A stretch of DNA of 56,564 nucleotides, the filler included, from Basidioascus undulatus (taxonomy: Eukaryota): assembly GCA_000826855.1 (NCBI GenBank). It is 4 parts of 4 records of this genome, joined end to end, with 100 filler letters (N's around TTAATTAATTAA, not from the genome) between each part and the next. Parts side by side here need not be neighbours in the genome. Positions count along the whole stretch, not along the records: positions 28,406 to 42,439 come from JTLS01000760.1; 3 more parts are not named here. The stretch is one strand, 5' to 3'. The translations under genes were made by a program, and so were the position numbers. The notes below the pieces were generated by a model. That model worked only from the letters and a program-made list of their open reading frames with translations. It was not told where the DNA came from and searched no databases. Below are positions 1-56,564 of this stretch, one piece after another (position 1 is the first letter of the stretch; every line of letters starts with the position of its first letter).

Positions 1-127
1 GTCCGTCTTGGTTCAGTCCCGCTGCCGTATCGCTATCTCCCCTCTCCCCTTCCCTTGGCTTTTTTCTCCTCGACCGCGAGAGCCCCAGAGAGCAACAGAG
101 CACGCTGACCTTCGATGGACGCAACAG

Positions 128-450
128 CCGGCCTCCTGGACGAAGCGCACACGCACTACATCCGCTCCAAGGAGCTTGGCGTCGCGCGCGCGGAGGAGAA
201 CGCGCGGAATGTGCGTTCTTCCTTCATCATCCTTCCTCTCCCCTATCTTTCCCTCCCCATCCGCCACCTTTCCTCCCTTCTGTCTCCCCTTCTCTCTCCT
301 TAATCCGGAGTCGGCAGTCCCATGGGGGGCATGCAAAGCTGACTGGAGATGCGGTGTGGTGGGTAGGTCGGCGCAAAGCTCCTTGCCGAGCGGGTGAAGA
401 AGGCGGCGGCGGAGGCGGAGGCGGCGGAGGGAAAGGGCGAGAAGGAGTGA
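128..450 (+). CDS. 3' end of a protein-coding gene (possibly a TPR-like protein), 2 exons visible
   Basis: Exons 128-210 and 367-450 joined by a GT..AG intron with a GCTGAC branch point. Spliced: GLLDEAHTHYIRSKELGVARAEENARNVGAKLLAERVKKAAAEAEAAEGKGEKE*. The family call is tentative. Confidence 0.6.
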
Positions 451-1139
451 TGCGTTCAGGGTTGGCTGACTCGATGCTGGTTGGAGTGGGAGAAAAGAGG
501 GAGTGGAAGTGGAAGTGGGAGGGCGGAAGGAGAGGGCGGGCGAGGAAGGGAGGAAGGGGAGAAGAAAAGGAAGCGGACGATTTGCATCGCATAGACACTC
601 ACTCACTCCCATGTTGAATCTGAATATCAACACTATGGTTGGGTGTGCGCGAGGCGAGGCGAGGTGGGGCGGAGGGTTGAGCTTGAGCGTTCAGGCAGCG
701 AGGAATCATGAGTCATTTGGGAGGGTTGTAGTGCACTGATACAGAAAGGAGGACGTGCCTGTGAGGCTTGAGACTACTGAGGAGGCATGGCAGAGCACCT
801 AGGGGGCCCTTCGTCACAGATTCGTCTGGGATACACAGCCTGACGAACCCCCAACTGCTTGCCATTCCCTTGGCGATACCCGTGCCGCTATTCAGTCCGA
901 CCTGACTAAATTCTCTGGATTGAACTGGAGAAGTTCGAGCTATCTGGAGTGGAGAAGTAAACGGTAACGCGCCGCATTGCGCCCACAGCGGAGTGCATTG
1001 CACGTTGCTGTGTCCGCGGTAGACCAATGTATACCATTCACAGCAACATTTCGTAGGTATGCGTCAACAGGGAAGAAGCTATTCACGCAGTCCTTCTCCT
1101 TCTCAGTCCTCTCTTGTCTCGAATGGCGGCTGCGGCGCG

Positions 1140-2477
1140 CTAAACGTTCCGTAGCCGTTCGACATGTCTTCGCGGATCCTGCGTTGGCGGAATTGGATTC
1201 GTCACAAGAGCGAACGAAGAAGAGGACCCGCGAGAAGGAGAGGATGAAGTGGAGTGAGGCAGCATAACTAACTTGTACTGTTTCCTAGCGTCCTGTATCA
1301 GAGCCGGCGGTCAGCCACATGCGAACGGTACTGAACAGCGGACAAGAACGCACCTCGAGCACGTCCAGATCAACCTCGACCACCTCCATCCTTTCCTCGC
1401 TCTCCCTAAACTTAAGCACCTCCCCCACCAGCGGCGCCGTCACGGCGCTCCTCCCAATAAAGCCCTCCTCGGCGCTCCCACCCGCATTGGCCATAACGAC
1501 CACACACTCGTTCTCGAACGCTCGGGTCACACACAGCGCTGGCCCCCATCCCCAAGCACCATCCCAGTCAGTCGCCCTCCTCCCCATCCTTCTCCTTCTC
1601 ACGAAGCGCGACCTACAGTCCAAAAACACCGTCTCCGCATCCGCATTCCACCGGCTCGCCGCGTCGCCTCCGTCCGTGCCCAGCCAGAACGTCGGCGCAA
1701 AGACGATGTCGACCTCCTGGGCGACGAGCGGACGGAAGGACTCGGGGAACGCGAGGTCCCAGCACGCGAGGAGGGACGCGCGGAAGCCAAAGCGCGTGGA
1801 GAAAACGGAGTGCGGGTCGGTGCCGGGCGCGCACCAGGCTCTGAGGAGGACGAAGAGGATGGTTAGTAGGGTGGGTGGTGGGGGGCGAGGAAGGAAGGAG
1901 AAGGACCGCTCGGGATGCCACTGTGTTGTGAGGGTCAGGTCGGACTTGAGTACTGGGAGAGAGTGGAGAAGAGACGAAGAGGCGCACGAGGTTCTTCTTC
2001 TGGTAGGAGCCTAATATTTCCCCGTCGCGGGATATGTAGTACGCTGTGTTGCTTTTCCCGAAAGATTCAGCGCGGCAGCCTGATGAAGAGAAGAGAAGGA
2101 CATACTAGATCTGCGTGCGATCCTGCGGGCTCCGCTCCACAAACGTCCCGCTAACAAGATCGACGCCGTACTTCCTCGCCAGCTTCTTCGCATGTCCCAA
2201 CTGGGCCGACTCCTCATCTGCAAGGTGCTATTCCCCCCGCCCAATTCCACACTCAGCAACCTCTTTCACTCCACACGTCCTCCCAGCGACACACCAGCGT
2301 CTCGTCACTCAGCGCGCCCGTGATGTAAAACTCGGGGAAGACGACTATGTCGGCATTTTGGACGCTCGCGTCTGAGACGAAGGATTCGAGTCGCGCGAGG
2401 TTGCGCGAGACGTGCGAGGGCGTGGGGTGCAGGGCCGGGGAGAACTGCACGACGGCTATGCGGATGGGGTTGGGCAT
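1140..2477 (-). CDS. Carbon-nitrogen hydrolase / nitrilase superfamily protein (multi-exon)
   Basis: Motifs RIAVVQF, DIVVFPEF (catalytic Glu), YQKKNL-WHPER (Lys; WHPER is on a 14-nt exon), LLACWDLAFPE (Cys), RAFENE..VMANAGG. The last exons give DARKQY/RIREDMSNGYGTF*. Confidence 0.9.
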
Positions 2478-3310
2478 GATCGAAGATTCGAAGGGGCTTG
2501 GTTAGTGGATTTGATTGGAGGGGCGTTAGTGGATAGTGAGGAGGCAGGATTATGGAGGGGGAGAAGGAAGACGGGATAGCGGTGAGCTGAGAGAAGCGGG
2601 GGTTCTCAAGCGTCGGCAAGCGGGCAGGATCACTGAGGGACACATGACGTTGGTTTCGAAGACAACGGCTGATCGGTTGGTCGTCCAATATTTCCCATGA
2701 AAAGCTCTCGAAAAGCCATCCAGGAGGCAATAGTATCATCCGCGGGTGTGTAAAGCCGAAGTAACTTTCGACAGATGTTGTGGCTCCAACCGATTGCACT
2801 GAGGCTTCCACGGCAAGGCGCGATTCACGTCTTGATCTTCTGCCAGTGCTCGATTCTGATACCCTAGTGCCTCGGTTTTTATCCAAACGGCAGTTCATAC
2901 CCATATTCTTCTACGGGAGTCGAACGTCGGCCCGCCTCAACTGGTCAGCCAAAAGCCGCCTGTTACACACTCTGTCCCATCGCTCGGCTCGCGAGTTGTA
3001 TCTGCACCGCTTTCCTCCACCTTCTTCCCGTACTTGCCTCTCCTACATCCTTCGCAGTGTAGCGTGCCTGACTGAGCACAGCATCCATGGATCTATGTTG
3101 GTCCAGGCGAGCGCCCCCGCAGCGAGCTGGGTCAGTCTGAAAAGCTGAAAAGGCGGGTCTGCCAAAAATAGGGCCGCCAGTCTGTGCTCCACTTCAACTT
3201 CGCGGCATCTCCCGCCTCCCTCTCTCCTCTCTCTATTCCTTACCACCACCATCGACTTTCGATCGAATCGACCCACCATTCTCCCCTACTCACAGCGCGC
3301 TTAGCTCGCG

Positions 3311-4151
3311 ATGTCGGCGAACGATGTGCGGCGGTCCTCATGAGCTCACTCATCTGAATTGGAGTCTGACTGAGCTGGGGAGTTCAGTACTACAACGGGC
3401 CGCAGGGCGGTTATCCTCCTCAGGGCGGCTACCCTCCTCAGGTGAGGGCACATCTCTGTATCGCAAGCAGAAGCGGGGGGGTGGGAGCCGCGAGGAGGGC
3501 TGGAAGGGAGAGGTCGTTGCAGGAGCGTGGCGGCCTTCATCACGAGCTGTCTGTTTGTGGAACCTGACGATCATTTTGTTTGACAGCAGCAGGGTGGCTA
3601 CTACCCCCCACCTCCGTAGGTCATGCTCTCGACTTCGGTAATATAGAGCTGTCCTGAAAAGATCGTGTGGATAGGCCCCAGGCTTACGGGGGGCAGGGTC
3701 AGCCGTACGGCGGCTACCCGCAGCAACCAGGCGTGCGTTCCCAGTCTTGAATTTCAGTGCTGGATGAAAATTGACGCGAATGTGGAGCAATAGTACCAGC
3801 AGCAGCCTGTGTACGTTTGTTCAGCTATATGAGCGAAAATTTAGTATTTGACCTGACGTTATCGGGGTTGGCAGCTACGTCCAGCAGCAGGACAAGGGCA
3901 ATAGCGGCCGCGGCGCTGGCACCGGCTGCTGTGCTTGGTGCGTTGTTGCGGCTGGGCTTCCCACCTTCGGACAGAGCTGACATTGCAATTTTTGGGTCAT
4001 TTCCAGTCTCGCGGGCGCTTGGTGAGCTACATGATGGTTCCCTGTCTCCAGCCCACGGGCAGCCTCTGACTCTCTCTGCCCCTCCCCCTCACACAGCTTG
4101 TGCTGCTGCGCCGAAGAGATGTGCATCGACTGCTGCTTTGACTGCTTCTAG
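3311..4151 (+). CDS. CYSTM-family cysteine-rich tail-anchored small protein (about 101 aa, 8 exons)
   Basis: Exons 3311-3325, 3388-3441, 3587-3615, 3675-3732, 3794-3810, 3875-3937, 4007-4021 and 4097-4151 splice in frame, all GT-AG. Product: MSANDYYNGPQGGYPPQGGYPPQ...YVQQQDKGNSGRGAGTGCCACLAGACLCCCAEEMCIDCCFDCF*. Confidence 0.88.
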
Positions 4152-6922
4152 ATACCAAGATGACTTCGCCAAACAATTGTGCTTTGTTAATATACCCGGC
4201 TTACGATCTACTACGATGTCATGGATAATGCATATTCACTATGTTGCCTGTTGACTTGTGGTGGACCGGTGGTGCGGCGATTCAACATAGGCGTTCCTTG
4301 TCAAGCTGTATAATCCCATGAAGTTGTGTCAGTCAGCGCCGGAAAGAGCAGCGTTTTCGGAAGAGCTTTTCCTGTGCCTCACCTAGTGCGTTTCGGTGGT
4401 GCCTTTCCTGCGCCTTGCCTGGTTTTTTCTGGCCAAGCCAGCATCCATCGACAAATGATTTAACGTATCAACTACCATTCCTGCCCAGGAAGTGTCAGGA
4501 AAAGGCGCTTTCCCGTCACCGCCTAAGCGGCCGACGCAGGGCAGGCCAAGGAAAGGTCCAATTTCCATGCAGTATCTGGGCCAACCGTCCGCCAATTTCA
4601 TCTCGGTGTCACCAATATAACACAAACTCATAAGTCCGATTAAAGAGCTGAATCACCCCCTCGTATGGATATTAGGGCCCAAGAAGCATTAGCGAGTCCC
4701 TTCCAGAAACCAGGCAGGATCACCCGGGCGTCCTTCCAGGGCGTATAGTATACCCTGCCACCGCTGCCCGGAATACTCTGCACCTACATCGCCATGGAGC
4801 TGCTCTATACCGTCTTTTACAATCCACAGCTCTCATCCTTCACATACTTTTCCCGCTTGCTTCCAGCTTCCGGCCCGCCTTCACTCCCGCCAGAATCTTC
4901 AACCCAGCTCGCCATGGCGGTTCCACGCGCACAGGCGGAATGCCGTGAGCTTAAGCTTGATGACCCTCAAAATCCTGAAGACCCATGTGCAGGTCCGCAT
5001 GCTTAGCATATCGGAGGCTGAAATGGGCAAACAGAAAAGGTGTGAGGATGGAGGACTACAACAGGGCGACCTTGTGCTTCAACGGCCTGGAAATTTATTT
5101 GTGCTATATGCTTTACAGGCCTGAGCCAGTGGAAATTTGGAAGAGTAGGTGGTCCGGGGGAAGGCAGTCTGCCAGCCAAGATGCATTCACAATACCGTGC
5201 GCAGAGACTGCCGCGCGGGCGGGTTATGACTCAAACTCACCGACCTTCATGTGCTGAGAGGTCAGAGGGCCTCCTCAGCAGGCTCTATCATCCAGAACGA
5301 AAAGACTTATCTTCATCGCCAGTGCATCCTCTCCCTCGCCTACTCCTGATCCTCTCTCTCCGCCAATGCCTCTGATACGTCTACTACACAGCCAATGTTA
5401 CATAGTATATATACCCTCCAGGTGTATTAAAGCCCTCGCATGTATAGAAATTTTACAGAAGACGGGGAGGGAGACTAGTGGTGGGCAATGTGCTACGAAA
5501 GCGAGCACTGCGGCGAGGCAAATGCAAGGCGGTCATGAGCTTGAACATTTCAGTTGCTTCTGGGCAGAAGATGAGACCAAAGTGCAAGCTAAAAGGTGAT
5601 ATTTCATGGGTGAAGGGCGACACGACGGGAACATCGACGAATAGGGCTGAGAAGCAAAGTCCCTCTACGCTCGCGCTGGCAGTGCGCTTTCCCTGTTAAT
5701 TACCGGAGCATGAAAGCGGACTTGCACGGCAAATTTTCTAAGGTCGAGGGAGTTTGAGCTACCTTGGACTGCCTGGTCAACCAACCTGATCAGAAGATTT
5801 TCCCACAGTTACCGAACACGAGCTTCCGCTAGCGCATATATTCATGAAAAGAAAGTTTGTAAGGGTGGGTATGTATACAAGCGTTCTACCGTAACGGATC
5901 ACCCAAGGGCCCACCACTTGCGCGAATGCTCACCCACCTGGGCTTCTCAACTTCACAAAATTTCAGGCATGCAAGTGTAAATGCGCTGCATGGGCCCTGT
6001 ACAGGGAGCAGCAGTCAGGAGCTGTGCTTTGCCACCCTCAACGCTGCCTGAAAGCACGTCCGCTTGTTTCCGGCCTGTTTCTGCATGCCAAGCACACAGA
6101 GCCAACCCATGCCAAGGCCGCCTGTAAAGTCATCCTAAGTTGTGGATGTAACAAGTTCAAGGTCAACCCTTGAAGAATATTACATCTCCTAAGAGCATCG
6201 AGTGCCCCTTGTTTCTGTGATGCTGTGCTGCATCCCAAGTCCATGGCTGGGCGCTCACAAGTAACTCCCCAGAAACGTCTCCTACGTACCTACAGCACTT
6301 AGAAGCTCAGGAAGCTTGCCTACAGTAAGCATCATTAAAAGTTGCCACAATAATCTGTCGACACCAGGAAAAAGCGGACGCATTGAAGGAGAAAGGAACG
6401 ACGGCCCGCAAATTGCTCCAAAGTGATAGCGGGGCTACAGACAACAGGTCTTCGCACGCTGATCCCCCAAGTTCCACAGCCAGAGGCCCATTACAGGATT
6501 TCCTTTTGAATGTACTTGCTTTCATATCGTCGCTCACAGAGCGGTGCTGCGGCTGGTCTCTACAGGCTGGGCTACCGTCGGGCTTTGCAGGAATGGCCGG
6601 CGGTGCGGCGGACGCCTGGTGGGTAGGTAGGACGCCACCAGCAAAGCCCGGCCTCCGAACCTGCAGGAACGCCCTTTCGTTTCATATGCCGTAATTTATG
6701 GGCGGAAATCACTCAGAGTACATGTACCATTACTTGCGTGCGCGCCTGATGTACGGCGTCTGGCCTTCAACACACTTTCACACACACGCTCCTTGATCCG
6801 TAGCCACTAACTACATCCGCCATTACCGTTTCCTTACGCACCCACAGCTGTCGAATCACCACACATTTTTGGCCTTCCTGACCCGCCTCTTCCTATCGCC
6901 TCGAAGCTCCTTTGGCACCGAC

Positions 6923-9900
6923 ATGCTGCGAGACCGAATGAGCTCGCGGACAAGCGTTGCTAGCGGAGCAGGGCTCCTGCCCAACCGGGTGCGTCAAGGC
7001 AATGCCGTGTTCACAGCAGCAGGCGTACAACTCCCTACCTCAGCGCAGTCCTGGCGGCTCCACCAGCGAGAAGTACGCCATGTCCAGCGATCCCGCTCAG
7101 TGGGGCGGTCAACACCTGGGACCTGAGCCCGACGATTCACTGCGTGCGTTAATTTGGTAGTGCTACTTCTTGGCAGTCACTGACTTCTTCTCGTTCTGCA
7201 GACAATCCTGAACCGGTCAGAGACAGGTTGAGCCCTTCCTCGCTCGTAGCTTCCTTTCGGCTGGTGTTGACGAGGCGGAAGAGAGGGCAGGAAAAATGAC
7301 GGGGGTGGAACAATATTCAAAAAAAGAGGAATGATGAACTTGGGGATGTTGCTGGTTCTGGGTGCGTCCGTTGCGCTTTCTGGAGCATGGCTTTAATATT
7401 AAACGCGAGGTTCTGGACCCTCCAGCTGTCGCTTTGATAACTTTGTTCCTTGGCTACCCCGTAATCAGTTGAGACAAGAATCCCCCATAAACTTGTGCAA
7501 CTCCCGCACCGTTGCTTACTACTGGATACAGCCGCCGTAAAAAGTCGCCGCCAGAGTACCTCCGGGGCATACAATTTGGCGAGTCTTGCTGCTCCCATTG
7601 CAACCGACATTCGACTTTTGACATTCTTTTAAAGGGAGGCGTCAACGCTTCAGGGTAAATCGCTTCTGCCCGTGGAAGGGTAAAGCACGGGGGCCAGCTT
7701 CGACGTCTTCGTTCTTGCGACTGACTGTTGGTATAGGGCTTGATCGACGACGACACACCTGAATCCGCGAAGACGTAAGCCATTAGTTTTAAAGGCCTAC
7801 CCTGACCATCATATCTAAACTTGCTGCTTGCCAGGCGAATCGGCTTCGACAGGGGCAAGCACCTGGACTAGTTCGTTCTGTCCCCCGTAAATGTATCCTC
7901 AGACTATCTCAGATCTATCTTATTTCCGCAGCGAGCTCATATTTTCGGATGAATTCAACACTGATGACCGCTCGTTCTATCCGGGTGGGTTTGGAGTGCC
8001 GCCCCAATTATATTTGCGAAGCTCACGCGGCGCGCAGGCGACGACCCGTACTGGGAGGCGGTGGACATACATTACTGGCAAGTCCCTTCGTATAGTATGA
8101 AGTTCTTTGGCTTACGGTTCACATTCAAAAAAGGACTACAAACAATCTCGAGGCTATTGAGCCCTGCATTCAGATAATTGACCCGTATCTGAGCATCGTG
8201 CATCTCAGTGGTATTCGCCGAGGCGCGTCACCACCTCCGGTGGCAACTTGCAGATCACCCTTGACAACTCGCCATCGCACAATCTGGTCAGCAGCACCCT
8301 TGAGGTTAATGAGGCTGTACCTGAACTTACCGCTTGTAGGACTTTGAGGGAGGCATGGTGGCTTCGTGGAACAAGGTACGCAACGCACAACGCGGTCGTT
8401 CTTGAGAGACACTCACCTGACTCTTGTCGTCTTTGTAGTTCTGCTTTACTGGGTATTCTATGTTTACAAATACTTTATTATTGACTACTCTAACTGGAGA
8501 CGTTTCTCAGGGGATATATTGAGGCAAACCTCAGTTTGCCTGGTGCCTCTGACATCTGGTGTGTCCGTAGCCGCACGAGCGATGTGCCTATTCTGACAAT
8601 TCGTCTCTTTTTAGGGGTCTCTGGCCCGCATACTGGCTCATGCTACGCATCTAATATATTCTTCTCGAGACCTTCATGGTAAACTGACGTGCTACCCCGC
8701 TATTAGGCCAACCTGGGGCGAGCAGGCTACGGTGCAACAACGGAGGGCATGGCACGTCGCCTTGCTATCATGGAGTATGCCGCAGGCTGACATTATCTTT
8801 AAATTTTTAGTGGGTGCGTATTCCGAAAGAACAACGCATTGTGGGCCTCGTTTACAGGCGATGGACAGCCCTACTCATACGACCACTGCGACGTTGGCGT
8901 AAGCGCCGTCATATCTCTGTTCGTTCATGACCACTGATCCACATGCACGGGCGTAATGCGTACACACTCCACAATCAAAGTTTTGCCGCGCAGCCAGAGA
9001 CGGCTTATACCCGAGGCTCAGAGGGAGACACACTCTCTTACCTGCCAGGACAGCGGTTGTCGCGCTGCACCTGCGAAGGAGAGGTGTGTCGTGCTACGTG
9101 CTTTATTCGGTTTATAGACCGCGCTCACAATCAAAAATTCAGGTCCACCCCGGTCCGAAGCGTAGCGACGGTAAACGTTCATTTCACCCAGTCGACAAGA
9201 GCCAGGCTGATTGATACCTCAGGCACCTACCTTGGGCGGAGTGCTGCCGAGGTATGTTTATCTTGTGAATGCACAACAACGACTTAGACACATGACTGAT
9301 AGACCTTTTTACCGAATAGATTGATGTGATCGAGGCTCAGGTCAGTTGCGGACTTCTTTAAATGCAGATGACACAGAGCTGACGATCCGGGCACGAAGGT
9401 GGACCAATCTACTCGCACCGGTCACGTCTCCATGTCAGGACAGGTGCTGTAAATCTTCTCTCGTTTAAATTCTTCCTCTAAAGTTCTTTTCACATCTGAA
9501 CAGTTCGCCCCCTTTAATGCGGACTACCAATGGACAACCTTACCGACAACTACGTTATCAGTGAGTAGTTTGCCCGCGTGTGCTTCACAGCGACACATCC
9601 GCCAATGGTAGCCCTTTTCAGACCAGCCGTAAGTATAATGCTGATCCTCTACTTGATCTGCTCGTTGATCCTCCCGCTCAGTGACATGGATCACTTTAAC
9701 GTAAGCTGATCCGAGCATGAGCCAGCTACTTTGCAGGCTGACGGTGTGCTCTTGCAGACCTACGTGGGTCAGGCGGCAACCTTTTTTCCGGGGCGGTGGA
9801 CTTACTCGTATTACCCATAACAGCTCGGAAGCGTATACCAGCAGTGAGTTGCTGGCTGTGCAATGCCATCAAAGATACCGCAGAAACTTCTCACGCTTGG

Positions 9901-11444
9901 AGCGATTCGACCTTGTAGATCGACAAGCGTCGTTGTCCACACTGTATGTGCCCTTGTCCGAGGCGTTCATGAGCTGCTTCCACTGATGCTCAGACGCGTA
10001 GGACAAAACCGCATACCAACACTCGGGTGGTAACTTCGCGACGTGCGTCTTCTTATATTTGCGATGCTTTCGAAGCTGAACGTACATACAATCTACACAC
10101 GCCAGATACGGGTGAGAAGACCAGATCACCGATGGGTTTGACGGGGTTCATTATTAACCGAGTTTGGCGGATTGCGGTGCAGACTTGAATATTGGCCTGG
10201 TTTAGAGGAGGACGAGGCCTACATCAGCTGGTGGGTAAACGGGTAAGTGCTGCTCTTGTTCAAATAAACCAGCTTATCTTTGAGTCATTTGCTCCTGTCA
10301 GAGAGCTGCGTTGGGCCATGAACGGTACGTCCTTTCGCGAGAGGACCCGCTCCAAAGGCGATAAGATCGGCAGCTCACGCATGTGCACAGCTGCTGGTGT
10401 CGGAGCCGACCCCATCGTCAACATCTCAGCGCGGAGTATACCTTACGAGCCCATGTACATCATCTTCAACTTGGGATTGTCCTACAAGTAAGTCACCTAC
10501 GCATCGAGTAGCGACGCCATACTTAACTTGAAATCCGCCCAGCTTCGGAGACATTGCCCTTGAGTAAGCCTTTTGACTGCTAATGTTTCGTCTTGATTAC
10601 TTACCATCAGAACTTAAGCAGCCTCATGGAATGGCCCAACTTACTTTTGGTACGCGCGCCGACTATCCCGACCGCCCACAGCTCTCAACGGCCTGACACG
10701 CATGAGCAGGTCGACTACGTCCGACTCTACCAACGCACGGGTGCGCGTAACGTAGGCTGCGACGTATGTCTCTCGTGTGATTGTTTTATGAGCCCGGAAG
10801 AGATTCTGACAGCATCGCTGCTCCGCCAGCCGGACGGCTACCCTACCTCCGACTAGGTAAGCACCCATTGATCCACACATCCTATGTTCTCACTAACCGA
10901 ACCTATGTTTTGGGGTGACAGTACGCACCGGAATTTTCACGCCGTCTATAACCGGAGCTCCGTACTAAAATACCCGTGGCTCAGCATCAACCTGTTCCCA
11001 GAGGTGTACAACGTGCTTGTTGATCTTTGTGCTTCTTTGGTCGTTGACTGCGACGCCCGCGTGTTGCTTTTCACCCTTTCGAACTGGATCTAATGGATAC
11101 GTTCTTACTCTCTTACTCACAGAACGCAAACCTTACGACTTGGGAAGATTCGTAAGGCTCGTCTCACAAGCGACGGAATCCATCTGACCCTTGCTCGGCA
11201 TCGCAATACTGCAGGGGCTACGCCGTTCCGAGTGCGTCTCCCTATCTTTTCTGCAGCTCAAGAACCCTGGAGGCTAAAAGGTGGGACTGATGGTTTGTGT
11301 CGACGCAGAGAACGCCCTGGTGAGCCGTTTCTCACTGAGTTGGGAGCTCCGCCGTCGATCTTGCTGAATCTCTTTCACCTACACCCCCAGCTCCACCAGG
11401 ACGACCCAACCTGCCAGAAAGCGCTCGCCACCGCGCCCGACTAG
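6923..11444 (+). pseudogene. KRE6: KRE6/SKN1-like beta-1,6-glucan synthesis protein (GH16), more than 30 short exons, apparently disrupted
   Basis: Spliced motifs: EPDDSLHNP, TM segment [123 protein letters not shown]. Lesions: in-frame TAA 7656-7658, CT donor 8643, AC acceptor 8962-8963, probable 1-nt deletion near 9533. Confidence 0.8.
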
Positions 11445-11810
11445 CTCAAGGGCCTCATCGACCGGGAGTCTTACCACCAGACGAACCCCTACGCGAGCGG
11501 CGCGGCGGCGTGAGCCACGGGCCGTCTGCGGCAACTCTCTGTTCCTCCGTTCTCCTTTTCCTTGTTTCCTCTTCCACGCCGGACTTTCATGCCCTTGGAT
11601 CGAACTTTTCATACGCTTGGCCCGCGCTCGATACTCCCTCATTGTATCCCTAACCGACTGCCTTTGCATCACATACCGACGCGTAGTGCGTGTCTGACAC
11701 GAAAGCGTCTGCCGCGTATTCTCTACAGCAAATAAGGGTCAATGCAACATGCGAAGCGTACGCAAGTCAAAAGTACAATGTGCGCCAGAACATCCGACAA
11801 GCATGTCTGG

Positions 11811-13536
11811 CTACTGAGCAGCCGCGCCGATCTCCGGCTCCCCCTCCGCATCACTCCCGCCGTCGGCGACGGCCGTCCCGGGCGGGAGGAAGAGTTCCTC
11901 GAGGTACGCGCGGTCGTTGATCTCCTCCTCCTCGAAGTCCTCCAAGCCGAGATGTACCTTGTCCCACCGCGCGCTGTCGCTCGATGCATCTTTCTGCTCG
12001 TCCGCCCCCGCCCTTCAACATCAGTCCCGCCAGACTCACGAGAAAGAGAGAAGGGGAGGGAAGCAGGGGGGAGGAGGACGGACCTTCGGCCGACGCTTCT
12101 TCAGCGCCATCCGGCTCTGGACGATCTTGTAGAACGCGCCCTTGCCGCGGTCGAACGCCTTGCCCTTGCCCTTGCGCGCTGCCGCGCCCGCGTACGCGCC
12201 GGGCAGGAGCCCGTCGTCGATGTTGAGCATGAGGTCGTTACCGCTCATCGTCTGCGCGACGATCTCGTAGTCGCGGATGAAGGTGAATGTCGCGCGCTAG
12301 AAGAAATCAGCAGGGAGAAGTGTTCAGCGGCCGCGTGGATGGGTGGGCGGAGGAAGAAGCAGAAACCCCGCACCTCTTGGTCTTCGTCCCCCGTGACAGG
12401 CTCCGACCGCTTGCGCAGCAACGTCGCATTTTGCTCCTCGTCCTCCGGCAAATAGTACGAGAGCCACTGCTCGTTGTCCTCCGAAATGACTGGCCGAATC
12501 AGACCGTTCTCCACCCTCGGGTCGTAGCCCTGTCCGCCCCGCCACTCCCTCAAGTCAGCCCAACCCCGTCCTCCTTCTCTTCCTAGGAAGCAATCACGCA
12601 CCGCAGTGCCAGGGTCCTCGCTGAACCGGATGACATAGTATTGGTTCGACCACGTCTCGGGGTCGGGCAGGACGTCGAACACCTCGACCGCGTGGAGGTG
12701 CGGCTTGGTCGGATTCCGGATCGCCGCGAGCTCCTCGGCGGGCGCGGGGTTGTGCGTGGAGGGCTCGAACCGGAACGTGTGGAGGATGGCCTTGATCTGG
12801 CCTTCGCGCGAGTCGTCCTGTATTTGCACGGGCGCCAGCCTTCCCAGCCAAGCGGAACCCGTCTTAGCTTACGAACGATACCCCAAGCTTCAAGGAAATG
12901 GGCACTTCTCCAGCAAGTCTCTCCGCCCCGCCTCAGAGCTGATGTACTCCGTCCGCCGCAACCAGCTGACCTCCGGCCGTTTCGCCGCCGCGACGGGTGT
13001 CATCGACCCGGACGTTGTCAGCGTGCCCGGCACGGGCGTCCCCACCGCCGCGGGCAGCGGTCCCCAAGGCGGGTCGATCAAGAGCTCAGCGTCCTCCGGG
13101 TCGAGCTCCGGAAACTCGCCATCCTCTGCATTCAGAACTGGTCTCACGCCGCCCATTCTTCAGCATGCGCCACAGAGACTGCTGCTCCTTACTGGTGGGA
13201 GGACCACGCACCGAGCCCGCCTTCCTCGTCCTCCTCGTCCCACAGCTCGCTATAGCAGCTCAGATCGAGCGGCATGCCCGCCTCGGCGTCGACGATGACG
13301 GGGTGGGGCGTCTCGCCGACGAGGGGAGCGGAGAACGCGTAGTCCGCATAGCGCTTGATGTCGGTCTCGATGTTGAGAAGCTTCGGCGGGAAGGGCGGCG
13401 GCGGGAGCGGGTTTTGGAAGCGCGTGCGGACGATCAGGTCGAGCTTGCTGTGGGCCGCAGGGGGTGGGTCAGATCTCGGTAGGGATGGGGAAAAGGGGCA
13501 AGCTACAAGAGGTGCGGACCTCTTTTTGGCTGACAT
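11811..13536 (-). CDS. PAF1: RNA polymerase II-associated factor Paf1
   Basis: MSAKK..KLDLIVRTRFQNPLPPPPFPPKLL, IVDAEAGMPLDL, VSWLRRTEYIS, RNPTKPHLHAVEVFDVLPDPETW, GAFYKIVQSRMALKKRR; GT-AG introns. Confidence 0.93.
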
Positions 13537-14032
13537 GGCATGGGCAACTGGAGATGGCAAAACGGAGAGCACGGAGTTGAGGAGAGGAGGACGAGTCGAG
13601 GGTGGAAGGCAAGTTGCGTCTGGCGGCGAAGGAGCCCTTGACGACTCGGCAAAGTGCCAAACAAGCCTCGTACACTCGAGCCTCGCACCACCCTCAAACA
13701 CGATTGAAAATTTCCTTAACTATACATAAATGACAGGAAGACTCTAAATCAAGCTGCAAGGAGGTACGCGGAAAGGAAAAGAAAAGCGGAGGTGCAACAG
13801 CCCAAGAGAGATCAAGATCAAGCTGGAAGTGATCGTAGCGTGGAAGCGTGTGAGGTGTGGAGGGACGTGAAGGACAGAGAGATTGGGGGTACATGGTGCG
13901 TGAGGTGCATGAACGGGTCGGAGGTAGGTGTGCGGAGGGAAGGGAAGGGGTTCATAAATGCAAGCGGGAGGACGAACGCGAGCGAGAAAGCAGAAGACAA
14001 GACGAGAGAAAGCCCATAGAAGACGATCACGA

Positions 14033-14135
14033 TCAGGACACGTCAAGGTCGAGCGGGGGCACGTCCAGTGCTCCCGCGCCGATCCCCTTCTTCTTCTTGC
14101 CCGACTTGCTCTTCCCCTCTTCTCCTCCCCCACCC
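14033..14135 (-). CDS. Probable 3' end of an unidentified gene cut by the contig edge
   Basis: GC3-rich frame ...KSGKKKKGIGAGALDVPPLDLDVS* followed by UTR-like sequence; too short to identify. Confidence 0.3.
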
Positions 14136-14235
14136 NNNNNNNNNNNNNNNNNNNNNNNNNNNNNNNNNNNNNNNNNNNNTTAATTAATTAANNNNNNNNN
14201 NNNNNNNNNNNNNNNNNNNNNNNNNNNNNNNNNNN
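14136..14235. other. Artificial contig linker (N-run / TTAATTAATTAA / N-run)
   Basis: 100-nt block with a six-frame stop motif at 14180-14191; same format as the other two linkers. Confidence 0.97.
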
Positions 14236-14723
14236 TCGGCTCTCCCGCCTGTTCCGACGGCGGGCACGAGCCCCACGGAAGCGAGCAACCTGCGGACGCA
14301 GAACATCTCGATCCCGAGCGACATGGTCGTGCGTATCCGTTCTCCCTCCTTCGTCTCATCACCACACAGCCCTCCGCATCTTTCCCCCGTGAACCTGCGC
14401 TAAGGAAACTGTTTCGGGTTCAACAGGGCCCTATCATCGGCCGCGGTGGCTCGCGCATCACCGAGATCCGCCGTCTGTCCGGGTCCAAGATCACCATCGC
14501 CAAGGTCCCGCACGACGACACGGGCGAGCGCCTCTTCTCCATCGTCGGCACCGTGCGTCTTCTCTCCCCTTCCTCCTCCATCTTCCCTTCCCTCTCTGTG
14601 CGCCAATGCTGAGTCCTGATGTTCTCACAGCCCGAGGCGAACGAGAAGGCGCTGTTCCTGCTCTACTCCCAGCTCGAGAACGAGAAGGAGCGCAGGATCC
14701 GGGGCGAGGAGGAGCAGGTGTGA
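14236..14723 (+). CDS. KH-domain RNA-binding protein (hnRNP K/PCBP/Pbp2/Rnc1-like), C-terminal KH domain, 5'-truncated by the contig edge
   Basis: TQNISIPSDMV-GPIIGRGGSRITEIRRLSGSKITIAKVPHDDTGERLFSIVGT-PEANEKALFLLYSQLENEKERR; GxxG loop; two GT-AG introns. Confidence 0.9.
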
Positions 14724-16774
14724 AGAAGGACGGCCTCCCGCTCGCTCCCGTGACGAGTCACTGAGCGCGCGAGAGATCTTGGCTGGTTTCCTCGCCTAGC
14801 CATCGCTCAGCTTCTCCCCCCTTTCTTCTCCCACTTCTCCTTCCTTCCTTCCCCTCTCCAAACACACTACTCACACTCCCCACTCCTCCCCCGTCCCGTC
14901 CGTCGCGCCCATTTCGTTTATCTCTGCACCCAACATCCACTCTGTACATTTCGTCTTCTCCCTGCCTCCCTCTCCTCTCCTCTCCCCTTTCCTCACCCCG
15001 CACGCCGCCGCAAAAGTTCTTATAACGTTCCGACCGACCGACGTATGCACAAGATTGGCTCTCGTCTCGATTCGTCTCGGCATTGCGCCCTCTCTCCGTC
15101 TCCTCCTTTTCGTCGATTCTCCACCCGCTCTGATGCCTCCCTTTCTTCACTCTCCTGCTCCTCTCCTTCTGACCGGTTATACGCTGTATGAAGACATGCA
15201 ACCACAAAAAATGCAACAAAAGAAGAATTGCGTAAATTGTATGGCATGCGGTCGTCTGAACGTCAGCCTGCCAAGTGCAGTGGACTGCATGTATGTCCTG
15301 AGTGGTACCCACTCTCGCAGCCAAGGCGACCGTCTATGGACGTCGGCGACGATGTCGGATATCCATGGAGCCAAAGAACACTGCACGATACCTTCTTCCA
15401 GGGCACGGACTCCAGAATATCGCACATCGCGTTCTTCGCGGCGCGTCGGACTTCTGCGCACCGGCAGGTTCAGCGTGGGCGCTGGAGTGCATCAGTGGAC
15501 GCCCGTCACCTCATCGAGGCGTATTATTCGCACCATGCATCCCCATTGGACTGTGGCGTCCGAAGGAGCAGACATCAGGGTGAGAGGAGGAGCTTACGCT
15601 TTCCAGGGGGCCGGGTGATTCTTGTCGTGCTTGGCAGGGCTCGGATATGCTGCTGGCGGTTCATTTCGTTTGTTAGGGTCTGTGTATGGACCGATAATTG
15701 AGCAAAATTGGACTGTAATGGACCGCAGGAGCACTCCTCGCTAGGGAACGGGAGTAGCGGCGGGCGATTTATTCTTCCCTCACGACTTGACTGCGAACAA
15801 GTCGCAGATGTCCCAAGAGCGGTCGGTGGATGCCGCCCCAGACCGTCTCACACGAGGGCGAAGATATCGCTGTATATTTGGATTGCGAGAGTACAAATTA
15901 AAACAGTGTAATTCTGCCGCCCCGGTGCCCTCCGAGTGCGGGAGTTCGGACCTTCGGCGTCCACCGCAGTCGGCAGGGATCGTGTATGTATGTCGCTAGT
16001 GCGAATGTGAGTGTTGAAGGCTGTGGAGCATCAAATATTTCCTGATATACTTCTGCATTATTTTCCCGAATGGGGTGCGTACAACGTGGATGATCCGTAC
16101 TTCCAGCGCGCAATTACTCGCAGATGGTTGTGCGGATAGTTGTGCGGCGGCGGCCGTGTCAGGGCGTCGGTTTCCGCAGCGTATCTTACGGCGTGGATGA
16201 GGGTGTCGATAGCTCAAATTGCATCATAACTGACTTGATGGAGCATGAGATCTGTAAGTCTGAGCGGGAGATGGCAAGGATGCCCAAGGGTGTTCGCTGG
16301 CCGCGTTGGACGACACAGACGGCTTGCAGAGCATAGTCCCCGGCTCTAGTACAGTCTTTCCCAGAATCCGTTGACAGATCTCATGGTATACCTAGAATTC
16401 TGTCCTTTTTTGATTTGGAGTGAGGACTGCGCGGACAGCTCTGTCAAAAAAAAATTGCGGATCTCCCAAACGCGGGTTTGCTGGCAGCGCACGTGCAGCG
16501 ACTTTCCGCTCGCAGTCGAAAGTCCCTGCTTCGCCCTGAACGACGACGGGTCCGGCCTCGCGCGCCACAGGAATGTTTACTTCCAATCGAATGGGATCAT
16601 CAGAACAGTTTATGATGAGCTCCGCTTGTGGATCCTGAAGTCTTGGCATGTCGCCGGTATAAGAAGCTGTTCAGCCCGAAGGAGTTGTCCGGTGTCGTCG
16701 TCTGCTCTCTTTGTCGTCCACTTGTCTGTTCTCTCTTCGCGACCGGCCACCTGGGGTTGCCTCCATCGACCACC

Positions 16775-19044
16775 ATGCTTCCCGCTCTTCTTCTGCTCTT
16801 GTCCCCCCTGGTCGTTGCCCGACCAACGCCCAAGGCGGCCGCGGACCCGCTCGACCCTTCTCTGGCTACGACAGTTAACTTTCAAGGCGACTCTTTCGTG
16901 AACCACGGTCTTGTGGCGTTCGGGGAGTTCCCTGCGGACGAGCTGGACCAGTTTGGGGACACGATCGGCGGCATTGGCAGCGCGGCGGCGCTGCAGAGGG
17001 GGAGCTGGAAGCGGAGGTGGGACGGCAGTTACGAGGCCGTCATTCTCGCACAGCCGGATCGAGGTGAGCCGCACTATTCTTTCTCTTGAGCGCGAAATTG
17101 GAATTGCTAAAATTACTTGATCGCTGGTGCATAACAGGACACAACGAGGATGGTAGGTTCATTTGGTTGGAATTTTCATAACAGTCGCTCAGATCACACA
17201 CCCTTTTCAACAGGCGCCGCAACGGTCGACTATCCGGCGCGACACCACCGCTTCCACCTCTCGCTTTCCCCCTACTACGACGCCTCGAACCAGACTCTCG
17301 ACGACGGTGCGGACTCTCTCGAGCTCGAGTACATCGACTCTGTCAAGTACAAGGAGCGCGGCGGGAAGGAGACGACCGGCCTCGACCCGCTGTTTGTTCG
17401 CAAGGCGGACGGACACTGGCCGGATCTGCCGGTCAGCGACCGGGACAGGATCTCGCTCGATTCGGAGGGTATCGCTGTGGACCCGCGGGATGGGACGTAC
17501 TGGGTAAGCAAGACTTGCAGCATGTATGGCTGTCGTCGAGGTCTAATCGGTAGCTTCCAACGCTCTGAAGGTTTCGGACGAGGTGAACACACTGCTTCTG
17601 AAAATTTCAGGTGGACTGTGCTGACAGACTGCCTCTGCCTCCCAGTATGGCCCGCTCATCTACCATGTCGCGAGAGACGGCACCATCTTGTCTGCGGTCA
17701 GCCCGTACGTCCCTTCCTATTCGCGGTCTACCTAGAAATGCTTCTGCTGACTTGCAATCCCGTGCCACTTCAGGCCGAAGTCTCTTCTCCCTCTCCGTGA
17801 CGGCAACCTCAACTTCACCGCCACGACCGAAGGCGATTCTGGACGGACGAGCAACCAAGGGTTCGAGGGACTTACCGCTTCGTACGTGCCACTTTGTGCT
17901 TGTCTTGTCGCGGCAGACATAAACTGAAGGCGGCTTGCCTGGGTAGTCACGATGGCAACGCACTCTTTGCTATCCTTCAGAGCGCCACGCTTCAGGACTC
18001 GGCGAAGCCGGAGACTGCAGATGCGAACACTCGCCTCGTGCGGTTCGACATTTCGGACGCTCACGATGTCAAGATCACGGGCCATTGGGTCGTACAGGTA
18101 CGTTGGTGGGCAGGTCTTCGCCAAACTAGAAAGAGTCATTCTCCCAACCGAGTCTTCCAAACGCGCAGCTGCCTGTGAGCGACAAGAACAAGACCCGGGC
18201 GACGAGCGACTTGCTGTTCTTGGACGACCACACTTTCTTGACCTTGAGCCGTGATGGCGACGGAAACGGGGACAGGTTCGAGACTTCTCAGATAGCATGC
18301 CATCCTGTTCGTGCACTGACATAACAGTTCATTCCTGCAGCGACCAGGAGTCTTCGAAGAAGGGCGCAGATCTGATTGACATCTCAGCTGCAACCAGTGC
18401 GTTTCCTCCAACTCATTCCCTGACCAAACATGCTCCTTTTTCAAGCCAAGCATCCTTTTAGAAACAGTCACTCACTTTCGAGCCTTTGAGCAGACCTCCT
18501 CGATACCCAGTACTCCGACTCTCCCGACTCCCTCGCCCCCAACGGCACCCTCCTTCCCTCCATCACCCCCGCTGCCTACCAGCAATTCGTCGACTACCTC
18601 GACCCCGTCAATCTCGCGCGCTTTGGCCTCCACAACGGCGAGCCGCTCGACGACGGTCTGATCTCTGCGAAATGGGAGAGCTTGATCCTTGCGCCTGCGC
18701 TGGACGACAAGGTGAGTCCGGCGTGCGGTCTCATGACACATGGGGTGTGAAGGACACTGACCATATATTTGGTGATTTCACGTGCGTAGAACCCGGACGA
18801 CTACATCCTCATCACGATTTCGGACAACGACTACATCACAACCAACGGGCACTCGATTGGACAACCTTATAACGACTCTTACGGGAGAGATGTCAAGATA
18901 CAGGTATGCCTTGCCGAAGTAGCGTGCTAAAATGAGAAGAAATTCAGAATCGCTCACAGCTTTGGTCCACTGAAGATCATGGCGTTCCGCCTCACGCTGC
19001 CGAATGTCGACGGCAAAAAGCTCAAGCAGTACTTGGGCATCTAA
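16775..19044 (+). CDS. Secreted protein of the 'esterase-like activity of phytase' family (multi-exon)
   Basis: Signal peptide MLPALLLLLSPLVVA; motifs FVNHGLVAFG, GDTIGGIGS, QPDRGHN, LDSEGI, WVSDEYGP, NQGFEGL, KWESL, SDNDYITTNG; exons splice in frame. Confidence 0.85.
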
Positions 19045-19629
19045 TGAGAGACGAAAGAAACGGTAGAGCCACAGTAGACTAGAATAGACGTGGGTGGATT
19101 GTGGTGGAACAGAGGAACGCATAATAGAGGAGGTGATATTGCATGGACTAGACTGTCGTAGACAAGTTCTCCCGTCGTGCAACGGCCGCATGTCATTGGC
19201 ATGCCTTACCACCCCTCACGATACTCAAAGAAGCAAATCTACCTGAGCATCCGAGCCAAAACCCGAACCGGCTTCTGTTTGTGTGGTGAATCTCTGGTCC
19301 TGCAGGGGCGTGAACGATGTTTACAAGCTGCCGCCCGGTATACTGCATTCGTCGGTGTCGGCATGTCTTCCTTGGAGATAAAGCTTCACAATACACCACC
19401 TTTGGAGCAGACGCACATTGGCCGCTGTCGGATCTTGAGAAGTAAAGGAGATACCCTGGCAAGTGGGCCCACTGCTTTCGGCGTTTGAGGTCGGCAGCGA
19501 TGCGTGGACGCTGATATTGGAAGAGTTTGTTCAAAAGGTCACCATTTCCGATAATGTATGATGGATGCGAGCGTATGGATGTAAACCCCGGCGCAGTGTT
19601 CTATTCGCGTCCTCCCCGTAGCGAAGAGC

Positions 19630-20712
19630 TCATTTTCTCTCTTTCCCATCTTCCTGCTGTACCGCCTTCGCCTTCCTTGAGCGCTCCTCCAGCCTCCGTT
19701 CCTCCTGCTCACCCTCCTTTTCCAGCGCCCCGGCTAGATCCAACTCCCCCGAGCTCTCATCCACCTCCAAATCTCCAGCAGCCTCCGGGTCGCCGTCTAC
19801 GCTGTTTAGGTCGACCTCCCTGACCTTGAACAGCTCCACCTCCTCGCCCGCCTCTCCAGTGTCCTTCTCATCCACGTCCTGCGCCGACTCGCCCTGCTCC
19901 TCCAACCGCTTCACGTCCTCTTCCTCCTTCGACTTCAGCCCTGTGGGGCTCAGAGCGAACCTGCCAGAGTCCACGACCTCCATGCGCTCCAGCAGGTAGT
20001 TGACGACGTCCTGGCGATCCTGTCCCTCGGCCTCCGTCACCGGCGTGCGCCCCGCGGCGTTCCTGGCCTCGAGCAGGCTTGCCTCGAGCGTGCGCAGTCG
20101 ACCCTCGATCGACCCGGACGCCTTGGCCGCGCCGCGCGGGACGTGGCTGCCTGGCGACGGCGGCGGGGACGGCCCGGGGAGAGAGGACGCGAAGGAGAGG
20201 AGCGAGCGGACGAATTTGAGGTGTCCGTTCCGCGCGGCCCAGTGGAGAGGCGTGGAGCCCGCGCGGTTGCGCTCTTTGATGCAAGGTAAGAGGCTGGGAG
20301 TGGGCGTGAGGGGCGAAGAGGAGGGCGGGACGTGGAGGAGCGGTCCGGGCGGGTCGGGAACGTGGGGCGGGAGAAGGGCATCGAGGATGTCTGGTGGATG
20401 TTGAGTTGAAAGGTGGGCATGCCCTAAGCCGCCTGCTACGCAAGACGATCTGGAAAGAGAAGACGCACCGACGAGCCCATTCCCGGCTAGCATGTGCGTG
20501 ATCGCATTTCCCTCCTCATCGCGCGCTTGCCAAAGCGCGTCCGCCCTAAACTTGCGCTGGAATTCGTCTAGAGCGGACTTGTCACCAGCGCGGGCGTCGT
20601 CCATAACGCCCCAGATGTCGTCCAGCGTCGGCTCGGGGAGCTCCGTCTCGGTCGGCTCGATCGCCGGGTCGATCTTGACCTCAGTGCGGAGAGAGGAAGG
20701 CTCGGGCGGCAT
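19630..20712 (-). CDS. YAR1: Ankyrin-repeat protein, Yar1-like (Rps3 chaperone)
   Basis: DARAGD..ARDEEGNAITHMLAGNG, NRAGSTPLHWAARNGHL, RNAAGRTP and an acidic C-terminal tail; one in-frame intron at about 20390-20468. Confidence 0.75.
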   Translation of the reverse strand: MPPEPSSLRTEVKIDPAIEPTETELPEPTLDDIWGVMDDARAGDKSALDEFQRKFRADALWQARDEEGNAITHMLAGNGLVGASSLSRSSCVAGGLGHAHLSTQHPPDILDALLPPHVPDPPGPLLHVPPSSSPLTPTPSLLPCIKERNRAGSTPLHWAARNGHLKFVRSLLSFASSLPGPSPPPSPGSHVPRGAAKASGSIEGRLRTLEASLLEARNAAGRTPVTEAEGQDRQDVVNYLLERMEVVDSGRFALSPTGLKSKEEEDVKRLEEQGESAQDVDEKDTGEAGEEVELFKVREVDLNSVDGDPEAAGDLEVDESSGELDLAGALEKEGEQEERRLEERSRKAKAVQQEDGKERK

Positions 20713-22002
20713 TGGGGAACGAGTGTGGAGGGAAAGGAGGTTGATGGAGAGGTCAGGTCGGTGAAAAGGAGATGAGAACGCGCGGGTAATGCGGCTGATG
20801 GTCGTGTGAGTGGCGCCGTCTGTGGTGGTCAGTGTAAGAAGGACGAGATGCTCGGTGTACAGTCTCAAGATGCAGCGCCGTGCTTTTTTCGATAATTATG
20901 TTCATGATGCTCCTCGTACCCCGGAATTTTCAAGATCTGGTGAGGGGCACCAAGGGCGCTGGCGCTTGAGTATGGTGGGATCAGGAGCGCTCCATTACGG
21001 CGGGATACAAAATCCCACGCCAAACAAGTGTAGTTTCTTCGGCAAGCTTTTGAACGCCTACAAAAGGTCATCGAGGGAAGCTTGTGTATCTAGCGCATGG
21101 TGAATTATGACCGTGTAGGCTGAGCCGGATTAATTAAGGATTAGCGTGGAGCGACAAGCGATGAGGGAGTGCGCTCGAAGGAGTACGCATCGACCGGCAG
21201 AGGGTTCAGGCGTTTCCACGAGAAGAACGCGACCGCCCTGCGGACGTATGCTTGACCTAAGGTTCCTAATCATTGTCTTGTGAAAGGAATGTGTGATACC
21301 CGAAACGCAGATCTGGTGGTTGAGTGTCATCCACAAAGCATGTGAAGCCTCTGTTCTCCCCGTGCAGTCGTTGTCGATTTTGACAGTGCGTTTCGCCTTC
21401 CCATGCGCCTGCCTTCAGACATGAACATGGCAGCAGAGGAAGACATGGAATCGATACAGGAAGATGAGCAAAATTTCAAATGGGCCTCCATCGTGAGAGG
21501 CCGATGTCCCCGGGCCTTGATCAGTTTGCGGCCTTACTGTGTCGACGGACTTCTTTATCGTATGGACTGTCTCTGCATGAGCAGAACGATCCTAGTCCAC
21601 CCTGTCTACCTGTAGCTTTTTCTGGTCTTCGTGGCTCGAACTCGCAAGAGAGATCATGGTGACGGGCTATTGCCCTCGACAGATACTACACTCCGAAGGC
21701 AATGCTCCTTCCGGAACGGGCGTCCTCGCAATGACATTCTCAAGGCGCCCCGTCACATAGAATTTAGGTAAAAGTGCTTTTCCCGTCATGGCGGCGGCGG
21801 ATCTGGGCCGACAAACCGCATGGGGTGCAAGCTCGAAACGGACGCCACCCATGAGCGATTATCTATCACAGCGCGTTACTCGACAGGTCAAAGCGACCTT
21901 TGTAACTATTAAGAGACTCCAGAAAGCCCCCAGGAGCTTCCTCCTGCATGTTTTTCAGTCGACCAGACGGTGGGATAGTTGGGAACGACTTACTACCCCA
22001 CG

Positions 22003-22300
22003 TTAGCTCTGGATGTCGCAGAACAGGCTCGAAATAAGTTGCTTGAGTGTGCTCAGCTTCTCGCCTCGGAGCGCATCCCGAACGCTAGCACGCTGTTCAT
22101 CGAGGAGTCGTGCCTGCTGCTCCCCGAGCTTGACGCGTACATTGCAAAGGCGCACTCCCTCGTCGAGCCACTCATCGAGGCTGACGGAGTTGTAGAGTGC
22201 CTCGTCTTCCAGCGTCCAGGTGAATTGCAGACCGGTCGCCACGCCGCCGATGCCCTCCACGTGCGAGCGCCTGATACGGCATAAGGTGATAGTAATTGGT
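22003..22300 (-). CDS. Small hypothetical protein or gene fragment with a disrupted paralog at 23237-23350
   Basis: Open frame ITLCRIRRSHVEGIGGVATGLQFTWTLEDEALY...FCDIQS*. The neighbouring copy reads LKFFRIKGRHVEG..RTGLKFTWTLLEDVTY. The start is not determined. Confidence 0.4.
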
Positions 22301-22912
22301 CCAAGTAGTTGGTCCACCAGAAGAGAGGGGGGGCGGGGGGGGCACATGATGCGATGAAAAGATGAATTGCGTACGAAGACGAGAGCTTGACCTTGTATTA
22401 TTCAAGCGGCGAGTGGCGGCGGTGTCTCGCGGTTTCGGGAGCCGGAGAGATTTCCCTCTTCTATCCTGGAGGGACCGTACGCACTGTTTTCAGGCAGAGC
22501 AGTTACCTTATACCGCAAGGGAAAACATTCCGAAAGGCAATCTAACCAAAACATGAAACATTTTTTCTGAGTTTATAACACATAGCACTATGTGGTGAAA
22601 AGGTACCACAGCGTTCTGTTGCGTTGCCTTTTAGGTTCTCGACACCAGGTCATGCCCTTCTCTGCATTTTTTGACGGTACGAGCTTCCCCATCGGTGCCA
22701 TTTTACTTGTCGAAAATAACATACTCCAACGCAAGGGGCTCTGTACCGTGAGATCTTTGAGAGCCGACACGTTGAGTCGTTGACCCTCAGGCTAACTGTG
22801 AAGTCTCTCACTCTCTTCACTCTCTCGTCCCATTCAGTCACCGACCCCAACATCGTTTTCCTGCTTATGCGCGAGTATCAGATCTTCCTGGAAGGACCGA
22901 CGAAGCCAAAAA

Positions 22913-23236
22913 TGGGAGGTTGTGACTGCATCAGTCGGCTAACTAGCCGCTCAAGCCGTCCGCCGAGCAGGAAGACGCGTCCCCCGCCCCTGCTGCGGCG
23001 CCGGCGGTTGCAGAGCCGCTGGTGAAGCAGGACAACTCTTAGAGCGGGGTCGATGGACGGCAGGGTGTTGATTGACTTGGTGGACGGCGGGGCGGGGAAT
23101 ATTTGTTGTACTCTGCCGTTGCTGCGCGTATGAGCTACATTTATTGCCTTGCGTTATGTTCCTGGCAGTCCTGCCACCGATAGACGGGGCTGTTGACCAT
23201 GCGAGGGCACAAACCTGCCGCACCAACGTCCCCCCA
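22913..23236 (-). mobile_element. LTR-like repeat (about 324 bp)
   Basis: On the minus strand it starts TGGGGGG and ends CCTCCCA (TG..CA with short inverted termini), has an internal AATAAA and is followed by PBS-like TTTTTGGC. Its first 68 nt recur exactly, inverted, at 28238-28305. No target-site duplication is evident. Confidence 0.55.
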
Positions 23237-25180
23237 GTGTATGTTACGTCTTCAAGCAGTGTCCACGTGAATTTGAGACCAGTCCGGTCGCCATTCCCCC
23301 ATTCCCTCGACGTGCCGGCCTTTGATACGGAAGAACTTGAGAATAGTTGGACTACGAGAGAGGATCGCACGAGATACAGAGCACCGTTGCAAGTCCGGCT
23401 GCAGAAAGTCTGCTGCTAGAACTGTTGATGGATGTAAGTTCTTTGTATGCCTGTCAACAGAACTTCTCCACCTTAATTGTTCATCAGAGGAAATTTCTGT
23501 TGATGGATAGCAAAAAAAAATTGCTGAAGAGCAGCAGCTGTCGGTGCGAAACTTCTGCTGGCTGGCTGCAGGACAATGTAAACTTGACTGATGACCAGAT
23601 GTATTTGTGCTGACAAGCTTAACAAACGTTGCTTGCCCGGAACAGTTTTGTGCGATGCTTTTCAATGGGTGAAGGATATCTTAAGTACCGCCAGGCTGCA
23701 GCATTTCTGCTGTCCAGAGTCAGATGTCTTTCGGGCCAGGACACAATATAGACCGCAGAAAAAACTATAAATTGTGTCATAATCCATTCAATAACCCAAC
23801 CCACTACTCCTATCAGATATTCTTCACTCCTGTAGAACAATGCCATAGTCAGCAGTAAGCACCAGAAAAGGATATCGGAGAGACAGTGCACACCATGGCC
23901 TTCCCTTGAGACTTCTTCTTACGCTGCTACTGCTGCGGCTCGGACTTGGACTTGAGTCGGGCTGGGGCACGAACGTGAGCCCAAGCGCGAGGCGCAGAGC
24001 ACCTGGTCAACAGTGCTTGGTCAGATTTAGGGAGATCAGATGTGAGGGGGGCCACCTTTGCTTCCAGCTGCGGAAGAGGGCACCTGTGAGCAGGGACGAC
24101 GAGGGAGGTGAATAGGGAAGAGAGAGAGGGTGTTCCTGCGAACGCGCTTGCCGTTCACGTTTTTTTTGGATCCTGTGGCGGAGGGAAGCGGAGGCGGAGC
24201 AGAGGTCAGCACGGTGTGGTGCAAAAATATAGAGGATAGGAACGACGACGAGCGAGCGGTGGGGAGAGGGAGCGATGAGGAGGGAGACGAGTTAAGAAAT
24301 GAGAAAAGAGGGGTTTGGCTAGAAGGAACAACTCACCCGTCCACCTCATCGCTGCGACCTGCGACCTCTGTTCCTGTTGCCCTCCTCATTGTTCTCGGCC
24401 ACAGCCCCCCCAACGTCCACCATCTCATCGGCCGCCTCAGCATCCACCTCCAATACCTCCTCTACAGCGATACAAGCAGGTACGAGCAGCGGGGGGTTGT
24501 GACTCTATCTCGCTCATTGCGGCAGTGGAGGTCATAAGGGTAAGACATCGGAGGAGGGGCCTGGAGGTGAATGCAGGTCAAAGGCGAAGATGGCAGGCGG
24601 CCGGCGTTCAGGGAAGAAGGCGGGGAGAGGAGTGGTGAACACTTGCGAGAACAAACAGAGCCTGACCTGGAAAGAAAAAAAAACGTTTGTGAGCAGCAGA
24701 TGCTTTTAAAAGGCTGCTGCCTCACAAATAGTTGCTCGGCAGTGAGAATAAAACATCTGTTGTCAGGCAGCAGAAGTCCCTCTAGCAGGACTTCCCACAG
24801 TGGAGACAAATGGTGTATAGAGCGGAGCTTGCCTGTATTGCGACAATACCGGCAAGCGGCGGTCCTATTGTTGAATCCTGTGGATATCCCGCTTTACCCT
24901 GAAAAGGACTGCAAGTACTGTTTTCAAGCAGCCCAATTGTACTCTAATACCTTAAGAGAATACAATAGTGCCAAGACACTGGAATCACCAAGCACCTGGA
25001 AGTTGACCTCGCTTTCATGACACATTAGCACCATCAACAAGTAGCGGAGCGTTCCATTGCTCTGCCATATAGGATCTCAATGTCAGGTCACGCTCTTCCC
25101 AGCACACAGCACGAACTACTCTGCAGAGTCTTTTTTTTCGTCTCGAAACCAACCCTCTGCCTGCCCAAGGAAAGGGGCTT

Positions 25181-25230
25181 CACGCGTTGCAGTGGCGAAC
25201 CGACACACGCTTGCAGTGGCGAACCAACAC
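25181..25230. repeat. Two-copy tandem repeat of about 24-25 nt
   Basis: CACGCGTTGCAGTGGCGAACCGACA / CACGCTTGCAGTGGCGAACCAACAC. Confidence 0.7.
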
Positions 25231-26571
25231 GGTAACCCTGTCCGGAAGTCTCTTTTACCCTCTTCATTCGCTCATCATTGGACTAAAGATGTAATTTTAT
25301 GCCAAAATTTCTCGAATGTCTAAACAGGACAACAAGGACGAGTGCCCGACCACGAAACTAAAACTCCACCGTAAGTAGTTTGGTATGTCAAGCGCCACGA
25401 TCGCCTGGTATACTTGAGGCAAAATAATGATTTGTACAAATTTCCCGGTAAGAGGGACTCGTTTCCTTGCTCGGCAGCACCGTGCGGGGACGACCAGGCT
25501 GCTACGCCGCCTCCGGAGGGCTGAAGATCCACACCCCGGCGAGCCAGGTGAAGCAAGCCGCGCATCGGATTGCCCCAAAGTGCATTCGGAGCCGCCGCAT
25601 CGGTGTGTAAAGTAGTACATTCAGCTTGGGAGATGGTATTCCACATGGGAGCGTCTACGATGTGTTGTCTTAGCAGTCGTGATCTCGGCTTTGCGCCCTT
25701 GATCCCTTTTGGAATTTTCTTGGCCAGTCCAGCCTGCATCGCGATGTTTCTCACCTTTAGCTTATAAGCGGATATTAGAAGGTGTAGTTGAGCGCCGAAG
25801 AAAGACCGATGAAGCAGAATGGCGGTTGGGACTGCATCAGTACTGTAAGTGTTGTCCTGCAAGGAAGGTATGAAGATTATCTTGCTACGAAACGGTCCTT
25901 TCTTTTGACTACTGATCCTGCTCGGCCACTCCAGTTTTTCGTTCCCCCTGCTGGGATGATTGGGAGGACTGCCTCCCCGCCCCCCAATCCTTACAGCAGC
26001 ATTCCTCTCCAGCAATCTCTATTACATCTATCGAAGCACGCGTTACAGCACCAAGGAATCGGCCCTCGGGCAACAGTTTGCGGGAGAGTTATCAAGAGGT
26101 GGCACGAAGCTGATACGTACGACTCAAAACACATGCAGCCCCCTGTTATGTATCTTACTAGTACCGGATGAGCTCCCGGAGTACGTCGTCGTCATGCGTG
26201 TCAGCGTGCTCGCCATCGCCACATCGCCGCCAACTCCGGGTGTCGGCCGGCGATGCGAAGGCAGCGAAAGCCCAAAGAAATCTTTCGAAGGACAGGCCCG
26301 GCGGCTAAATGTACACGCGCGATAACGGCGATACTTATCTTCGTACGGGTTGTTCGGAGATTGGAGCGCATCGTGGGCCGGCAAAACCGATCTTCCGGCG
26401 AGCGTCTGGCTCGGTAAGCGCGAGACCGCCGCCCAGTCACGGAACCCAAACACGTCTGAACTCGACCTCGACTCTCTTGCCTCTCATCCTCCATCTTCTC
26501 TCGCCCTCTCTGCTAGACTCCCATACCTGCATACCTCTTTTTCATTTCCACATACCCACACACTAGACAAA

Positions 26572-27800
26572 ATGTCCCTCGCTCGCGTCCAGAAGCCTGC
26601 GCCCGCCTTCAAGGGCACCGCCGTCAAGGTGCGCAGGGGCACACGCTGAGCTTCCGCAGGGTGCATTGATGCTGATCGTCGCTTGCTTCGGTGGCCACAG
26701 GACGGTCTCTTCGAGGAGGTCTCCCTTGAGTCCTACAAGGGCAAGTGGTAAGTAACCGTTCATGCCCGTGTAACGGCCTGCGAGGCACGGTGGGCGGAAG
26801 CGGGCGGTGGCCACGTCTTCCTCCTTCGACTCGCTGACTACGGGCAGCTGCCTTGCGTGTTCGATCGGGCCACTGACTTTGGTTCGTATGTGCTCAGGCT
26901 CGTCCTCTTCTTCTACCCGATGGACTTCGTGAGTTGCTTGCTATTATTTGCATCTGTTGCCTCATGAGCTGACGTCGTCGTCACCCATCTTTCTCAGACC
27001 TTCGTGTGCCCGACCGAGGTACGTCACCACAGCCCTCCATGTCGCCATCCACAGCCTTTGCTCATCCAAGTGCACATTCCCAATCATCAAGATTCTCGCC
27101 TTCAACGGTAAGCCGCCTTAGCCATCCCGCTGTTCACGCGTCTTCTGACACCCGTCCCCTACCCCCAGCCGCCCTCCCGAAGTTCTCCGAGCTCGACGTC
27201 GAGGTCCTCGGTGTCTCCACTGACTCCGAGTTCACCCAGTGCGTTTCTCTTTCCTATTCACCTCTCTCAAGGAGGCGGCGGCTGATGCCCATGCTCTTTG
27301 CAGCCTTGCCTGGGCCAACACCCCCCGCAAGGAGGGCGGTCTCGGCCCTGACCTCAAGCTCCCCCTCCTCGCGGACAAGGGTCACAAGGCCGCTCGCGAC
27401 TACGGCGTCCTGATCGAGGACGAGGGTGTCGCTCTCCGTGGCCTCTTCCTCATCGACCCCAAGGGCACCCTCCGCCAGATCACCGTGCGTCTTCACATCC
27501 CGACCCTCCTCATTTGTTCATCTGAAGCTCGACTGACATTTGCGGTTGCCACTGTTGGCAGATCAACGACCTCCCCGTCGGCCGCAGCGTCGACGAGACG
27601 CTGCGTCTGATTAAGGCGTTCCAGTTCACCGATGTCCACGGTGAAGTCTGCCCCGCCAACTGGGACCCTGAGGTACCCCCTTCCTTCCCTTTCCTTCCAG
27701 CGGCAGGTAGCTCACTCTGCCCGTCTGCACGTACCCACAGACCAACAACGCCACTATCGATACCTCGAACAAGAGTGCCTACTTCAGCAAGCAGCAGTAA
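26572..27800 (+). CDS. TSA1: Typical 2-Cys peroxiredoxin (Tsa1/AhpC family)
   Basis: Spliced: [15 protein letters not shown]...[21 protein letters not shown]...GGLG...[12 protein letters not shown]...[16 protein letters not shown]...GEVCPANW...AYFSKQQ*. Both VCP motifs, GGLG and YF are present. Confidence 0.95.
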
Positions 27801-28237
27801 ATCCGCCCTCCTTCCCTCCCTCCCCTCTGCATACATAGAAGACCGAACGATTTCCGCGACCATGGGTTCCTGTGATGGAGCGTTAGCCTTGGAGGGAATG
27901 GTGGGCTGGGGAAGCTGGCACTCGCGCACACCTTGCCTCCCTCCATAGATACATAGACGCGCTGCTTACGATGTGTCTTGGGTTTGTTTCCTCGTGTGCA
28001 CAGCGGCGGCGATGCGAAGGAGGCGCGTCCCAGGGAAGAGGATGATCAGGAAGAGGCCGGCAAGGCGAAGAAGCAGCGTACGGCGTGAGCGGCACACAGC
28101 ATCGGACACAACGATCGTCAAGTGCATCGGATTGAAGATCAAAATGAACGCGACTGTCGGGCGGTAGTATTACATTCAATTATAACTGCAATTATTGTCA
28201 ACACATGGCTCGAATCGATGTGTCGCAGCTCCCGGGA

Positions 28238-28305
28238 TGGGGGGACGTTGGTGCGGCAGGTTTGTGCCCTCGCATGGTCAACAGCCCCGTCTATCGGTGG
28301 CAGGA
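28238..28305 (+). mobile_element. 5' end of a second copy of the LTR-like repeat, cut by the contig end
   Basis: Exact reverse complement of 23169-23236; begins TG; the contig ends inside it. Confidence 0.65.
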
Positions 28306-28405
28306 NNNNNNNNNNNNNNNNNNNNNNNNNNNNNNNNNNNNNNNNNNNNTTAATTAATTAANNNNNNNNNNNNNNNNNNNNNNNNNNNNNNNNNNNNNNN
28401 NNNNN
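28306..28405. other. Artificial contig linker
   Basis: N-run with central TTAATTAATTAA. Confidence 0.97.
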
Positions 28406-28507
28406 GGTGAGCTGCGATTGTGAGGAGGAGGGGGAGGGGGTGGGGAAACGGGACGAACCGGCGAAGGAGAGGAGGGAGAGGACGAGGACGGGGGTGGAAG
28501 CGAGCAT
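28406..28507 (-). CDS. Probable first exon of a secreted protein (signal peptide), cut by the contig edge
   Basis: MLASTPVLVLSLLSFA downstream of a CT-rich leader, followed by a pyrimidine-rich intron-like stretch. Confidence 0.4.
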
Positions 28508-29604
28508 GGTGAGGGTGGATGTGGTGCGATGTGGATAGAGAGGAGTGTGTGGCGATCGTCGACTAGCGAGCGAGGAGCGAGCGTTGCTACCGGAGCGAAG
28601 AGAAGGTCGGGAGGCTGCCTGTGCCGACGAAGAGCGGTATTAGAGTGGAGTGAAGGTGGGGCTACCGGAGCCGAGTGGGAGAGCGAGGAGTGGGTTGGGG
28701 GAGAAAGAGAGGACTCGAGCGGCAGAGCGGGGCTTAAGTACGTTGGGGACATAGGGGCGCTCGGATGTCGTGGTCGGCGAGTTGGGCGGTCAGTCGGTCA
28801 GTGGTCAGTTCGGAGAGAAGAGCGGGGCGCGCGGAGCGTCATGAGTCTGTTGTATCGATTCAATGGTTGGGAGATGAGTCAGTGTCAGTTCAGGTGGGTC
28901 AGTTCAACGAAGGCGATTAAGTGGTGGTGGATGTAGTCCGCCGAGGCAGGTGGTCAGTTTGGTTGAGGACGATATGGCAATCAAGTGCGATCGAGGACTT
29001 GAAACCAGTTCCGGTGAGCCAACAAGAGAATATGAAAGCATGGAAATTTGATAAATAATACGGGATCGCGAGGGCGGCCAGACGACCAGGTTGGACAGTG
29101 GGTGGGGTGATGTTGACGGTCGGAGTTCAAGAAGTTCAGACAGCGACCAGCGGATGACTTGGCCCTCGTCGAGTATTGCTTTTGGCAGGCGTTTTCATAA
29201 ACGAGGTTTGGGATTAACCGGAGCCATAGTGTCTAGGCACCCTGCCACAGACTGAGTGCTTGCCATCGAGATGACAGCCGGGCGAGATGAAATTTTGCGT
29301 AGTCCCAGCGAAGAAACGTTGGACAAACACCAGAAAGCCTTGAATATAGACTCAGGCCTATAATTATTCAGAAACTGCGTGAAATAGATTTCTACGTCTC
29401 TACAAGGGCCGCCGTCTCTGAATGCATCGTCGGAACTGCGATTCTGCCCTAATACATCTCTCCTGAAAGAAACTGAAACCGTAGCTGATGCATCTGTACC
29501 TGTTATCTAAACATGCGCCTCACAATTATGCTTGAGAGCCTGTGCAAACACAGCCGTTTGTAGCGATGCGGATGACATTGCATGTTGGATTGCGTCTTCG
29601 TCCC

Positions 29605-32520
29605 TCACCACATGCCCCTGACCCGGCCCCTCAACCGCACATTCTCGCACTCGACAACCCTCACGCCCGACGACGCCAGCGCTCCGCTCGTCCCCTCCTT
29701 CCTCCAAGCCTCCACAAGCTCCTTCGCCTCGACGGGGGCAATCTCCGCGTCCCGGGTCCCGATCGTAACGTGCAGGACCTTGCCGCCAACCAAGCCTGGG
29801 ACGTCCTCGGCGTCCTTGTCGTCCTTCCGCCCCTCATCAACAAGCTCCAAGTCCGCCCCAACGAGCGCCATGACGCGGTCGTTCCACACAATGGCGGGGA
29901 CGTCGAACGCATAGCTGGGCGGGGTGACGCGGTCTGCGAGCGCCTTGCAGTGGTCCCACAGCGCGGCCTTCGCGCCCGGTTTGTCGCCCTCAGCTGCGAC
30001 CTCCTTCTCGTGCACGAGGGTGACGTGCGGCGGGGCATTCGCGCGCTTCGCGTCCCGCAGGAGATCGAAGAACTCGCGGGCCGCGGCGTGCGGCTGCTCC
30101 GCGTCCGGGTCGAGCGCGATTGCGTCCAGGATGGAGGGGACGAGGGTCGGGATGGACGCCTCGACCGCGAGCGCAAAGTAGCGCGGCGCTTTGGTCAGCG
30201 CGCCCGAGGCTTGCGCGGCCTTGCGCAGGGAAGGGTTGTACGCGCGCACTGCCTCGAGCGCAGCGCGGACTTCGGCGTCCGGGATTTCGCGGAGGTCGGA
30301 GAGGACTGCGCGGAGGCCGTCGACCGCGCGGCGGAGCCCAGCCTCGAGGTCCTCCTCCACGTCCATTTCGATCACGCCGTCGAAGCCCTCCGCGTCCGCG
30401 TCGAACTCCTCCACTTGCCCGAGGAAGCGGTGTAGAATCTCCTCGTAGTCCTTCCCGCCGCCCGGCTCGGCTCGCAGGCTCTGGTGCCGCTCGCCGCGCG
30501 AGACAATGCGGTCTGCGCAGATCCGGTGGATCGCGTAGCGAGGGAGCGCCGTCGTAGACCAGTGCATGGCAACTACACGCGTGCGCGGAAGAGGGGGCTT
30601 GGCCTTGCCCGGGAGGCCGGCGAGAGCGGAACGGTGTTGGAGGAGATGGTTGTTGCTGATGAGTGGAACCGGGAATGGATGTTAGTCATGCTCGGGCGAG
30701 ACGGCTGCCAAAAAGGGGACGCACCGGTCAGCGAAGACAACGTCGTTGGTCCTGAGGAGGTTCTTGACGTTGGTCTCGAACCCAGCGGCAGTCTTCTTCG
30801 TCGCCACATCGTCGCTCTGAGTGTGTCCGAAGCCGAAAAGGTGCGAGAGCGCGATGCCGATGGCGGTTTTGCCTGCGAGCGAATGAGTGAGTATTGAAGG
30901 CAACGCGACTGTAAGATGGGATGCAGGCCACGCACCGCATCCGGGAATGGCAATCGGGACGATCAGCGTCTTCTCGAACGGCCGGGTGTCTTGTGCCTTC
31001 TCGTCGAGCTCAGTCGTGCGCGCCTTAAAGCCCTTCGCCTTGCCCTTCCAGCCCTCCTTGAACTCCTTCAGCCGCTGCGCGCCCCCGGTCGTCTCCGTGT
31101 ACCGCAAGAAGCGCTCGCGCGCCGCGATGATGCCCCGGCCGCGGTTGAAGCCCTCGTACGCCTTCGGGTCGCGCTTGAGCTGGTCGCGCGTCCACTCGAC
31201 GTACAAGACCGAGTCGGGGTACGTCGGGCGCATGCGCGCCGGCTGGCCCTTGGCCGCGCTCGAGATGAGGTCGCGCGTGAGCTCGCGCCACTCGCGGTAC
31301 ATGAGGTACGGCTCGTCGAACTTGACTTTGAAGAAGAACGGCGCGCCGACGGGGTACGGCGGCGCGGCGGGCCCGCCCTTGCCCACCGTTCCGTTGCCGG
31401 AAGACGGGGCCCCATCGGACGGAGCCTTGTCCGCGACGTGGCACCGGACGACGAAGCCCTCAATCGCCTCGCCATCGATCGCGCCGCCCTCGCGTTCGAT
31501 CTTGGCCGCGTACTCGCGTACGGCGCCGAGACTGGTGAAAAATCGGGAGCGGGTCTTGATGAACCCCCACTCTTTCGCGAACGCTTGAACGACAGGGAAC
31601 GGCTCGGTCTGGAAGCCGGCGGTGTTGTGGTTCAGGCCGTGCAGGTGGAGACCGCGGCGGTCGGGAGGGTACGCGAGAACGTGCTCTTCAAAAGCGTCGT
31701 CGCAGAGCTGGAGCGATAAAAATAACAGCTATGTCAGTAAGAATATGCAGAGCGATCAAGCAATTCCAGACGCACCTCGGCAACCGCAGTCCGCCCGGAC
31801 TCCCACAGAACCTTCGCGAGCTGCTCCTTCGTCCGCCCCTTCGCGGCAAGATGCGTGTCGAGCCAGCGCTCGCCGACCTCCGCGTGACTCTCGTTCTGGC
31901 CCTCGGCTGCATTTTGAGCGTTCGGTGGTCCCAGGGCGTGCTTCGACGTTACGACGAGGTCGGTCGGAGAAAGCGCGGAGATGAAGATGATGCAGCCGTT
32001 CTCCTTGTACGTGAGCGAGTAGGGGCCGCTGGTGTAATGCTCAAGGTTGTCCCACTGTGTTGAGGCGTAGCCGATGAAGGAGGCGTAACCGATGGAGGAT
32101 GTTCGAGATGCGATTCGACGATGTGAGTTCGTGAAGAGCAGCGAGAAGAGGTAAACGAGTGGACACAAGCCGTTTGTGAGCGTCGCTCGGGAAGATTCGC
32201 GGGAGACGTAAACGAACTTCTGTCCAGGATACCTCGCCAACGTTGAAGAACTTGTCATAACCTCGCACCGCGATCCGCTCGTCCTTGCCCTCCGGGACGC
32301 TGAAGAGCCCACGCGCGAGCGTCGGAAAAGGGCAAGGCTGCTTCTTGTACGCATACTCGGCCATCTTCCAGCTCGTGACCGCATGTCCGTGATACTGGTG
32401 GTCTGTGGAGCGGACGAGCTTCCCCGAGTTTTTCGCTTGGCGAAGCGCGCGCAGGAGAGATGCGCCAGCGGGGTCGACGGAGAGCGGCGCGAGAGAGGGA
32501 GGGCTCGAGGCGGAAGGCAT
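29605..32520 (-). CDS. TRL1: Fungal tRNA ligase (ligase, kinase and cyclic phosphodiesterase domains)
   Basis: SWKMAEYAY, PTLARGLF, VRGYDKFFN, motif I TYKENGCII, VTSKH, FFKVKFDEPYLMYREWRE, P-loop IAIPGC/GKT (split by an intron), FADR, and two HVT motifs of the CPD domain. Confidence 0.95.
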
Positions 32521-33609
32521 GATGAGTGTGTGGAAAGAAAACGGGTATAACGAAAGTTTGAGATGCGATACGATTCGAATGGTACAATGTTAGTACGATG
32601 AGGAAGATGGATGCGAACACATGCAGAGTGACAGTGTGAAGGTGTAAAGATATAAGAAAGGCAAGAGAAATGACCACGCTGGGAGCGAGTCTGGCTGCGT
32701 CAGCTTTCCCCGCGCCGGTGTGTCTCCCTTTTTTTCATATCAGCGAGGTGTTTCCTTCGAAGAAAGGCCTTCCAAGTGCGAGATTCATTAAAATCAAAAA
32801 TGAGATACTTGGAGAGTAGAGCACCACTCCAAAAGATATGCTGTCCCAGCATCGCACAGCTCTTGCCGTGCGTGCCGACTGCCCGACTCGGAAAGAAGAT
32901 TGCGCTTCCTCAACCCTGTTTTGAAGCCGAAGGAGACGCCAGAAGAAATGTCTTATTTTCCCTTCCTGTGATTGTATTACTTATCATGCAACCCGTGGGA
33001 GGACTCTCACCCGGTTGTGAACGGCACAACATGCTCACAGTCAAGACTGATGACTTCGGAAGGTCTCAATGACGCCGAAAATTGCATTAGTTTGGGCCTG
33101 AAATGACAACTGTTGATTTTCTTCCGGAGCTTTTAACCTGCTCAGCCAAGTCGTGGACCAGTTTTCGATGAGCACCTTGGCGGTAGTGGCTCACTGTCAT
33201 GATTTTAAGGTAGAGTCTATGCCAAGTGTTGTGATGGTGCACCAGGTTCAAACAACCGCGACTTGTTTTTCGATCAAGTGATGGTCGGAAACCACCTTAA
33301 AATGCCTAGCGAGTCAGGCCACGATGGCTGCGGTGTGCTTGTGAGACACCCGCCAGGGCCACACGACTTTGAGGACAGTGTCTTTCTTCACAGAATCACT
33401 CGTAGAAGCAAACAAGTCCCTTGGTAACTCAGGTCCGGCTATGTTCCACGCACTGCGGTCGACCCGCTTTCGAGGTGCTCCCGCGTCCACCCAACCTGCC
33501 TTCCCGCATCTGCTGTCTTCCGTAGGAGTTATAAACAGCTTCTTGAGGCCTACACAGAGGCTCATTCACTTAACAGACGTTTCTTCTCTCCCTCAATCAG
33601 ACCGCCGCA

Positions 33610-34696
33610 ATGCTCACCTCCCACGTCCTCCGCCTGTTGCCCAGCGTCGCCTGCGTGGCCGCCCAGATCGGCCGCATTTACCCTGGCCTTCCTGCTATGC
33701 CAGCAATTAATCCAGAGCCGATGGCGAGCACACGAATCCCTGCCCCGAGCTACCCTGGCCACAAGCTGTTGCCACTGAGCGACGGACGCTGGGTTCCATC
33801 CCCATCTTTCACCATCAACCCGTCCCTCAATGGTCCAGCCGCCATTGCGGCGGTGCGCAGCGCTTTTCGGGCTGGGTTCCGCCATATTGGCGAGTTTTCG
33901 TGCAACTTGGTCGAGTTATGCCGATCTGAAAAGGAGTGAAACGCTCCTACAGAAACAAGCGGCCAGGACGGTAATTTGGAAGCCATCGGCGAAGCGATTC
34001 GGTTGGAGGGCATCCCGCGAGACCAGCTCTACATCACGGGCAAGTTCGACCGGATGTTCAATACTGTTATCAACCGGACCAATACGGTCCAGCTCGAGTG
34101 GTTCCTCGACAAGCAGGCGGTGGGTTGCTTGTCTGGCCGGTCCTGTCCCCCTGATTGCTCACCCTCGCCTCACCCTGGTTCCTACAGCTCGACATAACCT
34201 ACTTCGACCTTTTCTTGATTCACGACTATGATGTCCTTACCAACGCTCCTCGAGTGTGGCAAAAGTTCATGTGGCTCAAATCTTTGGGGCTTTCCCGGTG
34301 CGCCAATCCCCCCGCAGTGGCGAGGCGCGCCCCGCTTATACCGTTAAGTGAGCTACAGGAGTGTCGGGCTGGTCGATTACACGCCCGAACTGCTCCAGGC
34401 GGTGCTCAGCTTGGCGGTCGAAGGCCTCCGGCCGACAGTCAATCTGATTGATCTCAACGCCGCCACAGCGCCATCGTTGGCCGACGACATCGCCTTCAGC
34501 ACTCGGAATGGCTTGCTGATTGGGTCCTACGGCGGACGTACCCTGGAGGAATCTGTGCAATTGCACGATTCGGGTCTGTGGGTTTCTATGTAAGAGCTCG
34601 TCTGCCTCGAGGTGACTTTCTCAGCCGACTAAGTCCCTCGTCCACAGACAATATGACCCGTCTACGGGTCCCGCATTGTCGGCGTTTTCGAGCTGA
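33610..34696 (+). CDS. Divergent, C-terminally short aldo-keto reductase-like protein
   Basis: LPLSDGRWVP, AVRSAFRAGFRHI, IPRDQLYITGK, LDITYFDLFLIH, VWQKFMWLKSLGLSRSVG. The first intron has a GC donor (33890). The last exon is uncertain. Confidence 0.7.
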
Positions 34697-35199
34697 GGGC
34701 TTAGAAGGCGTAAAATTGTTCACGGATACTCTCTCTCTGTCGTGTACTACTTGATTCTACAGAGCTCGTCATCATGTGTGTTTACGAATGTGCCATATAA
34801 TGACTTCTTAATGCCACTCCCTGATTTGGCGAAGGAGTTGTTGCACAAATTTGTGATCCTCAGCCTCAGTTTAAGGGACGAAGCGCGGAGCAGGCAATTT
34901 CTAGTCGAGCACAGTCGGCCGGTCAACACGGATGAACGATGCTCGGCATCCTGGGAACTTCAATGCGCAGAAGTTTGGCAAGATTTCAGTATGAAGGCGA
35001 TAAGCTGGTCGGCATTAGTAGACTTTCTTGTTGAAGTGGAGCGCGTGGAGCATAGCGGGACGCCTCTCTTACCCGGGGACCACAAGCTCTGAGCGTTCTG
35101 TGCCAGCATGTTGTGTATGCCATTTATTCTGAATGAGACAAAACACGCGACCTCTTCTGTCTTCCCCCCCTGTCCCCTGCACCCCTTCTTCCCTCCCCA

Positions 35200-35652
35200 A
35201 TTTGCCCTAATCGAAGTCACCATCGACCTCCGTAAGGCGTACACCTTTGCTCTCCTCGACACACAGGCGGAGACCGCAGCGCCAAGCTTAATACTCATTT
35301 TGAGTGCCCATGCTTTGAAGTCGCTGTCGCCCAATTCCTCCCGAAGTTCCGAAGTTACCGGATCTCAAGGTCAGCGTGACACTTGCCAGACCCCCGGGAC
35401 GTCCCAGTCCAAGTCGTCGAGGAAACCTTCCAAACCCGCGGGGGGCCCGTGAGACGTGTTGTGGAGGCTCAAGTTGATATGGCAAAGTGTAGGCGGAAGC
35501 GCATGCACAAAATCACCAGTTGGCATGTACGGGTCCAGCGTAAGCGTTAACTCGTCGAGCGCCGGACAGAACTCCGGTAGTCGACCCAGCCCGGCTTCCT
35601 TGTGGACTATTACCACTACCAGAGACCTCAAGCCTCTGCCATGAATCTCCAT
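35200..35652 (-). pseudogene. Decayed F-box/LRR-like (RNI-like) gene fragment
   Basis: HGRGLRSLVV..LPEFCPALDELTLTL..LPPTLCHINL (LxxLxL periodicity), then a stop and a frame change. Confidence 0.4.
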
Positions 35653-37001
35653 AAAGTGGGTCAGACTATCAGCAGCAATGCCAAATGCAACGTGTGGAGA
35701 TGACTCACTGCTTGATTAATATATCTTTCCAAGTTTCCGCTGCCCTATCTCGATCTTTCGCATGGGTCGCGTTGAGATCCCCCACACACCGTCTAACAAA
35801 TCCTTCGCCTTTACTGTATATCTATTGTATACTCAGAAAAGGAAAGCTGTACTTCAACTGAGCAAATTTGTTTACGCAGTCTTGAGCGGCCGGCGTGGTT
35901 TTACATATCGAGACAGTGCCTCTCACCACCCACCTGGGTGCGGATAAAAAAAAGCGCGAGCCGTCGCGCGTCTTGTGTATAGGTCAGAATATCTATTGCT
36001 TAACTTCTGTAATGACCTCTTCCAGTAAGTCTGGCCACGTTCAGTGACTAGCCTGAGAAGCCGGCGTTGGCCCTCAGTTGATTGTGCCCGAAATAGTTCT
36101 CGCTTCAAGCCCTCAGAGAGGCTGATTGCACCGCTTGTATTGTTTTGGAAGGGGCTCCTCGGAACCCTATAATCCAGCAGATGCTTGAAGGAATGCCTAA
36201 CCAAGAACGGTCCAGCAGGCGGGAGGGGGACATTGAAAGCGAACGCAGAGACGCGACACACCACCGTCGGGCCACACTACTCTCAGCACCAAACCGCCTC
36301 TGCCAAAAACTCATAAAGCCATGACCCAAAGTCAACTCACCGCCCGCTATAAAGCTAATTCTTGCCTCATCCGTACTCTTCCCACACGGCATACCGGTAT
36401 CTACTAGGCTGGAGTCGGGAGTCCAGCACGTCACTCACAGCCGCCACTTACCCACGCACGAGAGAGTGGAAGTGGTTGATCATTTACGCTGCCACGCACG
36501 ACTACCCTGTGTTTTCCCAGAAGCGTGGTCTCCCACCCTCTCTAGGGTACTTTTCCCATACCCTGGCTCCAACGACCAGCTCTCCCCCACCACTGCTAGT
36601 GGGGATCCGCGCGAGACACCAAGACGATCTTCAACGGGCAACGGTCCTCAGCTTCCATTCAGAATAGCAAAAAAGGATCAGTGGTTCAATTTCTGTAAAC
36701 TTGAATGCTATTCCGCTGTGGGTATGTGGCTGGCGTTGGGTATCAGTTCCACGCAAACAGCCAATAAATAGGCTGCAACTGAAGGGCTAAGAATTGGCGA
36801 TCTGGCCGCTTGCGGTCTGGTATTATGAGCCTTTCCATATACGCACGATGATATGGAATGGCTAATGAAACGAAGGCCAACCGAGCAGGTGTGGACACTG
36901 AAAGATCTACTGCAGTGATACTTTACCCTCAGCACCAACCCGGAGCTCCTAAAACTTCATCAGCCATGAGAGGCTGATACCCCATACCGGCATTCTCGCA
37001 G

Positions 37002-39166
37002 CCGGACAGTCCATCCCAATCCATCCCATTTGAAGCACGCGGCGTCCATGCAAGTTCCCACCCACCCAACCAGCTCCGCCTCTACTGCACCTCCTCGGAC
37101 CACTACCGGTCCTACGCCGGGTCCTCCTCCGCCTCGACCCCCCACCCGATCGAGTTCCCCGCGACGTGCGAGGTCAAGGTGAACGGACAGACGCTGCCTG
37201 CGAACCTGCGCGGGATCAAGAAGCAGCCGGGGACGGCGCCCCCGGCTGATGTGGATGGCGCGGGCAGCTTGCGTTGGGGCATTAGGGACGTTAATCGCGT
37301 GGAGGTTACTTATATGAACGCGCCTAAGGTGCGTGGGCCGTGCTTTGGCTTTTTGATGGGCGGTCGGCGGCTCGTGCTGGTGGAGAGGGAGGAAATGGTG
37401 GTGGGGGATGAGAGCTGATGTGGTGGGAGATGCGGGATGCGGGGACGAGCAGAAGTACTACCTAGTCGTGAACCTCGTCGAGGTCAGCTCGGTCGAGCAG
37501 GCCGTTGAGCGCGCGAAGACGGGAAGGTTCATCGCGAAGGAGGAGGTCGTGCGGTCGCGTGCGTTCCCTCCCCCCCCCCTCTCCGCTCCCGCTCGCCGGG
37601 GAGGTGGCGGAAGGAGGAGAGGAAGGAGAAGTGGGATTGACAACGGGATGGGTGGATGGGGCTGGGGGGAATAGTGCAACAGGATAACGAGGACGACGAT
37701 ATCCAGACGGGCGCGAGCTCGTTGAGTTTGAAATGCCCGGTGCGTCTCCCCTCCTTCTACCCTGCTTCCATCGCAGGAGGAATCCAAGTGCGCGCTGGCG
37801 GCTGACGCTCAGATGCTGGGTGGGCTTGGGTAGCTCTCCTTCATCCGAATACGGATCCCGCTCCGCTCGGTGCACGCATCCTCGATCCAGTGCTTCGACG
37901 CCGAGACGTTCTTCAGCATCAACGAGCAGACGCCGACGTTCTTGGACCCCGTCAGCAACAAGCGCGTGGGGTGGGACGAGCTCGCTGTGGATGGGTGAGT
38001 GGGGGTCCACTTACTGGGGAGGGACAGCGCTCACTGTTTCGAAACACAGCTTTACCTGGGACATCCTCAAGTCCGTGCCCGACTCAGTCGACAGTGTCAT
38101 CGTTGAGCCCGACGGGCAGTGGCACACCGACGACGGCAAGTACGGCTCGCCGGCGTGGCTCGAGGCGCACCAGTCCCAGAAGCAGTCCACCACCGCGTCT
38201 GCGTCCGCGCGGCTGTCGCTGCTCGAGCCCATCAAGGCCGAGGACGGGGAGGCGCCGGCGTCGAACGGGAAGGGCCGCGCGTCAGAGGCGATCGTCCTTG
38301 ACAGCTCGGATGACGAGTCGTCCGCCCCTGCGCCCGCGGCGAGGCCGCGCGCGTCGAACGGGATAGGCCACGGCAGGCCACCGCCGAGGGAGGTCATCGA
38401 CCTCACGCTGTCGAGCGACGACGAGGACTACGCGCCACCGCCTGCGCCTGCGGTGAAGCGCCCGAGGCCGAGCGAGGACGCGGGCGCACAGGCACAGGTC
38501 CCCCCGGAGAAGAGGGCGCGGCTGGACGTAGGACAGGGACAGGCAGGTCCGCAGACCCAGTCCTTCTCTTCCTCTTCCTCCTCCTCCTCTTCCTCTCATC
38601 CCCCTCCCCCACGGACAACGTATGCTGAGCGCCCGCCGTCTTCCCGCACCCCCAACCCCAACCCCGCATCCACAAACGTCTCACCCAAATCGTCCTCGCC
38701 CGTCAATCCTCCCGCTACCGTCCCCCTCCCCTTCGGTCAATACCGCTCCGCCGACACCGGCGCGTCCTCAACAACAACGACCACCACCCCGCCTCGACCT
38801 TCCTCTTCCACCTCCACTACACGCTCCCCGCAGCCCCCCGCGCCCCTGCCCAACCCCTCGTTCCTCCGCCGCTCGTTCCCCACGCACCACGCGCGCCCCC
38901 CACCATCGCAGGCGCAGGCGCTGGGACAGCAATCACAGGCGCCATCCCAGTCTGGCCTGCCGAGCTCATCTACCACCACGGCGGTGGGAACGGGTAGCGG
39001 CAGCGCGAGCAAGGGGGCGTGGCTTGCGGCGCGCGCGGAGGAGCTGGGCGAGCGGAGGACGAGCGCGCCGGGCTCGGGCGCGGGAGGGGGAGGGGGGTTC
39101 GCGGCTTGGCAAGGCGGCGGCGGAGAGTTCGGCTCTGACGCGGCGGGAGGAGGAAGAGATTGGTGA
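37002..39166 (+). CDS. SIZ1: Siz/PIAS-family SUMO E3 ligase (PINIT, SP-RING-like domain, SIMs); 5' exons not found
   Basis: QLRLYCT, PIEFPATCEVKVNG, NLRGIKKQPGTAPPAD, NRVEVTY, KYYLVVNLVE, DDDIQTGASSLSLKCP-LSFIRIRIPLRS..QCFDA..EQTPT, VIVEPDGQW, SIM EVIDLTLSSDDED. Four GT-AG introns keep the frame. Confidence 0.85.
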
Positions 39167-39726
39167 GAGGGGGAGGGGGAGAGGGTCTGTCTTCCGCGTC
39201 TCAACATAGCATCGCATCGCATTTCCATTACACGTTCCTACTTTCTTCTTCTGTCGTGTCGTCCCTTTTCGCTTCTCCCCGCCTCTCCCCATCCGGCGTC
39301 CGACGTTGAGGTCGTCGTCCCTCCCTCACTCCCCCTCCTGATGTTCTGTTGTTGATGTGATTCCACATGTCCACGTTGTGTTTATAGGTAGCTAGATAGC
39401 GCGCTTTTTTGTTCATTCACTCACACACTGCAGTTCTGAACGTGCGCGTCTGACTGTCTGCTTTGTGAGAATGCGGGGGGATGGAAGATGGAAGGAAAGA
39501 AGAGGGAAGCGTTGGAACGGGATCGAGTGGAAAGATGTGTTCTGGATATCGTCGGCGAGTAGCGGTGAGGGAGAGCGTGAGCAGCTGCTCATCTTTGACC
39601 TTCTAGCTTGAACGTTGCCATTGCCATTGATGACTGGATGAAGACTGCAGAGCCAGTTGTGCCTGTAAGAGGACGAAATATGGGGAAGGGAAGACAAGTT
39701 TGATTTTTGAGAAAGGACAGTATAAC

Positions 39727-39809
39727 TCTTTGGTAGTATGGTGGCTAGTATATCCGCTTGTCATTCAAACTGACCGCGGGCGACCCGGGTTCAATTCCCG
39801 GCCAGAGAG
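39727..39809 (+). tRNA. tRNA-Asp (GTC) with an intron of about 11 nt
   Basis: Acceptor TCTTTGG/CCAGAGA plus discriminator G; anticodon stem TCCGC/GCGGG around TT-GTC-A; intron about 39764-39774; T-arm CCGGG-TTCAATT-CCCGG. Confidence 0.9.
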
Positions 39810-40499
39810 CATTCTTCAGACCCATGATGTCTGACATCTGTATTCAGATCTTTTGCTCATCAGGCTTGTCTTTCTCTCTTGGAGACTGAAGCCAGCTTGG
39901 AACTATTGCTTCTATTAGTTCAAAGGCAGCACTATTACCAAGCACTGCTACCCACCAACTTCACCCACAAAATGCAGGCTCTTCTCAAAGCATGCAACTA
40001 CTGGGTGCACTGTGCATGCACCTCTTCACCCTGTGGGCAGGGCAGCCAGGGGTGTTTGGGAGTTGAGCAGCACTAAGGAGGTATCTCTCCCCTGGGGAGG
40101 AGGGGAGGGGGAGGATGGTGCGGAGGGAGGAGGTTAAGCAGTTGGATATTTTTGCTGGTGATGCTGTAGGTGGGAAGGTATGTTGTCAATCCTGCAAGGG
40201 CAAGTTATGAAGGTTACATTTGAACACTCCATTCATGTCAACTCTACAGCCCCAGGCCACAGCAACAGGATTGTCCCTTTTTGTCTCACTGCACAGCACT
40301 GCTCTCATTTCACCCACCAAAACACATCAATGGTTCCCAACTCTCCCATTGCATTTGGGCACCTCCCCAGCCCAGTTATCTCATCTTCACCTCTGTCCTT
40401 TCATCACTTACCTCATTGCCATTGTTTCCTTCTGTTCCCCTATGCAGTCTGAACTCTGTGTTCTCATATGTTTTTATGGACTGGTCTGGTAGTCTGGCC

Positions 40500-42310
40500 A
40501 AATAGACCTGTATCTGGGAAAATGGATGCAAGTCTGGGAAAATAAACATGTGGCTGTGAAATTGGACATGTCTCTGGAAACACAGACAAGTTGTGTCTGG
40601 CAGGATAGGCATGTGTCTGCCAATATAGACATGTATCTGAAATTGCTGTGTGAGTATGCAGTTTGGTCTGGTCTGAAGGTCTGGCAGGATGACCACCAGC
40701 TGGATCACAACCACCAGCCTCTCTGTCAGAATGACAACCAGCAGTGGTTCTGTCAGAATGACAACCAGCAACAGTTCTGTCAGAATGACAACAATCAGCT
40801 GTTTGTAAATCTAGATAAGGTACATCTAACAGGATAGACTTGTACCTGTAAATCTAGACAAGTGTCTGCCAAAATAGGCATGTGTCTGAACTCACAGACA
40901 GGGTGCATTTGCCTGCCTGGATAGACACATGTCTGTGTGGATAGACATGTGCCTGCAAGAGATGTGTCTGGGAAAATAGACATGTATCTGGTGAAATAGA
41001 TGTGTCAATTACAGACAGGCTGTGTCTGTCCAGATAGACATGTGTCTATGCATGTGTCTGGGGAAATAGACATGTGTCTGGAGAAATATACATGCATCTG
41101 AAATTGCAGACAGGCTGCCAAGATAGACATGTGTCTGTTTGTTAGACATGCATTGGCAGAAATAGACATGTGTCTGGAAAAAGAGATGAGTGTCTGATAT
41201 TCCAAACAGAGTTTCAATCTGCAATCCAGAATATGGAATACAGAGTTTCTTCTCTGCCAGGAGAAGTTTCTTCTGCAGCAGGACAAATTGTCATGAAGAA
41301 GGTGAGTTTCTTCTGGAGTGAGGAAGTTTCTCCTTGGCTGGGAGAATTCCTCCTGTGGTGGGAGAGTTGTTTATGTGCCAGGAAAATCCCACCTGCAATG
41401 GGAGAGTGTCTTCTGCAGAAGGAGAATTCCTCCTGTGACTGTGGAGTCCGTGTGGGAGAGTTTGTCCTGGGGCTGGGGAATTTCCTGTGCCAGGGGTATT
41501 CTACTTATGGTGTGTTGGATGAGATGATTGATGGCCTCCTGCCATGTGAGAGAACATTTTGGATGGCCTCTGACATGTGGATGGCATCTAACATGTTGGA
41601 CAGCATGTTGAATGAATGTTAGACCACATGCTGTTGAACATGGCAGGAAGTTGTCCAACATGCCACCCTATACATCATCCAACATGTCAGGAAGATGACC
41701 CAAATGTTGTCCAACATGTCAGATGCTTGTCCAATGTGTTATCCAACATTGGGTCCAACACATCATCCAACATGTCATCTAACTTGTTGTCCAACATTGG
41801 GTCCAACATGACAGGGAGGTGTCCAACATGTTGTCCAACATGTCAGAGGGGCATCCAACATTCAGGCAATCATCCAACATGTCAGACAGTCATCCAACAT
41901 GTCATCTAACATGTCAGAGAGTTGTCCAACATGTTGTCCAACATGTCAGAGATTGGTCCAACATGTTGTCCACATTGGTCCAACATGTCCAAGGGGTGTC
42001 CAACATTGTGCACAACATGTAAAGGGAAGATCCGACATTCCATCCAGCATGTTAGGTGGGTGTTCAACATCACATCCAACATGTCAGAAAGCCCTGTAAC
42101 AGTGTGTCCAACATGTCAGCTGGCCGTCCAACATGTCAAGAGGACATTCAACATGTGTTGTCCAACATTTTGGGCAGCCATCCCACATTGGGTTCAACTT
42201 CTGGTCAACATGTTATGGAGGTGTGCAATATGTCTATCAACATGTCAGGTAAGTCATCCAAAATGTCAGCCAACATGTCACATGTCATCCAACATGTGGT
42301 CCAATGTCAT
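40500..42310. repeat. Degenerate CpG-depleted tandem arrays: TAGACATGTGTCTG-like (about 40500-41200) and TGTCCAACATGT-like (about 41560-42310)
   Basis: Dozens of variant copies are readable directly. There is also a 24-nt unit (TGTCAGAATGACAAC...) three times at about 40720-40800. CpG is almost absent. Confidence 0.85.
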
Positions 42311-42439
42311 GAATACCCCACCCAGTCCAACCCCTGACAACTGTCACCCTTGTCACCTCCCCTGTCACATTCCCGCCCTACCCTGTTGCACTCTCGCCCT
42401 CCCCAGTCACACTCCCACTCTAACACAGCCCTTCTGGTA

Positions 42440-42539
42440 NNNNNNNNNNNNNNNNNNNNNNNNNNNNNNNNNNNNNNNNNNNNTTAATTAATTAANNNNN
42501 NNNNNNNNNNNNNNNNNNNNNNNNNNNNNNNNNNNNNNN
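42440..42539. other. Artificial contig linker
   Basis: N-run with central TTAATTAATTAA. Confidence 0.97.
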
Positions 42540-42700
42540 ACGCGAAATACGAGATGAGTTTCCCCAGAAATTGCGTCTCCGAACCATCGCCCTCTCCTCC
42601 CCTCTCCTCCCCTCTCCTCCCCACATTCCACTCCCTCCCTTTCAGTCTCGTGGCTGTGAGGGTCGGCACGGACTGAAACGGAGTGTGATGGATTCACTAG

Positions 42701-43455
42701 ACTACATGCTGGACGAGATGGAGCGTGCACTGCACGACTCGCTGTGCGTCATCAAGCGGACGCTCGAGAGCGGCTCGGTCGTCCCGGGCGGCGGCGCTGT
42801 CGAAGCGGCGCTCTCAATCTACCTCGAAAACTTTGCCACTACTCTCGTCCGTCCCTCCCCTTCCCCCCCATCCGCCATCCGCCATACCCCTTCACCACCC
42901 CTTCTCCCACTCGAACTAACCTTCTTCTGCTCACTTCGCTCGCACCCAGGGCTCACGCGAGCAACTCGCGATCGCCGAGTTCGCGACCGCGCTCCTCGTG
43001 ATCCCCAAGACGCTGTCCGTCAACGCGGCAAAGGACTCTACGGAGCTCGTGAGCAAGCTGCGCGCGTACCACAACGCGGCGCAATCCGCGCCTACGGGCG
43101 ACCCCAAGAAAGCGCTCCGCAACTATGGCCTTGATCTGCTCAAGGGCGAGGTGCGCGACAACCTCCGCGCGGGCGTGCTCGAGCCTACGATGAGCAAGAT
43201 CAGGAGCCTCAAGAGCGCGCTGGAGGCGGCGACGTCGCTGCTTCGGTGCGTCCTCTCACCTCTACTCCTCCTTCCCTTTCTCCCTTCTCCATTTTGCCGC
43301 TCTTCCCCCTTTCCCTCTTTCCCCACATCTTTTCCCCCTGTTCCCATCCCTGTATCTCTGGTCGCTGACTTGATCGCTTTTCTTGGGAACGCAGTATCGA
43401 CGATGCGATCCGGATGCAGCCCGACCAGCCGGCGGACGACGGGCACGGGCATTAG
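42701..43455 (+). CDS. TCP1: Chaperonin CCT/TRiC subunit alpha, 3' part
   Basis: DYMLDEMERALHDSLCVIKRTLESGSVVPGGGAVEAAL..GSREQLAIAEF..IPKTLSVNAAKDSTELVSKLRAYH..GVLEP..LLRIDD. Confidence 0.95.
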
Positions 43456-44189
43456 TAGGAGTGGGCCGACTTTGGGCGTGGAAAGCAAGAGGTAACGACC
43501 CGAGAGGAGGGGGCAGGCGGGCGGGCGATTAGAATCGGGCCGTGCCATGCTATGCCTTGCTTGTCAGCCGAGGCGGTGCTTTTGTCTGTGTGCGCTGTGG
43601 GGTTGGGCCGGTGGAGACCGGCTGGGTTGAGGGGTTAGGGGATGGTAAGGGCGATGTGTATTGAGTGAAATTGGAGGACCGGTAACAAACCGCAAGGGGA
43701 TTCTGGGTGTGAAACCCAAGGGGTTGATCCAAACAAGGAAAAGGGTGAGGGGCATGGTGAGCCGAGGTGCTTGCGAAGTTTGGTACATTTCCGCCAGTGC
43801 TGATCCTACAGCGAGTCATGAGCAACGTCATGCACGCAAAGGAGAACTGATTTCGCTGATATTGTATGACGAAAGGAGGCTGCTCGATGCGGAGAGCACA
43901 TAGATAGTCACAAGTTGGCAGGAAGGATTTTTTTGGGGGCCCAGCTACGTCGAGCAACAAGCGATCAGAACTGAAGTAACACCACACTCAAGTAAGGGAG
44001 ACAAAAAGCAAGAACCCTTCAGCATTTTCACTGCTCGAGCGCACACATACCAGTCATGCAGGAAATAGCATGCGTTTTCTTCGGCTGAAATAAATGTTTC
44101 AACGCATGAAAACTTCGGACTCGGATCGGCGTCCAACCAAACCACCTCGCCTTTCCACGCCAAGCCAGTCGCTCAAGATGTCGTAACAC

Positions 44190-45300
44190 TCATGCTCCCT
44201 GTTGGCGTACCAATACCTCTCCCTTTCGCCCCAGCTTAAAACATCCCTCCCAGCTTAAAACATCCCCTATCTCCACCAACTTGAGAAACCCGCGCAAGAC
44301 GTAGCCTTTGAGCACCACCAGTCGCTGCAGCGCCGGGAAGCGCTGCTGGTCGATATTAACAACTGCGTCGTGGACGCGGGGGGTCATTTCATCGGCGTTA
44401 TGCATACATACTGTCAGCTCCTGAAGATTGGCATGAGCAGCAGACGGAGTGAAGAGGGTGTTGCCAGGCATGACGAAGGGGAAGCTGAGGCGCTGAAGGC
44501 GCGGGCAGAAGCGGAAAAGCCATGGGCCTGGAAAGCGCTCCGGCGGATGTGTGCCTCTAATCCTCCCGCTCTAGAGGAAAACGAGGTGCTTTATAAGGCT
44601 TCCATTGCAAGCGAGAAATCGGCGAAGTGGTTGATAGATGTTCGGGGCAATGTTCGAGACGTGCATGTCGAGCGAGGTGAGAGACGGCATAGACAAGCTG
44701 CAGAGACGCTCGAGGCTGGCGATACCGTTGGGAATGGCGAAACACACCTCGAAAGTTAGAGACAGCAGCGTTTGGTAAGCGTCGCGGTGCGAGAGCGGGG
44801 TTGAAGCGATCGCGGGGTGGTCCTTCTGCGGCAGGTCGACGGAGAGATGCTTGAGCGACTTCAGCCGAGATCTCGTGGACAACCGTCTTCCTATCCAGCA
44901 CCAGGCCCCATATCTCTTCCAGGCTATCAAAAGGGTCAGAGGGCAAAGACTGCCAGAAATCTTGGCAGAACGTAAGATCGAGGCCGTGAGGGAGGACGAT
45001 GTACTGAAGTGCAGGCAAAGACGAGACTAGCTCAAGCGTGTACTGGTCGCGCTTGGTGATTCGGATATGCTCGTCAGCAGGAATAAAGCGCGGTCAGAGC
45101 TAGACATTGAAGCAGGGCTCCGCGGCGCGCAGGTCGTTCGGCGCTCGACTAGGGTCTCGAGCGTCTTCACCCAGCGGCCGGCGTAAGCCATGGAGCCGCC
45201 TGGTGCGATTGCAGAGCGAAAGTTGACCAGGCGATCGATATCACAGAGGACCACTGTCTCGTAAAGGTGTTCGAGGGCGAGAGGCTGTTTCAACGCCCAC
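44190..45300 (-). pseudogene. F-box/LRR-like pseudogene
   Basis: LYETVVL, GRWVKTLE, PALQYIVL, LKSLKHLSV, MPSLTSLDM, NLQELTV, FPALQRLVV. Frame change near 44880, in-frame TAG at 44571-44573, and a 19-nt tandem duplication at 44230-44267. Confidence 0.55.
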
Positions 45301-46073
45301 TTCGCCCGTCAGCGTATCTGGGGAAGCTGCACCATGCTTTCCGCGGTGCTGAAAGTTGATTCCAGCATGCTCAACAGGAGGCCCTTGCAAATGAACAGCA
45401 ACCTCTTCCTGTCACTGTACAGCTCATGCACCTCCGCGTGGTGCGTGCTGGTGTCCTTCTCGTCGTGCACGTAAACGTGCGGGGGACTGCGATCGAAGCT
45501 GAAAGGGTCGTACGCGGTGGCGCTGGCGAAGTAGAAGATGCGGCGCTAAATATCGTACGGGATGGGAATCATTGCGAGATTTGCGGCGTTTTTTAGGAGG
45601 CGGTGGTGAGGAGAAGTGGTAAAGATGGCGGGCTGTGGTAGTCTGCGCTGGCTGGAGGTAGGCCAGCGGGCACCTTCTTCTGGCAGGTAGCGTGATCCGC
45701 AACCTTCAGCAGGGGAATGCACGGAGTAGCGGGGTCAGCGTCCGTTTTGACAGAACTGGTAACTCGGGTCACCGAAGTAGGTCAGCCTTTATCGTTTTCT
45801 CGGAAATCAAAATAAATCCTCCACGGTGCCCCGTACTGCATTACTTTATGCAGACCACTGGGAATGGCACGTCATGGTGGCTAAACGTGAACATTCAGCA
45901 TTCCTTCTGTCTTCTCGCATTTGCGGTAACACACGTTCCACCCACCCATTAGAAAACAATGATGCTCGAAAATACATGTCAAACGAGCGAGCAGCAACAA
46001 GCCCGTAATGTGGCAATCTAGCCGAATAGTCACGGCAGTTCGTGTTCCTTCGCTCCGGTAAGCTGCACCTTCA

Positions 46074-48510
46074 TCAAGGCGTCCAGCTTACGCAAGTCAT
46101 CCGTTGTGACCGAATCGTCAAGCGCCTGGTCAACGCGGCTTCGAAGCGTCGAGCGGCGCAGTATGGCAAGTATCGGCAAGACGCCGAGATCCGCGACGAG
46201 CTCGTTGCGGGAGCGGGGACAGCTCCCGAGGATTGCGAAGCTATGATGAGGAGGACGACGCTGGCAACGTGGCCCAAGATAGAAGGGAGGGGGCTGATGC
46301 TAAGTCGTGCACGAAGGACAGGGGTTTCAACGACGAGTACGGGGCGAGGACTCCAGCCAAGTGCGCACACAGCTCTAATGTTGCCGAAACTCGAACAGGT
46401 CAGCGAAATTGTCTTCGCAGATCGAGAGCAGAAGACACCCACGGGTCGACGTCCGTATATCTGAAGTACTCTCCCAGGGCCAGAAATATGACCGGGCTGG
46501 CCTGAGTAAGCGAAAACTCGAGTTAAAAATGGTCGGGTTGCTGCGCAAGCAGCTGCCCCATCGGCCTCGCCTGAGCAGCGGACTAGCTGTCTTTGGCATC
46601 TGCACGAGGGCAGCATTTGAGCCAATGGCGCTCATGAAGGTGTTCCAAGAATCCTCGTTGGGCACGCCACGAGATGGTAGCGGCCGACGCACTGCCCAGG
46701 CATGTGGGCTGGGCCGGGGTCCGCCGTTGTCAGTACCATCGAGGGAATGGCTCAAACCATTGATGGTAACATTGATCGGCACGGCCGTTAAAGAGAACTG
46801 AGCGTATTAAGACTTGAGACTCTCGAAGTCTCCGACGAAGGGCTGGCCGATGCCGCCGATCGAATTGTGAAGGAAGAGGAACGAGTTGAGGGACAGTGCG
46901 ACGGCGACAATGTTCCGCGATGAAACGGCCATCTCGGGCTCAAGATCATGCAGGAGGCCGAAACTATGGCGAGATCCTAAATGTGAACCATACCCTCATT
47001 TCGGTCAGTTTCAAGTGGAACGCACGCAGCTCCGTACTCGGCGCAGTGGATGATGGAGGAACGAGCGCAGAGAGGCCTGCTAACGGCAACAAATCAGCGT
47101 TGCGACGATACCTTCAGAAATGACGGGTATACACCGAAATCACGATTACCGACCGTCGCGCTGGCGGTGACGTTGACTCCAACGTGGGGGAGCGGTGTGG
47201 AAGCGAGAGTGAAGTTCGCTATCGGAAGCTCGCCGCACTCGATACGGCATACCTTCCCAGGCACGATGACGGTGGAGGTTGTGCTGAGCGGCGACTCCAG
47301 AGTATCATAAAACGTCCTGAAAGATCGAGGACGAAGTTTTCAGTCTTTGTCTTCTTCAAAGAAGGTAAAAGGCGCACGTCGTCCCATAATCACTCATGCG
47401 GATCTCGGCTACGGATGGTAGGATCTGATAAGCGCCCATGTACATGGCAGCGCCAAGTAATAAAAGCGGAAGTATCAAGTCTTATCCCCTAGAACGGACT
47501 TGAGTCTCACTGGCCGCTCACACTTGCTGTTCGGGAATACGGAGATGATGAAGCCAGTTTGCCAGTCTTCTAGCTTTCAGAACCACGTCACTTCAGAGCC
47601 GGTCAACCTACACTCGGTCCCACCTGTATACCAAGGTCAGCAATCCGAAGAGGTAGAGTTCTGTCGAGATTGACGTACGAGATCGGCGTTTTAAGATTTT
47701 CGTGACGGCCGTGGTAATCGAGCGGGTGGTGGCTTGGGTTGAGACGGTCTCGTTGAAGCCGACGAAAGTGAACAAAGATCCAAATGCCCTACTGCTCATA
47801 GGGTGAGAAGTGGCTCCTAGGTCCGTCGCAGGCTCAAAGGTTCAGTTGACGGTCGCCGCATAAAGAAAATAAAGAGCCACGCCGGCAAGAGGGGCGAGCG
47901 GAGCCGCGCGACGAGCCAAGTTGGTCCATACACTCATGAACGCAGCGCCGGGGCGTACCTGATAAGGTATGATCCGATAGCTCTGCCAAAAGGCAACAGC
48001 GAACGCACTGGAACTCAGCAGGCGGACGTCTTGTCGTGCAGCGCTGTGAGCGACTGCTTGGGCGCGTGGAACGCGCCGTCAATTCATGGTCTGCAGAGAC
48101 ACGTCGGTTCCAGGACCTCATTCTTAAGCTCATGCAAAAAGACAGGGAGCAGAGTTACAGTGTTCGCCAGGGTTCTCGAGATAAGACTAGGTGTCGAGTT
48201 TAGATTCCACGCCTGTGCTGCTGCAACGAGAACCCGCCAACTCACACGCTGGAAATGAAAATGAGCAAGGCCGTGCCGATCGAAAGTGGCTTAACAATGA
48301 TAATGATGGTGTGATAGAGGTAGAAGAAGCAGAGAATCTCGACGCAGATGAGTAGGATGTGGAGTCCGATGCAGAGGCGGTAGCGGAAGTGGCGTCGGTG
48401 AAGAGGGTCGGAGCGGTCCGAGTAAGCGCGGGTGCACCGCTCGACTGGGTTGGGACAGGCTGATAAGGGAGCTTGGTCTTGGAAGACTCAGAATCGTCGA
48501 GCTTGTCCAT
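46074..48510 (-). pseudogene. Possible decayed gene of unknown function (Ser/Thr-rich N-terminus, hydrophobic segments)
   Basis: MDKLDDSESS.. follows a plausible leader. A later frame, LAGVALYFLYAATVN*TFEP..YRWDRV*, is interrupted by stops. No family recognised. Confidence 0.25.
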
Positions 48511-48767
48511 GATCCCGTTCGAAAGTGAGTGTCGAGTGGCTTCGACAGCCAGGATCGAGTGGTGAGAGGTGAGGAGCGAGGGGCAGCGAGGTGATATCCG
48601 CGTGCGATGTGAGCTGAACCTGGTCTAGTACCCTTCATAGACTATTCCAGAATATGCGGAGCCAAGTCAATTGCTCGTCAAGGGGAAGGGGCATGCCCGG
48701 GCCAGAGCGGTGTCGGAAGCAGGGCACTGAACGAGTTGCAGGCTTGGCCAGGCACGTCCCGGTCGGC

Positions 48768-48809
48768 GGTTGTTGCGAATGGTCTACAGGTTGTTGCGAA
48801 TGGTCTACA
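48768..48809. repeat. Perfect 21-nt tandem duplication
   Basis: GGTTGTTGCGAATGGTCTACA x2. Confidence 0.85.
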
Positions 48810-49640
48810 GGTCGTTTTTGTCGATATTCTCTGCGTATCGAGTGGGAAAGTCAGAGACTATAGGTGCGTTCAGCATTTAATTGATTGACGCCAACCGTGC
48901 TTCGCTAATTCCAGGTAGTGCGTGGGTGTGCGCAGGGGTTTCCGAAAATAGTGCAATAACTAGGGTCAATAGTCACGGAGAATGTCCCATAGTGGGTGGA
49001 CTTGAAATTTTAGAAGAAAATACTTCCCGAATGAATGCAGCCACGCCGACTAGCCCCTGTCCTTGCAGCCCCTCCTTCAAAACTATTTGATGCGGCTATA
49101 TCAGTTTCGCTAAACTTATTGTTCTGGAAGAATGTTGAAGAGTGGCAAACAAGAGAGATCTAGCAGATCTGGCTGGCCTCAAAAGCTCCCTCCAGAATGT
49201 AAGGAAGTAGTGGAGTGAACAAGCTGTCGGCCTCGGACAGACATTGATAGCGATTCTATAAACACCATTTTATTGGGTCCCATTTGCGCGAAGCACATTT
49301 GTGGGACTTTTCCGCCGTACGCTGCCAGACATGCGCGCCGAAAAACTGGATCCTGCGAGTAACTCCGAGCTGGCGAGCGAACGTGATGTGAGTAACGAGT
49401 AAAGGTGCTGCAGTATTCAGTCAGGCAATATAGACAATGGCTCAGAGGCTTTGAGAGGTGCCCATGATTGATTCGTGGAGGAAGATTGTCCACCGCACGA
49501 AATGAATCTGTCTAACTGGTAATTCATGCTTTCAGGCAGTTGCACTTCCTTGACAGGCCACACATCTGCCCTTGCCCCTTTCCATTTCCCACAAACCAAC
49601 GCCAAATTTCAAACAGAGACGGCACACCGATGCCAACACC

Positions 49641-50164
49641 TCGTCCTGCGCACGCTCTTGGCTTTGAGCCTGCCCCCATGGCCGCCTTCATCCGCAGCCT
49701 CGAAGTCAACGACACAGAGCTTCAGCTGATACGGGACCGTTCCGCTCGCTTCTCCTCTTCCCGTTTTCAACGGAAAAGAGTAAGGCAAGCGACCGGGTCG
49801 CCAATTTCAGCACTGCATGGCAACATCAACGTGACCACGGGTACCGCGCCAACTTAAGCTGGCGTCAGAACCCAATCTTCTCAACGCCCCTACTCTTTAT
49901 GTTGAGCTTGTGAGCAACTCACCGATTGACTTCTAGGGTCCCTCTAATTGGAACTCGCGATCGAGCTGGGCACGAAAGGCGTTGATGTTGCGCCGCTGGG
50001 CAGAAATCGGCGAGCCGGTCGCTTGCCCCCCTCTCCTTCCTTTCAAAGGTGGATGAAGGGGAGGGCGAGTGAACTCTTGGGGATCGCTGTACCGCAAATT
50101 TCGAGGACGCCGAGGAAGGCGGCCATGAGACCAGCTCAGAGGCTCGGGCCGCGTGCAGGAAGAC
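49641..50164. repeat. Imperfect inverted repeat (arms of about 190 nt, spacer of about 150 nt)
   Basis: Shared blocks CATGGCCGCCTTC, GGCAAGCGACCGG.TCGCC.ATTTC and GCAACATCAACG occur in opposite orientation at 49641-49831 and 49980-50164. Confidence 0.7.
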
Positions 50165-50519
50165 GGCTGGCAGCAATGGACTTTTTCTGGTTGACGGTGT
50201 GAGGTAGAGAGGATTACGGAGCGAGTTCCCCGAAGGCGTGTCACGGTGTGAGGGCGGACCGCACCTCTCAGGTAGGATATGTTCTCGCCCTCACTGAGGT
50301 ATTGAATGTTCAGAATGACAAGTATGCGTAAACTTCAAAACTATTCGTCTTCAACGCCCGAAACGCAGGTTTGAGTAGTGTTGGGCCGGCCTGAGTACCA
50401 GCGACGCCCGTCCGTCCAGCTGGTTACACAGTGCATTGGCTGTAATCTTTGCCATCTTGTTTTGAGATAACTGCATTCTGGGCCGCTTGTTTTCATCGAG
50501 CACAATTGTTACCTGAAGT

Positions 50520-51311
50520 TTGTGGTTTGCCGGGCACGCTGCGATGTCTTCGGCGCCTGCACCGGTCCGAGGCAGCCACGGCCTTTGCCTTGCCGGCTCT
50601 TCGCTCACTCGTCCTCAACTGGGAGCTTCTCCATAAAGATGACTACGACGAATATAACGGCGACATGCCGGCATACTCGCGCGCCTGGCGCACACGTCAA
50701 CGGTCGATCTTCTCAGCTCCACCACACCGATTCATCGAGCCCGAAAGGCAGGAAGAAGCAGAAGACATCCTCTCCGGGATATTGAGCTTCCCGCGCACGC
50801 TCAAAACTCTAATTTTCATGGCTGGGACATACTCTTCGAGCTCGACAGCCCTGCCGTGCTGCACGCGCCGCTGGATCCATCGTGCTCGACGCTCATCGAG
50901 CTCTCGCTGCTCAACCGACTTCGACGGCCTCACCTTCCTTGCGGAGTTCACCGCGCTGCGTCGCGTCGATGCCTCCCTCGGCAGAACGCTCGGGGCCATT
51001 TTGGGCTGGGCGCGCTGGGGCACACGCGAGGAGCCGGCGAAATTGCCCTCGGTCGAGGGGCTCGACGTGCATCTCTGTTCGCCCAATTTTGGGGGGCAGC
51101 CCCGAACGAGCTTGCGCAGTACATCGCTAACAGGGACGTCTACGCGCCGAAGATCGAGACGGTCATGTTCTGGACAAGGAGGCAGGATTACGCAAACAAG
51201 GTCCGCGACGCGGTGGATGCAGTGCAGGAGGCGTGCGCTGGGGCGGGTGTGAAGGTGGTCTTTGGTGCGTTGCTCCTCAATGTCTTCTTTCTGTTCTTCG
51301 GGTCTCGCTGA
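50520..51311 (+). pseudogene. F-box/LRR-like pseudogene fragment
   Basis: FALPALRSLVL, PRTLKTLIF, TLIELSL, FTALRRVD, LPSVEGLDV, APKIETVMF. The protein-like reading alternates between two frames about three times without splice signals. Confidence 0.5.
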
Positions 51312-51652
51312 AACTTCTTGGTAATATAGCACGAGAGCCGAAACTCTTTTGATCTTTTGCCGTTCGGGTTGGAGGGCGCGAGCGGATTGGATTGGAATGC
51401 ATGTCTCTTTGGATTGCAAGCGTGTCTGTCATAGCACAGTGCCATTCCATCGCACCCAAAAATGTGAAAGTAGCTTCTGCGAAAACTTATTCACTCAGTG
51501 ACCCTGGCTAAAGCTTGGCTTATGAAGTCTCGGTTGGGTATCTGGCACGGGCTCAACTGAGCAGCATTGGTGGCAGTCACTATTGAAGCATTGGAAAGTA
51601 CTCGACGGGGTAGAAGTGGAACCTGGGTAACTTAGGCGTCGTGCTTTTCAAC

Positions 51653-51725
51653 GGGCATTTGGTGTAGGGGCTATCACATCTCATTCGCATTGAGGGGGTC
51701 CCCGGTTCAATTCCGGGAATGTCCA
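51653..51725 (+). tRNA. tRNA-Ala (CGC)
   Basis: Acceptor GGGCATT/AATGTCC with the G3:U70 Ala identity pair; anticodon arm TCTCA-TTCGCAT-TGAGG; T-arm CCCGG-TTCAATT-CCGGG; TTTT just downstream. Confidence 0.93.
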
Positions 51726-52639
51726 ATTTTGCTTGTTCTTTTGGTTTGTTGGATGCTCCAACGACGTTGTAGGCTCCCAGAAACCCACGAAAGAGCCGCG
51801 AGCTGGAGACAATCAAAGGCCCTATCCAGTTCAACTAGTAGATGGTTGGAGCCCAGTAACTTGTCTGAACACGGCAGAAGTAGACAAAACCATATCGGTG
51901 CTGCGGCGTCAGAACAGCCAATAGAAGCCTATTTATCGGTCAAGATCGACATTACCTGCGAGCCGCAGCTGTGATGCTGTCTCTCAGCTTACACTGTCTG
52001 ATTATCTGATGCCTGTAGAGCTTGGAAATCTGCTGAAGGCTGGTCATTCCGATCCCAGAAACATCTGAGTGATTCAGGAAGGCATCAGGTTTACAACGAA
52101 AGTGTGGAAGGATCCTGGTTCCTCCCGCCATCGAACTCTTATCCTGAAAATCTATACCCCTTTCCTGGTCATGTGTCTACACTGTATGTACTGAAACTCC
52201 CAGCCCAATATGCCTCTTTTCGACCTGAATAATTTGGAACGATGTTGCAGCCTCATGTGAATTTCAGTGGAGTGCCGTTGCGAATTCACGGAACGTGGTC
52301 GGTCCCTACGCCAGCCCTCAGGCATCTTGCCCTCGTTCAGACAGCGTTTGGTACGCCAACTGGGAGCCTCATTGGTTAGCAGCGAGCATTGGCTGAGCCT
52401 CCTCGGTTGTGGCTGTGAAACATGTCGTCTCTTTCTCAGTTTCATGCAAAATATTAAACCGTATGCCATCGAACGGCGCAACAGCCCCAACGCATTCCAT
52501 AGTAGCTGTATCAATGCAAAATGCTCGTTCGTAACTTAGTTCGTCGATCCAGGCGTGTCTCCCCCCACCCCTCTCCCAACCCCGGCAAGCATCCCCCATC
52601 CCTTCCCTCCCTTCCTCCCTCCCTCTCTTCCTGCCTCCC

Positions 52640-55449
52640 TCACTCCAAATCCTCCCCCATTTCGCTCCCCTCCCCGTCCTCGTCCTCCTCCGGTTCGACG
52701 CCCTCCACAATGTCCTTGATGAGCCCGGCGGACTTGGGGTCCAAGTCCTGCGCGATCGCAAAGTGCCGCGCGGCCGCGGGCTTGTCCTCCACCTCGGTGG
52801 AGCGGTAAATCCGCCCGAGCAGGACGTGTACATTCACTTCGTCGGGGGCGGAGTCCTTCAGGCGGAGGAGGTCGCGGAGGGCGGGCTGAGAGGGACGGCG
52901 GGGACGGTCAGCGGGTGCAGCGACGGGCAGGGAAAGGCAGGGAAAAGGCGGGACGCACCTTGTACTGCTTGAGCGCGACGAGCAGCTTCGCACGCCGGTA
53001 AAGGCACAGCGGCGTATCGGGCGCGACCGCGCACGCCTGCTCGTACAGCTCGAGCGCGCCCTGCTTGTCGCCGACGCGCTCCTTGACCTGCGACATCAAG
53101 ACATGACTGCGTCAGTCGAAAATCTTCGAAACAAACCGGCGGGGTTCAACAATGGAAGTACCATGCCGATGCTGCAGAATAGGACCGCGTTCGAAGGGTT
53201 GATCTCCGCGGCCTTGCGAAAGTGGAACTCGGCAAGCTCGAGCTTCGCCTGCTTCAAGTAGACCGAGCCGAGGCCATACCTGTCCCCTTGCAGCGTATCA
53301 GTCCAGCCCCCAGCTGCCTCTCCTCGAAGCGGCCCACATCCCACACTCACCAAGTGTTGTACAGCCTTCGGTCAAGCCTGACGGCGCTCTCAAAGTACCC
53401 GAGCGCGCGGTCCCACTCCTCGCGCGCGACGCACTCGTGCCCGGCGAGGACGTACGCGTACGCGTGATTCGGCTCGGTCTGGACGGCGCGGACGAAGCAC
53501 CGGAGCGCCTCGCCGTGGTCCTTCTGCAGCGAGAAGCTGTTGCCCACCGCGATCCACGCCTGCGGGGACGTCCGGCACGTCGCGAGTAGCTCCTGCGCGA
53601 GGAAGGAGAGCGGGACCGGCCGGTGCATGTGCCAGAGCAGGGTCGAGTACGTGTCCATGTCGGCGAGGCGGTGAGGGGCGAGGGCGCGCGCGGCGGAGAA
53701 GGCGCGCTCGGCCTGTGAGGCTATGTCAGATATCGAGGTTCGCAGCATGGGAAGGTTCCGCAGCGAACCTTCTGATAATCCACCATCTCGAACCACGCCC
53801 GTCCCAGCCAGCACAGCACGCCGACGTTCCTCCCCATCCCTCCCGCCTCGCCCCCCAGCTCCGGACCAACAAGATCCAGCAAGACGTCGACGGTCTCGCT
53901 ACATCTATAGCTGCACAGGGCAGCGTGAGCCTTGCCGAGCACGCGGAGCATGTCCAAGATCCATGCGTCCGCGTCCTCGGTCTCGGCTGCTTCTTCATCG
54001 ACGTCCGAGAGCGGGCCGGAGGACGTGGGGGAGAGGGGCATCGTATCAGCTGGAGGGGTCGGCTTGCGGCGCTTGTCGCGCGTTGGAGGGACCTGCAAAA
54101 GATAACTGTGTGTGTCAGGAGGCAAGCCCGCGTTAAGAAGCGGGGGGAAGGCATACTCTTGATGGAGGTGGTGGGGGAGGAGCAGGTTTCGACACGGAGG
54201 AAGACAGACGAGTGCTTCTCCTCGTGCCCAGCTCCCCAAGTTGCCGCCCATTCTGTTGCGCGCCCTTTCCCACCTGTCAGCACCACTCAAAAGCCCCCCA
54301 TACCCACAAGGACAGCTCACCCGTTTCGTCGGCGCATTCGCATTCACCGTCGACCCAAACGCCACAGCCTTCGCGCCGCCCGCCCGACTGCGCTTCATCG
54401 CGCCCGTGCGCCCCGCGCCCGGATCGAACCGGAAGTTCGGGAAGCTCGTGGAGGGCTCGTCGCCGGTGTAGAACGAGGGGTCCTCGAGCCGCCCGCGCCC
54501 GGCCATGACGGGCGTCTCGACCTGCACGGCCTGGTGGCCTGCGAGGGCGAAGGGCCGCGTGGACGGCCCCGCGTGGGAGGCGACTTCGGGCGTGAAGAAG
54601 CCGAGGCCAGAGGAAGGGGGAGGCGGTTTGGGAAGTACGCCAGTGCCGTTCGCGGGACGGGCAGAGGCCGTGGAGGTTGCGGTGGATGTTGAGGCGGAGC
54701 GTGGTCGAGGTGGGAAGAAGGTGGATGGGGAAGGATCGGAGCCTGGGAGGCATAAAAGAGGTGAGAAGCCAGTCCCCGCTTGGGAGGCAAGAGGGAAGGA
54801 AGTCTGCGAGGGACGCACCGAGAATGCAGAGCCCCTCGAACGCCTCCCAGAGGAACGGGTCGAGCTGGAGCGCAGCGGTAAAGTGTTCCGCGGCCTTCGC
54901 AGGCTCGTTGCCCTTCCGCGCCAGCGTCCCGAGCTTGCACCTCAGCGCGGCCTCCTGCTGCGCCGAACCCATCGCCCGAGCCTCCTCCGCCGCGTCCGGG
55001 TCCAGTTCTACCTCTCCCACCAACCACCCAACTCAGATCAGCCTTCATAACCTCCTTGACCCTCGCACCTCACATTTCAAAGCCGTAAAGACTCAAGACT
55101 CACGCGCTCCCTCCCTGAGGGCCTTGACCGCCCGCTCAGCCGCCTTCGCGCCCTCCCGATTGCGCCCAAGCCGCTCGCACACGTCCGCGAGGAGCGCCCA
55201 CCCGTGCGCGTCCGCGTCCGCGAGCTGCCCGTGCAGGAGGTGGTACGCCTCGTGGGGCTGGTCAGCGCGGAGGAGGGTCTGGGCGTAGAGGACGAGGGAG
55301 GCCGGGGTCGGGTCGAGCGCATGGAGGTGCGACGCGAAGAAGAGCGCGTTGGGCAGGAGTTGCGATGAGAGAGAGCGCGAAACGAGGTGCCGCAGGCGTC
55401 GAGGGGCCGCTGGGGGCGGATTGGAGAGCGCGGAGGAGGAGGTCGCCAT
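52640..55449 (-). CDS. CDC27: Anaphase-promoting complex subunit Cdc27/Apc3 (TPR protein)
   Basis: NALFFASHL, ALQLDPFLWEAFEGLC, MDTYSTLLWH, SPQAWIAVGNSFSLQKDH, YAYVLAGHE, RLYNTW-YGLG, APDEVNVHVLLG; multi-exon. Confidence 0.93.
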
Positions 55450-55914
55450 CGCGGGCGGCGACCTGAAAGAGAGGTGGTAAAGTTGGAGGAGCGGCTTGGA
55501 GCCTCCTAGCGTCTATGCCCGAAAGTGTGGTATGCCTCAGCGCAGATTCGATATTGGGCTGAGGCTGAAAAATAAAGGCCAGCTGGGTGAAAGAAGGCCG
55601 GTGAGCGTGCGTGGGCGAAGGCAAAGAAGCGGAGGGGGTGAATGGATCAACGAGCGGACGCGCGGCAACGCGCGCTGCCAGGCCTCGGGGCTGCTTGCTT
55701 TTCTTTCAACACGATCGGCGGACATCTCTCACAAAATGAAATTGAATCTGCTGCGCCGCTGTCTTTTCCGTGCATGCGAACCAATTGCATTTGGACGATG
55801 CCGTCCAACACTCTTTCACAGGCAAACAAGCACAAAGGATTCGGCAGTAAGTCTTTTGTTTGCTCATCGATCTTCTACATCGTCGCAGTCCCTCCCGAGC
55901 TCCACCCTCGCACA

Positions 55915-56517
55915 TCAAGACACGTCCATCCGCTCGCCTTGCGAACCCGCCGCGACGGCCGCGGGGGTGGCGGTGCCCGTGCCTGGCGTCTCGTCCGACG
56001 GCTTGCCGAGCTCGTACTTGGCCAGAAGCCGGTCGATCTCTTCGGGCTTGAAGATGCGCGGTTTCGGGAGGTCCGTCTTGCGATCGAGGGTGATGATCGC
56101 AAACTCGACTGCAGGTTCCACATGCCCGTAGTCAGCACCATGGGTATGGAGGAACAAGCGCAAGACGGGAGGTGAGAAAAGCGAGGAAGAGGGAGGACAA
56201 CGCACCCTTCTCCGAATCCAGCGTGGTAGCATCTAGCGTCTTGCTCAGCACCCTCGCCGCGAGCTCGACCGCGCCGTACTTGCTCGGCTCGCCCTCCGCA
56301 CCGGGCTCGCCCTCGGCGGGCTTGGGCGCGGGCTCCCAGAGGCCCATGCCGTCCTTGTAGTCCTGCTTGAGCAGGCTCTGCGCCGTCCCGTTGTTGGCGC
56401 CGATGCACGTCGCCTTCCACCCGGAGTAGTTCCCCGACGGGTCCGAGTGGTACAGCTGGAAGCCGTGGTGTGGGTCGTGCCCCGCGTAGAGGAGCGACAC
56501 CCCGAACGGTCGGAGAC
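55915..56517 (-). CDS. PRE9: 20S proteasome subunit alpha-3, 3' part
   Basis: [62 protein letters not shown]. Confidence 0.93.
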
Positions 56518-56564
56518 CTGCAAGAAAGCATCTCCCCGCTCACGTCAGGCTGATTTGAGGGGTG

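Follow-up and report, generated by a model that had tools for sequence, protein, structure and literature searches.

A Siz/PIAS-type SUMO ligase gene from a Wallemia-related basidiomycete with a conserved SP-RING that lacks the four zinc ligands

Gene layout and sequence support

We analyzed a 56,564-nt stretch of DNA from Basidioascus undulatus (assembly GCA_000826855.1), hereafter the window, for a gene that by its domains and phylogenetic placement is identified as a Siz/PIAS-type (Siz1/PIAS) SUMO E3 ligase gene of a Wallemia-related basidiomycete (Wallemiomycotina). Its features are collected in Table 1. They follow the Siz/PIAS arrangement, with PINIT upstream of the SP-RING, an SP-CTD flanking it and SIMs downstream. 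The PINIT domain was detected by Pfam with an E value of 3.7e-20 (73.2 bits against a cut-off of 27) over profile positions 48-131 of 142. In the SP-CTD, the stretch FTWDIL...VIVEPDGQW aligns to canonical homologues and keeps I66, L67, V77, E80, D82, G83 and W85. The serine-, proline- and threonine-rich tail, for which a Pfam scan gave no family match, is closed by a TGA stop at 39164-39166. Together, the PINIT match, the alignments and the tree described below bear out the Siz/PIAS identity given in the original prediction. Its statement that the PINIT motifs are kept needs two corrections, as the window carries only the C-terminal two thirds of the domain and the literal PINIT motif reads PPADVD.

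Table 1 Features of the SUMO ligase gene and of the adjoining assembly break (positions in the window)
Feature	Position	Strand	Evidence or remark
Exon 1, C-terminal PINIT part (QLRLYCTSS...YMNAPK)	37071..37328	+	Pfam PINIT; tblastn; donor gtgcgt at 37329
Exon 2, PINIT end and linker (KYYLVVNLVEV...EEVVRS)	37453..37558	+	X3 contig joints; tblastn
Exon 3, acidic linker plus the initial strand of the SP-RING (QQDNEDDDIQTGASSLSLKCP)	37675..37739	+	X3 contig joints; tblastn
Exon 4, SP-RING core, ligand-less, Phe (37939) for conserved Trp	37834..37994	+	Translation; Pfam; alignments; X3 contig joints
Exon 5 start, SP-CTD (FTWDILKSVPDSVDSVIVEPDGQWHTDDGKYGSPAW) including the conserved V-x-V-E-P-D-G-x-W strand	38050..38158	+	Alignment with 37 canonical rows
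First SIM-like motif (AIVLDSSDDE)	38288..38317	+	Equivalent motif in P0002, P0168 and P0009
Second SIM (EVIDLTLSSDDED)	38390..38428	+	I, D, L, T and L nearly invariant in an 89-row alignment
Low-complexity Ser/Pro/Thr-rich tail with basic patches KRPRPSED and EKRARLD	38429..39166	+	Ends ...GGGRDW
Assembly break point	37069..37071	.	Read-derived contigs diverge from the window leftward

The sequence was compared with read-derived contigs from three runs (X1, X2 and X3) belonging to two studies. An X2 contig, from an independent run of another study (2014), covers 37069-38547 with 0 differing letters; contigs of X1 and X3 agree with it and all three runs are identical over exon 4, confirming the ligand codons against sequence error. 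The splice sites were also predicted correctly, as an X3 contig of 2,554 nt skips exactly the four predicted GT..AG introns, again with 0 differing letters (joints 37326/37451, cut +2; 37558/37675; 37738/37833, cut +1; and 37993/38049, cut +1). The same run skips CT..AC introns of the neighboring minus-strand gene, and its depth is near 0 between the genes. X3 behaves like a transcriptome and the gene is apparently expressed, the evidence for expression being the spliced contigs of this one run. The spliced frame from 37071 comprises 568 codons with zero internal stops.

The sequence of the window breaks at 37069-37071. X1 record 2 carries 12,795 nt before 37069, none of which lies on 31000-37068, X1 record 1 continues for 18.6 kb past 37071 in sequence unlike the window, and the 934 nt that precede 37069 in X3 record 20 have no place on the stretch. 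None of the listed contigs spans 37069-37071, and the GC content is 0.527 left of the break versus 0.654 right of it. Because the contig sequence before 37069 differs from the window's left side, the 5′ part of the gene, with the N-terminal and early PINIT regions, lies outside the window; the intactness of this part rests on one transcript-like contig. Tblastn searches with P0200, P0202, P0002, P0009 and P0329 all placed the start of Siz/PIAS homology at 37071. Upstream of this position, five N-terminus-bearing relatives (P0193, P0200, P0202, P0009 and P0329) gave no tblastn match with an E value below 0.09, and a Pfam scan of 36 plus-strand open reading frames (at least 45 aa, 32.2-37.2 kb) detected neither SAP nor PINIT. 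An alignment of P0193 reaching back to 36987 across an 8-residue gap was attributed to chance, since the remaining four queries begin at 37071, which is also where the contigs break. A short match to the SP-RING start at 35732-35764 (RCPISIFRM, E about 1) was likewise taken as chance. The N-terminal stretch of the relatives is SAP-like by eye, yet Pfam SAP gave no match to P0329 at E values up to 0.01.

Zinc-ligand positions of the SP-RING in the window and its relatives

Exon 4 translates to LSFIRIRIPLRSVHASSIQCFDAETFFSINEQTPTFLDPVSNKRVGWDELAVDG, in which the Cys-x-His ... Cys-x-x-Cys one-zinc site of Siz/PIAS proteins is absent. The codons at the ligand positions are GCA (Ala, 37876), TCG (Ser, 37882), GAC (Asp, 37945) and AGC (Ser, 37954), with a neighboring His at 37873. 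HMMER alignments to solved structures placed these residues opposite the C, H, C and C of PIAS2 (4fo9), PIAS3 (4mvt) and Siz1 (5jne), and the same columns are uniform in an alignment of 37 canonical fungal homologues (C37, H37, C37, C37). All four replacements originally read from the DNA (C>A, H>S, C>D and C>S) are thereby corroborated. With the Pfam zf-MIZ profile (PF02891), exon 4 scored 33.3 bits (E 4.2e-8) against a cut-off of 33.5 over profile positions 7-46 of 50, a value for this exon only rather than the joined sequence, the first profile positions being encoded by the preceding exon. Clade relatives pass the cut-off (P0002, 42.2 bits; P0168, 39.9 bits; P0329, 37.1 bits), and the canonical basidiomycete protein P0009 reaches 68.2 bits.

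Among the 14 columns that are invariant in the canonical rows, the window alters exactly four, which are the four ligands, and keeps the other ten (10/10). This choice is 1 of the 1001 ways to take 4 from 14, and the ligand-only pattern, as judged from the alignment, exceeds chance. The argument that so exact a loss is unlike random decay thus withstood analysis. That only the ligands were replaced is true of the invariant positions, but the neighboring Trp has also changed, to Phe. Over both SP-RING and SP-CTD, 5 of 97 columns hold residues in the ligand-less sequences that are absent from the 37 canonical rows, namely the four ligands and this Trp-to-Phe exchange. By alignment, the E2-facing positions are retained, comprising the hydrophobic L/I that follows Cys-Pro, the central helix and the Pro that was once part of C-P-x-C; the E2-facing role of these positions is taken from a figure legend in PMC13061254.

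The replacement recurs in relatives. At the ligand positions, S, S, D, Q is found in P0002 and in the 8 members of its cluster, while P0004, P0164, P0168 and P0175 read S, S, D, S. The latter pattern is also present in the full-length protein TIA88684.1 (P0329) of Wallemia hederae. Clade-wide, the substitution set is S/A, S, D and S/Q plus Trp-to-Phe. A maximum-likelihood tree was built from 43 rows and 230 columns after removal of the ligand columns. In it, the window and the ligand-less rows grouped as one clade (support 98/93), which lay within Basidiomycota (99/98) next to Pucciniomycotina, Malassezia and Agaricomycetes/Dacrymycetes, the position that the species tree would predict. Since this clade is separate from the three other sampled subphyla within Basidiomycota, the gene is, on the tree, the Siz1 orthologue of its lineage. 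Just one origin of ligand loss within SP-RINGs is needed by the tree; the term 'convergent', applied to the domain in the original prediction, is apt with respect to U-boxes but not within SP-RINGs.

Sequence identity between the window and P0002 is 0.58 in the SP-RING and 0.41 in the C-terminal PINIT part (PINIT-C). Canonical pairs with PINIT-C identities of 0.35-0.45 have a mean SP-RING identity of 0.47 (range 0.33-0.63, n = 154). By this comparison, constraint on the ligand-less SP-RING is not relaxed and conservation of the domain is no lower than in canonical pairs that have diverged to a similar extent, which, with the ten retained invariant positions, agrees with purifying selection.

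The W. hederae protein (E3P99_02445) resembles the window not only in its ligand-less SP-RING but also in carrying Phe for Trp. It contains two SIMs and a full PINIT (positions 2-142, 90.7 bits), groups with the ligand-less relatives, for example with 95% identity to P0200, and shares about 41% identity with the window over PINIT-C. Unlike the window, P0329 comes from AT-rich genomes with fewer introns. The protein is annotated as hypothetical only, and its gene model is fused to a downstream NRDE-2-like gene (1861 aa in total). A scan of JGI metagenomes with a ligand-less alignment as query returned 52 loci, of which 0 were ligand-less: the pattern C, H, C, C is seen in 41, while the other 11 are intron-split and canonical wherever tblastn aligns the ligand positions. 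A homologue search with the 54-aa exon alone at the 'longer' setting returned one candidate, which was no match. Taken with the contigs, the alignments leave us almost certain that the SP-RING is real, conserved and ligand-less.

Predicted fold and comparison with known RING-type domains

An AlphaFold2 model of the relative P0002, built from 89 aligned sequences, gave 10-residue pLDDT means of 84-98 over residues 141-250. Its best structural matches were Siz1, Siz2, PIAS2 and PIAS3 (Foldseek E 6.6e-18 to 8e-11, Z 16.7-20.1). The domain is thus predicted with high confidence to adopt the Siz1 fold, by a method that cannot judge the need for metal and from an input alignment of mostly canonical sequences. 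Siz1 and Siz2 of Saccharomyces cerevisiae and PIAS1-4 of animals (PDB 3i2d, 5jne, 6u75, 4fo9 and 4mvt) have the same order of PINIT, SP-RING, SP-CTD and downstream SIM. The ligand-less proteins differ from them in the four replaced zinc ligands (A/S, S, D, S/Q), in Phe for the Trp before the third ligand and in zf-MIZ scores of 33-42 bits versus 68 in a canonical basidiomycete protein.

Similarity to U-boxes, also suggested in the original prediction, was not reflected in the domain search and did not stand out in the structure comparison. The Pfam scan of the exon, at E values up to 1, returned only zf-MIZ and no U-box. The P0002 model aligned to the U-boxes of CHIP, Ufd2, LubX and PUB with Z scores of 5.4-6.3 (rmsd 2.4-4.7 over 69-76 residues), and zinc RINGs matched it equally well (Z 5.5-7.0). 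Comparison of the model with Siz1 and U-boxes thus returned the Siz1 fold, but U-boxes were no closer than zinc RINGs, and membership in the U-box family by sequence was rejected. The likeness lies in a RING-derived fold, here a predicted one, from which the zinc ligands are gone, and U-boxes have (Cys/Asp)-Pro-x-Thr/Ser at the last two ligand positions, similar to the Asp-Pro-Val-Ser found here. As stated in a portion of PMC13061254, U-boxes need no zinc to maintain the RING fold, which hydrogen bonds and salt bridges hold together, and they are active as E3s. In contrast to U-boxes, the domain studied here originated independently, within the Siz/PIAS family, and its partner should be the SUMO E2 Ubc9 rather than a ubiquitin E2.

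Nse2/Mms21 is likewise a SUMO E3 with an SP-RING fold, and its structures 3htk and 7p47 match the P0002 model at Z 6.0-6.5. PINIT is absent from it, and donor SUMO is contacted by its His ligand, unlike in Siz1. A section of PMC8636563 lists His202, Cys221 and Cys226 as ligands of the zinc site that Nse2 retains.

Possible modes of action of the ligand-less domain

SP-RINGs are described as one-zinc domains, and the Cys and His ligands are the standard targets for disabling Siz and PIAS proteins, their mutants being the customary 'ligase-dead' alleles. A long-conserved natural version without these ligands poses a clear question with two answers. In the reading we prefer, an ancestor of the Wallemia lineage would have swapped the sole zinc site of the SP-RING for Ala/Ser, Ser, Asp and Ser/Gln, together with Trp to Phe. 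The domain would keep its SP-RING shape metal-free by packing and by a network of hydrogen bonds centered on the Asp and Ser residues, much as U-boxes do; it would still dock Ubc9~SUMO and act as an E3, with PINIT, SP-CTD and the two SIMs working as in Siz1. The metal-free binding state, Ubc9 binding and E3 activity are what we infer. By analogy to U-boxes, a zinc-free fold held by hydrogen bonds is plausible. We consider it probable that the domain folds without zinc and lean only slightly toward it also being an active E3; the same slight preference applies to the complete account of a Wallemia-lineage Siz1 with a metal-free, Ubc9-docking and active SP-RING. The balance is even for the broader proposition that in an entire basidiomycete subphylum, Wallemiomycotina and its relatives, the main Siz/PIAS SUMO ligase works with a completely metal-free SP-RING. 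According to a passage in PMC12751080, the zinc-coordinating coil of Siz1 contacts donor SUMO, so rebuilding the coil could weaken catalysis.

A literature search, at the level of main-text passages, found no published description of an SP-RING without zinc ligands. Supplementary file S1 of PMC7691676, with domain tables of fungal Siz orthologues, might bear on prior description. If the broader proposition is true, the domain would supply the missing zero-zinc end of a series with RING (two zincs) and SP-RING (one zinc), and nature would have independently repeated the RING-to-U-box transition, now within the SUMO system. Its recipe for losing the last zinc without losing Ubc9~SUMO activation would then be A/S, S, D, S/Q together with Trp to Phe. 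Should zinc prove dispensable to both folding and catalysis given suitable compensating residues, the family would offer a defined model of metal shedding in RING-type domains and a template for the design of metal-independent SUMO E3s.

A serious rival, although one we regard as rather unlikely, is that the protein is a folded and conserved scaffold whose SIMs bind SUMO, whose PINIT binds substrates and which perhaps binds Ubc9, yet which does not stimulate SUMO transfer. For SUMOylation the lineage would then depend on Mms21/Nse2, on other E3s or solely on Ubc9, and a whole fungal lineage would have turned its main SUMO E3 into such a non-catalytic scaffold, changing the view of SUMOylation there. 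Dead-enzyme scaffolds are common in other enzyme families, and here the protein retains none of the four residues whose absence usually disables Siz/PIAS ligases. With both SIMs and PINIT conserved, non-catalytic functions could account for the purifying selection. SP-RING mutants compromise conjugation according to part of PMC8064691, in which the SP-CTD strand is also described as holding donor SUMO; this strand is kept, which speaks against a scaffold. Nor would a scaffold need the E2-facing positions, yet all of them are retained, namely the hydrophobic residue that follows Cys-Pro, the central helix and the second-loop Pro. The SP-RING is, moreover, the most conserved part of the protein, above canonical pairs of similar divergence, and every lineage shows one common set of small polar substitutions instead of varied ones.

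A different alternative concerns the role of the gene and not the chemistry of the domain. The ligand-less gene might be a specialized paralogue beside a canonical Siz in the same genomes instead of the lineage's only Siz-type ligase, which we judge improbable. Some fungi have several Siz1-class genes, with four in Puccinia graminis in a table of PMC7691676, but the same table gives one Siz1 orthologue for most basidiomycetes. The clade sits where the fourth basidiomycete subphylum should be and not as a deep paralogue or within another subphylum. No canonical sequence near the window or Wallemia occurred among the matches listed, a weak argument as these were ranked by likeness to ligand-less or PINIT queries.

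It is very unlikely that zinc or another metal is held at a rearranged site formed by the new Asp, the remaining Cys residues of KCP and QCFD and a His or Ser. Asp, a residue that can bind zinc, occupies the third ligand position in every ligand-less sequence, and both Cys residues are kept throughout. However, the QCFD Cys shows the same invariance in canonical proteins without being one of the four aligned ligands there, and, going by RING topology, the two Cys would belong to the other, already lost RING site and should lie far from the Asp. Ala (window) and Gln (P0002) at ligand positions are poor zinc binders. The original prediction had offered His 37873 for such a site, a suggestion we rejected because this position is not conserved across ligand-less lineages (H in the window, Q in P0002, S in P0004, S in P0168, H in P0175 and A in W. 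hederae).

A decaying pseudogene, or an error at the ligand codons, would suit the absence of the gene's 5′ third from the window and the zf-MIZ score just below the Pfam cut-off, but is scarcely credible and was rejected, as the 5′ loss coincides with the assembly break and not with decay, three runs belonging to two studies gave contigs identical over the exon, an X3 contig that adds 934 nt upstream has the exons spliced, the frame is open, and the alignment and tree place the ligand-less domain in a deep, conserved clade.

For proteins so far labeled 'hypothetical', such as W. hederae TIA88684.1, recognition of the ligand-less SP-RING provides a function-relevant annotation.

Zinc-ligand replacement in the SP-RING exon

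The original prediction proposed a zinc-free, U-box-like SP-RING in a plus-strand Siz/PIAS-type SUMO E3 ligase gene. Its translation of the SP-RING core exon was reproduced from the sequence, and the four zinc-ligand positions (canonically Cys, His, Cys and Cys; C,H,C,C) are occupied as claimed by GCA (Ala, 37876), TCG (Ser, 37882), GAC (Asp, 37945) and AGC (Ser, 37954). HMMER alignments placed these residues opposite the Cys, His, Cys and Cys of the solved structures of PIAS2 (4fo9), PIAS3 (4mvt) and Siz1 (5jne). The exon alone matched Pfam zf-MIZ with an E value of 4.2e-8 and 33.3 bits versus a cut-off of 33.5 (profile positions 7–46 of 50, the domain starting in the preceding exon), while PINIT was detected in an upstream exon (73.2 bits).

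That only the ligands are replaced proved correct for the columns invariant in 37 canonical rows: the window alters four of 14, exactly the ligands, and retains the other ten residues (P, R, P, C, F, D, P, D, L and G). The statement is too strict for the surrounding residues. Across 97 SP-RING and SP-CTD columns, sequences with all four ligands replaced (ligand-less) carry residues never seen in the canonical rows at five positions: the four ligands plus a Trp located two positions ahead of the third, replaced by Phe in each of the four ligand-less rows compared. With ligand columns excluded, the window and the ligand-less homolog P0002 share identities of 0.58 in the SP-RING and 0.41 in the C-terminal part of PINIT (PINIT-C), as compared to a mean SP-RING identity of 0.47 (range 0.33–0.63, n = 154) for canonical basidiomycete pairs with PINIT-C identities of 0.35–0.45. 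The ligand-less SP-RING is under at least normal constraint.

The five exons yield a spliced frame of 568 codons with a TGA stop and no internal stops. Introns are GT..AG, with the donor gtgcgt in three of four. The SP-RING is followed by a well-conserved SP-CTD, two SIM-like motifs and a low-complexity tail. The protein ends in Trp (39161–39163, ...RDW), as do the Wallemia-type homologs P0164, P0168 and P0175 (...FKTW, ...YKTW and ...YHGW), which makes this a conserved C-terminal aromatic residue.

Features of the Siz-type gene and the remaining window
Feature	Position	Strand	Remarks
Exon 1	37071–37328	+	In-frame model
Exon 2	37453–37558	+	In-frame model
Exon 3	37675–37739	+	In-frame model
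Exon 4	37834–37994	+	In-frame model, SP-RING core
Exon 5	38050–39166	+	In-frame model
SIM-like motif 1	38288–38317	+	
SIM-like motif 2	38390–38428	+	
Fungal tRNA ligase, Trl1-type (neighbor)	29608–32699	-	RNA_lig_T4_1, tRNA_lig_kinase, tRNA_lig_CPD
tRNA gene, 83 nt, probably intron-bearing	39727–39809	+	Rfam tRNA, 42.9 bits, E 1.4e-7
CN hydrolase	1288–2010	-	
Paf1	12248–13719	-	
Ankyrin-repeat protein	19633–20895	-	
1-Cys peroxiredoxin	27526–27945	+	
TCP-1 chaperonin subunit	42920–43492	+	
TPR/APC3 (Cdc27-like) protein	53350–55512	-	
Proteasome subunit	56135–56539	-	

Distribution and phylogeny of ligand-less proteins

Searched exhaustively with HMMER, the exon matched 423 proteins at E values up to 0.001. 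Among the best 150 of 423, 139 contain C,H,C,C, five C,H,C,S or C,H,C,T (three alignment-gap artefacts in CPVC, two odd or truncated) and one Y,H,C,C; three are partial, non-homologous matches. The remaining two, P0002 (S,S,D,Q) and P0004 (S,S,D,S), share the ligand loss. Their clusters and a second search added the ligand-less proteins P0151–P0158, P0164, P0168 and P0175. A motif scan of 328 proteins counted C,H,C,C in 201, S,S,D,Q in nine, S,S,D,S in four and single-ligand variants in two, the 112 motif-less proteins being fragments or misses. A ligand-less alignment searched against JGI metagenome contigs yielded 52 loci, with no ligand-less sequence among them.

One relative, P0200, falls into a 90% cluster with NCBI TIA88684.1 from Wallemia hederae (subphylum Wallemiomycotina), annotated only as ‘hypothetical protein’. 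Full-length TIA88684.1 contains PINIT, an S,S,D,S SP-RING and both SIMs, and the other ligand-less relatives are 50–95% identical to it. The ligand replacement, which the original prediction suggested comparing with other fungi, is shared by P0002, P0004, their clusters, the proteins added by the further search and W. hederae. The 1,861-aa public model of TIA88684.1 joins the Siz1-like protein to an NRDE-2-like one (residues about 1099–1399; Pfam, 102.9 bits). Wallemia-type ORFs P0164, P0168 and P0175 stop about 420–440 residues past the SP-RING start, and two separate genes were probably merged in the annotation of TIA88684.1.

Phylogenetic relationships were studied with a maximum-likelihood tree (43 rows, 230 columns from PINIT-C to SP-CTD, four ligand columns dropped) of named and ligand-less sequences hand-picked from the search lists, most canonical matches being left out. 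The window and Wallemia-type sequences form one clade (support 98/93), with the window as sister to Wallemia and an ordinary branch length (0.33; median 0.24). This clade is nested in Basidiomycota (99/98) beside Pucciniomycotina, Malassezia plus one further row, and Agaricomycetes/Dacrymycetes, where a fourth basidiomycete subphylum is expected. On the simplest reading, the zinc site would have been lost once, in the lineage ancestor, within the Siz1 orthologue itself.

Predicted fold and activity

An AlphaFold2 model of P0002, built on 89 mostly canonical sequences, reached 10-residue pLDDT means of 84–98 over residues 141–250. Its best structural matches in Foldseek and VIA-align were Siz1, Siz2, PIAS3 and PIAS2 (E 6.6e-18 to 8e-11, Z 16.7–20.1), followed by zinc RINGs, Mms21 and U-boxes, tied at Z 5.4–7.0. 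The predicted structure shows the ligand-less sequence to be compatible with an SP-RING fold but cannot speak to metal need. Of the proposed likeness to both Siz1 and U-boxes, the Siz1/PIAS part stands far ahead, whereas U-boxes are only level with zinc RINGs and Mms21. The Asp-Pro-Val-Ser of the window is similar to U-boxes at their last two ligand positions; Pfam gave no U-box match in the exon.

The best-supported reading is a zinc-free SP-RING that would keep its fold and probably Ubc9~SUMO docking, the former metal site holding a putative Asp/Ser hydrogen-bond network repacked with Phe. This would parallel U-boxes, which replaced the zinc sites of RINGs (excerpts of PMC13061254). The chief alternative would be a conserved pseudo-ligase, a scaffold without conjugation activity that SIMs and PINIT could support; SIZ1 SP-RING mutants lose conjugation activity, according to excerpts of PMC8064691. 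However, features that a figure legend describes as E2-facing (PMC13061254) are retained in ligand-less SP-RINGs, namely the central helix, the second-loop Pro and a hydrophobic residue following Cys-Pro, as is the SP-CTD strand matching that by which Siz1 holds donor SUMO (excerpts of PMC8064691 and PMC12751080). These retained positions, together with replacement residues that are uniform across ligand-less sequences, favor an active domain over a pseudo-ligase, activity being only slightly better than an even prospect. A rearranged metal site, the alternative in the original prediction, is unlikely: the position of its proposed His (37873) reads H, Q, S, S, H and A across lineages, and some ligand-less members have Ala or Gln at ligand positions.

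All SP-RING ligases are said to coordinate one zinc in reviews (excerpts of PMC12751080). In the excerpts of the literature searched, including surveys of fungal SUMO pathways, we found no description of an SP-RING without zinc ligands.

Transcription, assembly and gene neighborhood

Three public sequencing runs, none labelled RNA, contain the stretch: X1, X2 (another study, 2014) and X3 (from the X1 sample, of unrecorded kind). Contigs were compared over 31000–40500. Single contigs span 37069–38547 in X2 and 37069–39797 in X1 with no other letters; canonical Cys or His codons, considered in the original prediction as a possible refutation, do not occur over the exon in these contigs. A TCC/TCT microsatellite (38552–38610) encoding a poly-Ser run in the tail was passed over as a repeat, and X2 contigs stop on either side. 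A 2,554-nt X3 contig omits exactly the four predicted introns with no other letters, in agreement with the proposed splice sites. X3 also lacks two CT..AC introns of the adjoining minus-strand tRNA-ligase gene (31707/31776 and 32054/32218), and its depth drops nearly to zero in intergenic sequence. This is the behavior of a transcriptome assembly and, although the run carries no such label, good evidence for transcription and correct splicing of the Siz-type gene.

Of five queries that include the N-terminus, four show Siz/PIAS homology with a sharp onset at 37071, as does the W. hederae protein; farther upstream in the window, nothing resembling the initial third of PINIT or the N-terminal region was found. 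All read-derived contigs depart from the window at 37069–37071, and none among those listed for X1, X2 and X3 crosses it. One X1 record has 12.8 kb before 37069 that was not located on 31000–37068, and another 18.6 kb of other sequence beyond 37071. In the spliced X3 contig, 37069 is preceded by 934 nt that have no match anywhere on the stretch. GC content rises from 0.527 to 0.654 at the break. The contig divergence and GC jump therefore make either an incorrectly joined source assembly or a strain-specific rearrangement likely. Most likely the organism has an intact gene whose 5' exons lie elsewhere; the W. hederae protein has 171 residues ahead of the equivalent point, for which the 934 nt would suffice. 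Joints at which contigs go back, from 37018 to 36583 in X1 and X2 and from 37071 to 36983 in X1 alone, indicate short local repeats near the break. A peptide at 35732–35764 (+), SFRCPISIFRM, is similar to the initial SP-RING strand in relatives (7/11 identical, E about 1) but is probably a chance match, with no further SP-RING features after it.

The other window genes constitute an ordinary fungal housekeeping neighborhood. Three identical mask patterns (44 N, 12 bases, 44 N) at 14136–14235, 28306–28405 and 42440–42539, ~14.1 kb apart, stand near the window quarter points and bear no relation to the Siz-type gene. The tRNA gene was missed by ARAGORN; contig depth there is about 30 times that of its flanks (1434 versus about 50 in X1) and many contigs end at it, which places it in a multi-copy tRNA family.
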